NCBI GenBank assembly: GCA_945870085.1
Contig: CAMBQX010000002.1
Location: 1-37,824 of the forward strand
Source of the DNA: Bifidobacterium breve
GTDB lineage: Bacteria > Actinomycetota > Actinomycetes > S36-B12
Direction of reading: 5' to 3'
Length of the DNA: 37,824 nucleotides
Shown: in pieces, positions 1-37,824 of the stretch
Position numbering within the stretch: position 1 is the stretch's first letter
Layout of the letters: every line of letters starts with the position of its first letter
Translations under genes and position numbers: made by a program
Notes under the pieces: model-generated
The model's input: the letters and a program-made list of their open reading frames with translations, nothing else
The model's database searches: none
What the model was told of the DNA's origin: nothing

Positions 1-798
1 TCAAGTTGACATTAGTTTTTTGCGGCGCCGGTGATTTACCAATTGACTACCGAGCACAATCAGCAGCGCAATCACAAAAACGAGTGTAGCCAAGGCATTA
101 ACCTGCACCGGTATTCCACGTTGAGCCGCTCCCCAAATGAAAATTGGGACGGTTACCAAGGTGCCAGCATTGAAATAGCTGATGATGAAGTCGTCGAATG
201 AAAGGGAAAAACCGAGTAAGGCGGCACCGGCGATGCCTGGCGCAACCAGCGGCAACGTTACGTATCTGAAAGTAGATTTCGGATCGGCATATAGATCTCG
301 TGCGGCTTCTTCAAGGCGTGGATCAAGGCCCTGCAGCCTGGCTTTCACGGTAACAACCACGAACGAGATGATGAACATAATGTGCGCGATAATCACCGTC
401 CATTGACCCAGCGGGAATCGGAGGTTCAAGAACAGTGCCAAGAGGCTCGAACCCATCACAACTTCGGGGGTGGCCATCGGCAGGAAAATGAGCAGGTTAG
501 TGGTGCTGCGGCCGCGAAAACGGTATCGCACCAATGCGAAGGCGATCATCGTCCCCAGCGCCGTAGCTACGACTGTTGAGATAATGCCAATTTGAATACT
601 AGTTGCGAATGATGAGCAAACCCCTGGGACCCCGCAGAGATTAGTCCAGGCATCGGTCGAGAATTGCGTCCAACTGATATTGAACTTACCCGATGGCTTA
701 TTGAAACTTAAGATCGCAACAACAGCGATAGGTATGAAGAGGTAAATCAGGACGAGAATCGCGACGATCCCCAAGAGATTTCGCCGAAGCCAGCGCAT
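1..798 (-). CDS. potC: ABC transporter permease, spermidine/putrescine PotC-like
   Basis: Complete 265-aa ORF. Multi-pass hydrophobic protein with a PotC-like N-terminus (IPIAVVAILSFN) and an EAA-loop-like EEAARDLYA. Its start shares 1 nt with the stop of the upstream permease gene. Confidence 0.85.
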   Translation of the reverse strand: MRWLRRNLLGIVAILVLIYLFIPIAVVAILSFNKPSGKFNISWTQFSTDAWTNLCGVPGVCSSFATSIQIGIISTVVATALGTMIAFALVRYRFRGRSTTNLLIFLPMATPEVVMGSSLLALFLNLRFPLGQWTVIIAHIMFIISFVVVTVKARLQGLDPRLEEAARDLYADPKSTFRYVTLPLVAPGIAGAALLGFSLSFDDFIISYFNAGTLVTVPIFIWGAAQRGIPVQVNALATLVFVIALLIVLGSQLVNHRRRKKLMST

Positions 799-1688
799 CA
801 GAGTAAATCCTCCGTCCCGGCACGGCGGATATACGTAAACACCATGACCAAAATCGCCGCCATCAGAACAAATGACAGGGCGCTGGCGGTCGGATAATCT
901 CGAAATTCAATGAAATTGGTCTGGATCACATTGCCGATCATTCGATCCTTGGTAGATCCAAGCAACTCAGCATTGATGTAGTCACCGGCTGCCGGAATGA
1001 AAGTTAGCAAGGTGCCCGCGACTACCCCCGGCAGCGACAGCGGCCACGTGATCTTACGAAAAGTCGCCACAGCTGACGAATACAAGTCGCTGGACGCCTC
1101 AATTAGACGCGGATCAATTTTCTCGAGTGCCGCATATAACGGCAAAATCATGAAAGGCAGGAAGTTATATGTCAGACCTGCGACCACGGCAATGCCGGTG
1201 TTCAGGATTCGATCATCTGGCAGTAAGTGAAGTGCATTAAAAAACGAGGTTATCGGGCCTTCGTCCGCCAAGATAGTGCGCCAGGCGTAGGTGCGAAGTA
1301 AGAATGATGCGAATGACGGAGCAATCACTAACACTAAAAGCAGCGGACGCCACTTACCGCCCTTCATCGCAATGAAGTACGCCAGAGGATAGGCGATAAC
1401 AAGGGCCAGCAGGGTCGCAATGCCAGCATAGATAAATGATCTGAGGAATTGCGGCCAGTACTCGGCCATGGCATTCGTATAGTTGCTTAGTTGAAAGCCG
1501 GCCTGATATTTTCCCATTTTGCCAGGAACCGGCTCCTGCAAACTGGTCATGAACAAGGTGACAAAAGGGATCGCAAAGAATATCGCCAGCCAGGTCATGC
1601 CCGGGAACAAGAGCAGGTAACCGGTACGGGAACGGCGTTTTGCTACCACCACCGGCTTACTCGGACCTGCTACCAGGATTGGTGACAC
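798..1688 (-). CDS. potB: ABC transporter permease, spermidine/putrescine PotB-like
   Basis: 296-aa ORF with a GTG start. Six-TM permease carrying the EAA-type loop IEASSDLYSS. Lies 2 nt after the ATPase stop, in one operon with the neighbouring genes. Confidence 0.85.
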   Translation of the reverse strand: MSPILVAGPSKPVVVAKRRSRTGYLLLFPGMTWLAIFFAIPFVTLFMTSLQEPVPGKMGKYQAGFQLSNYTNAMAEYWPQFLRSFIYAGIATLLALVIAYPLAYFIAMKGGKWRPLLLVLVIAPSFASFLLRTYAWRTILADEGPITSFFNALHLLPDDRILNTGIAVVAGLTYNFLPFMILPLYAALEKIDPRLIEASSDLYSSAVATFRKITWPLSLPGVVAGTLLTFIPAAGDYINAELLGSTKDRMIGNVIQTNFIEFRDYPTASALSFVLMAAILVMVFTYIRRAGTEDLL

Positions 1689-1690
1689 TG

Positions 1691-2800
1691 CTAACCGCCG
1701 AGGTTCTCAAGGCCGAATGTGTGTTCGGGAGCCCAATGAAGTAGCACTTCATCGCCAACCGAGCAGCGGTCGCCGACAATTACATTCTGTTCGAAAACAG
1801 TGAGCTCTTGATCCCAAGGGGTGCGCACCAGGTATTGGGTAGAGACACCCGCATATGAAACATCGGTTACTCGGCCGGAAATTTTGTTGTGCGACTCAGG
1901 CGCTCGATGACCGTCGGGGGCGTCGAGGACCGTCATCTTCTCCGGCCTGACGCCCACGATCATGCTGTCACTTGTTGCACTAGATCGCGCGGCCGGCACC
2001 ACATAAGTTTGCCCATAGGCAACCACCAAAATATCGTCACCGCTGCGCCCTTGAGCGGTACCGTTGATAAGATTCGACTGACCCAAAAAGTTTGCTACAA
2101 ATACAGTTTTAGGCAGCTCATAGATATCAGCCGGGTTACCCAACTGCTCTATCCGGCCAACATTCATGATCGCGACGGTGTCGGCCATGGTCATGGCCTC
2201 CTCTTGATCATGGGTAACGTGCACAAAGGTGGTGCCAACTTCACGTTGAATGCGCTTGAGCTCAATTTGCATTTGGCGGCGCAATTTGAGGTCGAGTGCG
2301 CCAAGCGGCTCATCAAGTAGCAGCACATCAGGCTCATTTATCAGCGCACGGGCCACCGCAACCCGTTGCTGCTGCCCACCGGACAACTGGGTGGGCTTTC
2401 GCCGCGCCATCGCGCTGAGTTCAACTAGCTCAAGCATCTGGTTCACCGGAGTCTTGACATCCTTGATGCCGCGACGGCGTAAACCGAATGCCACATTTTC
2501 AAAAATGTCCAAGTGCGGAAACAGTGCATACGATTGAAAAACTGTATTTACCGGGCGTTGAAAGGCCCGCAGGTTCGTGATGTCCTTTGAGCCAATATTG
2601 ATGGTGCCTGAAGTTGGATCTTCGAGCCCCGCGACCATCCGCAGGGTAGTCGTCTTGCCGCAACCAGATGCCCCGAGCAACGCGAAAAATGATCCGGCGG
2701 GGATAGTCAAAGTCAGATCATCTACCGCAGCGACATCGCCAAACTTTTTGGTGAGATTTAGCAGGTGGAGATCCTCAACCTGTTTAATCGCTCCGGCCAC
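1691..2800 (-). CDS. potA: ABC transporter ATP-binding protein, PotA-like polyamine importer ATPase
   Basis: 369 aa. Walker A GASGCGKTT, signature LSGGQQQRV, Walker B LLLDEPLGALD, H-loop VTHDQ, and a C-terminal TOBE-like regulatory domain. GTG start 3 nt after the binding-protein stop. Confidence 0.9.
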   Translation of the reverse strand: MAGAIKQVEDLHLLNLTKKFGDVAAVDDLTLTIPAGSFFALLGASGCGKTTTLRMVAGLEDPTSGTINIGSKDITNLRAFQRPVNTVFQSYALFPHLDIFENVAFGLRRRGIKDVKTPVNQMLELVELSAMARRKPTQLSGGQQQRVAVARALINEPDVLLLDEPLGALDLKLRRQMQIELKRIQREVGTTFVHVTHDQEEAMTMADTVAIMNVGRIEQLGNPADIYELPKTVFVANFLGQSNLINGTAQGRSGDDILVVAYGQTYVVPAARSSATSDSMIVGVRPEKMTVLDAPDGHRAPESHNKISGRVTDVSYAGVSTQYLVRTPWDQELTVFEQNVIVGDRCSVGDEVLLHWAPEHTFGLENLGG

Positions 2801-2803
2801 GCG

Positions 2804-4027
2804 CTAGTTACCGATCGCTGTCTGGAACTCGCGCTCGTATTTATCACCCTGTTCGGGAGTCAGTGCTTTGAACACATAGGTGCGGTCAAGAGTTGCCGCT
2901 GACGGGAAAATGAATTCACTTGCCGCCAAGGCCGGGTCGATCTTTTCCATTTCAGCTTTGGCCCCTTCGACCGGACAGATGTAGTTCACGTAAGCCGCGA
3001 CTTCAGCTGCCACCTTTGGATCGTAGTAGTAGTTCATGATCATCTCGGCGTTCTTCTTATGCGCCGCGAGGGCCGGAATCAGCATATTGTCGGTCCAGAG
3101 CATGCCGCCCGACTCGGGGATCTCGAAACCGAAATCCTCGCCAAGTGCAAATAAGTCACCGGACCACCCAATCACCGCGATTACGTCACCTGATTCAAGT
3201 GAGGCGATGTAGTCATTACCCGTTACTTGACGGATCTGGCCACTATCGACCTGCTTGGTTAGCTCTTCAATTGCTTGGCTGAACTGATCGTCGGTGAAAT
3301 CGGACGGGTTATTCCCCTGCCAAGCCATGATGCAACCCATGGTGTCACGCATCTCGGACAGCACCGTGATCCGCCCCTTGAGCTTGGGGTCAAAGAGCTG
3401 GTCCAACGTGGTCATCTTGTCGCTCCCGAGCGTGTCCTTCAACGCCGACTTGTTGTAACCGAGGCCGCCGAAACCTGACTGCCAAGGCAGTGAGTAATCA
3501 CGTGACTTATCGAATGCCACATCCGCCAAGCGCGGTATCAGATTCTTACCGTTGGGAATAATTGCCTTATCAAGTTTTTGCGCAAAGCCATTTTCAATCC
3601 ACAGAGCTGCCATCCAGTCGGTTAGAACGACGAGATCACGTCCGATGTCTTGTCCTTGTTCAAGCTGCGTGCGCACTTTGGCGTAGAACTCATTGTTGTC
3701 ATTGACATCTTCGGTGTAAGTGACCGCAATCCCATTCGCGTCTTGAAAAGCCTTAAGGGTTGGATACTCGCCGGTCTCGTCGTTAATATCCAAGTAAAGG
3801 GGCCAATTCGACCAGTTAGCCGTCTTGTCGGTATCTGAAAGATCAGCAGCGGTTGCCGCCGACGGCGCGCCAGTTGCGGTACCCGCATCACTGCCCGAAG
3901 CCCCGCATGCGGTCGCAGCAATTGCCACCCCGCCGATACCCGCCGCCTGGAGTAACCGTCTACGGGACAGCGCACTCTTGGCCAGCCCAGCTATTTCGAC
4001 AGCTGCCTCTGAAACTTGATACGACAT
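2804..4027 (-). CDS. potD: Polyamine (PotD/PotF-like) ABC substrate-binding lipoprotein
   Basis: 407 aa. Twin-arginine signal (SRRRLLQAAG) followed by the lipobox ATAC. Type-2 periplasmic binding-protein length and composition. First gene of the pot operon. Confidence 0.75.
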   Translation of the reverse strand: MSYQVSEAAVEIAGLAKSALSRRRLLQAAGIGGVAIAATACGASGSDAGTATGAPSAATAADLSDTDKTANWSNWPLYLDINDETGEYPTLKAFQDANGIAVTYTEDVNDNNEFYAKVRTQLEQGQDIGRDLVVLTDWMAALWIENGFAQKLDKAIIPNGKNLIPRLADVAFDKSRDYSLPWQSGFGGLGYNKSALKDTLGSDKMTTLDQLFDPKLKGRITVLSEMRDTMGCIMAWQGNNPSDFTDDQFSQAIEELTKQVDSGQIRQVTGNDYIASLESGDVIAVIGWSGDLFALGEDFGFEIPESGGMLWTDNMLIPALAAHKKNAEMIMNYYYDPKVAAEVAAYVNYICPVEGAKAEMEKIDPALAASEFIFPSAATLDRTYVFKALTPEQGDKYEREFQTAIGN

Positions 4028-4052
4028 TTGGTTCCTCTCAGTTTGCGAATAA

Positions 4053-5555
4053 CTAACGGGTGGTCGTAAAAATCGTCCGGTGCCACGATTTGCGCGCTAC
4101 GCCGGTGATATCCATCGAAACATGTTTTACCTGGGTGTACTCGTCAAATGAATAAGTCGACATATCCTTGCCGAAACCGGACTGTTTGAAGCCCCCATGT
4201 GGCATTTCGCTCACAATTGGTATGTGATCGTTAATCCAGACGCATCCGGCCTTGATTTCTCGGGAGGCTCGCATGGCCCGCAGCAAGCTGGTTGTCCAGG
4301 CCGAGGCCGCCAAACCGAACGGGGTGTCATTGGCCAAGGCCAGACCCTCATCATCAGAATCAAAGGGAAGCACCACCAAAACTGGTCCAAAAATCTCATC
4401 CTGCACGATCTCTGAGCGCTGAGCAGCCCCCGTAACCAAAGTTGGTAGGTAATACGAACCTGCCGCTAACTCACCCTGCGGTGCGGCGCCCCCGGTCACC
4501 ACAGTGGCACCTGCAGCTCGTGCCCGATCCACAAACCCGGCAACACTTAACTGTTGACGCCTTGACACTAGCGGCCCCATGTCGGTCGCGGGATCGGCCG
4601 GGTCGCCCAAAACCACTCCGGAAAAGAAATCTGCAACCCCAGCGACAAAAGCATCAAAGAGTGGGCGCTGCACATAAGCGCGGGTCGCGGCTGTGCAATC
4701 CTGCCCAGCGTTGATTAAGGAGCCCGCAACCGCCCCATGGATAGCCGCTTCCAGATCGGCGTCATCAAAAACCACAAAGGGCGCTTTGCCGCCAAGTTCT
4801 AGGTGCACTCGCTTTACGGTTGCGGTTGCCAACTCCATTACCCGCTGCCCAATTGGTGTGGAGCCGGTGAACGAAACCATGGAAACTCCCGGGTGGCTGA
4901 CCAGCGCCTCACCCGCGACCGCCCCTGAGCCCACCACCACGTTTACCACCCCGACCGGGATATCAACCGCCAGTGCATCCTCTGCAAGCATTAGGGAAGT
5001 CAAAGGCGTGATCGCGGCTGGCTTCAAAACAATTGTGTTTCCTGCCGCAATAGCTGGCAGGATCTTCCACATTGCCATCTGCAGCGGGTAGTTCCAGGGG
5101 GCAATGGAGCCAACAACACCAACAGCTTCACGTCGAATATATGACGTGTGCACGCCATCCCACTCCGCCGCCGCCTTGCCTTCTAGATTTCGTGCCGCGC
5201 CCGCGAAGAATGCCACATTGTCGATTGACCCCGGCACATCAAATTCCCGGGTCAGGCGAATTGGCTTACCACTTTGCGCACTTTCAACCTGCGCGTATTC
5301 CTCGGCTCTAGATTCCAACCGAGCCGCCAGTCGCAGCAGCGCCGAGCTTCGAACCGATGGCGGCGCGGTCGACCAATCCGGGAAAGCTGCAGTAGCTGCC
5401 TGCACTGAGTAATCAACATCGGCCGCACCGGCAAATTCCATGGTGGCAACCACCGAGTTATCGGCCGGGTTAGTGACCGTGCCCAGCTCACCAGAGGTGC
5501 CGGGGCGAGGCTCCCCACCGGCCACTACCGCATTGACCTGGTTAGAACTTGCCAC
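4053..5555 (-). CDS. NAD(P)-dependent aldehyde dehydrogenase (aminobutyraldehyde-dehydrogenase-like)
   Basis: 500 aa with a GTG start. ALDH hallmarks present: PWNYP, ELGGKAP, catalytic-Cys region GQDCTAATR, and EIFGPV. Confidence 0.85.
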   Translation of the reverse strand: MASSNQVNAVVAGGEPRPGTSGELGTVTNPADNSVVATMEFAGAADVDYSVQAATAAFPDWSTAPPSVRSSALLRLAARLESRAEEYAQVESAQSGKPIRLTREFDVPGSIDNVAFFAGAARNLEGKAAAEWDGVHTSYIRREAVGVVGSIAPWNYPLQMAMWKILPAIAAGNTIVLKPAAITPLTSLMLAEDALAVDIPVGVVNVVVGSGAVAGEALVSHPGVSMVSFTGSTPIGQRVMELATATVKRVHLELGGKAPFVVFDDADLEAAIHGAVAGSLINAGQDCTAATRAYVQRPLFDAFVAGVADFFSGVVLGDPADPATDMGPLVSRRQQLSVAGFVDRARAAGATVVTGGAAPQGELAAGSYYLPTLVTGAAQRSEIVQDEIFGPVLVVLPFDSDDEGLALANDTPFGLAASAWTTSLLRAMRASREIKAGCVWINDHIPIVSEMPHGGFKQSGFGKDMSTYSFDEYTQVKHVSMDITGVARKSWHRTIFTTTR

Positions 5556-5556
5556 T

Positions 5557-6230
5557 ATCTAACCCCCCGAAGTGTTGGCCCGGCTTTGACTGCGGCTGCT
5601 GAAGCAGTTAGTGCATACTGCCACTGCTCAGCGTCATCTTCCTGCAGCAACGCGGTTTTAACACCCACATGATGCACCTCGGTCGCAATCATCTCAATTG
5701 AAGACCCCTAAGTAGCCCGAGCTCGAGTTAGTGCACTCCAATAAATCGCACATGAGGATTAGGTTAGAGCCGTGCACAGTTCGTCGTGCGTAGTCCCTTC
5801 AGCATCCATCCCAACCGCGATGATCTCGGCTCCGCACCAGTAGGTCGAAAAGCGGCGGAAACCCCGGATTTCTCATAATTACTCGGTCCTGGGTCGGACC
5901 ACTTGTTCAATCACCCGCGATATCGCATCCAATTCGCCTTTAAACGTAGCCACCCGTTGTTGGTCAAATGGCAAGGTCTGACACAGTCGTCCCGAATCTG
6001 GGGTACCTGCAGAAAGATCCAAGCCCTAGGTGCCCCTAGCTTGGATGGCCCCAACCAAACCCAGTACCACGCTTTACTTACCGTGGCCAATATTCCCGCT
6101 CAAATCATTCGGTGTACCGCCGCCGCAATGCCCTTGGGTGAAGAATCAGTGATGGCTTCATCCCATGTGGCCAAATGGTCGACCAGGGCGGATACCTCAG
6201 CTATTTGCGCCGCTTAGCTCCCCTCCATAA
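5557..6230 (-). pseudogene. Probable decayed gene remnant of unknown family, immediately upstream of the aldehyde dehydrogenase
   Basis: On the minus strand, protein-like stretches occur in different frames. Examples: AAQIAEVSALVDHLATWDEAITDSSPKGIAAAVHRMI; GLDLSAGTPDSGRLCQTLPFDQQRVATFKGELDAISRVIEQVVRPRTE, preceded by an in-frame TAG; AEIIAVGMDAEGTTHDELCTALT; EMIATEVHHVGVKTALLQEDDAEQWQYALTASAAAVKAGPTLRGVR. The last stretch ends in a TAG that shares 1 nt with the ALDH GTG start, a typical coupled-gene junction. No intact ORF remains. Confidence 0.35.
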
Positions 6231-6365
6231 ACTAATGTCGGGGATTGCAACAAATATGCGATGCGCCTTTACAACACACTTTATCACGGTGATGAGATTA
6301 AATAACAAACAAGTTTTAATTTGGAAGGTCCTCGGACAGCATTTGGCCCATTAAGGAGGAACCGC

Positions 6366-7202
6366 ATGAGCGTTGTACGTGCCGCCCTCGTCCAAACCAA
6401 TTGGACCGGCGACAAAGAATCCATGATCGCAGCACATGAGGATTACGCCCGAAAGGCCGCGGCTCAAGGGGCCCAGGTGATTTGCTTCCAAGAGTTGTTC
6501 TACGGCCCGTATTTTTGCCAGGTCCAAGATGCCAAGTTCTACGAATACGCCGAGGCCATCCCCGGCCCGACCACCGAGCGATTTCAGAAACTGGCCAAAG
6601 AACTGAACATGGTCATGGTGCTGCCAATGTATGAAGAAGAGCAGCCAGGTGTTCTCTACAATACCGCGGCTGTTGTTGATGCAGATGGCACTTATCTTGG
6701 TAAGTACCGCAAGCATCACATCCCACATGTCAGTGGCTTTTGGGAGAAGTTCTACTTCCGCCCAGGTAATGGTGGCTATCCGGTTTTCGACACGGCGGTT
6801 GGCAAGATCGGCGTTTACATCTGCTACGACCGACATTTTCCCGAAGGCTGGCGTGCACTCGGCCTCAATGGTGCTCAGATCGTCTTTAATCCCTCGGCAA
6901 CTTCGCGCGGTCTTTCGCAGTACCTGTGGAGTATTGAGCAGCCTGGGGCTGCGGTGGCGAACGAGTACTACGTAGGTGCGATAAATCGAGTGGGCATCGA
7001 GGACCTTGGCGATGATGATTTCTACGGCCAGTCCTACTTCATCGACCCAGAAGGCCAGTACGTCGGCGAGAAAGGCGACCCGTATCAACCCGAGTTGATC
7101 GTGCGCGACCTAGACCTTGATCTAATTGCGACAGTGCGTAACCGTTGGGCCTTTTACCGCGACCGTCGCCCAGAAACATACGACGATCTAGTCCGCAGAT
7201 AA
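6366..7202 (+). CDS. Beta-ureidopropionase-type carbon-nitrogen hydrolase (N-carbamoyl-beta-alanine amidohydrolase)
   Basis: ATG at 6366 preceded by AAGGAGG; the track ORF extends further upstream from 6321. Nitrilase-superfamily E/K/C triad contexts CFQELF, YRKHHIP and VYICYDRHFPE. Sits next to dihydropyrimidinase. Confidence 0.8.
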   Translation: MSVVRAALVQTNWTGDKESMIAAHEDYARKAAAQGAQVICFQELFYGPYFCQVQDAKFYEYAEAIPGPTTERFQKLAKELNMVMVLPMYEEEQPGVLYNTAAVVDADGTYLGKYRKHHIPHVSGFWEKFYFRPGNGGYPVFDTAVGKIGVYICYDRHFPEGWRALGLNGAQIVFNPSATSRGLSQYLWSIEQPGAAVANEYYVGAINRVGIEDLGDDDFYGQSYFIDPEGQYVGEKGDPYQPELIVRDLDLDLIATVRNRWAFYRDRRPETYDDLVRR

Positions 7203-7221
7203 GGGCACGACAGGAGACCCC

Positions 7222-8640
7222 ATGACCATCTTGATCAAGAACGGCAGTGTTGTTTCGCCCGTTGGCATCATCAATGCTGATGTGTTGATCGATGGCGAGC
7301 GCATCGTGGCAGTTCTGGCCCCGGGCGACAACAGCCTTGGAGCGGGTCTTGTGGGCAGCGTTGACCACGTGATCGATGCCGCCGGGAAGTATGTAATTCC
7401 CGGCGGTGTCGATTGCCACACTCACATGGAGATGCCGTTCGGCGGCACTGCGGCCTCGGATACCTTCGAGACTGGCACCCGTGCGGCAGCATGGGGTGGC
7501 ACCACGACCATTATCGATTTCTCGGTGCAGACCTACGGTTCACGTGTGCAGGATTCACTGCAGGCTTGGTTCGAAAAAGCAGCTGGAAATTGCCATATCG
7601 ACTACGGGTTCCATCAGATCATCGGCGGAGTAGATGATGACTCACTTAAAGCGATGGATGAATTAGTCGACGAAGGCATCACTAGCTTCAAGCTATTCAT
7701 GGCCTATCCGGGTGTTTTCCTGAGTGACGACGGCCAAATCGTGCGGGCCATGCAAACCGCTGCAAACAACGGCTCCATGATCATGATGCATGCCGAGAAT
7801 GGCACTGCAATAGACGTTTTAGTGAGCCAGGCACTCGCCGCAGGCAAAACCGACCCGATGTATCACTCCTTAAGTCGCCCTTGGCAAACCGAATCCGAAG
7901 CCACCAACCGGGCCGTCATGCTCGCGCATATGACCGGGGCTCCGCTATATGTGGTGCACATGTCTGCCAAGCAGGCTGTCGAGGTAGTGCAGCGGGCGCG
8001 CGATGGCGGCCAAAATGTCTTCGGTGAAACCTGCCCCCAGTATCTTTATCTCTCCCTTGAAGATCAATTGATGCAGCCTGGCTTCGAAGGTGCCAAGTGG
8101 GTTTGCTCCACGCCACTTCGCTCAAAAGCCGAAGGTCACCAAGAGGAACTTTGGCGCTACCTGCGCACCAACGACCTCTCCGTGGTGAGCACCGACCATT
8201 GCCCATTTTGCTTCAAGGAGCAAAAGGAACTCGGCGTAGGTAATTTCTCCAAAATACCCAACGGCATCGGCTCGGTCGAGCATCGCATGGATCTCATCTA
8301 TCAAGGTGTTGTGGATGGCCAGATCTCCGTCGAGCGCTGGGTGGAGCTGTGCTCAACTACCCCCGCTCGCATGTTCGGCCTTTACCCGCGCAAGGGCGCC
8401 ATAGCTCCTGGCTCAGATGCCGACATTGTCATCTACGATCCGGTTGGTCGAACCGAAATTGGATTCCACAAAACCCACCACATGAACATGGACCACTCGG
8501 CTTGGGAGGGTTTCGTGATCGACGGCCACGTAGACACCGTGCTCTCCCGCGGCAAAGTAGTAGTTGAGAATAATGAGTACAAAGGCATTAAAGGCCACGG
8601 CCAATATCTAAAGCGCGGCCTATCCCAGTACCTGATCTGA
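7222..8640 (+). CDS. hydA: Dihydropyrimidinase / D-hydantoinase
   Basis: 472 aa. Cyclic amidohydrolase motifs GGVDCHTHMEMPFGG, the carboxylated-Lys context SFKLFMAY, MMHAENG, and STDHCPF. Confidence 0.9.
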   Translation: MTILIKNGSVVSPVGIINADVLIDGERIVAVLAPGDNSLGAGLVGSVDHVIDAAGKYVIPGGVDCHTHMEMPFGGTAASDTFETGTRAAAWGGTTTIIDFSVQTYGSRVQDSLQAWFEKAAGNCHIDYGFHQIIGGVDDDSLKAMDELVDEGITSFKLFMAYPGVFLSDDGQIVRAMQTAANNGSMIMMHAENGTAIDVLVSQALAAGKTDPMYHSLSRPWQTESEATNRAVMLAHMTGAPLYVVHMSAKQAVEVVQRARDGGQNVFGETCPQYLYLSLEDQLMQPGFEGAKWVCSTPLRSKAEGHQEELWRYLRTNDLSVVSTDHCPFCFKEQKELGVGNFSKIPNGIGSVEHRMDLIYQGVVDGQISVERWVELCSTTPARMFGLYPRKGAIAPGSDADIVIYDPVGRTEIGFHKTHHMNMDHSAWEGFVIDGHVDTVLSRGKVVVENNEYKGIKGHGQYLKRGLSQYLI

Positions 8641-8688
8641 GCTCGAAATCACGCAAGACCAAAATCAATAAAGAAGCGGAGATTTACT

Positions 8689-10176
8689 GTGCGTGTCATT
8701 GACCACTGGATCAACGGAGCTCTGGTTCCATCAACTTCTGGGCGCACCAGCCCGGTCTACAACCCAGCCACCGGTAAGCAGCAGGCCAGTGTCGGTTTAG
8801 CGTCGGTTGCCGAGGTTGATGCCGCGGTCGCCGCGGCCAAGGAAGCGTTCAAGTCATGGCGGCTAGCGTCTCTGTCGAAGCGCTCAGAGATCATGTTCGC
8901 TTTCCGTGAGCTGGCCAACGCCAACCGGCCCAAGATTATTGAATTGATCTCAATCGAGCACGGCAAAGTCCCGAGTGATGCTGCCGGTGAGCTAGCACGA
9001 GGCATGGAGAATATTGAGTTCGCCTGTGGCATCCCCGCGCTACTCAAAGGTGGTTTCAGTGAACAGGTTTCCGGTGGTGTCGACGTCTACTCGATAAAGC
9101 AGCCCCTTGGGGTCGTTGCCGGTATCACCCCCTTTAACTTCCCGGCGATGGTACCGATGTGGATGTTTGCCAACGCAATCGCGACCGGCAACTGCTTCAT
9201 CCTAAAACCGAGCGAGAAGGATCCGTCCGTATCTCTGTACCTAGCCGAGTTACTTTCTCAGGCCGGGCTCCCACCAGGTGTATTTACAGTTCTTCAAGGT
9301 GACAAAGTTGCAGTTGACGCCATCTTGGAGCACCCAGATATCGCGGCCGTAAGCTTCGTCGGGTCCACCCCCATCGCGAAATACATATACACCACCGGCA
9401 CCGCAAACGGTAAGCGTGTTCAAGCACTTGGCGGGGCCAAGAACCACATGATCGTGCTTCCCGATGCCGACATCAATATGGCCGCAGATGCAGCGGTAAG
9501 CGCAGCTTATGGTTCAGCCGGTGAGCGCTGCATGGCCGTTTCGGTTGTTGTCGCCGTCGGGAACATCGGTGATGAAATCGTCGACGCCATTGCGGTTAGG
9601 CTGCCGAAACTGAGGGTTGGGCCAGGCACCGACCCCGATGCCGAGATGGGGCCACTGATCACCGGCGAGCACCGCGACAAGGTCGCTTCATATCTCGCCG
9701 GTGCAGCAGGCGAGGGCGCGACCATGGTCGTGGATGGCCGCGACGATGACTTGCCAACTGAAGGCTTTTTCCTCGGTGTTTCGCTTGTCGACAATGTCAA
9801 GCCGGGCATGAAGGTATATGACGATGAAATTTTTGGCCCTGTCTTGGTGGTGACCCGCGTTGATACCTACGAAGAAGCCGTAGCGCTCATCAATGCGCAC
9901 CAGTATGGCAACGGAACGGCGATCTTTACCCGCGATGGAGGTGCCGCCCGGCAATTCCAGTTCGATATCAATGTGGGCATGGTCGGTATCAATGTGCCGA
10001 TTCCGGTGCCGGTGGCTTACTACAGCTTCGGTGGCTGGAAAGCCTCGCTCTTTGGCGACAGCAATATGTATGGGCCTGCGGGTATTGAGTTCTACACCCG
10101 CACCAAGACAGTCACCTCGAGGTGGCCAGACCCGGCCACTTCGTCAGTTGACCTCGGCTTTCCACGTACGCGATAA
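8689..10176 (+). CDS. mmsA: CoA-acylating methylmalonate/malonate-semialdehyde dehydrogenase
   Basis: 495 aa with a GTG start after GAAGCGGAG. ALDH fold with the MmsA-typical C-terminus NVGMVGINVPIPVPVAYYSFGGWKASLFGD and the catalytic-Cys region GERCMA. Confidence 0.9.
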   Translation: MRVIDHWINGALVPSTSGRTSPVYNPATGKQQASVGLASVAEVDAAVAAAKEAFKSWRLASLSKRSEIMFAFRELANANRPKIIELISIEHGKVPSDAAGELARGMENIEFACGIPALLKGGFSEQVSGGVDVYSIKQPLGVVAGITPFNFPAMVPMWMFANAIATGNCFILKPSEKDPSVSLYLAELLSQAGLPPGVFTVLQGDKVAVDAILEHPDIAAVSFVGSTPIAKYIYTTGTANGKRVQALGGAKNHMIVLPDADINMAADAAVSAAYGSAGERCMAVSVVVAVGNIGDEIVDAIAVRLPKLRVGPGTDPDAEMGPLITGEHRDKVASYLAGAAGEGATMVVDGRDDDLPTEGFFLGVSLVDNVKPGMKVYDDEIFGPVLVVTRVDTYEEAVALINAHQYGNGTAIFTRDGGAARQFQFDINVGMVGINVPIPVPVAYYSFGGWKASLFGDSNMYGPAGIEFYTRTKTVTSRWPDPATSSVDLGFPRTR

Positions 10177-10190
10177 CGAAAGGGACTCCC

Positions 10191-11222
10191 ATGGAAATCG
10201 GTGTAGTACTGCAGTGCACTCCCCCAGCGGCACGAGTTATCGATCTAGCACGCCGCGCCGAAACGTACGGGTTCAGTCACGTGTGGACTTTCGACTCACA
10301 TATTTTGTGGGAGGAGCCCTACGTCATCTACAGCAAGATTCTTGATGAAACCCGCAAGGTAATTGTTGGTCCGATGGTCACCAACCCAGCAACCCGAGAC
10401 ATCACGGTTACTGCTTCCGTGTTTTCCACATTGAATGAGATGTATGGCAATCGCACTGTCATTGGAATTGGACGCGGTGACTCTGCGGTGCGGGTTACCA
10501 ATGGCAAGCCCGTTTCTGTCGCAGACCTTCGGCAGGCGGTGGTTGACCTCAAGGGCCTGGTGAACGGTGAGGCGATCGAGTACAACGGCAATAGCCTGCG
10601 ACTACCTTGGGCTGGAGCTAGTCGCACGGATGTCTATGTCGCGGCTTACGGGCCAAAAGTACTAGCTTTGACCGGCGAAGTGGGCGATGGCTTTATTCTC
10701 CAACTTGCGGACCCAGCAATTACGGAATGGACCATAAAAGCAGTTCGCGATGCCGCTGCTGCTGCTGGCCGCAACCCCGACGATATCTACATCTGCGTCG
10801 CAGCCCCCGCTTATGTCACCGATGGGTCACCAGGGGAACTGGCTCATGCCCGCGACCAACTGCGTTGGTTCGGCGGCATGGTAGGTAACCACGTCGCCGA
10901 CATCGTAGAGCGCTACGGTGAAACCGGAAGTGGTGTGCCGCAAGCGCTCACCGACTACATCAAAGAGCGCAAAGGGTACGACTACAACCATCACGGCAAG
11001 GCGAGTAATGACCACACCGATTTCGTCCCCGATGAGATCATTGACCGTTTCTGCATCATCGGTCCGCCAGCGGAGCAGGTGCGCCGTATTGAAGAACTCA
11101 AAGCTCTCGGCGTGGACCAATTCGCGGTTTATCTCCAGCACGATGACAAGGACGCTACTTTGGCGGCCTACGGCGCGAAGGTCATTCCCGCAATCCATGA
11201 CCATGTCCTAGCGACAAGTTAG
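10191..11222 (+). CDS. LLM-class (luciferase-like) oxidoreductase, probably F420-dependent (Mer-like)
   Basis: 343 aa. TIM-barrel LLM signature regions (GFSHVWTFDSH, VGPMVTNPATR, IGIGRGDSAVR, AAYGPKVLALTGEVGDGF). Starts 15 nt after mmsA on the same strand. Confidence 0.7.
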   Translation: MEIGVVLQCTPPAARVIDLARRAETYGFSHVWTFDSHILWEEPYVIYSKILDETRKVIVGPMVTNPATRDITVTASVFSTLNEMYGNRTVIGIGRGDSAVRVTNGKPVSVADLRQAVVDLKGLVNGEAIEYNGNSLRLPWAGASRTDVYVAAYGPKVLALTGEVGDGFILQLADPAITEWTIKAVRDAAAAAGRNPDDIYICVAAPAYVTDGSPGELAHARDQLRWFGGMVGNHVADIVERYGETGSGVPQALTDYIKERKGYDYNHHGKASNDHTDFVPDEIIDRFCIIGPPAEQVRRIEELKALGVDQFAVYLQHDDKDATLAAYGAKVIPAIHDHVLATS

Positions 11223-11338
11223 CAGGAGTGCAACCTTGGTAACCCGATTTCCTGTGGTGAGCAACCTGGGCCGCCGCGTCCGCCGAGTGCTTCTGGGGGC
11301 CCTTCCTCATAACTGCAACACGATTTGGGCCAATAACT

Positions 11339-12175
11339 TTAAGGCGCCGTAACGAAGTCGATTAACTCCTCAACTCGGCCGAGTAGCGATGGCTCCAAAT
11401 CGGAATACAAATTCACGCCACTTAGGATCTTGCGCCAGGCCATACCGGTGTCAACTTTCCACCCGAGGGCGTGGCACACACCTTCTTTCCAAGGTTGGCC
11501 TTTGTCGATAACCGGCCATTGGTTCATCCCGATAACCGCGGGTCGCACGGCTTGCCACACATCAACATAGGGATGGCCAAGTACCAAGACGTCACCACCG
11601 AATGCTGTCATGACCGCATCTGCGATTCGGGTCTCCTTTGAGCCAGGCACAAGGTGATCGAGTAAAATTCCGATTCGATGCGATTGATCTGGCTCAAACA
11701 CCTGCACTCGATTAAATGGTTCGTCGATCCCACCGAGGTGCTCAACCACGATCCCTTCGATTCTTAGGTCATCGCCCCATACTTTTTCAATCAACTCGGC
11801 ATCTTGGCTGCCTTCAACCCAAATCCGCGAACCGCGGGCCACCCGGGCCCGATGCAATGACGTGGCAACCGAGCCGGACGCCGTACGAAGGGGGCCGGAC
11901 AAACCTTTCGGAGTGACCGGACGCACGAGAGTAACAAGTTGGCCGTCTATCAAGAAAGCCGCCGGGCCCAGATCAAATGGGCGTCGACGCCCTTTGCCAT
12001 CTTCAAGGACAACCGCCCACCCGGATACTCCTTTATCCCAGCCAACCACCGCGCCGCACCAGCCCGAGGTTGCGCACTCAACAACTAGTTCGGGGTCGGC
12101 GACCACCGTCGGGATCTTGCGCTTTTTACTCTGCGGGTCGTCGGCAAGGACATCCTTGCCGTACCTATCACTCAC
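11339..12175 (-). CDS. Conserved actinobacterial hypothetical protein (DUF3097-like)
   Basis: 278-aa ORF with coding-like composition. The family assignment comes from memory of the N-terminal architecture only. Confidence 0.5.
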   Translation of the reverse strand: MSDRYGKDVLADDPQSKKRKIPTVVADPELVVECATSGWCGAVVGWDKGVSGWAVVLEDGKGRRRPFDLGPAAFLIDGQLVTLVRPVTPKGLSGPLRTASGSVATSLHRARVARGSRIWVEGSQDAELIEKVWGDDLRIEGIVVEHLGGIDEPFNRVQVFEPDQSHRIGILLDHLVPGSKETRIADAVMTAFGGDVLVLGHPYVDVWQAVRPAVIGMNQWPVIDKGQPWKEGVCHALGWKVDTGMAWRKILSGVNLYSDLEPSLLGRVEELIDFVTAP

Positions 12176-12182
12176 TAAGCGC

Positions 12183-13631
12183 CTAGCTATCTAGGTTCGC
12201 CATCACATGCTTAATCCGGGTGTAATCTTCGAACCCGTACATGGATAGATCTTTACCGTAGCCAGAATGCCGGAAACCACCATGGGGCATTTCAGCCACC
12301 AGTGGGATATGGGTGTTGATCCAGACGCAACCGAAATTCAAGCCCTTAGCCATGCGCATGGCTCGGCCGAAATCCTTGGTCCAAACCGATGAGGCGAGGC
12401 CATAAGGCACGCCATTTGCCCACTTCAAAGCTTCGGCTTCATCGGAGAACTTCTGTACGGTAATAACTGGACCAAAAATCTCGTTTTGGATCATTTCATC
12501 ATCTTGCTTCAGGTTAGCAATCACGGTCGGCTCGATGTAGTAACCACGATCACCTTGCCGGTTACCTCCAACAACTACTGAAGCATGGCCCGGGGTGCGC
12601 TCAATGAAGCCGAGGACGCGTTCCATCTGGCTGACATTGTTGACGGGTGGGACGAGTGCATCGCCCCCTGGACCATCAGCAAAGGTGGTCAAAGTGGCCT
12701 TGGCCTGCTCTGCCAAAGCTGCGACAAAGTCGTCATAAATAGCAGGGCCGACGATCATGCGTGTTGCCGCGGTGCAATCTTGACCGGCGTTGAAATAACC
12801 GGCTACCGCGAGCCACTCGGCAGCAGCTTCAACGTCTGCATCGTCGAAGATCACGACCGGGGCTTTTCCACCGAGTTCAAGGTGGACGCGCTTTACGTCG
12901 CGTGCCGCTGATTCAGCCACCTGCATGCCCGCGCGCACCGACCCCGTAATTGCGACCATCTGTGGGGTCTTGTGCTCAACTAATGCACGACCGGTATCGC
13001 GATCACCGCATATAACATTCATTACACCCGGCGGCAGTGCACCGGACTCGGCGATGATCTCGGCCATACGAACGGTGCTAACAGGAGTGGTATCACTGGG
13101 CTTCAGCACCACGGTGTTACCAGCAGCAATTGCCGGTACGTACTTCCAGACCGCCATCAACATCGGGTAGTTCCACGGTGTCACCTGACCAATTACTCCA
13201 ATGGGCTCACGGCGAATTATTGAGGTGAAGCCCTTGGCGTACTCCCCCGCTGCCCGGCCTTCCAGCACCCGGGCGGCGCCGGCGAAGAAGCGGATCTGGT
13301 CGATCATCGGCGGGATCTCTTCTGAGGCGGTCACTCCTATCGGCTTTCCGGTGTTCTCGCTTTCCAGGGCGACCAATTCATCGGCATGGGCCTCGAAAGC
13401 ATCAGCAATTGTCAGGAGTGCTTTTTGTCGCTCCGATGGGGTTGAGTTGCTCCAAATTTCAAAAGCGGCATCGGCCGCTACATATGCGCGGTCCACATCG
13501 GTCGCACTAGAGACCGGGGCCGAAGCAAAAACTTCGCCGGTGGACGGGTTAATCAGATCACTCGTGCGACCATCGGCCGCATCTACACTTTCACCGTTAA
13601 CAAAATTGTGCAGGGACCGTTTGCCGCTCAC
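12183..13631 (-). CDS. NAD(P)-dependent aldehyde dehydrogenase (gamma-aminobutyraldehyde/betaine-aldehyde dehydrogenase-like), paralog of 4053-5555
   Basis: ALDH motifs [21 protein letters not shown] and EIFGPV. I prefer the GTG at 13631, with GGGAG 5 nt upstream. The maximal ORF starts at the TTG at 13655, which has no SD. Confidence 0.85.
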
Positions 13632-13798
13632 GTGAACTCCCAGGGTTGGGGACAAATAATGGGGGATTGTCGAGTTGCCGGCAGCCTAGTACCCAGGCAC
13701 CGTTTTCGGTAGTCCAATTGGGTGCTGGCTACGGATTTCGTAGTTTAATCCCGAAACAGCCACTAAATCACTTGCCAAATCCCCGCTAATGGGACACG

Positions 13799-14278
13799 AT
13801 GCTCAATATGCCCACCCGTGAGCGAGGGAGCGCCACCCTCGACGATGTCTCCAAGGCCATCATTGAGCAGCTCCAGCAGGACGGTCGCCGGCCCTACGCC
13901 ACCATCGGTAAAGCGGTCGGCCTATCGGAGGCCGCTGTTAGGCAGCGGGTTCAAAGGCTCCAAGACACCGGGGTCATGCAAATTGTCGCGATCACCGATC
14001 CCGTGCAAATGGGCTTCACAAGTGCCGCCATGATCGGGGTCCGCGTTGACGGTGACATTGAATTGGTCGCCAAAAAAATGGAATTAATGCCCGAGGTTGA
14101 TTACCTAGTGGTCTGCGCGGGGTCTTTCGATATCTTGGCCGAGGTCATAACCGAAGATGACGACCACCTTCTCGAGGTCATAAACAGGCACGTCCGCGCC
14201 ATACCCGGCGTGCGATCAACCGAGACATTCGTCTACCTAAAACTACGCAAGCAGATCTACACCTGGGGGAAAAGATGA
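13799..14278 (+). CDS. Lrp/AsnC family transcriptional regulator
   Basis: 159 aa. N-terminal HTH (IIEQLQQDGRRPYATIGKAVGLSEAAVRQRVQRL) plus a RAM/AsnC_trans_reg domain. Divergent from the ALDH, and overlaps the aminotransferase start by ATGA. Confidence 0.9.
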   Translation: MLNMPTRERGSATLDDVSKAIIEQLQQDGRRPYATIGKAVGLSEAAVRQRVQRLQDTGVMQIVAITDPVQMGFTSAAMIGVRVDGDIELVAKKMELMPEVDYLVVCAGSFDILAEVITEDDDHLLEVINRHVRAIPGVRSTETFVYLKLRKQIYTWGKR

Positions 14279-15675
14279 CAGCTACAACGCAATACCTGAT
14301 CGAGCCGGGCAATGACCGTATGGCCAACTCGGCGCGCGACCACCTTTGGATGCACTTCACTCGGCACTCCTCATATTACGAGGGCGGCCACGTGCCCGTC
14401 ATTGTCAAAGGTGACGGCGCCTATATTTGGGATGACCACGGCAAAAAGTACTTCGACGGGCTTTCCGGGCTGTTCGTGGTGCAGGTCGGACACGGTCGCC
14501 GGGAACTTGCTGCTGTCGGCGCCAAACAAGCTGAAGAACTGGCTTTCTTCCCGATTTGGTCCTATGCACATCCGCGCGCCATTGAACTTGCCGAGCGTCT
14601 TGCCCACTACGCACCCGGTGATCTAAATCGTGTTTTCTTCACCACCGGTGGTGGTGAAGCTGTCGAAACCGCCTGGAAGCTTGCGAAGCAATTTTTCAAA
14701 CTCACCGGCAAACCCACGAAGCACAAAGTCATCAGCCGGGCTATCGCCTACCACGGAACTCCGCAGGGGGCCTTATCGATTACCGGTATCCCCGATGCCA
14801 AGATTCCATTTGAACCACTTGTTCCGGGCGCGGTTAAAGTTCCTAATACCAACTTTTATCGCGCCGAGGAGGAGTACCGACACGACGAGAAACTCTTTGG
14901 CCTGTGGGCCGCCAACCGCATTGCCGAAGCCATCGAATTCGAAGGCCCTGACAGCGTCGCCGCGGTCTTCGTTGAGCCGGTTCAGAACTCCGGGGGTTGC
15001 TTCCCTCCACCACCCGGGTACCTGGAGCGGGTGCGCGAGATCTGCGATCAATACGACGTCTTGATGGTTGCCGATGAAACGATCACCGCATTCGGACGCA
15101 TCGGTGACATGTTCGCGATGAATCGCTTTGGAGTTACCCCGGACATCATCACCTGCGCCAAGGGCATGTCATCGGGCTACTCCGCCATCGGTGCCATGAT
15201 TGCAAGTGAGCGACTCTTCGAGCCCTTCAAACACGGAACCACGTCATTCCTACACGGCTACACCTGGGGTGGCCATCCGGTTGCGGCAGCCGTGGCACTG
15301 GCAAACCTTGATCTTTTTGAGTCCGAGGGCATTAACGAGCATGTGCTGGCGAATGAAGGCAACTTCCGGCGCACCCTCGACAAACTAAATGATCTACCGA
15401 TTGTCGGCGATGTCCGTGGAGCCGGCTACTTCTACGGAATTGAACTAGTTAAGGACAAAGTCACCCGCGAGACTTTTAATGACGATGAGGCCGAACGTTT
15501 GCTGCGTGGGTTTTTATCAAAAGCACTCTTCGATAACGGGCTTTACTGCCGGGCCGATGACCGCGGCGACCCGGTAGTGCAACTCGCTCCACCTCTCACC
15601 TGCGGGCAAAAGGAGTTTGACGAAATCGAAGGCATATTGCGCTCGGTGCTAACCGAAGCTTGGTCAGTGCTGTGA
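14275..15675 (+). CDS. Class-III (omega) aminotransferase, beta-alanine/putrescine-type
   Basis: 466 aa. PLP fold-type I class III features: GGGEAVE, DEVITAFGR-like ADETITAFGRIG, and the Schiff-base Lys in TCAKGMSSGY. Confidence 0.9.
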   Translation: MTATTQYLIEPGNDRMANSARDHLWMHFTRHSSYYEGGHVPVIVKGDGAYIWDDHGKKYFDGLSGLFVVQVGHGRRELAAVGAKQAEELAFFPIWSYAHPRAIELAERLAHYAPGDLNRVFFTTGGGEAVETAWKLAKQFFKLTGKPTKHKVISRAIAYHGTPQGALSITGIPDAKIPFEPLVPGAVKVPNTNFYRAEEEYRHDEKLFGLWAANRIAEAIEFEGPDSVAAVFVEPVQNSGGCFPPPPGYLERVREICDQYDVLMVADETITAFGRIGDMFAMNRFGVTPDIITCAKGMSSGYSAIGAMIASERLFEPFKHGTTSFLHGYTWGGHPVAAAVALANLDLFESEGINEHVLANEGNFRRTLDKLNDLPIVGDVRGAGYFYGIELVKDKVTRETFNDDEAERLLRGFLSKALFDNGLYCRADDRGDPVVQLAPPLTCGQKEFDEIEGILRSVLTEAWSVL

Positions 15676-16352
15676 GCCCCGCAGAGTTCCAAGCACCTGG
15701 TTCCACCGAGCGAACTAGGGGGCGCCGAATACCTGAGAATTCGGTAACCGAGACCGCTGCTTTGCATCAAGTACTTGATGCCGGTTTGGTCGCGCACCTT
15801 GCCGTGGTCGACGAAGCCGGGCAGCCGTATGTGCTCCCGGTGGCGTACGCGAGGCGTGGTGAGCAAGTACTGTTTCACGGATCCACCGGCTCAAGACTTT
15901 TCCGGGGGCTGGCAGCCGGACAGCCCACCTGCCTAACCGTCACCTTGCTCGACGGGCTAGTTCTGGCACGAAGTGCTTTCGAATCAAGCATGAACTATCG
16001 CTCGGCCATGATCCTTGGTGTAGCTACTCAATTACGCGGTGACGATGAACTCGATGCGCTGGCATGTATCACCGAGCATCTGTTACCCGGGCGCTGGTCG
16101 GAGTGCCGTCACCCATCAGCTAAAGAACGGGCGGCGACCTTGACACTGGCCCTTGACCTAAACGAATGTTCGGTCAAGATCCGAACTGGTGGGCCCGATG
16201 ATGATCCCGCGGATTTACTTGATCCAGTTTTCAGTCAAATCTGGGCGGGTGAAGTACCCCTTCAATCGATCTTCGCCGCTCCGATCGCCGACGAGAACAC
16301 CCCAACGACGATCAACGTGCCCGAGTACATCACCAAGTGGCAGCGCCCGTGA
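15672..16352 (+). CDS. Pyridoxamine 5'-phosphate oxidase family (FMN/F420-binding split-barrel) protein
   Basis: GTG at 15672 overlaps the aminotransferase stop (GTGA); an alternative TTG lies at 15660. PNPOx-like core LAVVDEAGQPYVLPVAYARRGEQVLFHGSTGSR. Confidence 0.65.
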   Translation: MSPAEFQAPGSTERTRGRRIPENSVTETAALHQVLDAGLVAHLAVVDEAGQPYVLPVAYARRGEQVLFHGSTGSRLFRGLAAGQPTCLTVTLLDGLVLARSAFESSMNYRSAMILGVATQLRGDDELDALACITEHLLPGRWSECRHPSAKERAATLTLALDLNECSVKIRTGGPDDDPADLLDPVFSQIWAGEVPLQSIFAAPIADENTPTTINVPEYITKWQRP

Positions 16353-17743
16353 CACAAAATCCCGCTGAACTTTCAATGTGGTGGAATACTTTGCCCCCCG
16401 AACTTTTAGCACCCATCGGGTCTCCGCTCCCCGGAGATGCAGCTGCCGATATCGCGATAGTTGGTGCTGGCTATACCGGACTCTGGACGGCTTATTACCT
16501 ACTCAAGGCTGACCCCTCTTTAAGGGTTGTCATCGTGGAAGCCAACTACGCTGGATTTGGTGCGAGCGGTCGCAATGGAGGTTGGGTTTCTGCCCTTTTC
16601 CCCGCGGGGTTGAACGCCCTGGCCCGGGCCAGTTCGCGGTCGGACGCAGTGCGCATGAAACGCGCCATGTTTGAGACCGTAGCCGAAATCGGGAGGGTCG
16701 CGAATGCACAGGCTTGGGATATTGAGTGGGAGCAGGGCGGTACCGTCGTGCTCGCTCGCACACCACTGCAGCTGGAAAGTGCCCGCGCCGAGATAGCCGA
16801 CTACCGCACCTGGGGTTTTGGTGAAGACGACTACGCGCTACTTGATGCAGGTGAGGCAAAAGCCCGGCTCAACGCCACCGATGTACTTGGCGCAACTTTC
16901 ACTCCCCACTGTGCAGCTATTAACCCCGCTCGATTGGTGCGCAACTTGGCTCGCACGGTAAACGAAATGGGTGCCACTTTTTATGAAGACACCAAGGTCG
17001 AGTCCATCGAGCCGGGTATCTTGCGCACCGGCCGCGGTTCGATTCGCGCCGAAGTCATCGTGCGGGCAACCGAGGGTTACACCCCTTCCCTCACGGGTGA
17101 AAAACGCACCCTGGCTCCTGTCTATTCATTGATGCTTGCAACCGAACCACTTAGTGAATCTCTTTGGGAGAAAATTGGCTTGCGGGCCCGCGAAACTTTT
17201 AGCGATGGGCGCCACTTAGTCATTTATGGGCAGCGCACCGCCGACGGCCGAATAGCCTTCGGTGGCCGAGGCGCTCCGTATTTCTTTGGCTCCAAGATCA
17301 CTCCCGCCCAAGATCGCAACCCGCAGGTGCACGCGGGTCTTTGGCGTGTCCTGACCGATCTCTTTCCAGCAATTAGTGATGCCCGAGTCACGCACACTTG
17401 GGGTGGCCCCCTAGGCATCGCAAGGGACTGGTGGGCCTCCTGCGGATTTGACCGAACCACCGGCTTCGCCTGGGCCGGTGGTTATGTCGGCGATGGTGTC
17501 GCAACCACCAATTTGGCGGGCCGCACATTAACCGAATTGATCACCGGCGCCCCGATGGGGGCTGGCGACCTCACCAGCTTGCCCTGGGTGAACCACCGCT
17601 CCCCTAAGTGGGAGCCGGAACCGATGCGTTGGCTGGCAACGAACTTGGCGCTGCGGGCAATTTCCAGTGCCGATACAGTGGAAAACCGCACCGGGCGGCC
17701 CTCCCGCCGGGCCGCCGTGCTGGCCCGAAAGATCGGCCACTAG
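16349..17743 (+). CDS. FAD-dependent oxidoreductase (DAO family, gamma-glutamylputrescine-oxidase-like)
   Basis: GTG at 16349 overlaps the upstream stop (GTGA); the maximal ORF starts at 16337. Rossmann dinucleotide motif IAIVGAGYTGLWTA. Confidence 0.8.
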   Translation: MTQNPAELSMWWNTLPPELLAPIGSPLPGDAAADIAIVGAGYTGLWTAYYLLKADPSLRVVIVEANYAGFGASGRNGGWVSALFPAGLNALARASSRSDAVRMKRAMFETVAEIGRVANAQAWDIEWEQGGTVVLARTPLQLESARAEIADYRTWGFGEDDYALLDAGEAKARLNATDVLGATFTPHCAAINPARLVRNLARTVNEMGATFYEDTKVESIEPGILRTGRGSIRAEVIVRATEGYTPSLTGEKRTLAPVYSLMLATEPLSESLWEKIGLRARETFSDGRHLVIYGQRTADGRIAFGGRGAPYFFGSKITPAQDRNPQVHAGLWRVLTDLFPAISDARVTHTWGGPLGIARDWWASCGFDRTTGFAWAGGYVGDGVATTNLAGRTLTELITGAPMGAGDLTSLPWVNHRSPKWEPEPMRWLATNLALRAISSADTVENRTGRPSRRAAVLARKIGH

Positions 17744-17752
17744 TTCGGCAGG

Positions 17753-17783
17753 ATTGTATCCAATCTGCTAGATTGAATACAAT
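17753..17783. promoter_or_regulatory. 31-bp near-perfect palindrome (candidate operator) overlapping a sigma-A-like promoter upstream of gcdH
   Basis: ATTGTATCCAATCT-gct-AGATTGAATACAAT: 14-nt arms with one mismatch. TACAAT (17778-17783) is a good -10. TTGTAT (17754-17759) is a -35-like hexamer 18 nt upstream. The gcdH start codon is at 17825. Confidence 0.5.
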
Positions 17784-17824
17784 ATGGAGCCGGACCCCCC
17801 CAAGCCAAGAAGGCAGGAGCCGCC

Positions 17825-19000
17825 ATGAACAAGTCACCACAGCACCCATTCGAACTCTTCGCGATCGATCACCTACTTTCCGAGGAGGAGCGAGCAATCC
17901 GTGATGTCGTCCGCACTTATGTCGATGCGCAGATCAGGCCGCGGATAGCTGATTGGTTCGAAACCGGTGAAATCCCGGCCCGGGAGCTGGCACTAGAACT
18001 CGGTGGGCTCGGAGTTTTGGGGATGCACTTGGAAGGTTACGACTGCGCCGGCACCTCGGCGGTGACATATGGCCTGGCCTGCCTTGAATTAGAAGCCGGC
18101 GACTCGGGACTGCGTTCATTAGTTAGTGTGCAGGGCTCCTTGGCAATGTACGCGATCCACGCCTTTGGCTCCGAGGAGCAAAAGTCCATGTGGCTGCCGC
18201 AAATGGCCGCCGGCGCGGCCATTGGTTGCTTTGGACTCACCGAGGCAGACTTTGGGTCCAACCCCTCGGGTATGCGCACTAACGCCAAGCGCGATGGTGA
18301 CGATTGGATCCTCAACGGGTCGAAAATGTGGATCACCAATGGGAATGTTGCTGATGTTGCCGTGGTTTGGGCTCAGACCGACGATGGTATTCGCGGCTTC
18401 GTGGTGCCCACCAACTCCCCCGGCTTCGTGGCCAATGCGATCCACAAGAAGATGTCGTTGCGCGCATCGGTGACAAGTGAATTGGTATTCACTGATATCA
18501 GGTTGCCTGGTGATGCGATTCTTCCCGGCGTCAAGGGACTCAAAGGCCCACTGTCCTGCCTCAATGAAGCCAGATTTGGCATTATCTTCGGCACCATGGG
18601 CGCTGCAAGGGACTGCCTCGAAACCGCTATCTCCTACTCAATTGATAGAGAGCAATTCGACAAGCCGATTGCCGGTTTCCAACTCACCCAAAAGAAGCTC
18701 GCTGATATGGCCGTTGAACTGGGTAAAGGCACTTTGCTCGCACTGCACCTCGGGCGCCTTAAAGATCAGCATCTCATCCGCCCAGAGCAGGTGAGCATCG
18801 GTAAATTGAATAACGCGCGGGAGGCATTAAATATCGCGCGTGAGTGCCGCGGCATTCTTGGTGGCAACGGCATCACCCTCGAATATCCAATTATCCGACA
18901 CATGAACAACCTCGAGTCGGTGTATACCTACGAGGGCACGAACGAGATGCACACTCTCGTAGTCGGTGAAGCACTTACCGGAATCGCGGCTTACCGCTAA
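17825..19000 (+). CDS. gcdH: Glutaryl-CoA dehydrogenase
   Basis: 391 aa. Agrees with remembered GCDH sequence over long stretches (GVLG..EGY.CAG.S.V.YGL...ELE..DSG.RS..SVQSSL, GCFGLTE...GS.PS.M.T, WITN). Catalytic YEGT motif present. Confidence 0.9.
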   Translation: MNKSPQHPFELFAIDHLLSEEERAIRDVVRTYVDAQIRPRIADWFETGEIPARELALELGGLGVLGMHLEGYDCAGTSAVTYGLACLELEAGDSGLRSLVSVQGSLAMYAIHAFGSEEQKSMWLPQMAAGAAIGCFGLTEADFGSNPSGMRTNAKRDGDDWILNGSKMWITNGNVADVAVVWAQTDDGIRGFVVPTNSPGFVANAIHKKMSLRASVTSELVFTDIRLPGDAILPGVKGLKGPLSCLNEARFGIIFGTMGAARDCLETAISYSIDREQFDKPIAGFQLTQKKLADMAVELGKGTLLALHLGRLKDQHLIRPEQVSIGKLNNAREALNIARECRGILGGNGITLEYPIIRHMNNLESVYTYEGTNEMHTLVVGEALTGIAAYR

Positions 19001-20139
19001 TGCTCGGTGCACTTGACGGTGTACTGGTAGCAGATTTCTCGCGGGTGCTTGCGGGGCCGTACGCATCGATGCTGCTCGCTGACCTTGGCGCGACCGTTAT
19101 CAAGGTCGAACGACCAGGAGCCGGCGATGACACTCGAGCCTGGGGGCCCCCTTATGCACCAGATGGGCAATCTACCTACTTCCACGCAGTCAACCGCAAT
19201 AAACGATCACTCGCATTAGATATTGGTGCACCCAAAGATCAGCTGATCGCCCAAAACTTGGCAAAACGCGCCGACATCGTCTTGGAGAATTTTAAGCCCG
19301 GGGCCCTAGCCCGTTACGGTCTTGACTACCAAGCGGTCAGCGCAACTAACCCCGCTGTCATCTACTGCTCGATTAGTGGATTCGGTTCGGGTGCGGGGGT
19401 CGAGTTGCCAGGGTATGACCTACTCGTGCAAGCGATGGGTGGGTTAATGAGCATCACCGGTACCAGCGAACCCACCAAAGCCGGAGTCGCTGTCGTTGAT
19501 GTTCTAACCGGCTTGCATGGCGCGGTTGCCATGCTCGCGGCCCTGCGCCATCGCGAGCTAACCGGGCAAGGTCAAAACATCGAGGTTTCACTCTTATCCA
19601 GCCTTTTGTCGTCGCTGGTTAATCAGGCATCTGGCTACGTTGGCGCTGGGGTGGTGCCTACCTACATGGGTAATGCACATCCGTCGATTTCACCCTACGA
19701 GGTTTATCAAAGCGCCGACCGGCCAATTGTCATTGCGGTCGGAAATGACGGTCAATTCATGGCACTTGCCGGAGCCATTAGCCGACCGGCACTTGCCAGC
19801 GATCCGCGCTTCGTCACGAACCCCATGAGGGTCGCAAACCGGTCAGCATTGGCGGTCGAATTGACCGCGGTTTTGGGAACCCACGGCGCCGAACATTGGC
19901 AACGGCTCATCGCGGCTGCCGGGGTGCCATGTGGTCCGATCAACGACATCTCCCAAGCGTTCAAGCTGGCCACCGACCTTGGGCTTGACCCAATCGCCGT
20001 GATCAACAAGAACGGTGAGTCAGTTGCTCAGGTCGCAAACCCGGTCCACTATTCAGCGACCCCGGTCACCTATCGCCTCGCCCCCCCGACCGTTGGCCAA
20101 GATAACGCCGCTCTCATCACCGAATTTGGCCTGGCATGA
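19000..20139 (+). CDS. Family III CoA-transferase (CaiB/BaiF; succinyl-CoA:glutarate CoA-transferase-like)
   Basis: 379 aa. Typical N-terminus LDGVLVADFSRVLAGPYASMLLADLGATVIKVERP..GDDTR. Start overlaps the gcdH stop (TAATG). Confidence 0.9.
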   Translation: MLGALDGVLVADFSRVLAGPYASMLLADLGATVIKVERPGAGDDTRAWGPPYAPDGQSTYFHAVNRNKRSLALDIGAPKDQLIAQNLAKRADIVLENFKPGALARYGLDYQAVSATNPAVIYCSISGFGSGAGVELPGYDLLVQAMGGLMSITGTSEPTKAGVAVVDVLTGLHGAVAMLAALRHRELTGQGQNIEVSLLSSLLSSLVNQASGYVGAGVVPTYMGNAHPSISPYEVYQSADRPIVIAVGNDGQFMALAGAISRPALASDPRFVTNPMRVANRSALAVELTAVLGTHGAEHWQRLIAAAGVPCGPINDISQAFKLATDLGLDPIAVINKNGESVAQVANPVHYSATPVTYRLAPPTVGQDNAALITEFGLA

Positions 20140-20783
20140 GAGCTAAACCCAAGACAACTCAAGAAGAAGTCCTCGCCCTGCTGCGCGTGGAGATCCTTAC
20201 CGGGAGCCTGCAACCTGGCCAGCAGATCGTGCAGGATCTCCTCGCCGAGAAATTCGGGGTGAGCCGAGTACCGCTTCGTGAGGCACTTAAAATCTTGGAG
20301 GGTGAAGGGCAAGTAACCCACCACCTTCACCGCGGCTACTTCGTTGCTGAGTTGAGTATCAATGACCTGCAAGAGGTGTATCGCCTTCGCGCCATACTTG
20401 AGCGTGAAGCCGTGACCGCCGCGGTCTCAAACATCACCGATCGTGACCTGCTAGCCATTGCTGAGCTCGCGGCGCAAGTGAGAAAAGCTACGAAAAGTAG
20501 CGAGGTACTCGGCATCACGGCGGCCAATCGAGCCTTCCATTTCGCAATCTTTGAACTAAGTGAAATGCCAAGATTGGTGCGCCTACTTCGCCAACTTTGG
20601 GATGCCACCGATGTTTACCGCTCGGTCTATTTCACGCAGGCCGCGAACCGGGACCGCATATTGCTCGAGCATGATGAAATTCTCAGCGCCTTAAGCGCAC
20701 GCAGTGTGGCCCGCTCGATCAGGTGGCATGACATCCATCGCGACAACTCGGTAGCAAGCGTGAGCGCAGTTATTGCCGGCTAA
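20136..20783 (+). CDS. GntR family (FadR/FCD subfamily) transcriptional regulator
   Basis: 215 aa. Winged-HTH region LAEKFGVSRVPLREALKILEGEG plus a helical FCD-like C-terminal domain. ATGA overlap with the CoA-transferase gene. Confidence 0.9.
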   Translation: MRAKPKTTQEEVLALLRVEILTGSLQPGQQIVQDLLAEKFGVSRVPLREALKILEGEGQVTHHLHRGYFVAELSINDLQEVYRLRAILEREAVTAAVSNITDRDLLAIAELAAQVRKATKSSEVLGITAANRAFHFAIFELSEMPRLVRLLRQLWDATDVYRSVYFTQAANRDRILLEHDEILSALSARSVARSIRWHDIHRDNSVASVSAVIAG

Positions 20784-20875
20784 CAAACCACCCGGCGGCA
20801 ATAAATAGTTTTTTACTCACCTTGTGAAGTCCAGGTGATCGAGGCTGAATTCTAGGCATCCAGCCGTTAGAACCC

Positions 20876-21685
20876 CTAGTGGGCTTCGAGGAATCCCTTT
20901 AACAGTTCATCAAACTTGCGCCTCATATCCTTGCCGGCAAAAACGTGTGTCGCTTCCGGCCAGTCCACCGACTGACAGTTCGGCATAAGTTCGGCAATAA
21001 GGCCCGTGTGGCGGGGTGTGGTAATGCAGTCACGGCCTGCGTTTACGACAACCGCCGGAGTTTGTACCAGAGGCAACTCAGCCCGGGCGTCATAAGTCGT
21101 GCATGCCTGAACCAGACGACGCTGTGCCTCCAGACGCCCATTGAGGTCAGGCCAGGTGCCGTTCACGCCGAGCAAACGGTCGCGATTCGCATTGTAGAAG
21201 TCCCCATTGAAGCTGTAGCTAGCCGCCAACTTTTGAAACTCGTCCCAGCCCATCTTCTCGTGGACATCGACCATCGTGTTCAGCTGATCTACCATAATTG
21301 GATCAGCCCACGCCCAGCAGCCAGTCATAACGAGCGAACGAGCAAGGTCCGGGCGCAGATAAGCGATCTGCTGCCCGATGCAAGCCCCCATTCCTACCAT
21401 GCCGACTATGTGAACATTGCTCCAACCGAGGTGATCAAGTAGACCGGTCACGTCGGACGCAAAAAGTTTCATGGACGCCGGCTGCGAGTAATCTTCGGTT
21501 GAGTCGCGAATGCCACGGTAGTCATAGATTAGAACCTGATAGTTCTCGAATAGGTACCGCGGGGCGTCGGAGATGCGCCCGTGGCAGAAGGTACCCCATC
21601 CGCCCATGCACACGGCTTTTGGCGCTGACACGTCTCCATGAACTTCGTAGTACATGTTATGGGAATTGACTTCGAAAGTGGGCAA
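20876..21685 (-). CDS. Alpha/beta-fold hydrolase, RutD-like
   Basis: 269 aa. Alpha/beta-hydrolase layout (YQVLIYDYRG..., elbow HIVGMVGMGACIGQQIAY, C-terminal His context). The elbow has no Ser/Cys/Asp in a GxSxG position. Divergent from rutA. Confidence 0.6.
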   Translation of the reverse strand: MPTFEVNSHNMYYEVHGDVSAPKAVCMGGWGTFCHGRISDAPRYLFENYQVLIYDYRGIRDSTEDYSQPASMKLFASDVTGLLDHLGWSNVHIVGMVGMGACIGQQIAYLRPDLARSLVMTGCWAWADPIMVDQLNTMVDVHEKMGWDEFQKLAASYSFNGDFYNANRDRLLGVNGTWPDLNGRLEAQRRLVQACTTYDARAELPLVQTPAVVVNAGRDCITTPRHTGLIAELMPNCQSVDWPEATHVFAGKDMRRKFDELLKGFLEAH

Positions 21686-21845
21686 AAGAACTCCTCATAG
21701 GGGAAGCCGAATGTTACCTGAAACCTGAGACCCTCGCACCCCCAAACTGGCAGCCATTTAGTTTGCTAATGGCCAGATTTTCTGGAATGGAGATGCCGCC
21801 ACGGCTCCTGCCCTATATTGTGCCCTTGTAATACTCATCCATAAC

Positions 21846-21861
21846 TTTTGGCTTGCCAAAA
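21846..21861. promoter_or_regulatory. Perfect 7-2-7 palindrome TTTTGGC-TT-GCCAAAA just upstream of the rutA ribosome-binding site
   Basis: Read directly from the sequence. GAGGAG at 21867-21872 and the GTG start at 21880 follow it. Could be a dimeric-repressor operator or a 5'-UTR hairpin. Confidence 0.3.
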
Positions 21862-21879
21862 TAGTAGAGGAGATCACAA

Positions 21880-22953
21880 GTGGACCTCGGCGTTTTCATC
21901 CCCATCGGCAACAACGGGTGGCTCATTTCAACCACGTCACCTCAGTACAAACCAAGTTTCGACCTGAACCTTGAGGTCTGCCAGTTGGCAGAGAAGTATG
22001 GTTTTGAATTTGCGTTATCCATGATCAAATTCCGTGGTTTCGGTGGTGATAGTGAGTTCTGGGACTACAACCTTGAATCCTTCACCCTAATATCAGCAAT
22101 TGCAGCTCGAACGGAAAAAATCAAGCTTTTTGCCTCAACCGCCGTTCTTACGCTTCCGCCGGCAGTCGTGGCCCGCATGGCCGTCACCATAGATTCAATT
22201 GCTCCCGGGCGCTTTGGAATTAATATTGTGTCGGGATGGGCTCCGGGTGAGTACGCGCAGATGGGGCTTTGGCCTGGAGATGAGTATTTCGGCTATCGCT
22301 ACGAATACTCAACTGAATATGTCAAGGTGATGCAGGAGCTTTGGGCCACTGGTTCCTGCACCATGGACGGAAAATTCTTCCAGATGGATGACTGCATGTG
22401 TAAGCCCACACCGAGCCACAAGATCGAATTGGTCTGTGCGGGTCAGTCAGAGCGTGGAATGGAGTTTTGTGCGGACTATGGCGATTACCAGTTCGTTCTG
22501 GGTACGGGCGTAAACACTCCCACCGCCTACGCCCCCGCTAATGAGCAACTGCTCCGCGCCAGCGCAAAGAGCGGCCGCGATATTGGCTCCTACGTTTTGT
22601 TCATGGTCATCACCGGTGAGACCGATGAGGAAGCCATGGCGAAGTGGCGGCTCTACAACGAGGGTGCAGATGCGAGCGCCCTGTCGTGGATGGCGGTGCA
22701 AGCCGATGCAGACGAAAGTGCCGGAGAGGGAAGTACCGCCAAGACGATTGCCCTCCCAGAAGGTGCCATCAACTTCAACATGGGCACAATCGTCGGCTCA
22801 TACGCGACGGTCGCACGCCTACTTGATGAGGCTGGTTCTGTTCCGGGTACCAAGGGCCTGATGTTGACCTTCGATGACTTCGTGAAAGGCATGAAAGTCT
22901 TCGGAAAGAAGGTTCAGCCGCTAATGACTACCCGTAAGGTAACCAAAGGCTGA
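21880..22953 (+). CDS. rutA: Pyrimidine monooxygenase RutA (LLM-class flavin-dependent monooxygenase)
   Basis: 357 aa with a GTG start. Matches remembered E. coli RutA along most of its length (GVFIPIGNNGWLIS, ALSMIKFRGFGG, NLESFTL, LTLPPAVVARMA.TIDSI, GSYVLFMVI, NFNMGTIVGSYATVARLLDE). Confidence 0.85.
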   Translation: MDLGVFIPIGNNGWLISTTSPQYKPSFDLNLEVCQLAEKYGFEFALSMIKFRGFGGDSEFWDYNLESFTLISAIAARTEKIKLFASTAVLTLPPAVVARMAVTIDSIAPGRFGINIVSGWAPGEYAQMGLWPGDEYFGYRYEYSTEYVKVMQELWATGSCTMDGKFFQMDDCMCKPTPSHKIELVCAGQSERGMEFCADYGDYQFVLGTGVNTPTAYAPANEQLLRASAKSGRDIGSYVLFMVITGETDEEAMAKWRLYNEGADASALSWMAVQADADESAGEGSTAKTIALPEGAINFNMGTIVGSYATVARLLDEAGSVPGTKGLMLTFDDFVKGMKVFGKKVQPLMTTRKVTKG

Positions 22954-22964
22954 CAATTTTCTCG

Positions 22965-23004
22965 AAAAGGGTGTGTCCGGGATTTTTGCGGGCACACCCT
23001 TTTT
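22965..23004. terminator. Bidirectional intrinsic terminator between convergent rutA and wrbA
   Basis: AAAAGGGTGTGTCCG-ggatttttg-CGGGCACACCCTTTT: a 15-bp stem (one G-U in the plus-strand RNA) with a 9-nt loop. An A-run lies on one side and a T-run on the other. Confidence 0.65.
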
Positions 23005-23112
23005 AGGTTGGCAAATTGGGAGCCAACAACCAAAAAGGCGGGCGGTGAAGTTTGTTACTTACCGACCGAGGGCTGACGCCGATGGTGAGAATGCGCTGAG
23101 GCAACACCTCAC

Positions 23113-23739
23113 TCAAGCCTGTGCCTCCTTACCCGTGCGAAGCCAACCTGTGACTCGTGCGAGTCTTGCCCCCTGCATGCGGGCAGCAGTCAGGGCCACC
23201 TCATCGGGAGCCGCCCCGCTGCGGGAAACGAATGAAGCTCCATACGGGTTTCCGGAGACCTTGAGCAGATGCTCATTTTCATAACCGAGCGGCAGCACAA
23301 TTGATCCCCAGTGATAGAAATGATTATTAATTGCAAGAATGGTCGACTCCAATCCCCCGTGAGCCGTTGAGCTGGAAGTAAAGGCTGTTCCCACCTTGTC
23401 TACGAGGACCCCTTTCGCCCATAAGCCCCCGGTAGTGTCAAGAAAAGCTTTCATCTGACTCGCGGGGCCGCCAAAGCGCGTAGGAGAGCCGATGGCAATG
23501 GCATCAGCCCAAGCAATATCGTCGAGAGTGGCAACCGGCTCTTTGGCATTAACTTTGACGAACTCAGCCCATTTTGGGTTGTAGGCAATCGCCTCAGGGG
23601 GCGCCAATTCCGCTACGCATCGCACCCTGACCTGTGCTCCCGCAGAAGCGGCACCTTCGCCAAGTGCTTCTGCCATCGCGGCAACATTACCGGTTGACGA
23701 GTAATAGATAACGGCAACATTGCAGGTGGTCTTACTCAT
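23113..23739 (-). CDS. wrbA: NAD(P)H:quinone oxidoreductase type IV (WrbA, flavodoxin-like)
   Basis: ATG at 23739 preceded by AGAGGAG; the track ORF is N-terminally over-extended to 23832. Motifs VIYYSSTGN, GSPTRFGG and a WrbA-type C-terminus. Confidence 0.85.
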   Translation of the reverse strand: MSKTTCNVAVIYYSSTGNVAAMAEALGEGAASAGAQVRVRCVAELAPPEAIAYNPKWAEFVKVNAKEPVATLDDIAWADAIAIGSPTRFGGPASQMKAFLDTTGGLWAKGVLVDKVGTAFTSSSTAHGGLESTILAINNHFYHWGSIVLPLGYENEHLLKVSGNPYGASFVSRSGAAPDEVALTAARMQGARLARVTGWLRTGKEAQA

Positions 23740-23756
23740 GGTGCTCCTCTGTTTAA

Positions 23757-24671
23757 TTACGAAATGGGCGGGAATACACCTGCACGGCCGGCCAGAGCCG
23801 GTGGTGTGCGTTCCAACAGGCTGCCAACCCATTCGGCGGTTGAGACTATGACATCGCGCTTAATTCCGGTGTGGAAACCACTTCGCACAGCGAGAAAGTC
23901 CAGATCTTCGGTGGCGATATTTCCGGTTGCCGCAGGTGAAAATGGGCAGCCCCCAAAACCCCCCGCTGCAGCATCAAGTACACGCACACCCTCCTCCAGG
24001 GCAGCAGCTGCATTCGCATAGCCGGTGTTGCGTGTGTTATGAAAGTGAAACCGCACAGGGATTCCAGGAGCTACCTCTCGAACCATGCCGGTCAATGCCC
24101 GGACCTGCGCTGGCACGCCCACACCGATTGTGTCGGCTAGGGCGATCTCATCTACTCCGGCCTCGGCAAAGACACGCACCACAGCGCGCACCTGATCTAC
24201 ACTCACCTCCCCATCGAATGGACAACCGAAAGCAACCGCGGCCGTTCCCGTAACGGGAACACCGGCACTTTTTGCATCAGCGGTCACCGCTCGGACCACC
24301 TGTAGCATGTCGGCGACATCAATGTTCTGATTGGCCCGACTCATTCCATCAGTCGAAGGTACCACCACATTTATCTCGTCCACACTGCTAGCCAACGCTC
24401 GGTCATTCCCTCGCTGGTTTAGGACAAGCCCGCTATAAGAGACTCCGATGTCTCGTTGAAGGCCCGCCATCACTTCCTCAGCAAAGGCCATCTGCGGCAC
24501 GAGCTTAGGATTGACGAAACTCACCGCCTCTATACGACGAACACCTGCTTTAACTAACCGGTTGATAAGTTCAATTCGATCGTCGACAGACAACGGGATA
24601 CGCTCGTTTTGCAACCCATCACGCGGACAGACCTCAAGGATGGTTATCTTTTCGCTGGACATAGACCCCAT
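23757..24671 (-). CDS. Hydroxymethylglutaryl-CoA lyase family (HMGL-like DRE-TIM) protein
   Basis: 304 aa. N-terminal EVCPRDGLQNE, the SFVNPK.VPQMA region, and a metal-binding HFHNTRNTG motif. Confidence 0.85.
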   Translation of the reverse strand: MGSMSSEKITILEVCPRDGLQNERIPLSVDDRIELINRLVKAGVRRIEAVSFVNPKLVPQMAFAEEVMAGLQRDIGVSYSGLVLNQRGNDRALASSVDEINVVVPSTDGMSRANQNIDVADMLQVVRAVTADAKSAGVPVTGTAAVAFGCPFDGEVSVDQVRAVVRVFAEAGVDEIALADTIGVGVPAQVRALTGMVREVAPGIPVRFHFHNTRNTGYANAAAALEEGVRVLDAAAGGFGGCPFSPAATGNIATEDLDFLAVRSGFHTGIKRDVIVSTAEWVGSLLERTPPALAGRAGVFPPIS

Positions 24672-24829
24672 TTTTCCATCATTCGCAATAAGTTAATAGT
24701 CGGTATGCAATCACACTAACAACTCACAGGTTTCGACCTCTTGTTATCGAGAAGCTACCCCGCCTAAAGTCTAGGCCTCGGCGCGCTAATCCACATCTCG
24801 GCCATTGAACTCGGCCACTCTCGTCAGGG

Positions 24830-25744
24830 TCATTCCGCGGCGGGTGAGTCGTACATGAACCGGTACAAATCCGGTCGCCGGTCATTCCAGACCGGCCAGA
24901 GTGAACGCGCCTTATCCAACTCGGAAAGATTCAGCTCCGCACTTATGATTTCAGGCTGCTGGTGCGCTTTCGCCTCGGCGAGGACTTCGCCGCTCGGCGC
25001 AATAATACAGGACCGCCCGAAATAGTCGGTCACGTGTCCCCGGTGATTTTCCAACCCCGCCCTGTTGGCTGCGATTACGAAGACTCCAACTTCCATTGCC
25101 CGGAGCCGCAAGTCATCAACAAATAATGATTCGCGCCAGCCAAAAGATGAGACGGCAGCAATCACCACCTGCGCTCCAAGGTGCCGATTTGCTAGCCATA
25201 CTTCAGAAAAGGCGCGGTCGTAGCAAATAAGTGCCCCCAACCGAACCCCGTCTAGATCGAAAGTCATCGGCGACGGCCCTGGCTTGCAGTACGCAGCCTC
25301 ATCTACTCTCAGGTCTCCAGAGAACACCGACGGCGCAGTCAACTTTCGAAAAGTCTGATATCGCTCGCCGTGCGGACCTACACCTTCAACAAGGTATCCG
25401 CGGCTATCCAGCAATACCAGTGAGTTGTACACAATGCCATCCGCGCCCCTTTCCGCCATCCCAAATGCGACCGCCGTCGATGTCTTGCGAGCAATATCGG
25501 AAAAGAACTTAGTTGTTGGCCCGTCCACAGGTTCAGCCCACTTTTGAGCCTCAGGATCAAATGGACCGGAGGCAAAGTAGGCAGTGGTACACAATTCCGG
25601 CAAGAGGACCAAATCTCTACCCTTATGCGAGGCCTGTTGGACTAGAACGGCCAAGGCCGCTAGATTCTCAGGTACCGAAGGCCCGCAGCCCCCGGATTGC
25701 ACTACCGCAACCTTCAAAGCACTCTCCCTCGCATGAGGAGTCAA
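24830..25744 (-). CDS. Carbon-nitrogen hydrolase (nitrilase superfamily amidase)
   Basis: E/K/C triad contexts LLPEL, FRKL and ALICYDRAFSE. The maximal ORF starts at the TTG at 25744. An internal TTG at 25717 has a better SD (AGGGAG 6 nt upstream). Confidence 0.8.
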   Translation of the reverse strand: MTPHARESALKVAVVQSGGCGPSVPENLAALAVLVQQASHKGRDLVLLPELCTTAYFASGPFDPEAQKWAEPVDGPTTKFFSDIARKTSTAVAFGMAERGADGIVYNSLVLLDSRGYLVEGVGPHGERYQTFRKLTAPSVFSGDLRVDEAAYCKPGPSPMTFDLDGVRLGALICYDRAFSEVWLANRHLGAQVVIAAVSSFGWRESLFVDDLRLRAMEVGVFVIAANRAGLENHRGHVTDYFGRSCIIAPSGEVLAEAKAHQQPEIISAELNLSELDKARSLWPVWNDRRPDLYRFMYDSPAAE

Positions 25745-25915
25745 CCTACCCAGATTTACGCTCCCCGTCCAGAACTTCCCCGCCTATTCCGTCCAGCGGG
25801 CGAAAGGGACAATTTGCCGAGTTAAACGGGACATTTACAACAATTCGGTGGCTCAGCGTGCGAAAAGACTCTACATATTGTATGCATAGGGGTCACTAAG
25901 CGAAAGGATCTGTCA

Positions 25916-26929
25916 GTGCCGTCGGCCACCATCAAGATCGAGGCTCGAGAGAAAGCCCGGCAAAGCGGAGTTATGGCTCGACGGGTTCAAGCGTATTCGA
26001 TACTTGTTGCGTGGGCGTTCCTTATCTTAGTATTCACTCTTCTGCTGCCCGATACCTTCCTCACTATTCAAAATTTCACCGCCATCGCCAACTCGAAGAC
26101 CGCTACTGTTCTGCTCACTTTGGGCTTGATCTTTGCACTTGCCGCTGGCGAATTTGACTTGAGCATCGGGGCGGCGCTTTCCTTGGGGGCAGCGATCCCG
26201 GCGTGGCTGTACGACGTATACGGGACTCCAGTTTTGATCGGTATCCTCGTCGCGTTGATGGCGGCCGCCCTGATGGGAGCATTAAACGCCTTACTTTCAG
26301 TGAGATACAGCATCCCTTCGCTGGTGGTAACCCTTGGTACCGGAACGGCCGTCATTGGCTTGGTGGCCGGCATCGTCGGTAACAGTACAATTTCGATTCG
26401 CGGCGACTGGTGGAACGAGGTGCTCACCCACCGTACCTTCGGTCTCTACACCTCGTTTTGGATCGTGATGCTGATCGCCTTGATTATTTGGTATATCCTT
26501 CAACAGACTCCGATCGGCCGGCACCTTTATTTTGTGGGCCAAGGTCGTGAGGTTGCCCGCCTTGCGGGTATCAGGGTGAATGCTTACCGATACGCAGCCC
26601 TGATCACGTCAGCGACACTTGGCTGTCTCGCTGGAGCGTTCCTGCTCGGGAATACCGGAGCCATCCAAGCGCGGATCGGGCAATTCTTTATTTTGGCTGC
26701 CTTTGCGGCAGCATTTCTAGGGTCCACAGCCATCGTTCCAGGGCGGTTCAATGCCTGGGGCACCGTGGTGGCTGTTTACTTTATTGAGACCGGTATCACC
26801 GGACTACAGCTCCTAGGCCTTCAGGCCTGGGTTTCGGACGTCTTCTACGGCACCGCGCTCGTGGTCGGCGTCCTCGTGGCTACTCTTGCCACACGTTTGC
26901 GGTCGCGCCTTTCGGCACGGTCGACTTGA
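25916..26929 (+). CDS. ABC transporter permease (RbsC/AraH-type, sugar-class)
   Basis: 337 aa with a GTG start. Roughly 9-10 hydrophobic spans with ribose-type permease composition. Followed by the binding-protein and ATPase genes. Confidence 0.8.
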   Translation: MPSATIKIEAREKARQSGVMARRVQAYSILVAWAFLILVFTLLLPDTFLTIQNFTAIANSKTATVLLTLGLIFALAAGEFDLSIGAALSLGAAIPAWLYDVYGTPVLIGILVALMAAALMGALNALLSVRYSIPSLVVTLGTGTAVIGLVAGIVGNSTISIRGDWWNEVLTHRTFGLYTSFWIVMLIALIIWYILQQTPIGRHLYFVGQGREVARLAGIRVNAYRYAALITSATLGCLAGAFLLGNTGAIQARIGQFFILAAFAAAFLGSTAIVPGRFNAWGTVVAVYFIETGITGLQLLGLQAWVSDVFYGTALVVGVLVATLATRLRSRLSARST

Positions 26930-26946
26930 TTACGAGAGGAACACAT

Positions 26947-28167
26947 ATGAAGCAGCGCAGCATTAAGCGCTCTCTTGGGCAGCTAGCTGCCCTCGGGATC
27001 GTATCGGCCGTCGTCTTGACGGCCTGCGGTGGCAGCAGCAGTGGCGAGGCCACGTCTGCTGCGCCTGAACCAGCCCCGGTAGTTGCATCGGAAGCACCCG
27101 CGGAAGCCGCAGCAACTGAGGCTCCAGCACCTGGTCCAGCCGATGGGGTTGTGGAGGCGTTGGCTCGCTACGATGCAGCCAAGGCGCCAATCGTTTTCAG
27201 TTACCCGGGTGAGGCTTTTGATGCCGCCGCTTCGGCAAAGGGCAAGAAAGTCGCAATTATTTCTTGGGACGATCGCATCCCGATTTTGGCACAGTGGGGC
27301 GACACTATTCAGGCAGGTTTTCAGGATTACGGGGTGAAGGTCTCCCGCTCCTCGGCTGACTTTGACATCGAAGCCATCCCAGGTCTGTTCGCGCAGGCAG
27401 TCGCTGCCAAAGTCGACCTGATCGTGACAAACGCCATTCCGGGCGTCGTGGTCCCATTCGACACCATCGGCGACATTCCCGTGATGACAACTAATCAAAC
27501 AGCTAAGCCAGGGGTTGCGGCTGCTGACGGCATTATCGCGGACGTCTCCTTTGACTACACGATCCCAGCCCGCCTGATGGCTGACTGGTACATCGTTACC
27601 TCCGAAGGTGGCACGAAGGGCGATGCCCAAGTAGTGGCCTCAGAGGGTCAGGCATCAAGCCCGATCATGGTTGAAGAAATGCAGGCGGAAATTGCAGAAC
27701 TGTGCCCCGACTGCAAGGTTAACTTCGCCGATGCGCAACTTGGCTCCTGGTTTGATGGAGTACTGGCCAATGAGACACGCAATGCGCTCACCGCCAATTC
27801 GAACCTCAAGTTCTTGTTGCCGATTTACGATGGTATGACCTTGGCCGGTACCGACCCAGGCATCTCCGACGCTGGTAGCGACGCCACTCAGGCTTCGTTC
27901 AACGCGACCCCAGATGTCATGAAGGGTCTCGGTACCAGCTCGGTGAAAATGGACGTCGGCTGCCCGAATGACTGGTTCGGCTACGCAGTTGTTGATGCCA
28001 GTATGCGCATCTTCGCCGGAGCACCTTCCATCGCTGACTACGGCATCACCTGCCGCGTTTTCGACGCCGGGAACATCGGGGACATCGACCCATCAACGGA
28101 GAATTCCATGAACTGGTATGCAATTGACTTCTTAAAGGAGTTCAAGAGCTACTGGGGCACTCCGTAA
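26947..28167 (+). CDS. ABC transporter substrate-binding lipoprotein (type-I periplasmic-binding-protein-like), substrate unknown
   Basis: ATG at 26947 after GAGAGGA. Signal peptide with the lipobox LTAC, then an Ala/Pro/Glu-rich linker. Sits between the permease and ATPase genes. Confidence 0.7.
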   Translation: MKQRSIKRSLGQLAALGIVSAVVLTACGGSSSGEATSAAPEPAPVVASEAPAEAAATEAPAPGPADGVVEALARYDAAKAPIVFSYPGEAFDAAASAKGKKVAIISWDDRIPILAQWGDTIQAGFQDYGVKVSRSSADFDIEAIPGLFAQAVAAKVDLIVTNAIPGVVVPFDTIGDIPVMTTNQTAKPGVAAADGIIADVSFDYTIPARLMADWYIVTSEGGTKGDAQVVASEGQASSPIMVEEMQAEIAELCPDCKVNFADAQLGSWFDGVLANETRNALTANSNLKFLLPIYDGMTLAGTDPGISDAGSDATQASFNATPDVMKGLGTSSVKMDVGCPNDWFGYAVVDASMRIFAGAPSIADYGITCRVFDAGNIGDIDPSTENSMNWYAIDFLKEFKSYWGTP

Positions 28168-28216
28168 CTAGCACCTGCAGCATCAAGTTGGTGTAGTAAC
28201 TCTAAGGGAAGGGAAC

Positions 28217-30181
28217 GTGGTGGCCGAAACAGTCCTGCAGATTACGGGACTGTCGAAGACCTTCGGGGCAACTCGAGCGCTCATTGATGTTGACTTCAGT
28301 GTGCAAGCGGGTGAGGTTCATGGGCTTGTGGGGCGAAATGGCTCAGGCAAGTCCACCCTCATCAAGGTGCTTAGTGGTTACCACGTTCCCGACCCAGGGA
28401 GCCAGCTCACTCTTGGCGGGCGAGAAGTCCAGTTGCCCATTTCTGGTCGGCAAGCCGCGGCCCACGGCCTGGTGTTTGTGCACCAAGATCTAGGCTTGGT
28501 CCCCGCCTACAGCGTGCTAGAGAACATCCGGCTCAATTCTTGGAATGCCCACGGCTTCGAGCGTATTCATTGGAAAACCGAGACCGCGGAGGTTGAGGAA
28601 GAATTAGACCGCTTTGACCTTAATGTCAGGGCAGAAACACCAGTCGCGGCTCTTTCCCAGGTTGATCGTGCGATCGTCGCGATCGTAAGGGCGATGCATC
28701 ACCTTGGTAAGGACGGAAGAGGCAAGGTACTCGTGCTCGATGAGCCGACCGCCTATCTACCAAAAGATAGTGTTGAGCGAGTCTTTGAGGCCGTACGCAC
28801 CGTGGCCCAAACCGGAGCCGGCGTGGTCCTCGTCAGCCACCGCACGGACGAGGTGCTTTCACTCACCGACCGCATTACCGTCTTGCGTGATGGGCGCAGA
28901 GTTGACACTTTGATTACTTCTAAAACTGATGAACAAACTTTGGTCTCACTCATTCTTGGCCAAACCCTGTCGTCTTTCTACCCTGATCAGGTCACTGCAA
29001 AGTACGGCGATAGAGTCCTTGAAGTCGAAAAATTAAACGGTGGTCTCGTGCGGGATTTTAATATTACTGTTAACCGCGGTGAAATTGTCGGCCTTACCGG
29101 GCTAATGGGCGCCGGTCATGACGAAGTCCCCTACTACATTTTCGGAGCCCGGGATGCAAGTTCGGGACACATTGTCGTTAATAACCAAATACTGAAAACC
29201 CAAAAAGCCAGGCCTTCTAAAGCAATCGCAGCCGGTGTAGTGCTCCTCCCTGCCGATCGGCTCAATCTTTCAGGATCGGCCGCGGCCTCTGTCGAGGACA
29301 ACGTCGTGGTTCCGGTTTTCTGGCGCTACTTCTCCGGTGGTCGATTGAAGCTTGCCCAGATTCGCACACGCGTCAATTACCTGCTTGAGACCTTCGATGT
29401 CCGACCGGCACTACCCACTCTCGAGTTTAGTTCACTCTCGGGAGGCAATCAACAAAAGACCCTGCTTGCGAAATGGCTGCAGATGGAACCCGCCCTTCTG
29501 CTACTTCATGAGCCAACCCAGGGCGTAGACGTTGGCAGCAAGTCTGAAATTTTCTCCCGCATCACCGATGCGGCCGAAGCAGGTGCAGCGGTCATCATCG
29601 CGAGCGCTGAATATGAAGATCTTGCGAATTTGTGCACCCGAGTCCTCGTATTCGACAGCGGTCGCGTGGTGGGGGAAGTCTCTGGGGCTGAAATGTCGGC
29701 GGATCGCCTCCTCGATCTTTGCTACCGGGGCGCCCGCGCACGTGGAGCACACGGAATGATCTTTCAGTGGCGCCCCTACCGGATTGGTTTCGTTCCTCAA
29801 GGAATAGAGCCGGAGTTCATTGAAACTCCAGCTCCAGTAAGTGTTTCATATGTTTTTCAGTGGCGCCCCCACCGGGTAGGTTTTGTTAAACTTCTAACTT
29901 TGCAGAAAGCAATGGAGCCGGTTGCCACACCTTCACTAGAGCGTGTCTTTCAATGGCGCCCCCACCGGGTAGGTTTTGTTCCTCAAGGAATAGAGCCGGA
30001 GTTCATTGAAACTCCAGCTCCAGTAAGTGTTTCATATGTTTTTCGGTGGCGCCCCCACCGAGTAGGTTACGTTGAACTTCTAACTTTGCAGAACTCAATG
30101 GAGCCGGTTGCCACACCTTCACTAGAGCGTGTCTTTAGGTGGCGCCCCCACCGGGTAGGTTACTTTGACGCTGCCGAGTGA
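28217..30181 (+). CDS. Tandem-domain sugar-type ABC ATPase (RbsA/MglA-like). The core ends near aa 505-513, and the ORF runs on in frame through a repeat array
   Basis: GTG start after AAGGGAAGGGA. NBD1 has GRNGSGKST and VLVLDEPT. NBD2 has LSGGNQQK and LLLLHEPTQGVD. The ATPase-like sequence ends around ...SADRLLDLCYRG. The last ~141 codons (29756-30181) are the repeats. Whether that tail is translated as part of the ATPase is unresolved. Confidence 0.8.
   Translation: MVAETVLQITGLSKTFGATRALIDVDFSVQAGEVHGLVGRNGSGKSTLIKVLSGYHVPDPGSQLTLGGREVQLPISGRQAAAHGLVFVHQDLGLVPAYSVLENIRLNSWNAHGFERIHWKTETAEVEEELDRFDLNVRAETPVAALSQVDRAIVAIVRAMHHLGKDGRGKVLVLDEPTAYLPKDSVERVFEAVRTVAQTGAGVVLVSHRTDEVLSLTDRITVLRDGRRVDTLITSKTDEQTLVSLILGQTLSSFYPDQVTAKYGDRVLEVEKLNGGLVRDFNITVNRGEIVGLTGLMGAGHDEVPYYIFGARDASSGHIVVNNQILKTQKARPSKAIAAGVVLLPADRLNLSGSAAASVEDNVVVPVFWRYFSGGRLKLAQIRTRVNYLLETFDVRPALPTLEFSSLSGGNQQKTLLAKWLQMEPALLLLHEPTQGVDVGSKSEIFSRITDAAEAGAAVIIASAEYEDLANLCTRVLVFDSGRVVGEVSGAEMSADRLLDLCYRGARARGAHGMIFQWRPYRIGFVPQGIEPEFIETPAPVSVSYVFQWRPHRVGFVKLLTLQKAMEPVATPSLERVFQWRPHRVGFVPQGIEPEFIETPAPVSVSYVFRWRPHRVGYVELLTLQNSMEPVATPSLERVFRWRPHRVGYFDAAE
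29756..30166. repeat. Tandem array of five 33-nt cores at exact 93-bp spacing, with two alternating 60-nt inter-core segments (186-bp higher-order unit, ~2.2 copies)
   Basis: Cores start at 29762, 29855, 29948, 30041 and 30134 (TTTCAGTGGCGCCCCCACCGGGTAGGTTTTGTT-like). Segment A (29795-29854) is identical to 29981-30040. Segment B (29888-29947) differs from 30074-30133 at 3 nt. Confidence 0.95.
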
Positions 30182-30897
30182 GGCTTCGCAGCGAATACCT
30201 CAAGCCTGACATAGTCGACGCAGCGATCACCCATTGTGCGCGCAACCTGCGTTCGCTGCTCATCGCTGAGACGATGAAGAACAACATTTTTTAGGTAGTC
30301 AAGGTAAATCACGTCTGTTTGAAAAACTGCAGGTGCGATCCGCAGATTAACCTCTATCGGAGTAAGCCCCACGCATCGCAAGTGGCCAATAGTTTCGTCC
30401 ACCCCAGCGTAATGCCAAAGTGGCAACAAGTCTCCAGCGGAGACAGCATCAACGGCCGCCAGAAGACGCTCAATATTACCCTCGCCGCCTGCATCAATTC
30501 GCACGCGGCCCCCAGGTTTGAGGACTCGGGCAACCTGCTCCCAAGCACGTTCAGGCCTCCCCAGCCAGTGAAAAGCAGCGACCGACATCACCGCGTCTAC
30601 GCTTTCTGTTTCAACCGGCCAGGTTTCCATGAGATCAGCAGCGCAGATTTTCACCTGCGCAGAGCCGATGAATCGGCGTTCACATGCGGCACGCATCGTA
30701 GGTGAAGAGTCCAGCCCGATGATGGAACCACGCGGCAAACGAGATAGCGCGAGAGCAGCGTCTCGCCCGCTGCCACAACCGGCATCAACGAGGATCTCGT
30801 TACCGTTGAGTTCCATTTTGTTAACAACCCTTTGCCCCCACTCTTCGTGCGGCAGCGGCAGTGCTTCATACCTGTCAGGGTCCCAAGAAATGGTCAC
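30160..30897 (-). CDS. Class I SAM-dependent methyltransferase, trans-aconitate-methyltransferase (Tam)-like
   Basis: GTG at 30897 overlaps the selD stop (GTGA); the track ORF is over-extended to 31056. N-terminal WDPDRYE, SAM motif I VDAGCGSG, then GLDSSPTM and AAFHWL, as in Tam. Confidence 0.8.
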   Translation of the reverse strand: MTISWDPDRYEALPLPHEEWGQRVVNKMELNGNEILVDAGCGSGRDAALALSRLPRGSIIGLDSSPTMRAACERRFIGSAQVKICAADLMETWPVETESVDAVMSVAAFHWLGRPERAWEQVARVLKPGGRVRIDAGGEGNIERLLAAVDAVSAGDLLPLWHYAGVDETIGHLRCVGLTPIEVNLRIAPAVFQTDVIYLDYLKNVVLHRLSDEQRTQVARTMGDRCVDYVRLEVFAAKPHSAASK

Positions 30898-31901
30898 AAT
30901 GTTCGCCCGCCCGCAGTGATCAACACATCCCGCTCTTCTGGATATTTCCGCGCGTGGACGTGACCAATCGGCCAGAAGCCAGCGGGAATGGGACCCGGAG
31001 CAATAGCGGCCAGCAGACCACCGGATGTCTGTGGATCGACCAAAAGAGCAAGCCAATCCTCAGTGACCCGGATATCGGTGCGGGACTGGACCCACTCTAA
31101 GTTCGTATCGTGAGCAGAGGTGCGCCAACCGGCCAAGGCTAGAGCATGTACTCCATTCAAAAGTGGGATCTTGTCAACGGAAAGCGATACGGTGATGTCT
31201 GATGTGACCAAACCCAGCAGATGGCCAAGCAGCCCGTAGCCAGTGACATCTGTGACCGCATGGGGTCCACCCGAAAGACAGGAAAGTTCACGTGCCGCAT
31301 CCATTGCCGGGGTCTGCATCAAATGAAGAGCCTCCGGTAACACTGATGGATCCTGCGAAGTCACAGCAAGTCCAACTCCCAAAGGCTTGCTCAAGACCAG
31401 AACATCACCAGGTTGGGCGCCAATTATGCGCCACACGCGATCAGGATGCACTACTCCCATCACTGAAAGGCCAAATAGTATTCCGTTCGAATGCACGGTA
31501 TGACCACCGGTAATTAGGCCGCCACAGCCGTGCATGACATCTCGAGCGCCCGCCATCATCGCGGCGATGTACTGCACGTCCGTGTCGCGTGGAAACGCCG
31601 CCAAACTGAGCGCACTTAAGACCTTACCGCCCATCGCGTAAACATCGTTTACCGCATTTGCAGCAGCTACGGCTCCCGAGACGTACGGGTCGAGCGTAAG
31701 TGGTGGGCTGACATCCATGGTGGTGACGATGGCACGAGTTGCGTCAAGAATTTGGACCGCGGCATCGTCAGGCACAGTTAGACCAACAAGAAGTTCAGGT
31801 GGATCCTGGACTTGACGAACCTGATCAACCAGCGTTGCAACCAAGTGTGGCGAGGCTTTCGCCGCACAGCCACCACATTCGCGCGGTGGCCGCTCTAGCA
31901 C
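30894..31901 (-). CDS. selD: Selenide, water dikinase (selenophosphate synthetase), Cys-type
   Basis: 335 aa; the GTG start directly abuts the upstream TAG. Aligns with remembered E. coli SelD: N-loop ECGGCAAKASP (GAGCGCKISP), PDDAAV (RDDAAV), TTMDV (STTDF), AAANAVNDVYAMGG (AATNAISDIFAMGG), AVTDVTGYGLLGH (AMTDVTGFGLLGH), DPQTSGGLL. Confidence 0.85.
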   Translation of the reverse strand: MLERPPRECGGCAAKASPHLVATLVDQVRQVQDPPELLVGLTVPDDAAVQILDATRAIVTTMDVSPPLTLDPYVSGAVAAANAVNDVYAMGGKVLSALSLAAFPRDTDVQYIAAMMAGARDVMHGCGGLITGGHTVHSNGILFGLSVMGVVHPDRVWRIIGAQPGDVLVLSKPLGVGLAVTSQDPSVLPEALHLMQTPAMDAARELSCLSGGPHAVTDVTGYGLLGHLLGLVTSDITVSLSVDKIPLLNGVHALALAGWRTSAHDTNLEWVQSRTDIRVTEDWLALLVDPQTSGGLLAAIAPGPIPAGFWPIGHVHARKYPEERDVLITAGGRTL

Positions 31902-33284
31902 CTAGACACCCTGACCACGCCAAATGTTGACGGCCTTGGATGCATCCTTGGCACCTGCAAGCCCCAGCACACTCTCCAAAATCTGCTGTCCAGCCGACCG
32001 AGTCGTCACAATTTCGATATTCGACATGAACTTTTCCTCGATCTCGATTGCCGAGAGTGGGCGCTCATCAGCCCCACGATTGACCGACTCACGATGTCGC
32101 AATTCCCGGCCATCGGTGGTTGTAATTATTACCTCTCCGCAAAAATGCCTAGGGAAAGTACTCTTCGGATCTATCTCGTATCGAACTCTTGACGCCACCG
32201 CCAGACTAGCGGAATCCGACAATGCTTCTAAATCCAGCTCAGCAAGGGTGAACCGTCGGCGGGTAGCTGCCGTCCCGACCAGATAGGCAAGTGAGAACTT
32301 GGCATCGTAATCTGAACATGGAGTCAGTTTTACCTCTGCGGGTTCGCAGACCACCGGGATAATCTCCGCGGGGACAAGGCACAATATGTCAGCAATATCA
32401 TCGGCGACAAGATCATTTTCAATAACAAGTGCCAAGGTGGCGTCCATGAAAGCATGAGTGAAGTGGCAGGCTGGGTAGGGCTTGATCGCCACACTGAGCA
32501 GTTCCCACTCCTCACCCAAAGCTCGGGTAGCCGCCTGCAAATCAACCTCATGGCCATCAGGGACGTGCGATGCGTACAGCCCAAACCGCCCTTCATAAAC
32601 ATCCGGAGGTGCTTGCCACCCCGCCGCCGCGAACCGCGCGGACATAAGTGCGGTGGAAGCAGCCCATCCAGGATGCATGCGCTTGGTCCACGCACCGGTG
32701 TCAAGGAACTGCAGCGAGCCTGCTGCAAGGCTGCCCACAATTCCTTGTGCCGCGGTAATGCCCTTCACGTCGAGGCCGCTCATTCGTGCGGCCGCGACCG
32801 CGGATCCAAAGGCTCCCACCAAACCTGTGGGGTGAAAACCCTTGGCATGGAAACCGCCATGAGCCCCTGCTCCCACGCGCGCAGAAATCTCGATCGCTAT
32901 CAGATATCCCAACAGTAGATCAGATCCCAAAAGGTGATCGCGTTCAGCGATGGCCATGGCTGTAGGAAGTGCTGAAGCCGATGCGTGGAGAATTCCAGAC
33001 GGATGAGTATCGTCGTAGTCAAGTCCATGTATAAGGATGCCATTGAGTAAAGCCGCGTCACCAAGCGGTAATCGTTGTGGCATCCCAATGACAGATGAAG
33101 GCCCCTCCCCCGAAGTTGCCAGTACCGCGGCGGCAACGAAATCATCACTGGAACAGGCGTATGCCAGGCCAACACAATCTAGAACATGAAGCGCGGCACG
33201 TTCACGAACTTGCTCCGGCACGTCCTCCCATGTGACGCGATGTGCCCACTCAGCAATGCGTGCAGCAATCGGATCGCTTTTCAT
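31902..33284 (-). CDS. MmgE/PrpD family protein (2-methylcitrate-dehydratase-like)
   Basis: ATG at 33284, 13 nt after the upstream stop, with GAGGAG. The track ORF is over-extended to 33413. Typical N-terminus (IAEWAHRVTWEDVPEQVRERAALHVLDCVG), DYDDTH, and a C-terminal PrpD domain. Confidence 0.85.
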   Translation of the reverse strand: MKSDPIAARIAEWAHRVTWEDVPEQVRERAALHVLDCVGLAYACSSDDFVAAAVLATSGEGPSSVIGMPQRLPLGDAALLNGILIHGLDYDDTHPSGILHASASALPTAMAIAERDHLLGSDLLLGYLIAIEISARVGAGAHGGFHAKGFHPTGLVGAFGSAVAAARMSGLDVKGITAAQGIVGSLAAGSLQFLDTGAWTKRMHPGWAASTALMSARFAAAGWQAPPDVYEGRFGLYASHVPDGHEVDLQAATRALGEEWELLSVAIKPYPACHFTHAFMDATLALVIENDLVADDIADILCLVPAEIIPVVCEPAEVKLTPCSDYDAKFSLAYLVGTAATRRRFTLAELDLEALSDSASLAVASRVRYEIDPKSTFPRHFCGEVIITTTDGRELRHRESVNRGADERPLSAIEIEEKFMSNIEIVTTRSAGQQILESVLGLAGAKDASKAVNIWRGQGV

Positions 33285-33297
33285 GTACCTAACTCCT

Positions 33298-34599
33298 CTA
33301 ACGCTCGGATGTAATTGATGTTTTGCTGGTGTCAAATCGCAGTCCAAGGCTCTCCGCGATGGTGGTTCGCTGCACCTCATCGGTACCACCAGGAATGCGG
33401 AGGTTACGAGCAATCTGGAAAAGCTTGTTAATTGAGGTATCGCGCATCACACCAAGGCCACCATGGACTTGCAAAGCGCGATCGGCCACACGATAGAAAC
33501 TTTCATCGTTACTAACCTTCAGGGCGCAGATGCGGCGAATCTCATCACGCGGCCGGGGGATTCGGTACCACGGGCCCGGAGTATCGATTGCTCGCGCCAC
33601 TTCGAGTGATAACGATCTTGTCTGCAGCCAGTCGACGTACATATCCGCAATCATCCACTGGATCCCCTGATTGGCCCCTAACGGCATACCGGCAATCTGT
33701 CTATCGGTGGCACGTTCTAGTGTCCGCTCAATCAAATAGCGACTCCAACCAGAGCACATTCCGGCTCTTCGCATTCGCGTGTAATTGAATGACATCACCG
33801 CAATATCGAATCCCTGCCCTACTTCACCAAGAATCGCACTCTCTGGCAGCACTAGATCATCAAAAAAAATCTCACCGGTGTACCCGTCACCGAACATTGT
33901 TTGATACAGGTTTCCCAACCGGTACCCACGCGACGCGGCTTCTCGCGTATCGAACATAAAATAGGTAAAAGAACGACGGCCACCTTTTGGATCAGTCACC
34001 GCCAGTATCTGTGCAACATCGGCATCAAAGTAGTTGGTTATGTAGGCCTTGGAACCATTTAACACCCAGTCAGACCCGCGCTTCTCGGCCTTGGTCGACA
34101 TATCGAACAAATTGCTTCCGGCGCCAGACTCGGTAACACCGTGAAGGGAAGTCTTTTCGCCGCGAACGAGCGGATCGGTGAACTCTTGACGCTGGTGATC
34201 GTGAGCGAACAGCAAACGAGGAGTTGCTCCCTCCGACCAGGAGAGAAGAGCCGGGTTGAGACCTACCCCGTAGCCGTATACCAACTCCTCGACATAGATC
34301 ATTTCCTCACGCCCCAACCCGAGCCCGCCAAGGTGCTCCGGAAGGTGTGCGCTGTAGATACCTTTTTTCCCCGCTGCACGCATTATTTCGCGGCGAGCCT
34401 GCACGATTTCGGGGTGTAGCCGCCCATCACTATCCAAAAACTCTCGCTCATTGCTCAGCCGGTGTGCAAGAGATGCCTCACGAGGTTCAACCTCCTCGCG
34501 GTGGAGTTGACGAACTTTTTCGAGAATATCCTTCAGGTGCTCAGGGGCCTGAGCATCTTGCAGCAGAACTTCTGATTCATGTGCCGCCGTGCTTACCAT
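33298..34599 (-). CDS. Acyl-CoA dehydrogenase-fold flavoprotein, non-canonical active-site motif
   Basis: 433 aa. ACAD three-domain layout (HGVTESGAGSN, WVLNGSKAYITN, C-terminal helical domain). The usual YEGT reads PGGT. ATG preceded by AAGGAG, with a 7-nt overlap onto the upstream gene. Confidence 0.8.
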   Translation of the reverse strand: MVSTAAHESEVLLQDAQAPEHLKDILEKVRQLHREEVEPREASLAHRLSNEREFLDSDGRLHPEIVQARREIMRAAGKKGIYSAHLPEHLGGLGLGREEMIYVEELVYGYGVGLNPALLSWSEGATPRLLFAHDHQRQEFTDPLVRGEKTSLHGVTESGAGSNLFDMSTKAEKRGSDWVLNGSKAYITNYFDADVAQILAVTDPKGGRRSFTYFMFDTREAASRGYRLGNLYQTMFGDGYTGEIFFDDLVLPESAILGEVGQGFDIAVMSFNYTRMRRAGMCSGWSRYLIERTLERATDRQIAGMPLGANQGIQWMIADMYVDWLQTRSLSLEVARAIDTPGPWYRIPRPRDEIRRICALKVSNDESFYRVADRALQVHGGLGVMRDTSINKLFQIARNLRIPGGTDEVQRTTIAESLGLRFDTSKTSITSER

Positions 34600-35993
34600 C
34601 GGGAGGACTCCTTCATTATTTGGGGGCGTTCAAGATAAATCGGCTCAGTTTCAGGAACAGGCATTGCAATAGGTGAAAGCGGCAGGGCTGATTTTATCGA
34701 AGCACCCGGTCGGTGCCCGACAAAAAATGGGCGTCGCGCCAAACCATGCAGGAGTGGTGCAATATCAGCAGCGCGTAGCGAACCGAGCGCCCCCGAAAGT
34801 GCCGCGGTTTCCCCGAACTCTCGGACAGAATCCTTGCGCTGTTCAGGAGCGACAACAACTATGGGTGTGGGGTCACCACTGTGCATGAGTAATCCTTCAC
34901 TTGGTGTCGCGTGGTCACCGGTCACAGCAAGCACGAGATCACCCCGATCAATAATGTCAATAAAAGCCGCGATGGCAGCATCGCACGCTTCTATCGCGGC
35001 TATCTTGGCCTCGGGTTTCTTGGTGTGACCGGCTTCATCCGGTGCCTTTGTATGAACATGAATAAAATCAGGACGCTGCTCTTCACCTAGAAGACGAATG
35101 GCCGACTGGACCCGCGCACTCAGGCCTAGCCCGGCGTCCTCCGCGGGCGCAGCGACATCAACCTCGCGCATCCCTAGGGTTCTAGCCAAACCCCGGTAAA
35201 GCGCACTGCTCGTTACCATGGTCCCTTGCACTCCCACAAGATCAAGAAACGAAAGCGGTTGCCCGGCTATAGACGGCCACTTGGTCGTGGGAACGGTAAT
35301 TTCTAAACCTGCGCATACTAGGGTCGCGTGCGCTCCAAGGAGGTACGCCTTCAGCGCCTCAGCTGTGCGCCGCGCCTCGACTAGTCGGCGCCCACCTGCA
35401 ACGACACATTCTTGTAAAGGCACGGGCAGCATCCAAGGGTGCATGTGATCAAAGAGCGGGTCCGAGTCGCTGACCTCGATCGATTCAAGCCCGTGGGCTA
35501 GCAAAACCCACTCTCCGAGTCGTAGTGATTCAATGCTGAATGAGACACCGTCAACGACGAATTCTTCGGTCCATTCCTGCAGAATCCGATTCAAAGTGTG
35601 GGCAATATCGCTGTGCTGCGACCCCATCCGGCCCGTAATTCGCATAACACCATCAACTTGTTCGCCACGCCGGGCTGCCAAGTGCCACATCGGCGTACCC
35701 AGTGGCGGGACTCCACCCTCACCAACCCACTCAAGAAGAGCCCGGCCTGGAAAAGCCAGCTCCGGTAGTCCGAACATCGCCCAATGCGATCGCTCACTCG
35801 AAGTTGCCCAACCTGGTCCAAAAGGCACATGAACACCGTTGGCTCCTCTCGCGGCTAATTCATCCAGAGCCGGAGTCGAAGCAACTTCTAATGGTGTTCG
35901 CCCACCTAGGGACAAACAGGGACGATCACCCAAACCATCAAGGACTACGAGAACGACGGGTAGGTCATCGCGCTGCGGCCACTTCGACTTCAT
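34593..35993 (-). CDS. ApgM-like cofactor-independent phosphoglycerate-mutase family / alkaline-phosphatase-superfamily phosphomutase
   Basis: ATG at 35993 (ATGA overlap); the track ORF is over-extended to 36053. Metalloenzyme motifs VVLDGLGD, ASTPALDELA, HTKAPDEAGH and TGDHATP. Confidence 0.7.
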   Translation of the reverse strand: MKSKWPQRDDLPVVLVVLDGLGDRPCLSLGGRTPLEVASTPALDELAARGANGVHVPFGPGWATSSERSHWAMFGLPELAFPGRALLEWVGEGGVPPLGTPMWHLAARRGEQVDGVMRITGRMGSQHSDIAHTLNRILQEWTEEFVVDGVSFSIESLRLGEWVLLAHGLESIEVSDSDPLFDHMHPWMLPVPLQECVVAGGRRLVEARRTAEALKAYLLGAHATLVCAGLEITVPTTKWPSIAGQPLSFLDLVGVQGTMVTSSALYRGLARTLGMREVDVAAPAEDAGLGLSARVQSAIRLLGEEQRPDFIHVHTKAPDEAGHTKKPEAKIAAIEACDAAIAAFIDIIDRGDLVLAVTGDHATPSEGLLMHSGDPTPIVVVAPEQRKDSVREFGETAALSGALGSLRAADIAPLLHGLARRPFFVGHRPGASIKSALPLSPIAMPVPETEPIYLERPQIMKESSRW

Positions 35994-36520
35994 GTGGTGC
36001 TCATTCTCATTGGCAACCCCGAGGCGACTCCGTCCGGCAGGAGTGGCCGCCATGCTGCTTCATCACCCTTAAGCCAGGCCAGACGAATATCTGTGGCTCG
36101 GACGGCGTGCAATGCGTCGCCCTCGATAACCCTAACCGGGTACCCACCCGTTTGCAGTATCTGCACCTTGTCAGCCTCCCAATTCGTGAAGACCCGAACA
36201 AACTGCACCGCATCCAACGGAATGTAACTGGACCACGCCTTTGGACGATCGAGAGGAAAAGGAACTATGTGACAACGATCTTGCAGGCCCTTGTATTCAA
36301 GGGCCGATTGAATCATGTTCTGACGCTCCCAGTAGGTGAAGGGGTTCGACTCAGGTTGATGCCGATGTGCTGACGATGCATTTGCTTTCCACGATGCAGG
36401 ATCTGGATTAGTAATCCCAATAAAGACGATCTCGGCTTCGGCCAAGGCGATGTTCAATAATTCCCAGTGGCCAATATGAAAGGGTTGAAACCGACCCGTT
36501 ATCCCAGCCCGAGTCAGCAC
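35990..36520 (-). CDS. NadM-like nucleotidyltransferase (nicotinamide-nucleotide adenylyltransferase / cytidylyltransferase superfamily)
   Basis: 176 aa with a GTG start. (H/T)xGH motif GRFQPFHIGH and a second motif, RATDIR. Confidence 0.7.
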   Translation of the reverse strand: MLTRAGITGRFQPFHIGHWELLNIALAEAEIVFIGITNPDPASWKANASSAHRHQPESNPFTYWERQNMIQSALEYKGLQDRCHIVPFPLDRPKAWSSYIPLDAVQFVRVFTNWEADKVQILQTGGYPVRVIEGDALHAVRATDIRLAWLKGDEAAWRPLLPDGVASGLPMRMSTT

Positions 36521-36527
36521 TGCTTCA

Positions 36528-37190
36528 TCACCGAGCCCGCGACTCCAGATGGACTATCACTTCAGCCGAACTATTGAGATCTGCATACCTCCGTGACACA
36601 TCTCGCATATTGTCTTCGTGTGGCCCCAGTTCTTGATCTCCGCAGGCATCCTCGACAACAATCGTTTTGAATCCGTGACTGAACGAATCAACGATTGATG
36701 CACGCACACAGCCCGAGGTCGTAACTCCCATGATCAAAACAGTGTCAACTCCGCGATTTCTTAGGATGGTGCTCAGATCGGTTCCGAAGAATGCCGATGG
36801 ATACCTCTTAATCAAATAGATATCTGAGTCTTCCCACAACTGCGGAAGTATCGAAGCAGCGTGTGAATTCGGTGCGATATCTCGCAAACTCGGGACCTTC
36901 CAGTTTGTGAACTCATCATTATGAGTCCAAGCAACCGCCGTATGAACAACAGGAATTCCAGCCTGGCGCCCCACTGACAGCACACTCTCGGCGTTCTTAA
37001 CCGCCTGCGCAATATGCTCACTACGGCCCGTGGCGAAACTCGGATCGCAAAAAGCCTGTTGGAAATCAACCGCAACAATCGCGGGGCAAGTACCCCAGCC
37101 GACAGTAGTAATACCGTATCCAGCTTCAGCAAACTGATCTTTAATAGCTTTTACCGCCCTTCCTCGGAGGCTAGTGGTGCATCCCTGCTT
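36528..37190 (-). CDS. Isochorismatase-family amidohydrolase (N-carbamoylsarcosine-amidase / nicotinamidase-like), start unresolved
   Basis: Catalytic D/K/C contexts PAIVAVDFQQAF, LIKRYPSAF and TTSGCVR. The frame is open from 37190, but the first in-frame ATG/GTG/TTG is the GTG at 36983, which would delete the Asp strand. An SD-ATG at 37199 is followed by GAA TGA in the same frame. Confidence 0.65.
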   Translation of the reverse strand, partial: KQGCTTSLRGRAVKAIKDQFAEAGYGITTVGWGTCPAIVAVDFQQAFCDPSFATGRSEHIAQAVKNAESVLSVGRQAGIPVVHTAVAWTHNDEFTNWKVPSLRDIAPNSHAASILPQLWEDSDIYLIKRYPSAFFGTDLSTILRNRGVDTVLIMGVTTSGCVRASIVDSFSHGFKTIVVEDACGDQELGPHEDNMRDVSRRYADLNSSAEVIVHLESRAR

Positions 37191-37464
37191 TCATTCCATT
37201 GGACGCTCCATACCCGCAACTGCCCTATCACCGCAGTCTATCGGGGAATCCAGATATCGGCGCCCGAGGTGACCCCATACTCCAAGGTCCTCGCATACTC
37301 CCAGGCGAACAAAAGTGCTACAGCCAAGGAGGTCTACTCAGGTAATTGGAGTACCGATAACGATCGAGTCCTCGGGGCGGTAGGCGCAGGGAGCACTGGG
37401 CGCTGCGGTAGATTGCGACAAACAAGTCCAGTACGTTGTCACTGCTTCCACTGAGGAGACATTA

Positions 37465-37824
37465 ATCCGCGGCCAGCCAGCTGCACGCAGCGCGATCGCG
37501 GTCCTTGGGGCCGCGGTAATCGCGCAGGTAAGTATCTCAGGGTTTCAGCAGGGCCTGCCAGCTCTCGGGCCGATTCTTCAAACCACCTTTTCCCTGGACA
37601 CTTCGGGCACCGGTGCCATCTTGGGAGTGGGAAGTCTAGGAACGGCAGTGGCTGTCTTGATTTGGGGCAGGCTAACGGACCGCACCACCGATCGTTTCGT
37701 AGCCGTATTCGGCTTGCTCCTCGCTTCAGTCTCTTTGGGCTTGGCTGGGTTTGCTGCACACATCGATTCGCTGCCCGGCCTAATGCTTGGTCTCTTTGCT
37801 ACCGGTATCTGTGCGGCCGCCCCT
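37465..37824 (+). CDS. MFS transporter (5' part; runs off the window end), start unresolved
   Basis: In-frame translation gives TM1/TM2 and the MFS motif A (GRLTDRTTDR). There is no ATG/GTG/TTG between the in-frame TAG (37381) and TM1. An ATC at 37465 sits 6 nt after GAGGAG. Confidence 0.55.
   Translation, partial: MRGQPAARSAIAVLGAAVIAQVSISGFQQGLPALGPILQTTFSLDTSGTGAILGVGSLGTAVAVLIWGRLTDRTTDRFVAVFGLLLASVSLGLAGFAAHIDSLPGLMLGLFATGICAAAP

What the first reader, a model, noticed from the sequence alone, without database searches (positions are those of the whole stretch)
29744..30181. The array is open in exactly one frame and encodes five F[QR]WRP[HY]R[VI]G[FY] motifs: an ATPase tail, or a separate multi-core peptide?
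The ATPase homology ends near ...LLDLCYRG, but no stop follows. The frame stays open through all repeats and closes 15 nt after the last core. All stop triplets in the unit (TGA, TAA x2, TAG x2) fall in the other two plus-strand frames. The 93-bp period equals 31 codons. Fillers A and B are related only through in-frame indels (IEPEFIETPAPVSVSYVF versus MEPVATPSLERVF). An internal ATG (29756) lies 8 nt after GGAG and would give a 141-aa product of 11-aa aromatic/basic cores separated by 20-aa linkers. That layout recalls multi-core RiPP precursors. Three points argue against coding: codon usage is atypical (ATA, GTA, TCA, AGT; third-position G+C is 11 of 31 codons, ~35%, in one 93-bp repeat unit I counted), substitutions between units are mostly non-synonymous, and no obvious maturation enzyme is adjacent on this strand.
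Basis: partly seen in the sequence, partly recalled or inferred. Interest (0 to 1): 0.65.

Follow-up and report, generated by a model that had tools for sequence, protein, structure and literature searches.

The report
Conserved hairpin-repeat tail on ABC ATPase
The 93-bp repeat array is a translated C-terminal tail of a sugar-type ABC importer ATPase from a freshwater actinobacterium, carrying five copies of an undescribed, strongly conserved 10-14-residue motif (RVF-x-W-x-P-H-R-V-G-Y) whose function is unknown but is probably docking or regulation, not a separate RiPP peptide.

Summary
Five cores sit at a 93-bp period, only one frame is open, and the stop lies 15 nt after the last core.

The array is coding and belongs to the ATPase. 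All 30 motif-bearing relatives (47-79% identity) form one clade of CUT2-type ABC ATPases. The clade comes from lake Actinomycetota, including at least 24 species-level, mostly Nanopelagicales-labelled MAGs. Each member carries 1-5 in-frame copies of [FY]-x-W-x-P-[HY]-x-x-G-x. Linkers differ in sequence and length. The sister group stops shortly after ...CY(R/Q).

Selection acts on the amino acids. Pro uses 3 codons, Gly 4, and Arg and Val 4-5. Pooled pN/pS is 0.04 in motif codons and 0.37 in linkers.

The internal ATG and GGAG are not conserved. No RiPP maturase lies in the window or in syntenic loci. Context-free scans of genomes, metagenomes and 1.84 billion representative proteins found motif arrays only in this ATPase family.

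AlphaFold2 predicts each motif as a β-hairpin with Pro-His in the turn, at modest confidence (pLDDT 50-69). The linkers are predicted disordered.

No Pfam, NCBIfam, PDB or literature match was found. The likely role is a multivalent docking or regulatory appendage of the importer. That role is inferred, not shown.

The parts
25916..26929 (+). ABC permease gene (BPD_transp_2), first gene of the transporter operon
   Evidence: Pfam PF02653, E 3e-30. The same permease-SBP-ATPase order occurs in L012, L014 and L018.
26926..28167 (+). Substrate-binding lipoprotein gene. It has no Pfam hit here; orthologues have a weak Peripla_BP_4 hit.
   Evidence: The N-terminus has a lipobox-like ...LTACGG.
28217..29731 (+). 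ATPase body: two fused nucleotide-binding domains (CUT2/RbsA-AraG-XylG-like), aa 1-505, ending ...LLDLCYRG
   Evidence: NCBIfam AraG, YtfR, XylG and RbsA models align to aa 4-512, all below their equivalog cut-offs. Pfam ABC_tran x2. AF2 pLDDT is mostly >90. pN/pS vs L001 is 0.12.
29732..29755 (+). Basic Gly/Ala/Arg junction (ARARGAHG), conserved as ARGRGAHG in close orthologues
29762..29791 (+). Motif 1, FQWRPYRIGF. Tyr replaces His here, as in the first motif of most close orthologues. The extended hairpin MIFQWRPYRIGFVP spans 29756-29797.
   Evidence: AF2 strands 514-519 and 522-527, with P520-Y521 in the turn.
29792..29854 (+). Linker A (VPQGIEPEFIETPAPVSVSYV). The EPEF element after motif 1 is conserved in orthologues.
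   Evidence: AF2 pLDDT is low in part of the linker.
29855..29884 (+). Motif 2, FQWRPHRVGF
   Evidence: AF2 strands 543-550 and 553-560.
29885..29947 (+). Linker B (VKLLTLQKAMEPVATPSLERV)
   Evidence: AF2 pLDDT <50 at 564-576.
29948..29977 (+). Motif 3, FQWRPHRVGF
29978..30040 (+). Linker A', a duplicate of linker A. It is the second copy of the 186-bp super-unit.
   Evidence: the repeat finder D1: 29760-29945 vs 29946-30131, 94% identity.
30041..30070 (+). Motif 4, FRWRPHRVGY
30071..30133 (+). Linker B', a duplicate of linker B
30134..30163 (+). Motif 5, FRWRPHRVGY
30164..30181 (+). C-terminal pentapeptide FDAAE plus the TGA stop. Orthologues mostly end ...VGY(V/L)D(A/G)A or ...VGYVD.
30160..30880 (-). 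Convergent class-I SAM methyltransferase gene. Its start is approximate. Its stop codon (30160-30162) lies inside the ATPase ORF, so the two genes overlap by 22 nt.
   Evidence: The orthologous arrangement in L014 overlaps by 4 nt.

Best explanation
SHOWN. The repeat array is the translated C-terminal extension (aa ~506-654) of the only ATPase subunit of a permease-SBP-ATPase ABC importer. The host is an uncultured freshwater actinobacterium. The tail consists of five copies of a 10-14-residue motif, consensus R-V-F-[RQV]-W-[RSQ]-P-[HY]-R-V-G-[YF]-V-[DE], separated by ~20-residue linkers that evolve quickly. The motif arose once, at the base of a clade of these ATPases. Every member kept it, in 1-5 copies. 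Copy number changes by gain and loss of whole in-frame units; the window shows a recent 186-bp duplication.

INFERRED, moderate support. Each motif folds as a short amphipathic β-hairpin with Pro-His (or Pro-Tyr) in the turn. One face is aromatic and aliphatic (F, W, V/I, Y/F). The other face is Arg-rich. The linkers are flexible.

INFERRED, weak support; my committed guess. The hairpins are multivalent docking modules that act within this transport system. They either bind the transporter's own cytoplasmic surfaces (NBD dimer or permease loops) to gate ATPase activity, or they recruit the cognate cytosolic enzymes. Extra copies would add avidity or reach. The motif occurs on no other protein, which points to a system-specific partner rather than a general hub.

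My confidence in each part: translated, selected tail ~0.95; hairpin ~0.6; intra-system docking or regulation ~0.35.
For: Relatives:
- The motif-bearing clusters listed (47-79% identity) carry in-frame tails with 1-5 motif copies and unrelated linkers. More distant relatives stop 8-25 aa after ...CY(R/Q).
- In an NJ tree of residues 1-500, all 30 motif-bearing sequences form one clade with no motif-less member. The sister group is tail-less.

Selection:
- W is invariant. Pro is encoded by CCC, CCA and CCG. Gly uses all four codons. Phe uses TTT and TTC; His uses CAC and CAT. Arg uses 4-5 codons and Val uses 4.
- Pooled pairwise pN/pS is 0.04 in motif codons (for example L007 vs L023: 10 syn, 0 nonsyn) and 0.37 in linkers.
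- Window vs L001: tail pN/pS is 0.33 in frame, against 0.53 and 1.44 in the other two plus-strand frames.
- No indels appear in population contigs from four lake metagenomes.
- Close relatives differ by whole in-frame units: L014 has 4 motifs vs L038 with 3; L027 has 4 vs 3 in P0019's tail.

Specificity:
- Degenerate DNA scans of 596 Gb of genomes and of the metagenome collection found every multi-copy hit in this ATPase tail.
- A motif HMM searched against 1.84e9 representative proteins gave only two real hits, both fragments of the same family.
- The 740-aa form occurs in >=24 species-level lake MAGs, mostly labelled Nanopelagicales or Actinomycetota, with a highly conserved tail.

Structure and charge:
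- AF2 predicts a strand-turn-strand at each of the five motifs (pLDDT 50-69) and linkers with pLDDT <50. A second, poor model shows hairpins again.
- Mean net charge is +1.7 in the motif, +0.9 in the 6 aa upstream and -0.8 in the 6 aa downstream.

Precedent: C-terminal add-ons to ABC importer NBDs commonly act as regulators (PMC10710835).
Against: - There is no direct evidence of the protein. Metatranscriptome contigs cover the SBP gene and the 5' two-thirds of the ATPase gene, but not the array.
- Hairpin confidence is modest, and AF2 shows no confident docking onto the NBDs.
- No partner has been identified. Beyond the transporter genes, no neighbouring family is shared by all four syntenic loci.
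- The cationic, aromatic make-up fits binding to anionic lipid or nucleic acid equally well.
- The tail's GC3 (0.44) is lower than that of neighbouring genes, and its pN/pS is higher than that of the ATPase body.
Confidence: 0.6

Rival explanations
1. The tail is translated as above, but the hairpins act as cationic amphipathic anchors. They bind the anionic inner-leaflet surface (or another polyanion) and so tether or sense, in the way ionic-strength- or lipid-sensing C-terminal extensions of osmoregulatory transporters do.
For: The motif and its upstream flank are net cationic (+1.7 and +0.9) and rich in W, F and Y. The NBDs sit at the membrane surface. Lipid-interacting C-terminal extensions of transporters are documented (review PMC10710835).
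Against: Generic lipid binding rarely needs near-invariant W, P, H and G with pN/pS 0.04. If the membrane were the target, the motif would be expected on other membrane-associated proteins. It occurs only on this ATPase clade.
Confidence: 0.2
2. The tail is a multi-core RiPP-like substrate. The W-x-P-H units would be post-translationally cross-linked and/or proteolytically released, either from the ATPase tail or from a separately initiated 141-aa product starting at ATG 29756.
For: The layout is tandem conserved cores with variable copy number and variable spacers. W and H are spaced i/i+3, as in the Trp-His-cross-linked ring of moroidin (core QLLVWRGH), whose cores are repeated inside a larger protein (PMC11253845). 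The Met is conserved in the closest group.
Against: No rSAM, YcaO, lanthipeptide, P450, BURP, ATP-grasp, peptidase or exporter genes lie in the window, and none is shared by the syntenic loci. The internal Met is Leu in P0009 and absent in two subclades, and GGAG is not kept at synonymous sites. The carrier is an intact, strongly constrained ATPase (pN/pS 0.12) that is the operon's only ATPase. In the 792-aa and 740-aa forms a further domain follows the motifs. The flanking linkers lack conserved cleavage sites.
Confidence: 0.04
3. The array is non-coding repetitive DNA or RNA (a REP/MIRU-like element, a degenerate CRISPR-like array or a terminator hairpin) that is open in one frame by accident after loss of the ATPase stop codon. 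Alternatively it is translated but is neutral junk.
For: The period is a multiple of 3, as in some actinobacterial VNTRs. The window-lineage cores contain the inverted repeat CGGTGG/CCACCG. GC3 is lower than in neighbouring genes.
Against: There are no other copies in the window or elsewhere in genomes except at this gene's 3' end. The DNA is not conserved but the peptide is. The stem is absent in 20 of 42 distinct instances and is not enriched over synonymous resampling outside the window lineage (1.83 vs 1.66 bp). There is no Rfam hit. The 'spacers' are duplicated, so this is not a CRISPR array. Motif pN/pS of 0.04 and retention across the whole clade rule out neutrality.
Confidence: 0.02

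Closest known systems
C-terminal regulatory domains fused to ABC-importer nucleotide-binding subunits (MetN C2, ModC and MalK TOBE-type domains, OpuA CBS)
   Same: An extra module is fused to the C-terminus of the NBD of a binding-protein-dependent importer. It is lineage-specific, sits in the cytoplasm, and is plausibly a post-translational control element (review PMC10710835).
   Different: Those are globular, homologous domains present in a fixed copy number, and they bind substrate or nucleotide. This tail is a variable-number array of 10-14-residue hairpin motifs on disordered linkers. It has no Pfam, NCBIfam or PDB sequence match. No ligand or trans-inhibition is known for it.
Eukaryotic WRPW/WRPY Groucho/TLE-binding motifs (Hairy/Hes, Runx)
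   Same: Both have a W-R-P-aromatic core. Motif 1 here is literally WRPY. Both are short linear motifs near a C-terminus that would serve as a docking peptide. (Resemblance noted from my own knowledge; papers found.)
   Different: They come from a different domain of life and occur as a single copy at the extreme C-terminus. I recall them binding the TLE WD40 domain; I did not check that or their bound conformation in a paper. Most copies here are WxPH, embedded in a longer conserved hairpin. No propeller partner is conserved. An RCC1/WD40-like gene lies 4.5 kb away only in L012 and L013. This is an analogy only.
Multi-core RiPP precursors, especially fused burpitide precursors such as KjaBURP (moroidin, QLLVWRGH repeats)
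   Same: Both have tandem repeats of a short aromatic/basic core inside a larger protein. The W-x-x-H spacing equals that of the moroidin Trp-His ring. Copy number varies (PMC11253845).
   Different: There is no cyclase domain and no maturase nearby. The carrier is a working transporter ATPase. The spacers are unconserved and lack evident cleavage sites. In some lineages further domains follow the cores.
In-frame VNTRs and MIRU-type actinobacterial tandem repeats
   Same: The period is a multiple of three, the array sits at a gene's end in an actinobacterium, and copy number differs between close strains.
   Different: MIRU/REP elements are dispersed DNA families (from my own knowledge). This unit occurs at one locus only and is conserved as a peptide, not as DNA.
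Aromatic β-hairpin repeats (PD40 'WSPDG' propeller hairpins, choline-binding and MORN repeats)
   Same: Both are predicted strand-turn-strand units with a Trp two residues before a turn-forming Pro (compare WSPDG with WSPHR). Both are tandemly repeated.
   Different: No Pfam model of these families matches, even at E<=1. The units here are separated by long disordered linkers instead of packing into a solenoid or propeller. The location is cytoplasmic.

Membership tests
Multi-core RiPP precursor | A dedicated precursor ORF, or a precursor fused to its own modifying enzyme | tested here: not met
   The motifs are fused in frame to an ABC ATPase in all relatives. The internal Met and SD are not conserved.
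Multi-core RiPP precursor | Co-localised maturase, protease or exporter genes | tested here: not met
   Pfam scans of 30 window ORFs and the gene tables of L011-L016 show only transporter and catabolic enzymes.
Multi-core RiPP precursor | Conserved recognition or cleavage sequences flanking each core | tested here: inconclusive
   Only R-V upstream and V-[DE] downstream are semi-conserved. The rest of the spacers are unrelated between lineages.
Multi-core RiPP precursor | A modified or released peptide product | not testable with these tools
   This needs mass spectrometry.
C-terminal regulatory domain of ABC-importer NBDs (TOBE / MetN-C2 / CBS) | Fused to the C-terminus of the NBD of a binding-protein-dependent importer | tested here: met
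   Operon permease-SBP-ATPase. The tail follows the second NBD.
C-terminal regulatory domain of ABC-importer NBDs (TOBE / MetN-C2 / CBS) | Homology to a known regulatory fold family | tested here: not met
   No Pfam or NCBIfam hit on the tail at E<=1, and no PDB sequence hit at E<=10.
C-terminal regulatory domain of ABC-importer NBDs (TOBE / MetN-C2 / CBS) | Ligand-dependent inhibition of ATPase or transport | not testable with these tools
   This needs a biochemical assay.
Dispersed non-coding repeat (REP/MIRU/MITE) or CRISPR array | Multiple dispersed copies (REP/MIRU), or unique spacers between identical repeats (CRISPR) | tested here: not met
   There are no copies outside 29768-30161 in the window. 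Genome and metagenome scans hit only this gene's 3' end. The spacers are duplicated A-B-A-B.
Dispersed non-coding repeat (REP/MIRU/MITE) or CRISPR array | Conservation at the nucleotide or RNA-structure level | tested here: not met
   Synonymous sites vary freely. The stem is not conserved. There is no Rfam hit.
WRPW/WRPY-type propeller-binding motif | W-R-P-[WY] tetrapeptide | tested here: inconclusive
   Motif 1 is WRPY. Motifs 2-5 are WRPH. Orthologues have W[RSAQH]PH.
WRPW/WRPY-type propeller-binding motif | A cognate WD40 or β-propeller partner | tested here: inconclusive
   No propeller gene lies in the window. An RCC1/WD40_RLD gene lies near L012 and L013 only. Genome-wide co-occurrence was not tested.
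Known β-hairpin repeat families (PD40, CW_binding_1, MORN) | A match to the family profile | tested here: not met
   None is listed among the Pfam hits at E<=1 for the tail or the full protein.

The most novel reading that the evidence does not exclude
The W-x-P-H/Y units could be sites of post-translational chemistry. One possibility is Trp-His or Trp-Tyr cross-linking, at the same i/i+3 spacing as the moroidin ring. Another is proteolytic release. Either would make this ATPase tail a bacterial, protein-embedded multi-core RiPP-like substrate whose modifying enzyme is encoded elsewhere. The data do not exclude this. The absence of any maturase in four syntenic contexts and the domains that follow the motifs in some lineages make it unlikely.
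Probability: 0.04. Interest if true: 0.85.

Novelty: new variant of a known kind. Interest (0 to 1): 0.5.

Why it matters
Accessory modules fused to ABC-importer ATPases are a main route of fast, post-translational control of nutrient uptake. The known ones are globular ligand-binding domains. This tail would be a different design: a variable-copy array of a strictly conserved mini-hairpin on flexible linkers. No Pfam, NCBIfam, Rfam, PDB sequence or full-text search run here matched it. It is confined to one ATPase clade. That clade is found in many lake Actinomycetota MAGs, mostly labelled Nanopelagicales; from my own knowledge, this group is very abundant in fresh water.

Identifying its partner would show how these streamlined cells regulate or organise a conserved uptake and catabolism island. 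That island encodes a luciferase-like monooxygenase, an FMN reductase, amidases, a CoA-transferase and an MmgE/PrpD protein.

The result is also a caution for annotation. A repeat that looks like intergenic DNA, with off-type codon usage, can still be a selected coding region.

Tried and rejected
- **RNA or tRNA element.** My first impression was a CRISPR-like array or a tRNA-fragment repeat. There are no tRNAs and no Rfam hit at gathering or E<=10 thresholds, and the spacers are duplicated.
- **Tail-only protein search.** It returned one fragment, P0121. It missed even the 98%-identical P0001, so the word index handles this repeat poorly.
- **Motif-profile searches in the same database.** A 41-column profile gave no hits. 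Neither result says anything about absence.
- **AF2 of the 740-aa-type tail alone.** With six sequences the model was too poor to use (mean pLDDT 38.7). I ran no fold search on it.
- **Metatranscriptomes.** Contigs from four lake samples cover the SBP gene and the 5' part of the ATPase gene but break before the array. Transcription through the array is therefore not shown.
- **PDB sequence searches.** The tail gave nothing at E<=10 and the full protein gave nothing at E<=1e-30.
- **Literature.** Searches for WRPH, WRPHR and WxPH strings and for ABC C-terminal tandem repeats found nothing relevant.
- **Extra C-terminal domains.** Those of the 792-aa and 740-aa forms show no similarity to each other.
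- **DNA-hairpin idea.** The CGGTGG/CCACCG stem was tested and rejected.
- **ClpX-type C-terminal degron.** Many tails end ...YVDAA, which recalls ssrA's ...YALAA. The window protein ends FDAAE and other tails end VD, DN or GD, so I did not pursue this.
Full report
**1. The observation**

Tandem Repeats Finder reports a 93-bp period (3.3 copies, 64% matches, 8% indels). It also reports a 186-bp super-period (2.2 copies, 93% matches, score 706) at 29760-30161. The 22-nt core matches five times, against none in 100 dinucleotide-preserving shuffles.

The ORF 28217-30181 (+) is 654 aa. From ...LCYRG onward, frame +1 carries no stop until TGA at 30179, 15 nt after the last core. The other five frames carry 4-13 stops each. 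The motif instances FQWRPYRIGF, FQWRPHRVGF x2 and FRWRPHRVGY x2 start at 29762, 29855, 29948, 30041 and 30134. ATG 29756 lies 8 nt after GGAG, as stated.

**2. The gene and its host**

Residues 1-~505 are a two-NBD, CUT2-type ABC ATPase. The AraG, YtfR, XylG and RbsA models align to aa 4-512, all well below their equivalog cut-offs, so the substrate is unknown. Pfam finds ABC_tran twice. The gene is the third and only ATPase gene of a permease-SBP-ATPase operon.

The operon sits in a catabolic island. The island encodes a luciferase-like monooxygenase, an FMN reductase, an HMGL-like lyase, C-N hydrolases, CoA-transferase III, acyl-CoA dehydrogenases, MmgE/PrpD, an AIR-synthase-like protein and a methyltransferase.

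The only genome-collection match to the exact core is a MAG labelled 'Bifidobacterium breve'. However, every public run that holds the window is a lake or freshwater metagenome. Related loci come from Nanopelagicales or Actinomycetota lake MAGs, and one of those carries the same odd label. I treat the label as unreliable and the host as a freshwater actinobacterium.

**3. Relatives decide the coding question**

A protein search with the whole ORF returned 35 clusters (47-98% identity) whose C-termini carry the motif [FY]-x-W-x-P-[HY]-x-x-G-x in frame with the ATPase. They carry 1-5 copies, and total lengths range from 536 to 792 aa. Four of the 35 are truncated fragments that still carry the motif. 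Examples:
- ...RTRRVFRWSPHRVGYVEVPVVTTSAPASEKATVARVFRWSPHRVGYVDAA
- ...KRHFRWRPHKVGYSD
- ...FVWRPHFCGWVD...

The linkers are unrelated between lineages in both sequence and length. More distant relatives (about 47-57% identity, 497-563 aa) end 8-25 residues after ...CY(R/Q) and have no motif.

In a neighbour-joining tree built only from residues 1-500, all 30 motif-bearing sequences form one clade. No motif-less sequence falls inside it. The sister group is tail-less. The tail therefore arose once and was kept by every sampled descendant.

Copy number changed repeatedly. Units within one protein resemble each other, linkers included, more than they resemble units in orthologues. Close relatives differ by whole in-frame units: L014 has four motifs and L038 three, and L027 has four where P0019's tail has three.

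**4. Selection acts on the peptide, not the DNA**

Across 27 distinct motif DNAs from nine loci:
- Trp is invariant.
- Pro is written CCC, CCA or CCG.
- Gly uses all four codons.
- Phe uses TTT and TTC; His uses CAC and CAT.
- Arg uses four to five codons, and Val uses four.

Pooled Nei-Gojobori counts on same-length orthologous tails give pN/pS 0.04 in motif codons. For example, L007 vs L023 shows 10 synonymous and 0 non-synonymous differences. Linkers give 0.37. These pairs are not phylogenetically independent, but the direction is unambiguous.

Between the window and its closest relative L001, pN/pS is 0.12 in the ATPase body and 0.33 in the tail. The same tail region read in the other two plus-strand frames gives 0.53 and 1.44.

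Contigs from four lake metagenomes show substitutions but no indels in the array.

The inverted repeat CGGTGG/CCACCG seen in the window follows from R-W...P-H-R codon choice. It is not conserved. Twenty of 42 distinct instances have no stem. Outside the window lineage the mean stem length (1.83 bp) equals the expectation from synonymous resampling (1.66 ± 0.33). Rfam finds nothing.

The lower GC3 of the tail (0.44, against 0.53-0.64 in neighbouring genes) is real but mild. It rests on about two independent 31-codon units, and parts of the ATPase body reach 0.48.

**5. Tail, not a separate peptide**

The internal Met is conserved only in the closest group. It is Leu in P0009. It is absent from the 541-aa single-motif group and from the 740-aa group.

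The GGAG upstream comes from Gly-Ala codons (GGA GCA). It is replaced by GGC GCA, GGT GCC or GGC ACT in orthologues. A conserved internal start is therefore not supported.

**6. The motif occurs nowhere else**

Three context-free searches agree:
- A degenerate back-translated pattern scanned against 596 Gb of species-representative genomes hit ten loci. Eight are this ATPase's C-terminus. Two are single chance hits in junk frames.
- A relaxed pattern scanned against the metagenome collection hit 22 loci. Every locus with two or more matches is the ATPase tail.
- An HMM of the 31-aa unit searched against 1.84 billion representative proteins gave only two significant real hits. Both are fragments of the same family.

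No other ORF in the window or in the fetched loci carries W-x-P-[HY]-x-x-G. Pfam, NCBIfam and PDB sequence searches of the tail are empty. Full-text searches for the motif strings found nothing relevant.

**7. Anatomy**

AlphaFold2 on the full protein with 113 aligned relatives models the ATPase body with pLDDT mostly above 90. It places a strand-turn-strand at each of the five motifs, for example 514-519 and 522-527 with P520-Y521 in the turn. Motif pLDDT is 50-69 and most of the linker residues fall below 50. A second model, of the 740-aa-type tail, was poor (mean pLDDT 38.7) but again put Pro-His in hairpin turns.

In that register, F, W, V/I and Y/F share one face of the hairpin and the Arg residues share the other. 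This face assignment is my inference from strand alternation.

The extended consensus is R-V-F-[RQV]-W-[RSQ]-P-[HY]-R-V-G-[YF]-V-[DE]. Mean net charge is +1.7 in the motif, +0.9 in the six residues upstream and -0.8 in the six residues downstream.

In the 740-aa form, found in at least 24 species-level lake MAGs, five motifs with short conserved linkers and a further ~100-aa region are all highly conserved. The 792-aa form has a different, unrelated extra domain.

**8. How it most likely works**

Shown: the array is a translated, selected, clade-specific C-terminal appendage of the importer's ATPase, built from a repeated mini-motif.

Inferred: each motif is an amphipathic β-hairpin on a flexible tether.

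My committed guess, at about 0.35, is that the hairpins dock on a partner within this system. The partner would be either the transporter's own cytoplasmic surfaces, giving autoregulation of the ATPase cycle, or the cytosolic enzymes that handle the imported compound. Extra copies would add avidity or reach. I base this on three points:
- Near-invariant W, P, H and G suggest a specific interface, not a composition-driven interaction.
- The motif's restriction to one protein family argues against a general cellular hub.
- One copy suffices in one subclade, so the unit itself is the functional element.

Rivals:
- Binding of the cationic aromatic hairpins to anionic lipid: about 0.2.
- A RiPP-like substrate: about 0.04. 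The W-x-x-H spacing matches the Trp-His ring of moroidin, whose QLLVWRGH cores are repeated inside a larger protein (PMC11253845). No maturase is present in any of four syntenic contexts, and in some lineages other domains follow the motifs.
- Non-coding or neutral sequence: about 0.02.

**9. Comparison with known systems**

In function it most resembles the C-terminal regulatory add-ons of ABC-importer NBDs (PMC10710835). It is not a member of any of those domain families. In sequence it recalls the eukaryotic WRPW/WRPY docking peptides and PD40-type 'WSPDG' hairpins. Both are analogies from memory and have no profile support. I class it as a new variant of a known kind: an accessory C-terminal module on an ABC ATPase, built in an undescribed way.

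**10. Limits**

- There is no protein-level evidence.
- RNA contigs do not span the array.
- The hairpin rests on modest-confidence predictions.
- No partner is identified.
- The pairwise selection statistics reuse related sequences.

Noticed in passing
L001 (CAMDKJ010000007.1) and L043 (CAMBGF010000001.1): Two lake-derived MAGs that carry this freshwater actinobacterial locus are titled 'Bifidobacterium breve' in their records. A third MAG in the same naming series (L071) is titled 'Chryseobacterium gleum'. All runs that hold the window are lake or freshwater metagenomes, so the species labels look wrong.
   Followed up: partly
window 30160-30181: The convergent methyltransferase ORF ends (TAA on the minus strand, 30160-30162) inside the ATPase ORF. 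The two genes overlap by 22 nt, including the last 4 nt of motif 5. No terminator-sized gap separates them. In L014 the same pair overlaps by 4 nt.
   Followed up: partly
L012/L013 7200-7640 (P0006, 792 aa); L011 2900-3171 (P0029, 740 aa); L029: In two subclades the motif array is followed by an extra ~100-130-aa C-terminal region with predicted helices and strands. The two regions show no similarity to each other and have no Pfam match. The 740-aa form is conserved in >=24 species-level lake MAGs, mostly labelled Nanopelagicales or Actinomycetota.
   Followed up: partly
L012 12204-14450; L013 12075-14294: An RCC1/WD40_RLD β-propeller protein gene lies about 4.5 kb downstream of the 792-aa ATPase. 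This is interesting only because WRP[WY]-type peptides bind propellers in eukaryotes. No such gene lies in the window, L011 or L014.
   Followed up: no
window 21880-34600 and L011, L012, L014: The transporter sits in a conserved island: luciferase-like monooxygenase, FMN reductase, HMGL-like lyase, C-N hydrolase, CoA-transferase III, MmgE/PrpD, an AIR-synthase-like protein and a methyltransferase. The make-up recalls two-component flavin monooxygenase pathways for organic acids or aminopolycarboxylates. The SBP (26926-28167) has no Pfam hit and the substrate is unknown.
   Followed up: no
L039 (Ga0075118_10003734), ORF 4076-4778 on the minus strand; protein P0037: This single-motif orthologue has a frameshift in the ATPase body. 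The called 551-aa protein P0037 continues in a wrong frame. This is either an assembly error or a pseudogene.
   Followed up: no
L014/L016 14312-15900 vs L015 14312-15901: A 51-aa ORF directly upstream of a cytochrome P450 gene in two contigs is fused to the P450 (529 aa) in a third, near-identical contig. The cause is probably a one-base difference or a gene-calling artefact. It lies about 4.4 kb from the ATPase.
   Followed up: no
window 29762-30163 (motif codons): The codons for R-W...P-H-R (CGG TGG ... CCC CAC CG) create a 6-bp inverted repeat, CGGTGG/CCACCG, in the window lineage. This is why the repeat looks like a structured DNA element. Other lineages do not keep it.
   Followed up: yes
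window 1691-2800 (-): A second, unrelated ABC ATPase in the window carries a classical TOBE_2 C-terminal regulatory domain. It gives an in-window contrast to the hairpin-repeat tail.
   Followed up: no

What the first reader, a model, noticed from the sequence alone, without database searches (positions are those of the whole stretch)
30160..37199. Seven-gene translationally coupled operon embedding an intact SelD among small-molecule enzymes: candidate undescribed selenium pathway
The minus-strand gene order is: isochorismatase-like amidase, NadM-like nucleotidyltransferase, ApgM-like phosphomutase, ACAD-fold flavoprotein, MmgE/PrpD, SelD, Tam-like methyltransferase. The junctions are a 7-nt gap, a 4-nt overlap, a 7-nt overlap, a 13-nt gap, a 0-nt gap and a 4-nt overlap. 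SelD keeps the residues I remember as essential: the Cys and Lys of the N-loop and four Asp/Asn motifs. Known SelD contexts are selenocysteine (selA/B/C), selenouridine (selU/ybbB), Se-dependent molybdenum hydroxylases and the selenoneine sen cluster. None of those partners is here. A phosphomutase plus a nucleotidyltransferase is a classic activation module. PrpD-type and Tam-type enzymes both act on aconitate-like tricarboxylates. That could provide an acceptor for selenophosphate followed by methylation.
Basis: partly seen in the sequence, partly recalled or inferred. Interest (0 to 1): 0.85.

Follow-up and report, generated by a model that had tools for sequence, protein, structure and literature searches.

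The report
SelD-linked operon for unknown selenium chemistry
The gene that activates selenium (selD) sits in a tightly packed operon with a nucleotidyltransferase, a phosphoglycerate-mutase-like phosphotransferase and an unusual flavoprotein; the set recurs across bacterial phyla and two pairs of its genes are fused in some bacteria, which points to a selenium pathway that has not been described.

Summary
One boundary is wrong: the first gene cannot start at 37199, because ATG-GAA-TGA follows. It probably starts at an AUU codon at 37145.

SelD is genuine. It scores 269 bits on TIGR00476 (cut-off 125), keeps the catalytic residues, and groups in a tree with a SelD from a selB-selD-selA operon.

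The neighbourhood is conserved well beyond this lineage. A scan of GTDB species genomes found at least 555 relatives of the ApgM-like gene. Among the best 80 loci, nucleotidyltransferase, ApgM-like protein and an atypical acyl-CoA-dehydrogenase-fold protein lacking the catalytic Glu sit together wherever the contig is long enough. In the window's subtype, 24 of 24 evaluable loci also carry selD, in Actinomycetota and Gammaproteobacteria and in several gene orders.

Natural fusions exist: ApgM-like with SelD, and nucleotidyltransferase with ApgM-like.

PrpD, a family III CoA-transferase, the amidase, the methyltransferase and a GT20 glycosyltransferase are recurrent accessories.

No selA, selB, selC, selU, senA/B or yqeB/C lies in the window, and no paper found describes the cluster.

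Best reading: an undescribed selenophosphate-consuming pathway acting on a carboxylate, probably as a CoA thioester. The chemistry is inferred, not shown.

The parts
36528..37145 (-). Isochorismatase-family cysteine hydrolase (amidase type). Probable non-canonical AUU start at 37145; the frame is open up to the TGA at 37191-37193.
   Evidence: Pfam PF00857, 92 bits. The best solved relatives are 3ot4/3uao and N-carbamoylsarcosine amidohydrolase. The Asp27/Lys113/Cys146 motifs AVDFQ, KRYPSAF and TSGC are present. Start analysis. dN/dS 0.22.
35990..36520 (-). HxGH nucleotidyltransferase, archaeal-NMNAT-like (GRFQPFHIGH at residues 9-18, RATDIR at 141). A core gene of the cluster.
   Evidence: PF01467. 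NMNAT models score 63 bits, below the 127 cut-off. Archaeal NMNAT structures score about 36 bits. Adjacent to the ApgM-like gene in 77 of the 80 GTDB loci. Fused to it in P0244.
34593..35993 (-). ApgM-like alkaline-phosphatase-superfamily phosphotransferase. It is the hub of the cluster and a core gene.
   Evidence: PF01676 and PF10143. apgM model 209 bits (cut-off 320) and PhpG model 146 bits (cut-off 545). A family profile scores 266 bits against archaeal iPGM 2zkt. Invariant in the family: D19, S66 (aligned with the Ser of the GSD motif of archaeal iPGM 2zkt), D319/H323, D360/H361. Natural fusions to SelD (P0248, 4 contigs) and to the nucleotidyltransferase (P0244).
33298..34599 (-). Atypical ACAD-fold flavoprotein ('ACAD*'). 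It lacks a catalytic carboxylate and carries an Arg cluster plus an invariant Cys. A core gene.
   Evidence: All three ACAD Pfam domains are present. The canonical 'IYEGT' reads 'IPGGT', so Gly404 stands where the catalytic Glu would be, and Thr274 stands at the alternative (IVD-type) Glu position. R275, R278, G280, M281 and C282 are invariant across subtypes. It is 75-86% identical between phyla while its neighbours are 38-50%, and synonymous sites are saturated.
31902..33284 (-). MmgE/PrpD-family protein. A frequent accessory whose position in the cluster varies.
   Evidence: PF03972 and PF19305. The PrpD equivalog model scores only 31 bits against a cut-off of 950. Closest solved relatives are iminodisuccinate epimerase (146 bits), then cis-aconitate decarboxylase. 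Present in 22 of 24 evaluable subtype-A1 loci, placed before the nucleotidyltransferase, after SelD, or between ACAD* and SelD.
30894..31901 (-). SelD, selenide water dikinase (selenophosphate synthetase), Cys type. The N-loop reads ECGGCAAK.
   Evidence: TIGR00476 269 bits against a cut-off of 125. E. coli SelD 3u0o matches at E 2e-40, with C12, K15, D46, D63, N82, D86 and D218 conserved. It clusters with a selB-selD-selA SelD. dN/dS 0.07.
30160..30897 (-). Class I SAM-dependent methyltransferase with a GTG start that overlaps the selD stop. A lineage-restricted accessory.
   Evidence: PF08241, PF13649 and related domains. No equivalog model reaches its cut-off; Tam scores 42-43 bits against 297-320. 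PDB matches are generic. Present in 12 of 35 A1 loci, and next to the ApgM-like gene in L056.
25916..30181 (+). Convergent ABC importer: permease 25916-26929, a 413-aa lipoprotein-like protein that is a probable binding protein 26926-28167, and a double-ABC ATPase 28217-30181 whose ORF reads into a 186-bp tandem repeat. Synteny with the operon holds only within Actinomycetota, so any link to it is uncertain.
   Evidence: Pfam. Conserved next to the operon in L008, L009, L014 and the L033 type, but absent from the proteobacterial loci. Repeat.
37648..37824 (+). 5' part of a divergently transcribed MFS transporter gene that runs off the window. It neighbours the operon in the actinobacterial loci.
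   Evidence: Mapped from the gene calls on L001, which is identical DNA. tblastn hits of the L033 MFS protein lie next to the operon in 25 loci.

Best explanation
The operon encodes a dedicated selenophosphate-consuming pathway that differs from selenocysteine, selenouridine, the Mo-hydroxylase selenium cofactor and the selenosugar route (selenoneine, ovoselenol).

Shown at the level of homology:
- SelD makes selenophosphate from selenide and ATP.

Inferred from gene fusions and conserved adjacency:
- Selenophosphate is handed to the ApgM-like alkaline-phosphatase-superfamily enzyme.
- That enzyme works as a pair with the NMNAT-like nucleotidyltransferase.

Inferred by analogy, and the least certain step:
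- The pair follows the logic of PhpF/PhpG in phosphinothricin biosynthesis. There, a small X-PO3 anion is activated with an NTP to NMP-P(X), and an ApgM-family enzyme then moves the X-phosphoryl group onto an acceptor.
- Alternatively, the ApgM-like enzyme strips the phosphate from a first C-Se-PO3 adduct.

Inferred from accessory genes:
- The acceptor is a small di- or tricarboxylic acid handled as a CoA thioester, of the itaconate, mesaconate or aconitate type.
- It is supplied by the PrpD-family enzyme and a family III CoA-transferase.
- It is bound by the atypical ACAD-fold flavoprotein. This protein has no catalytic base, but it places two invariant Arg and one invariant Cys on the helix that lines the substrate pocket. 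This recalls the phosphate-binding ACAD10/11/LvaC enzymes.
- The amidase, the methyltransferase and, in other lineages, a GT20 glycosyltransferase tailor the product.

The product is an unknown organoselenium metabolite or cofactor.
For: 1. SelD is genuine: TIGR00476 269 bits against a cut-off of 125, catalytic residues kept, and it nests with a Sec-operon SelD.

2. Linkage is conserved.
- At least 555 relatives of the ApgM-like gene exist in GTDB species genomes. In the best 80 loci, nucleotidyltransferase, ApgM-like and ACAD* lie together wherever the contig is long enough.
- In the window's subtype, 24 of 24 evaluable loci carry selD, across Actinomycetota, Gammaproteobacteria and a Rhodospirillales MAG.

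3. selD is joined to the core in at least five architectures:
- NT-APGM-ACAD*-SelD
- ACAD*-PrpD-SelD
- ACAD*-SelD-NT-APGM
- NT-APGM-SelD-ACAD*
- an ApgM~SelD fusion
.

4. Rosetta-stone fusions exist.
- P0248 (825 aa) is ApgM-like + SelD, seen as four sequences on four contigs.
- P0244 (618 aa) is nucleotidyltransferase + ApgM-like, seen on three contigs.
.

5. The ApgM-like family keeps the Ser nucleophile and metal ligands. An ApgM-family member, PhpG, is named as a CMP-5'-phosphonoformate transferase. PhpF is shown to make phosphonoformyl-CMP.

6. ACAD* lacks the catalytic Glu and has invariant R275, R278 and C282. ACAD11 and LvaC use Arg and His on the same helix to bind a phosphate.

7. 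A CoA-transferase of one subfamily (about 60% identity) sits in or next to the cluster in several arrangements. Mesaconyl-CoA hydratase and methylaspartate ammonia-lyase appear beside the fused versions.

8. No partner of a known selenium pathway is in the window.

9. Literature.
- No description of the cluster was found, and a 2026 review lists only the known selenium uses.
- Peng et al. 2016 found isochorismatase-like and ABC-ATPase genes beside orphan selD genes. Their orphan-SelD list includes a freshwater actinobacterial single-cell genome.
Against: - Nothing here is experimental.
- Subtype B (about 40% identical ACAD*; Pseudonocardia, Actinomycetospora, Burkholderiales) has selD beside the core in only 4 of 23 evaluable loci. 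Subtype A2 has it in 0 of 3. The core therefore does not always need an adjacent selD. Those genera usually do have selD elsewhere.
- The operon's SelD is not a separate paralogue clade, so it could be the cell's only SelD and also serve Sec or selenouridine.
- Genome-wide absence of selA, selB or selU was not tested.
- Many neighbours look catabolic: importers, CoA-transferases, ordinary ACADs, an HMG-CoA-lyase-like gene, a nitrilase-family hydrolase and GntR regulators.
- No acceptor, nucleotide or product can be named from sequence.
- The nucleotidyltransferase was not shown to be related to PhpF.
Confidence: 0.55

Rival explanations
1. Selenium salvage feeding SelD. The cluster imports and degrades an organoselenium or mixed S/Se carboxylate as a CoA thioester. 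The base-less ACAD-fold protein, through its invariant Cys, releases selenide, much as 3-sulfinopropionyl-CoA desulfinase releases sulfite. SelD traps the selenide as selenophosphate for the ordinary selenocysteine or selenouridine pathways.
For: - Neighbours look catabolic and include importers: ABC transporter, MFS, CoA-transferases, ordinary ACAD, lyase, GntR.
- ACAD* and selD are directly adjacent in most architectures.
- The SelD is of the same clade as a Sec-operon SelD.
- Genera with subtype B mostly have the Sec trait.
- Selenide-delivering enzymes such as SclA are known to sit in selD operons.
Against: - It gives no role to the two most tightly linked partners, the nucleotidyltransferase and the ApgM-like phosphotransferase.
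- The fusion joins SelD to the ApgM-like enzyme, not to ACAD*.
- GT20 plus a phosphatase, and a methyltransferase, look biosynthetic.
- At least one relative was scored as an orphan-SelD organism, although that genome is an incomplete single-cell assembly.
Confidence: 0.17
2. Maturation of a selenium-bearing prosthetic group. The strongly conserved ACAD-fold flavoprotein is itself the selenium-dependent enzyme, carrying labile Se on Cys282 or on a modified flavin or nucleotide cofactor. SelD, the nucleotidyltransferase and the ApgM-like enzyme would be its maturation factors, comparable to SelD with YqeB/YqeC for the selenium-dependent molybdenum hydroxylases.
For: - ACAD* is far more conserved than its neighbours (dN 0.21 against 0.5-0.55, with synonymous sites saturated).
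- It has an invariant Cys and no catalytic base.
- The highly conserved subtype is exactly the one with obligatory selD.
- From general knowledge: nucleotidyltransferases of this fold include FMN and phosphopantetheine adenylyltransferases.
Against: - There is no precedent for a selenium-modified flavoprotein.
- It does not explain PrpD, the CoA-transferase, GT20 or the methyltransferase.
- Subtype B keeps the same Cys and Arg residues, usually without an adjacent selD.
Confidence: 0.12
3. No dedicated selenium chemistry. Either the core is a selenium-independent carboxylate/CoA pathway beside which a housekeeping selD has come to lie, or it is an inorganic chalcogen-oxyanion (selenate, selenite or sulfur) activation and reduction route in which the SelD homologue plays a general or sulfur-related role.
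For: - Subtypes A2 and B mostly lack an adjacent selD.
- The nucleotidyltransferase~ApgM fusion lies beside cysD, cysN, cysC and tauD, and a TauE-family gene flanks one A1 cluster.
- From general knowledge: ATP sulfurylase belongs to the same nucleotidylyl-transferase superfamily.
Against: - selD is present in 24 of 24 A1 loci across phyla, in five different architectures, and there is a covalent ApgM~SelD fusion. Hitch-hiking is very unlikely to produce this.
- SelD keeps every residue needed for selenophosphate synthesis.
- PrpD and CoA-transferase linkage argues for an organic substrate.
Confidence: 0.1

Closest known systems
sen and ovs clusters (SenC = SelD, SenB selenosugar synthase, SenA; selenoneine and ovoselenol)
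   Same: A selD embedded in, and translationally coupled to, small-molecule enzymes. Selenophosphate is used for a metabolite rather than for tRNA or protein. It was found by the same logic, genes overlapping selD. A GT-B glycosyltransferase (GT20) recurs near this cluster in about 20 loci.
   Different: No SenB (TIGR04348) or EgtB/OvoA-like SenA is present. The conserved partners here are a nucleotidyltransferase, an alkaline-phosphatase-superfamily enzyme and an ACAD-fold protein. None of these belongs to any known selenium pathway.
PhpF/PhpG step of phosphinothricin tripeptide biosynthesis
   Same: An NTP-dependent nucleotidyltransferase is paired with an ApgM-family enzyme. PhpF converts a small X-PO3 anion (phosphonoformate) to its CMP adduct. 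PhpG, an ApgM homologue, transfers it to phosphoglycerate according to the NCBIfam NF038358 name. Selenophosphate is also an X-PO3 anion.
   Different: The window protein scores 146 bits against PhpG's cut-off of 545. No PEP mutase or other phosphonate genes are present. Relatedness of the nucleotidyltransferase to PhpF was not tested. The analogy is mechanistic only.
LvaA/B/C and ACAD10/ACAD11 (phosphorylation, then flavin-dependent phosphate elimination on acyl-CoA)
   Same: An ACAD-fold protein with an N-terminal helical extension that aligns only with ACAD11 and 4hr3. Basic residues sit on the pocket-lining helix. It is combined with a phosphotransferase and CoA activation.
   Different: ACAD10/11 and LvaC keep a catalytic Asp and an HCMR motif. 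Here that position is Gly404 and the motif reads R275-x-x-R278-x-G-M-C282. The phosphotransferase is of the ApgM type, not the APH-kinase type.
PSTK/SepSecS with SPS2 (archaeal and eukaryotic selenocysteine synthesis)
   Same: The general logic proposed here: a hydroxyl is turned into a phosphate leaving group, and selenophosphate then installs Se with loss of phosphate.
   Different: That system acts on tRNA-bound serine with a PLP enzyme. No tRNA, PLP enzyme or SelB is present here.
Orphan-SelD neighbourhoods of Peng et al. 2016 (ISME J, PMC5029168)
   Same: They reported isochorismatase-like and ABC-ATPase genes near orphan selD genes in at least three organisms from different phyla. Their orphan-SelD list includes a freshwater actinobacterial single-cell genome. 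They proposed an unknown SelD-dependent trait. Both gene types flank selD in this window.
   Different: They did not recognise the nucleotidyltransferase/ApgM-like/ACAD* core, the fusions or the cross-phylum distribution. Whether their loci are this cluster was not checked here.

Membership tests
SelD (selenide, water dikinase; TIGR00476) | Whole-protein score above the curated cut-off | tested here: met
   269 bits against a cut-off of 125. The narrower model NF002098 is not met, at 216 bits against 299.
SelD (selenide, water dikinase; TIGR00476) | N-loop Cys/Sec and Lys (E. coli C17, K20) and the Asp/Asn ATP-metal ligands (D51, D68, N87, D91, D227) | tested here: met
   C12, K15, D46, D63, N82, D86 and D218 align with E. 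coli 3u0o. All operon SelDs use Cys, not Sec.
SelD (selenide, water dikinase; TIGR00476) | Falls inside the clade of SelDs with proven-type context, not another PurM-like family | tested here: met
   In a neighbour-joining tree, a selB-selD-selA SelD nests among the operon-linked SelDs. ThiL and HypE models score at most 60 bits.
SelD (selenide, water dikinase; TIGR00476) | Selenide-dependent formation of selenophosphate | not testable with these tools
   Needs an enzyme assay.
Selenocysteine trait (selA, selB, selC) | selA, selB or tRNA-Sec present with selD | tested here: not met
   None in the 37.8-kb window or in the 21-kb loci around related operons. The rest of the genome could not be searched.
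Selenouridine trait (selU/ybbB) | Rhodanese/P-loop SelU gene | tested here: not met
   Absent from the window and from the related loci examined. Genome-wide presence was not testable.
sen/ovs selenosugar clusters | SenB (TIGR04348) selenosugar synthase plus an EgtB/OvoA-like C-Se enzyme next to selD | tested here: not met
   No such family among the operon or window proteins.
Se-dependent molybdenum hydroxylase system | yqeB, yqeC and a xanthine-dehydrogenase-family hydroxylase near selD | tested here: not met
   No such domains in the window.
ApgM (archaeal-type cofactor-independent phosphoglycerate mutase) | Score above the family cut-off | tested here: not met
   TIGR00306 scores 209 bits against 320. 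Equivalog models score 128-186 bits against 426-489.
ApgM (archaeal-type cofactor-independent phosphoglycerate mutase) | Alkaline-phosphatase-superfamily catalytic set (Ser nucleophile, Asp/His metal ligands) | tested here: met
   D19, S66, D319/H323 and D360/H361 are invariant in 29 family members and align with 2zkt.
PhpG (CMP-5'-phosphonoformate transferase) | Score above the equivalog cut-off | tested here: not met
   146 bits against 545. Used as a mechanistic analogy only.
NadM / archaeal NMN adenylyltransferase | Score above the cut-off; HxGH and SxTxxR-type motifs | tested here: inconclusive
   The motifs are present (H15-x-G-H18, RATDIR at 141), but the scores are 63 bits against 127 and 56 against 181. 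Same fold and superfamily; substrate unknown.
Acyl-CoA dehydrogenase (catalytically canonical) | Catalytic Glu/Asp base, at the MCAD E376 or the IVD E254 position | tested here: not met
   Gly404 and Thr274 occupy these positions, and this holds for the family profile. The three ACAD Pfam domains are present.
ACAD10/ACAD11/LvaC | Catalytic Asp plus the R...R..HCMR phosphate-binding motif | tested here: not met
   The motif reads YTRMRRAGMCSGW and there is no Asp. Only the N-terminal extension and the basic helix are shared.
PrpD (2-methylcitrate dehydratase) | Equivalog score | tested here: not met
   31 bits against 950. It is a member of the MmgE/PrpD superfamily only, nearest to iminodisuccinate epimerase.
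Tam (trans-aconitate 2-methyltransferase) | Equivalog score | tested here: not met
   42-43 bits against 297-320. BioC and ArsM models score similarly, at 60 and 47 bits. PDB matches are generic.

The most novel reading that the evidence does not exclude
An alkaline-phosphatase-superfamily enzyme and an NMNAT-like nucleotidyltransferase take selenophosphate directly from SelD and create a nucleotide-activated or ester-bound selenophosphoryl intermediate. A base-less, Cys/Arg-lined flavoprotein then forms a C-Se bond on a dicarboxylyl-CoA. This would be a new class of selenophosphate-utilising enzymes. It would also be a new family of selenometabolites or cofactors made by abundant freshwater Actinomycetota, by Gammaproteobacteria such as Steroidobacteraceae and Woeseiaceae, and, with SelD supplied in trans, by soil actinomycetes. 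It would explain part of the 'orphan SelD' problem.
Probability: 0.2. Interest if true: 0.95.

Novelty: categorically new. Interest (0 to 1): 0.82.

Why it matters
Only a few biological uses of selenophosphate are known: selenocysteine, selenouridine, the Mo-hydroxylase cofactor and, since 2022, selenosugar-derived selenoneine and ovoselenol. Genomes with a selD that has no known partner ('orphan SelD') have been an open problem since 2008-2016.

This cluster offers a concrete, testable candidate for another selenium trait.
- It is widespread. At least 555 relatives of its hub gene were found in species-level genomes, including abundant lake bacteria.
- Its partner set is defined.
- Natural fusions indicate which protein to test with selenophosphate.
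- Relatives of the core exist in cultured strains with selD inside the cluster: Pseudonocardia parietis DSM 45256, P. hydrocarbonoxydans NBRC 14498, P. bannensis DSM 45300 and Actinoallomurus sp. NPDC050550.

If confirmed, it would add a new enzyme class that handles selenophosphate. It would also reveal an unknown organoselenium compound relevant to the selenium cycle in fresh water.

Tried and rejected
- **N-loop motif as an operon marker.** I tested whether ECGGCAAK (CxxC) marks an operon-specific SelD clade. All 120 best SelD hits carry a near-identical GGCxxK N-loop, 116 of them with the upstream Cys. One hit is in a selB-selD-selA operon and another lies without the core, and the tree mixes them. 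The motif is therefore not specific.
- **TGA at 37191-37193 as selenocysteine.** Rejected. It is codon 3 after an isolated ATG. Homologues start downstream. There is no Rfam or tRNA-Sec signal.
- **Filing the genes under PrpD, Tam, ApgM, PhpG or NadM.** All are below the curated cut-offs.
- **Filing ACAD* under ACAD10/11/LvaC.** The catalytic Asp and the HCMR motif are missing.
- **Recent horizontal transfer as the reason for ACAD* conservation.** Rejected. Synonymous sites are as saturated as in the neighbouring genes.
- **De novo ORF clustering of the high-GC subtype-B loci.** Noisy, with many antisense ORFs. A GC3 filter recovered only part of the context.
- **Promoter and terminator scans.** Uninformative.
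- **Literature.** Nine searches found no description of the cluster.

Full report
**1. The observation**

The minus strand of 30160-37145 carries seven closely packed genes. Pfam and NCBIfam identify them as follows:
- an isochorismatase-family hydrolase
- an HxGH nucleotidyltransferase most like archaeal NMN adenylyltransferase
- an ApgM-like member of the alkaline-phosphatase 'Metalloenzyme' superfamily
- a three-domain acyl-CoA-dehydrogenase (ACAD) fold protein
- an MmgE/PrpD-family protein
- SelD
- a class I SAM methyltransferase

The start codons fit the domain boundaries and independent metagenome gene calls.

The metagenome gene calls shorten the nucleotidyltransferase to 108 aa. That removes the GRFQPFHIGH motif, so the 176-aa GTG start is the right one.

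The ATG at 37199 is followed by GAA TGA. The open frame then has no ATG, GTG or TTG until 36983, which would delete the catalytic Asp. Homologues begin MSDDEF.. or MSDSFE.., which corresponds to window position 37145. There both this strain and its 97%-identical relative L013 read ATT behind a GGAAGGG motif. I infer a non-canonical AUU start.

All seven genes evolve under purifying selection against L013, with dN/dS 0.07-0.22.

**2. SelD is a real SelD**

- It scores 269 bits on TIGR00476, against a cut-off of 125.
- It aligns with E. coli SelD at E = 2e-40 and keeps C12 and K15 (E. coli C17, K20), D46, D63, N82, D86 and D218.
- Its N-loop reads ECGGCAAK. I tested whether this CxxC form marks an operon-specific clade. 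It does not. All 120 best database hits carry a near-identical GGCxxK loop, 116 of them with the upstream Cys.
- One of those hits, 46% identical, lies in a selB-selD-selA operon.
- In a neighbour-joining tree that Sec-type SelD nests among the operon-linked ones.

The protein is inside true SelD, not in another PurM-like family.

**3. The neighbourhood is conserved far beyond this lineage**

The identical SelD occurs on contigs in 37 blocks of the metagenome collection; the six places shown all carry the same operon. A 52%-identical SelD on a 264-kb contig has the same seven genes in the same order.

Searching with the ApgM-like protein instead found many relatives at 45-50% identity in Gammaproteobacteria.
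- A complete Steroidobacteraceae chromosome has PrpD-NT-APGM-ACAD-SelD.
- Another Steroidobacteraceae genome has NT-APGM-ACAD-SelD in unrelated surroundings.

A scan of one genome per GTDB species with a family alignment returned at least 555 relatives. I analysed the best 80 loci by tblastn. Nucleotidyltransferase, ApgM-like and ACAD-fold genes lie together wherever the contig is long enough. Three subtypes appear.

- **Subtype A1** (35 loci; ACAD-fold protein at least 75% identical to the window's). It is found in freshwater Actinomycetota, several gammaproteobacterial families and a Rhodospirillales MAG. selD is present in 24 of 24 loci with at least 4 kb on both sides, PrpD in 22 of 24, and GT20 in 15 of 24.
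- **Subtype A2** (5 loci; about 64% identical). No adjacent selD.
- **Subtype B** (35 loci; about 40% identical; Pseudonocardia, Actinomycetospora, Actinoallomurus, Burkholderiales, Thermoleophilia). The order is ACAD-NT-APGM, with selD inserted between ACAD and NT in several Pseudonocardia and in Actinoallomurus, and after APGM in a Thermoleophilia MAG. selD is present in 4 of 23 evaluable loci.

According to Peng et al. 2016 (Table S1), 4 of 5 Pseudonocardia genomes and the one Actinomycetospora genome they surveyed have selD with selA and selB elsewhere. Subtype B may therefore draw on a SelD encoded in trans; this is inferred.

From the SelD side, one further hit at 48% identity again showed TauE-NT-APGM-ACAD-SelD. 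Another showed no core genes.

**4. Gene fusions**

A profile search of 1.84 billion representative proteins found two composite proteins.
- P0244 (618 aa) is nucleotidyltransferase fused to ApgM-like. It was seen on three contigs.
- P0248 (825 aa) is ApgM-like fused to SelD through a low-complexity linker. It is present as four sequences on four contigs.

The ApgM~SelD fusion lies between a nucleotidyltransferase gene and a CoA-transferase gene. Two ACAD* copies, amidases, a methyltransferase and a methylaspartate ammonia-lyase are nearby.

The chain nucleotidyltransferase~ApgM-like~SelD makes the ApgM-like enzyme the hub. It is the most likely protein to touch selenophosphate.

**5. What the core proteins look like**

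*ApgM-like.* It is closest to archaeal cofactor-independent phosphoglycerate mutase; a family profile scores 266 bits against 2zkt. It keeps the Ser nucleophile (S66) and the Asp/His metal ligands. It falls below the curated ApgM cut-offs. It also hits the PhpG model, named CMP-5'-phosphonoformate:3-phosphoglycerate phosphonoformyl transferase, at 146 bits. PhpG's partner PhpF has been shown to convert phosphonoformate and CTP to phosphonoformyl-CMP. So there is a precedent for a nucleotidyltransferase that activates a small X-PO3 anion and an ApgM-family enzyme that passes it on.

*ACAD-fold protein ('ACAD\*').* It is unusual in three ways.
- The canonical catalytic Glu ('IYEGT') is Gly ('IPGGT'; 'IPAGT' in subtype B), and the alternative isovaleryl-CoA-dehydrogenase position is Thr.
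- The helix that lines the substrate pocket reads NYTRMRRAGMCSGW, with R275, R278 and C282 invariant across all subtypes. In ACAD11 and LvaC the same helix carries the Arg/His 'HCMR' cluster that binds the phosphate of 4-phosphoacyl-CoA. The register differs, and the catalytic Asp of those enzymes is absent here.
- ACAD* is 75-86% identical between phyla while SelD, ApgM-like and the nucleotidyltransferase are 32-50%. Synonymous sites are saturated, so this is constraint rather than recent transfer.

**6. Accessory genes**

- The PrpD-family protein is nearest to iminodisuccinate epimerase and cis-aconitate decarboxylase. Its position varies: before NT, after SelD, or between ACAD* and SelD.
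- A family III CoA-transferase of one subfamily (about 60% identical) lies inside the operon in Nanopelagicales-type loci. It lies next to the operon in the window's lineage (just outside the window), in Spongiisociaceae and in Acidimicrobiia.
- The amidase resembles the 3ot4/3uao isochorismatase-family protein (which I recall to be maleamate amidohydrolase) and N-carbamoylsarcosine amidohydrolase. A different isochorismatase subfamily neighbours subtype B in 11 loci.
- GT20 (OtsA/GgpS-type) glycosyltransferases occur in four arrangements:
  - in the operon after the methyltransferase in Nanopelagicales
  - convergent with selD, together with a trehalose-phosphatase-like gene, in Gammaproteobacteria
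  - APGM-MT-GT20 in an Acidimicrobiaceae MAG
  - ACAD-NT-APGM-GT20 in a Burkholderiaceae MAG
- Mesaconyl-CoA hydratase and methylaspartate ammonia-lyase flank the fused versions.

Together these point to a small unsaturated or hydroxylated di- or tricarboxylate handled as a CoA thioester. This is inference.

**7. Mechanism proposed**

- Shown by homology: SelD makes selenophosphate.
- Inferred from fusions and linkage: selenophosphate passes to the ApgM-like enzyme, which works with the nucleotidyltransferase.
- Inferred by analogy with PhpF/PhpG: the pair makes a nucleotide-activated selenophosphoryl intermediate and transfers it. Alternatively, the phosphatase-type active site removes the phosphate from a first C-Se-PO3 adduct.
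- Inferred from accessory genes: the acceptor is an acyl-CoA held by ACAD*. Its Arg pair would bind the anionic group, and its Cys could carry or guide selenium.
- Tailoring by the amidase, the methyltransferase and GT20 would follow.

I give 0.55 to the general statement: a dedicated selenophosphate-consuming pathway with the ApgM-like enzyme as the handler. Any specific chemical step deserves much less.

**8. Rivals**

- *Selenium salvage (0.17).* ACAD* releases selenide from an imported organoselenium acyl-CoA and SelD traps it. This fits the catabolic-looking neighbours and the non-specialised SelD. It leaves the nucleotidyltransferase, the ApgM-like enzyme and the fusions unexplained.
- *Maturation of a selenium-bearing group on ACAD\* itself (0.12).* This fits its extreme conservation and its invariant Cys.
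- *No dedicated selenium chemistry, or an oxyanion or sulfur route (0.10).* The cysDNC/tauD and TauE neighbours and the selD-less subtypes favour it. The 24 of 24 linkage, the five architectures and the covalent fusion argue against hitch-hiking.

**9. Comparison with what is known**

None of the partners of the known selenium pathways is in the window: selA, selB, selC, selU, senA, senB, yqeB, yqeC or a Mo-hydroxylase. There is no tRNA and no Rfam hit.

The rest of the window encodes ordinary catabolic functions: aldehyde dehydrogenases, an aminotransferase, amidohydrolases, ABC transporters, a CoA-transferase, an ordinary ACAD and GntR/AsnC regulators.

A 2026 review lists only selenocysteine, selenouridine, the molybdoenzyme cofactor, selenoneine and ovoselenol as selenium uses. 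The 2022 genome-mining paper that found the sen cluster does not mention this set.

The nearest prior art is Peng et al. 2016. They listed 26 orphan-SelD organisms, among them a freshwater actinobacterial single-cell genome. They noted isochorismatase-like and ABC-ATPase genes near those selD genes and proposed an unknown SelD-dependent trait.

The core, the fusions and the distribution described here appear to be new.

**10. Limits**

- No experiment was done.
- I could not search any host genome outside about 20 kb, so 'orphan' status is unproven.
- Subtype-B contexts are only partly resolved.
- The tree is a simple neighbour-joining tree without support values.
- The record titles of several lake MAGs are evidently wrong: 'Bifidobacterium breve', 'Klebsiella pneumoniae'. 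The window's organism is best described as an uncultured freshwater actinomycete related to Nanopelagicales-type MAGs.

Noticed in passing
window 37145-37199 (minus strand): The amidase gene has no canonical start codon. ATG 37199 is followed by GAA TGA, and the next ATG, GTG or TTG (36983) would remove the catalytic Asp. A conserved ATT at 37145 behind GGAAGGG is the probable start. The same holds in the 97%-identical L013.
   Followed up: partly
window 29760-30161: A 186-bp tandem repeat (2.2 copies, 93% matches) is read through by the 3' end of the ABC-ATPase ORF. It gives a repeated FQWRPHRVGF... tail and ends at the methyltransferase stop. The ATPase gene calls differ in length between strains (482, 592 and 654 aa in L003, L001 and L004), and two loci have no call there. 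This suggests that the copy number varies.
   Followed up: partly
L007:6561-9310: A C-terminal fragment of ACAD* (117 aa), an intact PrpD and a 5'-truncated SelD (243 aa), all 78-93% identical to the window's proteins, lie directly after NADH dehydrogenase (nuo) genes. This is a rearranged or decaying copy of the operon, or an assembly chimera.
   Followed up: no
window 33298-34599 and L011-L093: The ACAD-fold protein is 75-86% identical between Actinomycetota and Gammaproteobacteria, while its operon neighbours are 32-50% identical. Synonymous sites are saturated, so the cause is extreme constraint and not recent transfer. The reason is unexplained.
   Followed up: partly
L033:16971-18347; L011:13688-15882; L056:12084-13415; L079:11374-12744; L094:10852-13080: GT20 (OtsA/GgpS-like) glycosyltransferases, often with a trehalose-phosphatase-like gene, recur next to the cluster in four different arrangements. 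They also occur near a related selD that lacks the core. The two GT20 groups are only about 25% identical to each other.
   Followed up: partly
L097:846-6847; L093:3872-4687: The nucleotidyltransferase~ApgM fusion lies between a mesaconyl-CoA-hydratase-like gene and tauD-cysC-cysN-cysD (sulfate or selenate activation). A TauE/SafE-family anion transporter gene directly precedes one NT-APGM-ACAD*-SelD cluster.
   Followed up: no
L013, L016, L058, L071 (record titles): Lake MAGs carrying the cluster are titled 'Bifidobacterium breve', 'Klebsiella pneumoniae' and 'Candidatus Planktophila lacus'. For L058 the cluster is of the gammaproteobacterial type. The titles do not fit the gene content and look like mislabelling or mis-binning.
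   Followed up: no
window 35990-36520: The public metagenome gene calls for this gene are 108 aa long and start downstream of the HxGH motif. The precomputed Pfam annotation is therefore empty, and the nucleotidyltransferase would be missed in automated neighbourhood analyses.
   Followed up: yes
window 26926-28167: A 413-aa protein with a lipoprotein-like N-terminus and an Ala/Pro/Glu-rich linker lies between the ABC permease and ATPase genes. It has no Pfam or NCBIfam match and is probably a binding protein of an undescribed family. It is conserved next to the operon in actinobacterial relatives.
   Followed up: no

What the first reader, a model, noticed from the sequence alone, without database searches (positions are those of the whole stretch)
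30160..37199. Seven-gene translationally coupled operon embedding an intact SelD among small-molecule enzymes: candidate undescribed selenium pathway
The minus-strand gene order is: isochorismatase-like amidase, NadM-like nucleotidyltransferase, ApgM-like phosphomutase, ACAD-fold flavoprotein, MmgE/PrpD, SelD, Tam-like methyltransferase. The junctions are a 7-nt gap, a 4-nt overlap, a 7-nt overlap, a 13-nt gap, a 0-nt gap and a 4-nt overlap. SelD keeps the residues I remember as essential: the Cys and Lys of the N-loop and four Asp/Asn motifs. Known SelD contexts are selenocysteine (selA/B/C), selenouridine (selU/ybbB), Se-dependent molybdenum hydroxylases and the selenoneine sen cluster. None of those partners is here. 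A phosphomutase plus a nucleotidyltransferase is a classic activation module. PrpD-type and Tam-type enzymes both act on aconitate-like tricarboxylates. That could provide an acceptor for selenophosphate followed by methylation.
Basis: partly seen in the sequence, partly recalled or inferred. Interest (0 to 1): 0.85.

Follow-up and report, generated by a model that had tools for sequence, protein, structure and literature searches.

The report
Conserved SelD-linked gene module, probably for selenium
This stretch holds a gene set found in many freshwater bacteria and recurring across phyla. It ties a selenium-activating enzyme (SelD) to a nucleotide-activation pair and a flavin enzyme, in genomes that lack every known use for activated selenium, so it probably makes a selenium-containing small molecule that has not been described.

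Summary
The minus strand at 30160-37145 carries seven tightly packed, co-directional genes: isochorismatase-family hydrolase, NMNAT/PhpF-like nucleotidyltransferase (PF01467), ApgM/PhpG-family metalloenzyme, ACAD-fold flavoenzyme, MmgE/PrpD, SelD and a class-I methyltransferase. SelD is a full selenophosphate synthetase (TIGR00476: 269 bits against a cut-off of 125) with the catalytic Cys and Lys of the N-terminal loop. In this 79%-complete MAG, and in five related genomes of at least 96% completeness, it is the only SelD. None of these genomes has selA, selU, the YqeB/YqeC markers of Se-dependent molybdenum hydroxylases, or senB. The module is not unique to this genome. In about 60 genomic contigs from freshwater Actinomycetota (Nanopelagicales, including Ca. 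Planktophila), Gammaproteobacteria (Steroidobacteraceae, Woeseiaceae), Rhodospirillales and Longimicrobiales, the nucleotidyltransferase, the ApgM-like enzyme and the ACAD always sit together in that order, and SelD is adjacent in about 50 of them. The other genes vary by lineage. Where SelD is missing from the module (2 genomes), the genome carries a separate Sec-type SelD. The module SelDs form one clade and all use Cys. My best reading is a dedicated pathway that uses selenophosphate to make an undescribed selenium small molecule. It would be the third such SelD-linked pathway, after selenoneine and ovoselenol, with entirely different partner enzymes. This is inferred from genome context alone: nothing was measured.

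The parts
36528..37145 (-). Isochorismatase-family cysteine hydrolase (satellite, Actinobacterial versions only)
   Evidence: PF00857 91.8 bits. Orthologs are about 205 aa; the in-frame N-terminal extension with the catalytic Asp runs to about 37145 and has no ATG (ATT at 37145/37112)
35990..36520 (-). NMNAT/PhpF-like nucleotidyltransferase (HxGH; CTP_transf_like) - core
   Evidence: PF01467; best NCBIfam archaeal NMNAT below cut-off; PDB archaeal NMNAT 1ej2
34593..35993 (-). ApgM/PhpG-family metalloenzyme (phosphotransferase) - core
   Evidence: PF01676 126 bits; NCBIfam apgM 209 and PhpG 145.6 bits, both below cut-off; full-length alignment to ApgM 2zkt with metal-site motifs conserved
33298..34599 (-). 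ACAD-fold flavoenzyme, module-specific subfamily - core
   Evidence: Three ACAD Pfam domains. At least 63% identity across all module loci vs about 30% to other ACADs. Gly replaces the MCAD Glu376 base position (IPGGTDEVQR) in all 57 copies
31902..33284 (-). MmgE/PrpD-family dehydratase (adjacent in Actinobacteria, upstream in Gammaproteobacteria)
   Evidence: PF03972+PF19305; positions in relatives
30894..31901 (-). Selenide, water dikinase SelD (Cys-type), module-specific clade
   Evidence: TIGR00476 269 bits; Cys/Lys loop; only SelD in genome; module SelD clade SH-aLRT 97
30160..30897 (-). Class-I SAM methyltransferase (satellite, Actinobacterial versions)
   Evidence: Methyltransf_11 etc.; GTG start at 30897 gives a 4-nt overlap with SelD, conserved in L012/L014
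23113..30181 (.). Convergent conserved neighbourhood: Liv-type ABC ATPase (+, 28217-30181), 413-aa protein (+), BPD permease (+), CN-hydrolase (-), HMGL-like lyase (-), FMN reductase (-)
   Evidence: Same block next to the module in L009, L012-L015, L029, L031

Best explanation
A dedicated selenium small-molecule pathway. The module SelD makes selenophosphate (SeP) from selenide and ATP. Four conserved enzymes likely take SeP into a small organic molecule: a nucleotidyltransferase (PF01467, the PhpF family), an ApgM/PhpG-family phosphotransferase, a module-specific ACAD flavoenzyme, and SelD itself. By analogy with PhpF/PhpG, which activate phosphonoformate as CMP-phosphonoformate and transfer it to an acceptor, the most likely mechanism has two steps. 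First, SeP (a phosphate analog, like phosphonoformate) is nucleotidylated to an NMP-selenophosphate. Second, the ApgM-like enzyme transfers the selenophosphoryl group to an acceptor. The ACAD, with a CoA-transferase and PrpD-type dehydratase found in many versions, would make or modify an acyl(-CoA) acceptor. Lineage-specific tailoring enzymes would finish the product: a methyltransferase (possible Se-methylation), an amidase-type hydrolase, or a trehalose-phosphate-synthase-like glycosyltransferase. The product is unknown. That SelD belongs to the pathway rests on genome context; the chemical steps are inferred.
For: (1) SelD is full-length and canonical: TIGR00476 269 bits, Cys/Lys loop. In every module copy it is Cys-type with CGGC(A/T)(A/S)K. 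(2) In G000 and five relatives (four at least 96% complete) the module SelD is the only SelD, and no selA, selU, yqeB or senB is found; no tRNA-Sec in G000. (3) The CTP-MET-ACAD core is contiguous in all lineages. SelD sits next to it in about 50 of about 56 informative loci across Actinomycetota and Pseudomonadota, with conserved overlaps suggesting translational coupling. (4) Where SelD is missing from the module (Spongiisociaceae G041, Longimicrobiales G042), the genome has a Sec-type SelD elsewhere. Where SelD is in the module (G043, G044, G045), it is the only SelD. (5) Module SelDs group in one clade (SH-aLRT 97) apart from other SelDs, which fits one origin followed by transfer between phyla. 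(6) The nucleotidyltransferase plus ApgM-family pairing matches PhpF/PhpG (PF01467 contains PhpF: PMC6697681; PhpG NCBIfam hit 145.6 bits). (7) Fragments of the operon from close relatives are in lake metatranscriptome assemblies of 3 studies.
Against: No chemistry was measured. Selenophosphate as the nucleotidyltransferase substrate is an analogy, not a test. The CTP protein scores best against NMN adenylyltransferases, so its real substrate could be a nucleotide precursor. Two lineages keep the core without an adjacent SelD. The module's own SelD is therefore not strictly required, though SelD exists elsewhere in those genomes. The ACAD lacks the usual catalytic Glu position, so its reaction cannot be predicted. 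Several satellites (CoA-transferase, PrpD, HMGL-like lyase, Liv ABC transporter nearby) look like a catabolic acyl-CoA pathway, which leaves open a catabolic role with some Se- or SeP-dependent step. No literature describes the module, so there is no experimental anchor.
Confidence: 0.5

Rival explanations
1. A catabolic acyl-CoA pathway (CoA-transferase, ACAD, PrpD-type dehydratase, HMGL-type lyase, Liv-type uptake). Here SelD supplies selenophosphate for a selenium-dependent step or cofactor inside the pathway, not for a secreted or stored Se product.
For: Satellites and neighbours are acyl-CoA/organic-acid enzymes: CoA_transf_3 with best hits succinate-glutarate and mesaconate CoA-transferases, HMGL-like lyase, a Liv-type ABC transporter and CN-hydrolase conserved next to the module. 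The ACAD is the most conserved protein.
Against: No known Se-dependent enzyme (Sec protein, SDMH) is in the module or genome. The conserved core includes a nucleotidyltransferase and a phosphotransferase, which have no obvious role in a plain catabolic route.
Confidence: 0.2
2. A thiophosphate or sulfur (not selenium) pathway: the module SelD is used with sulfide, making thiophosphate for activation and transfer.
For: SelD family enzymes can phosphorylate sulfide in vitro (established knowledge, SelD biochemistry). The nucleotidyltransferase/phosphotransferase logic works for any phosphate analog. In Gammaproteobacterial versions the module sits next to a TauE/SafE-family anion exporter.
Against: All catalytic motifs are canonical SelD, and the pattern of SelD complementation is what one expects for a selenophosphate need. 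No sulfur-specific genes are conserved.
Confidence: 0.1
3. Selenium detoxification or volatilisation: selenide is activated and then methylated or otherwise made into an excretable species.
For: SelD plus a SAM methyltransferase in Actinobacterial versions. Methylation is the usual bacterial Se detox route (established knowledge).
Against: The MT is absent from Gammaproteobacterial versions, and detox needs no nucleotidyltransferase or ApgM-like enzyme.
Confidence: 0.1

Closest known systems
Selenoneine (sen) cluster senA/senB/senC (Kayrouz et al. 2022; bioRxiv 10.1101/2022.04.13.486033)
   Same: A Cys-type SelD dedicated to a small-molecule gene cluster and transcriptionally linked to its partners; spread across bacterial phyla.
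   Different: No SenB (TIGR04348) in genome or module and no EgtB-like SenA. The partners are a PF01467 nucleotidyltransferase, an ApgM-family enzyme and an ACAD instead.
Ovoselenol (ovs) cluster ovsA/ovsM + senB/senC (PMC11030361)
   Same: SelD plus a SAM methyltransferase acting on a Se-containing small molecule.
   Different: No NHISS (OvsA) and no SenB. The MT is only in Actinobacterial versions, and the core is different.
PhpF/PhpG step of phosphinothricin biosynthesis (CTP-phosphonoformate nucleotidyltransferase and CMP-phosphonoformate:3-phosphoglycerate phosphonoformyl transferase)
   Same: A PF01467 nucleotidyltransferase paired with an ApgM-family metalloenzyme; PhpG is the characterised ApgM-family member named by NCBIfam NF038358 (PMC6697681; bioRxiv 10.1101/2025.05.01.651723).
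   Different: No phosphonate (Ppm/PepM) genes in the module. A SelD is present, so the small phosphorus acid would be selenophosphate rather than phosphonoformate (inference).
Orphan SelD with Se-dependent molybdenum hydroxylases (Haft & Self 2008, PMC2276186)
   Same: SelD in genomes lacking Sec and selenouridine systems.
   Different: No YqeB/YqeC (TIGR03309/TIGR03172) in this genome or relatives; the neighbours are not molybdenum hydroxylase subunits.
Canonical SelD of the selenocysteine/selenouridine pathways
   Same: Same enzyme family and catalytic loop.
   Different: Module SelDs form their own clade, are all Cys-type, and occur in genomes without selA/selU.

Membership tests
SelD selenophosphate synthetase (TIGR00476) | Whole-protein score above the curated cut-off | tested here: met
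   269 bits vs cut-off 125
SelD selenophosphate synthetase (TIGR00476) | N-terminal Gly-rich loop with catalytic Cys (or Sec) and Lys | tested here: met
   GGCAAK aligned to E. coli GCGCK, Cys17/Lys20; present in all module SelDs
SelD selenophosphate synthetase (TIGR00476) | Full AIRS N- and C-terminal domains with conserved Asp motifs | tested here: met
   PF00586 + PF02769; DDAAV, NxxND/AMGG, TDVTGxGLLGHL conserved
SelD selenophosphate synthetase (TIGR00476) | Makes selenophosphate from selenide + ATP | not testable with these tools
   Needs an enzyme assay
Selenocysteine system | selA, selB, tRNA-Sec present | tested here: not met
   No selA in G000 or 5 relatives; selB only translation-factor hits below cut-off; no tRNA-Sec among 29 tRNAs; 79% complete genome
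Selenouridine system | selU (TIGR03167) | tested here: not met
   None in G000 or relatives above cut-off
Se-dependent molybdenum hydroxylase system | YqeB (TIGR03309) and YqeC (TIGR03172) markers | tested here: not met
Selenoneine sen cluster | SenB glycosyltransferase (TIGR04348) with SenC | tested here: not met
   Only generic GT hits below cut-off
Selenoneine sen cluster | EgtB-like SenA adjacent | tested here: not met
   No sulfoxide-synthase-type protein among the Pfam annotations of the cluster
Ovoselenol ovs cluster | NHISS OvsA with senB/C | tested here: not met
   No NHISS or senB
PhpF/PhpG-type nucleotidyl activation module (works-like) | PF01467 nucleotidyltransferase adjacent to ApgM-family transferase | tested here: met
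PhpF/PhpG-type nucleotidyl activation module (works-like) | Phosphonate biosynthesis genes (PepM/Ppm) supplying a phosphonate substrate | tested here: not met
   No PEP mutase among cluster genes; SelD instead
PhpF/PhpG-type nucleotidyl activation module (works-like) | Enzymes score above the PhpG equivalog cut-off | tested here: not met
   PhpG NF038358 145.6 vs cut-off 545: the enzyme is a relative, not a member

The most novel reading that the evidence does not exclude
A third, widespread SelD-based selenometabolite pathway that uses nucleotidyl activation of selenophosphate (an NMP-selenophosphate, analogous to CMP-phosphonoformate) and ApgM-type selenophosphoryl transfer onto an acyl-CoA-derived acceptor. 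It would make an undescribed organoselenium or phosphoroselenoate compound in abundant freshwater Actinobacteria (Nanopelagicales) and Steroidobacteraceae.
Probability: 0.3. Interest if true: 0.85.

Novelty: new variant of a known kind. Interest (0 to 1): 0.7.

Why it matters
Only two dedicated SelD-linked small-molecule pathways are known (selenoneine, ovoselenol), and both use the same SenB/SenC selenosugar donor. This module shares no partner with them. If it incorporates selenium, it would show a second, independent way to turn selenophosphate into small molecules, via nucleotidyl activation as in phosphonate chemistry. It sits in bacteria that are abundant in lakes, so it could matter for aquatic selenium cycling. 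The prediction is directly testable with 77Se feeding and deletion of the module.

Tried and rejected
The MT is a generic class-I MTase (trans-aconitate MTase 43 bits vs cut-off 320) and is absent from the Gammaproteobacterial versions; PrpD is not adjacent to SelD there. I considered that the module GT20 might be a SenB-like Se-glycosyltransferase; it is OtsA-like (trehalose-6-phosphate synthase family), not TIGR04348. The internal TAG the order-level search reported in deep-lineage ACADs was checked and lies upstream of the real start, so it is not a stop inside the gene. LipA/LipB beside the Gammaproteobacterial module are true lipoyl synthase/ligase (TIGR00510 389 bits), most likely the housekeeping lipoate operon and not part of the module. 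Promoter and terminator scans gave chance-level matches and said nothing about operon boundaries. Metatranscriptome contigs cannot rank expression or prove transcription, since RNA libraries can hold DNA; they show only that close relatives' operon sequence is present in lake samples. Literature searches found no description of this module. Taxonomy labels 'Bifidobacterium breve' and 'Klebsiella pneumoniae' on contigs carrying the module (L042, L050, L088) are almost certainly binning or labelling errors and were not used.
Full report
What is in the window. The window is the whole 37,824-bp contig C2 of a MAG (G000: 1.78 Mb, 224 contigs, 79.3% complete, GC 56.8%). On the minus strand, from high to low coordinates, lie seven co-directional genes:
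- isochorismatase-family hydrolase (PF00857);
- NMNAT-like nucleotidyltransferase (PF01467, HxGH; PDB hit archaeal NMNAT 1ej2);
- ApgM-family metalloenzyme (PF01676; NCBIfam apgM 209 bits and PhpG 145.6 bits, both below cut-off; full-length alignment to Pyrococcus ApgM 2zkt with metal-site motifs conserved);
- ACAD-fold flavoenzyme (three ACAD domains);
- MmgE/PrpD (both domains);
- SelD (TIGR00476 269 bits against a cut-off of 125);
- class-I SAM methyltransferase.
SelD aligns to E. coli SelD (3u0o) with Cys12/Lys15 at Cys17/Lys20 and keeps the Asp/Asn motifs. Two corrections. The MT is a generic Methyltransf_11 protein, not specifically Tam (BioC 60 bits, trans-aconitate MTase 43 bits, both far below cut-off). 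The isochorismatase as listed is truncated: orthologs are about 205 aa, and the in-frame N-terminal region carrying the catalytic Asp runs up to about 37145 without an ATG. ATT codons sit at 37145/37112; the same-species genome G011 has an ATG at the second.

No known consumer of selenophosphate. In G000 this is the only SelD. There is no selA; selB gives only translation-factor hits below cut-off. There is no selU, no YqeB or YqeC marker of Se-dependent molybdenum hydroxylases, no senB/TIGR04348, and no tRNA-Sec among 29 tRNAs. Five relatives hold the same module: G011 (same species), G001 and G003 (same genus), G024 (same family) and G030 (same order); four of them are at least 96% complete. 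All lack selA, selU and yqeB, and each has exactly one TIGR00476 SelD, the one in the module. So in these genomes the module SelD cannot serve the Sec, selenouridine or SDMH pathways.

The module is conserved and widespread. Close metagenomic relatives of the SelD (52-79% identity) sit in the same gene order, with the same tight junctions and the same convergent downstream block: Liv-type ABC ATPase, 396-413-aa protein, BPD permease, CN-hydrolase, CoA-transferase III, HMGL-like lyase, FMN reductases, GntR. A genome-contig scan with the ACAD found about 60 loci at 63-98% identity; the next-best ACADs are about 30% identical. These come from freshwater Actinomycetota (Nanopelagicales including Ca. 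Planktophila lacus, acSTL), Gammaproteobacteria (Steroidobacteraceae, Woeseiaceae), Rhodospirillales, Longimicrobiales and Spongiisociaceae. Mapping the genes shows the core in every lineage:
- nucleotidyltransferase, ApgM-like enzyme and ACAD, contiguous and in that order;
- SelD directly after the ACAD in Pseudomonadota, and after PrpD in Actinobacteria, in about 50 of about 56 informative loci.
The other genes are lineage satellites:
- PrpD: adjacent in Actinobacteria, about 1.5 kb upstream in Gammaproteobacteria;
- CoA-transferase III: many lineages;
- OtsA-like GT20 and MT: the deep Actinobacterial lineage;
- isochorismatase: Actinobacteria only.
In the two lineages where SelD is not in the module (Spongiisociaceae G041, Longimicrobiales G042), the genome carries a separate Sec-type SelD with an in-frame TGA. 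In three genomes where SelD is in the module (G043, a complete Steroidobacteraceae chromosome; G044; G045, Ca. Planktophila lacus), it is the only SelD. All module SelDs are Cys-type, with CGGC(A/T)(A/S)K. In a tree, all 55 module SelDs fall with 64 metagenomic SelD hits in one clade (SH-aLRT 97), apart from another 54-sequence SelD clade. That fits a single association that then spread across phyla by transfer; the rooting is weak. Within one order the module is common in two genera (5/5 and 18/38 genomes) and absent elsewhere (26/301); across 400 genomes sampled from the phylum it was found only in G000. Operon fragments from close relatives (95-99% identity) occur in Logan assemblies of lake metatranscriptomes from three studies. 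This is weak evidence of transcription, as such libraries can contain DNA.

How it most likely works (inference). The most conserved pairing, a PF01467 nucleotidyltransferase beside an ApgM-family phosphotransferase, is exactly the PhpF/PhpG pair of phosphinothricin biosynthesis. There, phosphonoformate is cytidylylated (PhpF is in PF01467; PMC6697681; bioRxiv 10.1101/2025.05.01.651723) and the phosphonoformyl group is passed to an acceptor by the ApgM-family PhpG (NCBIfam NF038358 name). Selenophosphate, the SelD product, is structurally the phosphate analog closest to phosphonoformate (H-Se-PO3 vs HOOC-PO3). So I propose:
- the module nucleotidylates SeP to an NMP-selenophosphate;
- the ApgM-like enzyme transfers the selenophosphoryl group to an acceptor;
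- that acceptor is made or modified by the module-specific ACAD, in many versions together with a CoA-transferase III (best hits succinate-glutarate or mesaconate CoA-transferases) and a PrpD-type dehydratase;
- lineage tailoring follows (MT, amidase-type hydrolase, OtsA-like GT).
The ACAD subfamily has Gly at the position of the MCAD catalytic Glu376 in all 57 copies (IPGGTDEVQR). So either its base sits elsewhere, as in IVD/LCAD-type ACADs, or its chemistry is unusual. One NCBIfam relative, 3-sulfinopropanoyl-CoA desulfinase, is an ACAD that handles a chalcogen-substituted acyl-CoA; that is a lead only. Which steps are shown: gene identities, conservation, co-localisation, the SelD complementation pattern, and the absence of other SeP consumers. 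Which are inferred: the substrates, the order of reactions and the product.

Rivals. (a) A catabolic acyl-CoA pathway, with SelD serving a Se-dependent step; the neighbouring acyl-CoA and transport genes fit this (about 0.2). (b) A thiophosphate/sulfur variant (about 0.1). (c) Se detoxification by methylation, which fails in lineages without the MT (about 0.1).

Comparison with what is known. The closest systems are the selenoneine (senABC) and ovoselenol (ovs) clusters, which are dedicated Cys-type SelDs in small-molecule pathways. This module lacks their defining SenB Se-glycosyltransferase and NHISS enzymes. It is not a SelD of the Sec, selenouridine or SDMH systems, whose defining genes were tested and not found. 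In how it works it resembles PhpF/PhpG, but it is not a phosphonate cluster: there is no PEP mutase, and the enzymes are only relatives (PhpG score 145.6 vs cut-off 545). No paper describing this module was found. I rate it a new variant of a known kind (a SelD-linked selenometabolite pathway) with an unprecedented set of partners: interest 0.7, confidence 0.5 in the Se small-molecule reading.

Noticed in passing
window 36984-37148 (-), isochorismatase N-terminus: The isochorismatase ORF starts (GTG 36983) about 54 codons after the ortholog start. The upstream in-frame region, which holds the catalytic Asp (AVDFQQ), has no ATG; ATT codons sit at 37145 and 37112. The same-species genome G011 has ATG at the 37112-equivalent position. 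This could be a start-codon loss, non-AUG initiation, or a MAG sequencing error.
   Followed up: partly
window 29760-30161 (+), within ABC ATPase 28217-30181: A 186-bp tandem repeat (2.2 copies, 93% identity) adds a C-terminal extension of QWRPHRVGFV-type repeats to the Liv-type ABC ATPase. G011 has it too, but orthologs in other species (536-600 aa) lack it.
   Followed up: partly
ACAD 33298-34599 and module orthologs: In all 57 module ACADs the position of the MCAD catalytic Glu376 is Gly, in a conserved IPGGTDEVQR motif, so the catalytic base must lie elsewhere or the chemistry is non-canonical.
   Followed up: partly
L054/L055 (Steroidobacteraceae loci), upstream of the module: True LipA lipoyl synthase (TIGR00510 389 bits), LipB-like ligase, a 3-hydroxyanthranilate dioxygenase and a TauE/SafE-family anion exporter sit next to the module core in Gammaproteobacterial versions. 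Probably a neighbouring lipoate operon; the TauE exporter could be a Se-oxyanion transporter.
   Followed up: partly
L042 (CAMDKJ010000007.1), L050 (CAMCBU010000007.1), L088 (CAMBGF010000001.1): Contigs carrying the module (98% ACAD identity to G000 in L042) are in MAGs labelled Bifidobacterium breve and Klebsiella pneumoniae. This is almost certainly mislabelling or mis-binning of freshwater Actinobacterial contigs.
   Followed up: no
G000 contig C59:6401-7087 (+): A second, weak PurM-superfamily (AIRS) protein in G000 (54.9 bits to TIGR00476, below cut-off), probably ThiL-like; it is not a second SelD.
   Followed up: no

What the first reader, a model, noticed from the sequence alone, without database searches (positions are those of the whole stretch)
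30160..37199. Seven-gene translationally coupled operon embedding an intact SelD among small-molecule enzymes: candidate undescribed selenium pathway
The minus-strand gene order is: isochorismatase-like amidase, NadM-like nucleotidyltransferase, ApgM-like phosphomutase, ACAD-fold flavoprotein, MmgE/PrpD, SelD, Tam-like methyltransferase. The junctions are a 7-nt gap, a 4-nt overlap, a 7-nt overlap, a 13-nt gap, a 0-nt gap and a 4-nt overlap. SelD keeps the residues I remember as essential: the Cys and Lys of the N-loop and four Asp/Asn motifs. Known SelD contexts are selenocysteine (selA/B/C), selenouridine (selU/ybbB), Se-dependent molybdenum hydroxylases and the selenoneine sen cluster. None of those partners is here. 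A phosphomutase plus a nucleotidyltransferase is a classic activation module. PrpD-type and Tam-type enzymes both act on aconitate-like tricarboxylates. That could provide an acceptor for selenophosphate followed by methylation.
Basis: partly seen in the sequence, partly recalled or inferred. Interest (0 to 1): 0.85.

Follow-up and report, generated by a model that had tools for sequence, protein, structure and literature searches.

The report
Undescribed SelD-linked selenium gene cluster
A genuine selenophosphate synthetase sits in a conserved operon with a nucleotidyltransferase, a phosphomutase-like enzyme and an unusual acyl-CoA-dehydrogenase-like flavoprotein in lake bacteria where none of the known selenium-using pathways was found, so it probably marks an undescribed biological use of selenium.

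Summary
One detail differs: the first gene (isochorismatase-like) has no canonical in-frame start in this strain. SelD is a true SelD (TIGR00476 269 bits against a cut-off of 125; Cys/Lys loop and Asp/Asn ligands kept).

The host is a Ca. Nanopelagicales MAG. In 201 genomes of that order SelU was found in none and SelA in one. The other 15 SelD genes, the window's among them, all lie in this cluster.

The cluster recurs across phyla: Gammaproteobacteria, Rhodospirillales, Pseudonocardia, Polynucleobacter and Longimicrobiales. Its invariant core is not PrpD plus methyltransferase. It is the NadM-like nucleotidyltransferase, the ApgM-like phosphotransferase and an ACAD-fold protein that lacks both known catalytic Glu positions. 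Two deeply separate SelD clades were recruited to it, and every core-bearing genome tested has SelD. In Longimicrobiales the ApgM-like and ACAD-like proteins are fused.

I read this as a candidate further SelD-dependent selenium trait whose product is unknown. My favoured chemistry, by analogy only, is phosphate or nucleotide activation of an acyl-CoA followed by selenophosphate attack. I found no paper that describes the cluster; a 2016 survey noted isochorismatase and ABC genes near orphan selD.

The parts
36528..37190 (-). Isochorismatase-like cysteine hydrolase. The open frame is 220 codons, with no canonical start before 36983. The Asp (VDFQ), Lys (LIKR) and Cys (SGCV) triad motifs are read directly from the translation.
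   Evidence: PF00857 at 92 bits. Frame reading. Start-codon comparison with orthologs and with L044. The +C variant after 37161 in an RNA contig is.
35990..36520 (-). NadM-like nucleotidyltransferase with the GRFQPFHIGH motif. Core component.
   Evidence: PF01467. NadM models score 55-63 bits, below their cut-offs. Aligns to archaeal NMNAT structures. Present in all 53 ortholog loci with full flanks.
34593..35993 (-). ApgM-like phosphotransferase or mutase of the alkaline-phosphatase superfamily. Core component.
   Evidence: PF01676 and PF10143. TIGR00306 scores 209 bits against a cut-off of 320, and PhpG NF038358 scores 146 bits. Metal and Ser motifs are kept relative to 2ZKT. Fused to the ACAD-like protein in L111, L112 and P0121.
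33298..34599 (-). ACAD-fold flavoprotein without a catalytic Glu. Signature motifs are ARNLRIPGGT and NYTRMRRAGMCSGW. Core component; 75-86% identical between Nanopelagicales and Gammaproteobacteria.
   Evidence: Pfam ACAD N, M and C domains. Alignment to PDB ACADs shows IPGGT where they have IYEGT.
31902..33284 (-). MmgE/PrpD-family protein, not a PrpD equivalog. A frequent but not universal component.
   Evidence: PF03972 and PF19305. NF042438 scores 29 bits against a cut-off of 950.
30894..31901 (-). SelD, selenide water dikinase, with a CGGCAAK N-loop.
   Evidence: TIGR00476 at 269 bits against a cut-off of 125. Alignment to 3U0O and 2YYE. Tree. It is the only SelD in the genome over the cut-off.
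30160..30897 (-). Class I SAM methyltransferase, not Tam and not BioC by score. Specific to the Nanopelagicales versions of the cluster.
   Evidence: PF08241 and PF13649. All NCBIfam hits are far below their cut-offs.
29760..30161 (.). Tandem repeat with a 186-nt unit, 2.2 copies, 93% matches. It lies at the convergent junction and is read in frame as the C-terminal extension of the ABC ATPase ORF.
   Evidence: The repeated peptide is visible. DNA contigs break here.
25916..30181 (+). Convergent ABC importer. It consists of a BPD_transp_2 permease (25916-26929), a 413-aa binding protein with no Pfam match (26926-28167) and a double-ABC ATPase (28217-30181). Syntenic with the cluster in Nanopelagicales types A and B.
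23113..25744 (-). Conserved flank: CN_hydrolase (24830-25744), HMG-CoA-lyase-like protein (23757-24671) and FMN reductase (23113-23832).
   Evidence: Pfam and NCBIfam. Synteny in L005, L006, L011, L036 and L037.

Best explanation
The operon is one version of a conserved, horizontally spread gene cluster. It uses selenophosphate made by SelD in a reaction outside the four described SelD-dependent traits: selenocysteine, 2-selenouridine, Se-dependent molybdenum hydroxylases, and selenoneine/ovoselenol. Shown: SelD is authentic; it is the only SelD found in the genome; and in Nanopelagicales it occurs only inside this cluster, apart from one Sec-using genome. Also shown: the invariant partners across phyla are a NadM-like nucleotidyltransferase, an ApgM-like phosphotransferase and an ACAD-fold flavoprotein that lacks both known catalytic-base glutamates. 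Inferred mechanism, by analogy only (about 0.2 on its own): a carboxylic acid, probably a substituted dicarboxylate, is loaded onto CoA by a family III CoA-transferase. The ApgM-like and nucleotidyltransferase pair then activates a hydroxyl as a phosphate or nucleotidyl ester. The Glu-less ACAD-like enzyme eliminates that leaving group, as ACAD10/11 and LvaC do with 4-phosphoacyl-CoA, which exposes an electrophilic carbon. Selenophosphate attacks this carbon and leaves a C-Se bond after loss of phosphate. In the Nanopelagicales version the SAM methyltransferase, the PrpD-family enzyme and the isochorismatase-like amidase would tailor the product. The neighbouring ABC importer and amidase/lyase genes would supply the carbon skeleton.
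For: SelD authenticity. A SelD of the same CGGCAAK subfamily sits between SelB and SelA in another actinobacterium. Known traits not found: own genome. In the order, SelU was over its cut-off in 0/201 genomes and SelA in 1/201. SenB and YqeC were not found in 5 genomes that are 96-98% complete. Exclusive context: SelD occurs in 16/201 Nanopelagicales genomes. Fifteen of these are exactly the genomes that carry the ACAD ortholog, and the sixteenth (G036) has SelA on the same contig. Conservation: the full seven-gene order recurs at 52% SelD identity. All 53 ACAD-ortholog loci with full flanks carry the NTase and the ApgM-like gene, and 41 of 53 carry SelD, in at least four gene orders and several phyla. 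All 10 genomes tested in which the core lacks a linked SelD have SelD elsewhere. Cluster SelDs fall in two SelD clades separated with 100/100 support, and each clade also holds non-cluster SelDs. SelD was therefore recruited at least twice. Chemistry hints: IPGGT replaces IYEGT, YTR stands where IVD has LER, and the motif R..R.GMC.GW is conserved. There is a natural ApgM-ACAD fusion, seen in 22 member sequences. The ACAD10/11-LvaC precedent is in PMC12440821. The ApgM-like protein's third-best NCBIfam match, after two phosphoglycerate mutase models, is PhpG, which works with a nucleotidyltransferase. Expression hint: RNA-library contigs from three studies cover parts of all seven genes and bridge four gene junctions.
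Against: There is no biochemical or selenium-labelling evidence of any kind, and the product is unknown. The window's genome is only 79% complete. In Polynucleobacter and across the Actinomycetota sample SelD is so common (90/101 and 278/401 genomes) that finding it beside an unlinked core says little. The neighbourhood looks catabolic: CoA-transferase, HMG-CoA-lyase-like protein, amidases, a GntR regulator and, in Polynucleobacter, a full beta-oxidation set. That fits a selenium-dependent catabolic enzyme as well as it fits biosynthesis. The ACAD10/11 HCMR motif and catalytic Asp are not present here (read from the motifs against the description). A GT20 glycosyltransferase recurs in other versions and could be the real selenophosphate user, but it is absent from the window's cluster. 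RNA-library contigs cannot exclude DNA carry-over and do not show strand.
Confidence: 0.6

Rival explanations
1. Selenium cofactor model. The ACAD-like flavoprotein is the working enzyme of a catabolic pathway for a CoA-activated dicarboxylate or amide. SelD, the nucleotidyltransferase and the ApgM-like protein are maturation factors. They would install a labile selenium species, for example on the conserved Cys of the GMC motif, or a selenium-modified flavin or nucleotide cofactor. This would parallel SelD with YqeB/YqeC and the Se-dependent molybdenum hydroxylases.
For: The ACAD-like protein is far more conserved (75-86%) than its operon partners (32-55%) between Nanopelagicales types and Gammaproteobacteria. 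It lacks a protein catalytic base but keeps a nearly invariant Cys and two Arg on the active-site helix. The surrounding genes are catabolic and change with lineage, while the core stays constant. Archaeal FAD synthetase and PPAT belong to the same nucleotidyltransferase superfamily as the NadM-like protein (established knowledge; weak PPAT hit).
Against: In Pseudonocardia-type clusters the ACAD-like protein is no better conserved than its partners, at about 42%. No precedent exists for a selenium-dependent ACAD. The ApgM-ACAD fusion suggests consecutive steps on one substrate rather than a maturase and its client, although it does not exclude that.
Confidence: 0.2
2. Selenosugar model. The real selenophosphate consumer is the OtsA-like GT20 glycosyltransferase, working with a trehalose-phosphatase-like partner and acting like SenB. 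The rest of the cluster would make or use the selenosugar.
For: A GT20 below the OtsA cut-off recurs next to the core in Gammaproteobacteria, Polynucleobacter, Burkholderiaceae and Nanopelagicales types B and C. It is often accompanied by a T6PP-like phosphatase and an isochorismatase-like gene. A GT20/T6PP pair also lies 2.5 kb from a SelD without the core in an Acidimicrobiales genome.
Against: The window's own cluster and its type A relatives have no GT20. The only GT20 found in the window's genome is OtsA-like and lies on another contig. GT20 is absent from many core loci. OtsA/OtsB are common housekeeping genes, so adjacency may be incidental.
Confidence: 0.08
3. The SelD homologue does not make selenophosphate here. 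It might activate sulfide or another substrate, so the cluster would have nothing to do with selenium.
For: SelD-like families with proposed sulfur roles exist (PMC4210487, listed). The N-loop has an extra Cys, giving CGGC.
Against: It passes the SelD equivalog cut-off twofold and keeps all catalytic and ligand residues. A SelD with the same CGGCAAK loop is encoded between SelB and SelA. A second, canonical GGGCxCK SelD clade was independently recruited to the same core.
Confidence: 0.05
4. SelD serves a canonical trait (Sec, selenouridine, SDMH or selenoneine) whose genes were missed, and its place in the operon is incidental.
For: The window's MAG is 79% complete and yielded only 29 tRNAs.
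Against: Twelve cluster-bearing genomes are at least 90% complete. In none of the 15 cluster-bearing genomes was SelA or SelU found. SenB and YqeC were not found in the five tested. Conservation of the linkage across phyla and gene orders is not what incidental placement predicts.
Confidence: 0.03
5. Selenium detoxification. SelD plus the methyltransferase convert selenide into methylated, exportable or volatile selenium.
For: A SAM methyltransferase overlaps selD by 4 nt. It has weak similarity to arsenite methyltransferase models, at 45 bits.
Against: The methyltransferase is confined to the Nanopelagicales versions. In type B it is separated from SelD by a CoA-transferase gene. Detoxification by methylation does not need ATP-dependent selenophosphate (established knowledge). 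This model does not explain the invariant core.
Confidence: 0.04

Closest known systems
sen cluster (SenA/SenB/SenC) for selenoneine, and the related ovoselenol pathway
   Same: A dedicated SelD paralogue or orthologue sits in a small operon with the enzymes that consume selenophosphate to make a small molecule. That cluster was found by selD neighbourhood mining (10.1101/2022.04.13.486033).
   Different: No SenB (TIGR04348) was found here; senA was not searched. The partner families (NadM-like NTase, ApgM-like, ACAD-like) are unrelated to SenA and SenB. The product is unknown.
Selenium-dependent molybdenum hydroxylase trait (SelD with YqeB/YqeC)
   Same: SelD is embedded among catabolic genes in organisms that need neither Sec nor selenouridine. 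Accessory proteins of unknown chemistry deliver selenium to an enzyme (PMC2276186, PMC2432076, listed).
   Different: YqeC was not found, and no molybdenum hydroxylase turned up among the window genes scanned from 14275 onward. The candidate client would be a flavoprotein of the ACAD fold.
ACAD10/ACAD11 and the Pseudomonas LvaABC system
   Same: An atypical ACAD that lacks the catalytic Glu works with a phosphotransferase on an acyl-CoA, and the two are fused in some lineages. The ACAD eliminates a phosphate to give an enoyl-CoA (PMC12440821). Here an ApgM-like phosphotransferase is fused to the ACAD-like protein in Longimicrobiales.
   Different: The phosphotransferase here belongs to the alkaline-phosphatase superfamily and is not an APH-type kinase. 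The ACAD has Gly or Ala rather than Asp at the base position, and it lacks the HCMR motif. A nucleotidyltransferase and SelD are added.
PhpF/PhpG of phosphinothricin tripeptide biosynthesis
   Same: A cytidylyltransferase-fold enzyme activates a phosphate-like anion, and an ApgM homologue transfers it. After two phosphoglycerate mutase models, the window's ApgM-like protein's next-best NCBIfam match is PhpG (146 bits).
   Different: The score is far below the PhpG cut-off of 545. The other phosphonate genes were not looked for. The pairing is recalled from established knowledge and was not tested here.
PSTK/SepSecS route to selenocysteine
   Same: The chemical logic is shared: a hydroxyl is phosphorylated, eliminated, and replaced by selenium from selenophosphate.
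   Different: That route acts on tRNA-bound serine with a PLP enzyme. Here the carrier would be CoA and the catalyst a flavoprotein. This is resemblance by inference only.
Orphan-SelD neighbourhood noted by Peng et al. 2016 (PMC5029168)
   Same: They listed 26 orphan-SelD organisms, including a freshwater single-cell actinobacterium. They flagged isochorismatase-like and ABC-ATPase genes near orphan selD, and both gene types are in this window.
   Different: That paper did not define the cluster, its NTase, ApgM-like and ACAD core, or its distribution.

Membership tests
SelD (selenide, water dikinase) | Score over the curated equivalog cut-off (TIGR00476, 125 bits) | tested here: met
   269 bits.
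SelD (selenide, water dikinase) | N-terminal Gly-rich loop with catalytic Cys/Sec and Lys (E. coli C17, K20) | tested here: met
   GGC12AAK15 aligns to AGC17GCK20 of 3U0O and to SGCAAK of 2YYE. It is conserved in 116 of 120 homologues as CGGC..K.
SelD (selenide, water dikinase) | Asp/Asn metal and ATP ligands of the PurM fold (E. coli D51, D68, N87, D91, D227) | tested here: met
   DDAAV, TMD, AANAVND and TDVTGYG align with identical residues. They are invariant columns in A2.
SelD (selenide, water dikinase) | Selenide-dependent formation of selenophosphate from ATP | not testable with these tools
   Needs an enzyme assay.
Selenocysteine trait | selA, selB and tRNA-Sec in the genome | tested here: not met
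   Own genome: no SelA; only EF-Tu-like hits for SelB; no tRNA-Sec among 29 tRNAs. The genome is 79% complete. SelA was over its cut-off in 1/201 genomes of the order, and that genome is not a cluster carrier.
2-Selenouridine trait | selU/ybbB (TIGR03167) | tested here: not met
   No hit in the own genome. Over the cut-off in 0/201 genomes of the order.
Se-dependent molybdenum hydroxylase trait | yqeB together with yqeC | tested here: not met
   YqeC (TIGR03172) was not found in the own genome or in five relatives that are 96-98% complete. YqeB was not searched.
Selenoneine sen cluster | senB (TIGR04348) next to selD | tested here: not met
   The best own-genome hit is 40 bits against a cut-off of 300, on other contigs. 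No hit at E 1e-20 or better in five relatives; at this threshold the control genomes gave no hit either, as none is known to carry senB. senA was not searched.
Acyl-CoA dehydrogenase (alpha,beta-dehydrogenating) | Three ACAD Pfam domains | tested here: met
   PF02771, PF02770 and PF00441.
Acyl-CoA dehydrogenase (alpha,beta-dehydrogenating) | Catalytic Glu at the MCAD E376 position or the IVD E254 position | tested here: not met
   IPGGT aligns to IYEGT of three solved ACADs. Thr stands at the residue before the conserved Arg (YTR). The IVD position is assigned from established knowledge. Both features hold in all lineages, and paralogues in the same loci keep YEGT.
ACAD10/11-LvaC subfamily | Catalytic Asp at the base position and the HCMR motif with an upstream Arg | tested here: not met
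   Gly or Ala stands at the base position. The helix reads R..R.GMC.GW, not HCMR.
ApgM (archaeal-type cofactor-independent phosphoglycerate mutase) | Score over the TIGR00306 cut-off (320 bits) | tested here: not met
   209 bits. The metal-binding and Ser motifs are nevertheless conserved relative to 2ZKT.
NadM (NMN adenylyltransferase) | Score over TIGR01527 (181 bits) or PRK01153 (127 bits) | tested here: not met
   55 and 63 bits. The HxGH-type motif GRFQPFHIGH is kept.
PrpD (2-methylcitrate dehydratase) | Equivalog score (NF042438, 950 bits) | tested here: not met
   29 bits. Only family-level membership holds, through the MmgE/PrpD Pfam domains.
Tam (trans-aconitate 2-methyltransferase) | Equivalog score (297-320 bits) | tested here: not met
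   43-44 bits. BioC scores 61 bits against 185. It is a generic class I SAM methyltransferase.

The most novel reading that the evidence does not exclude
The NadM-like nucleotidyltransferase, the ApgM-like phosphotransferase and the Glu-less 'PGGT' ACAD-fold flavoprotein are the signature of a further selenophosphate-dependent trait that is independent of tRNA and of any glycosyltransferase. It would install selenium on a CoA-bound small molecule, or on the flavoenzyme itself. It is spread by horizontal transfer through abundant freshwater bacterioplankton (Nanopelagicales, Polynucleobacter), Gammaproteobacteria and soil actinomycetes. That would explain part of the long-standing 'orphan SelD' problem.
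Probability: 0.5. Interest if true: 0.9.

Novelty: new variant of a known kind. Interest (0 to 1): 0.8.

Why it matters
Only four uses of selenophosphate are described. The last of them, selenoneine in 2022, was found by exactly this kind of selD-neighbourhood reasoning. 'Orphan' SelD genes have been an open question since 2008.

This cluster gives that question a concrete target. It has a defined three-gene signature and strict association with SelD. Cultured carriers are available for selenium metabolomics: Pseudonocardia spinosispora DSM 44797, P. acidicola, P. bannensis and Polynucleobacter nymphae. It also contains an atypical flavoenzyme whose missing catalytic base invites a new mechanism.

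It would also imply a selenium requirement in some of the most abundant lake bacteria, whose streamlined genomes keep few dispensable genes.

Tried and rejected
- **Predicted complex of the ACAD-like protein with SelD**: no verdict, so it is not used either way.
- **Co-occurrence of an unlinked core with SelD in Polynucleobacter**: the core is in 4/101 genomes and SelD in 90/101, so the test is uninformative.
- **The same test on 401 Actinomycetota genomes**:
  - The SelD base rate was 278/401, so this test is also uninformative.
  - The aggregate count includes six unpublished genomes (G310, G357, G397, G707, G625, G429). Nothing else from them is used.
  - Two of the four profile hits (G434, G632) were ordinary ACAD paralogues without NTase or ApgM-like neighbours; G632 keeps Glu (VEGT) at the base position. 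One of them accounted for an in-frame TGA that I had briefly considered as a possible Sec form.
  - Only four ACAD candidates per genome were scored there, so orthologues may have been missed.
- **Protein-atlas look-up of the ApgM-like protein**: returned only generic family names.
- **Literature searches** for selD with PrpD, ACAD, nucleotidyltransferase or phosphoglycerate mutase, for new selenium gene clusters since 2022, and for Nanopelagicales with selenium: found no description of this cluster.
- **Promoter and terminator scan upstream of the operon**: nothing above the shuffle expectation.
- **The CGGCAAK loop as a marker of a neofunctionalised SelD:** rejected, because the same loop occurs in a SelB-SelD-SelA operon.
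- **RNA-library contigs** leave parts of the operon uncovered. I draw no conclusion from the uncovered parts.

Full report
**What is in the window**

The window is a whole contig (C2) of a 1.78-Mb MAG in 224 contigs, 79% complete. Pfam and NCBIfam give the family-level identities:
- an isochorismatase-like cysteine hydrolase
- a CTP_transf_like (NadM-like) nucleotidyltransferase
- an ApgM-like member of the metalloenzyme/alkaline-phosphatase superfamily
- a three-domain ACAD-fold protein
- an MmgE/PrpD-family protein
- SelD
- a class I SAM methyltransferase

Only SelD reaches a curated equivalog cut-off. The names NadM, ApgM, PrpD and Tam hold as family resemblance only.

ATG 37199 runs straight into a stop, and the isochorismatase frame has no ATG, GTG or TTG before the middle of the domain. 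Orthologs begin M-S-x-D-E-F-A-E-A-G-Y-G, and that ATG is lost here. The closest relative (L044, 97% DNA identity) and one RNA-library contig have an extra base after 37161 that opens the frame to upstream GTG/TTG codons. The best DNA run agrees with the window.

**SelD is a real SelD**

- It scores 269 bits on TIGR00476, against a cut-off of 125.
- It aligns end to end with E. coli and Aquifex SelD structures.
- It keeps the Cys and Lys of the N-terminal loop (GGC12AAK15) and the Asp/Asn ligand motifs.
- Its loop carries an extra Cys (CGGCAAK), as do 116 of its 120 closest homologues. This is a lineage trait and not a sign of new function, because a homologue with the same loop is encoded between SelB and SelA.

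**Known selenium traits were not found**

In the window's genome I found none of the following:
- SelA
- SelB (only EF-Tu-like hits)
- tRNA-Sec among the 29 tRNAs
- SelU
- SenB
- YqeC

Because the MAG is incomplete, I repeated the test on relatives. Record titles place the order as Ca. Nanopelagicales, with the window in the acSTL-like genus of BJGE01000009. In an even sample of 201 genomes of the order:
- SelU was over its cut-off in none.
- SelA was over its cut-off in one, G036.
- SelD was present in 16.

G036 carries SelA on the same contig as its SelD. The other 15 SelD genes, the window's among them, all lie in this cluster. These 15 genomes are exactly the 15 that hold the ACAD ortholog. 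Twelve of them are at least 90% complete. Five of these (96-98% complete) also showed no SenB or YqeC.

The full seven-gene order recurs at 52% SelD identity on a 263-kb scaffold and in GTDB genomes (type A).
- Type B (genera g1 and g17) inserts a family III CoA-transferase between SelD and the methyltransferase, and adds a divergent GT20.
- Type C (G046) reads ACAD-SelD-NTase-ApgM.

A scan of about 186,000 species genomes with an ACAD alignment returned 80 loci. In all 53 loci with more than 4 kb on both sides, the NTase and the ApgM-like gene accompany the ACAD ortholog, and 41 of the 53 also hold SelD. The carriers include:
- Steroidobacteraceae, Woeseiaceae and other Gammaproteobacteria (order [PrpD]-NTase-ApgM-ACAD-SelD)
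- a Rhodospirillales MAG
- cultured Pseudonocardia species (ACAD-SelD-NTase-ApgM)
- with the core but no SelD in the locus: Polynucleobacter (including cultured P. nymphae), Spongiisociaceae, Longimicrobiales, Actinomycetospora and Burkholderiaceae

All ten of the unlinked genomes that I tested have a SelD elsewhere. PrpD is present in only some lineages, and the methyltransferase only in Nanopelagicales.

**SelD was recruited more than once**

A maximum-likelihood tree splits SelD into two clades with 100/100 support.
- One clade (GGGCxCK loop) holds non-cluster SelDs, including the Sec-linked G036 copy. Nested among them are the cluster SelDs of Pseudonocardia and type C.
- The other clade (CGGCAAK loop) holds the SelB-SelD-SelA copy and Acidimicrobiales SelDs without the core, together with cluster types A, B and the proteobacterial ones.

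Two different SelD lineages joined to the same core argue that the core needs the ordinary SelD product.

**Features of the core proteins**

- *ACAD-like protein.* It aligns over its length with solved butyryl-, short- and medium-chain ACADs. It has IPGGT where they have IYEGT, and Thr at the residue before the conserved Arg, which is where isovaleryl-CoA dehydrogenase places its Glu (the IVD position is from established knowledge). Across all lineages down to 40% identity the motifs ARNLR(I/V)P(G/A)G(T/S) and R..R(G/A)GMC(S/A)GW persist. Paralogous ACADs in the same loci keep YEGT. Between Nanopelagicales and Gammaproteobacteria this protein is 75-86% identical, while its partners are 32-55% identical.
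- *ApgM-like protein.* It keeps the metal ligands and the Ser of the phosphoenzyme.
- *NTase.* It keeps GRFQPFHxGH.
- *Fusion.* In a Longimicrobiales MAG, two loci encode a single ORF of 857 or 825 aa with the ApgM-like domains followed by the ACAD domains. The fused form is a protein cluster of 22 member sequences.

**Accessory genes**

- An OtsA-like GT20 below the OtsA cut-off recurs beside the core in several phyla. In Gammaproteobacteria it comes with a trehalose-phosphatase-like gene and an isochorismatase-like gene.
- The window's cluster has no GT20, and the genome's only GT20 is OtsA-like on contig C39.
- In Polynucleobacter the core follows a thiolase-like gene, an SDR, an enoyl-CoA hydratase and a family III CoA-transferase. 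From established knowledge, this set resembles beta-oxidation of a substituted succinate.
- In the window the flank holds a convergent ABC importer, a CN-hydrolase, an HMG-CoA-lyase-like gene, an FMN reductase, a luciferase-like monooxygenase, a GntR/FCD regulator, a second CoA-transferase and a normal ACAD.

**Habitat and expression**

Near-identical DNA occurs in lake and freshwater metagenomes from eight studies. Contigs from three metatranscriptome libraries (three studies), 95-99% identical, cover pieces of all seven genes. They bridge the SelD/MTase, ACAD/ApgM, ApgM/NTase and NTase/isochorismatase junctions. These are contigs from RNA libraries. They show neither strand nor level, and they cannot exclude DNA carry-over.

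**How it most likely works**

The shown facts support a SelD-dependent function of the NTase, ApgM-like and ACAD-like core that is none of the described traits.

For the chemistry I can only argue by analogy. All known selenophosphate users let it attack an electrophilic carbon and then lose phosphate (established knowledge; for SelA, SelU and SenB). ACAD10/11 and LvaC are Glu-less ACADs that, fused or paired with a kinase, eliminate phosphate from 4-phosphoacyl-CoA (PMC12440821). An ApgM homologue paired with a nucleotidyltransferase transfers an activated phosphate analogue in phosphinothricin synthesis (established knowledge; PhpG hit).

Taken together with the ApgM-ACAD fusion, I favour this sequence:
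1. A hydroxyl on a CoA-bound acid is activated as a phosphate or nucleotidyl ester.
2. The ACAD-like enzyme eliminates that leaving group.
3. Selenophosphate adds to the exposed carbon.
4. In Nanopelagicales, the methyltransferase, the PrpD-family enzyme and the amidase then tailor the product.

I give the general claim 0.6 and this specific route about 0.2.

The main rival (0.2) is that selenium is a cofactor of the ACAD-like enzyme in a catabolic pathway. The unusual conservation of that protein and its invariant Cys fit this reading. A GT20-based selenosugar route (0.08), a non-selenium SelD (0.05), selenium detoxification by the methyltransferase (0.04) and missed canonical traits (0.03) are less likely, for the reasons given under the rival explanations.

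**Novelty and limits**

I found no paper describing this cluster. The selD-overlap mining that found the sen cluster listed selA, TIGR04348, selU, yedF and DUF3343. Peng et al. 2016 noted isochorismatase-like and ABC-ATPase genes near orphan selD in 26 organisms, one of them a freshwater single-cell actinobacterium. That is a partial glimpse of what is defined here.

Everything above is comparative genomics. No selenium chemistry has been observed, the product is unknown, and the genome samples are samples.

Noticed in passing
window 29760-30161: A 186-nt tandem repeat (2.2 copies, made of 93-nt subunits) lies at the convergent junction. It is read in frame as a repeated FQWRPHRVGF... tail on the ABC ATPase ORF, whose orthologs vary from 536 to 739 aa. 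It could be a variable coding tail or an intergenic repeat. DNA contigs of the best run break there.
   Followed up: partly
window 37161 (minus-strand isochorismatase 5' region): A one-base indel polymorphism separates strains. The window lacks a base that L044 and an RNA-library contig have, and this removes every canonical start from the isochorismatase-like gene.
   Followed up: yes
L111:8642-11215 and L112:8738-11215 (Longimicrobiales MAG, two contigs): A natural fusion of the ApgM-like and ACAD-like proteins in one ORF, present twice in the same MAG and in a cluster of 22 database sequences (P0121).
   Followed up: yes
L004:6561-9310: A decayed remnant of the cluster. It holds only the last 117 aa of the ACAD, an intact PrpD and a SelD called without its N-terminal domain, directly downstream of NADH dehydrogenase genes. 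The methyltransferase and ABC genes are missing.
   Followed up: no
L007:10990-11722: In one scaffold the methyltransferase is split into two ORFs (197 and 60 aa), while the otherwise near-identical L006 has it intact (240 aa).
   Followed up: no
L044, L052, L091, L122 record titles: Several freshwater MAG records that carry this cluster are titled Bifidobacterium breve or Klebsiella pneumoniae. This does not fit their gene content or their nearest relatives, so the labels are probably wrong.
   Followed up: no
place wO2fV86e (contig of P0063, Acidimicrobiales; no DNA held): A SelD without the core lies next to RNase HII. A CofC-like nucleotidyltransferase lies upstream, and a GT20 plus trehalose-phosphatase pair lies 2.5 kb downstream. 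This echoes the GT20 association seen beside the core.
   Followed up: no
G202:C1:4560939-4561865, G203:C15:340010-340930, G306:C88:2731-3657: In several core-bearing genomes the unlinked SelD has one in-frame TGA. In G202 it sits at the loop Cys position (GAG*ACK); in the others the position was not read. This indicates selenocysteine-containing SelD, and therefore Sec machinery alongside the core.
   Followed up: partly
window 13799-20783: A second plus-strand block contains a class III aminotransferase, a DAO-type FAD oxidoreductase, a canonical ACAD, a family III CoA-transferase and a GntR/FCD regulator. It may be a related catabolic module. The left third of the window (1-13655) was not annotated.
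   Followed up: no
SelD residues 9-15 (window 31859-31877): The N-loop reads CGGCAAK, a CxxC arrangement shared by most of this SelD subfamily. The second Cys of the E. coli loop (C19) is Ala, and a new Cys sits three residues upstream of the catalytic Cys.
   Followed up: partly
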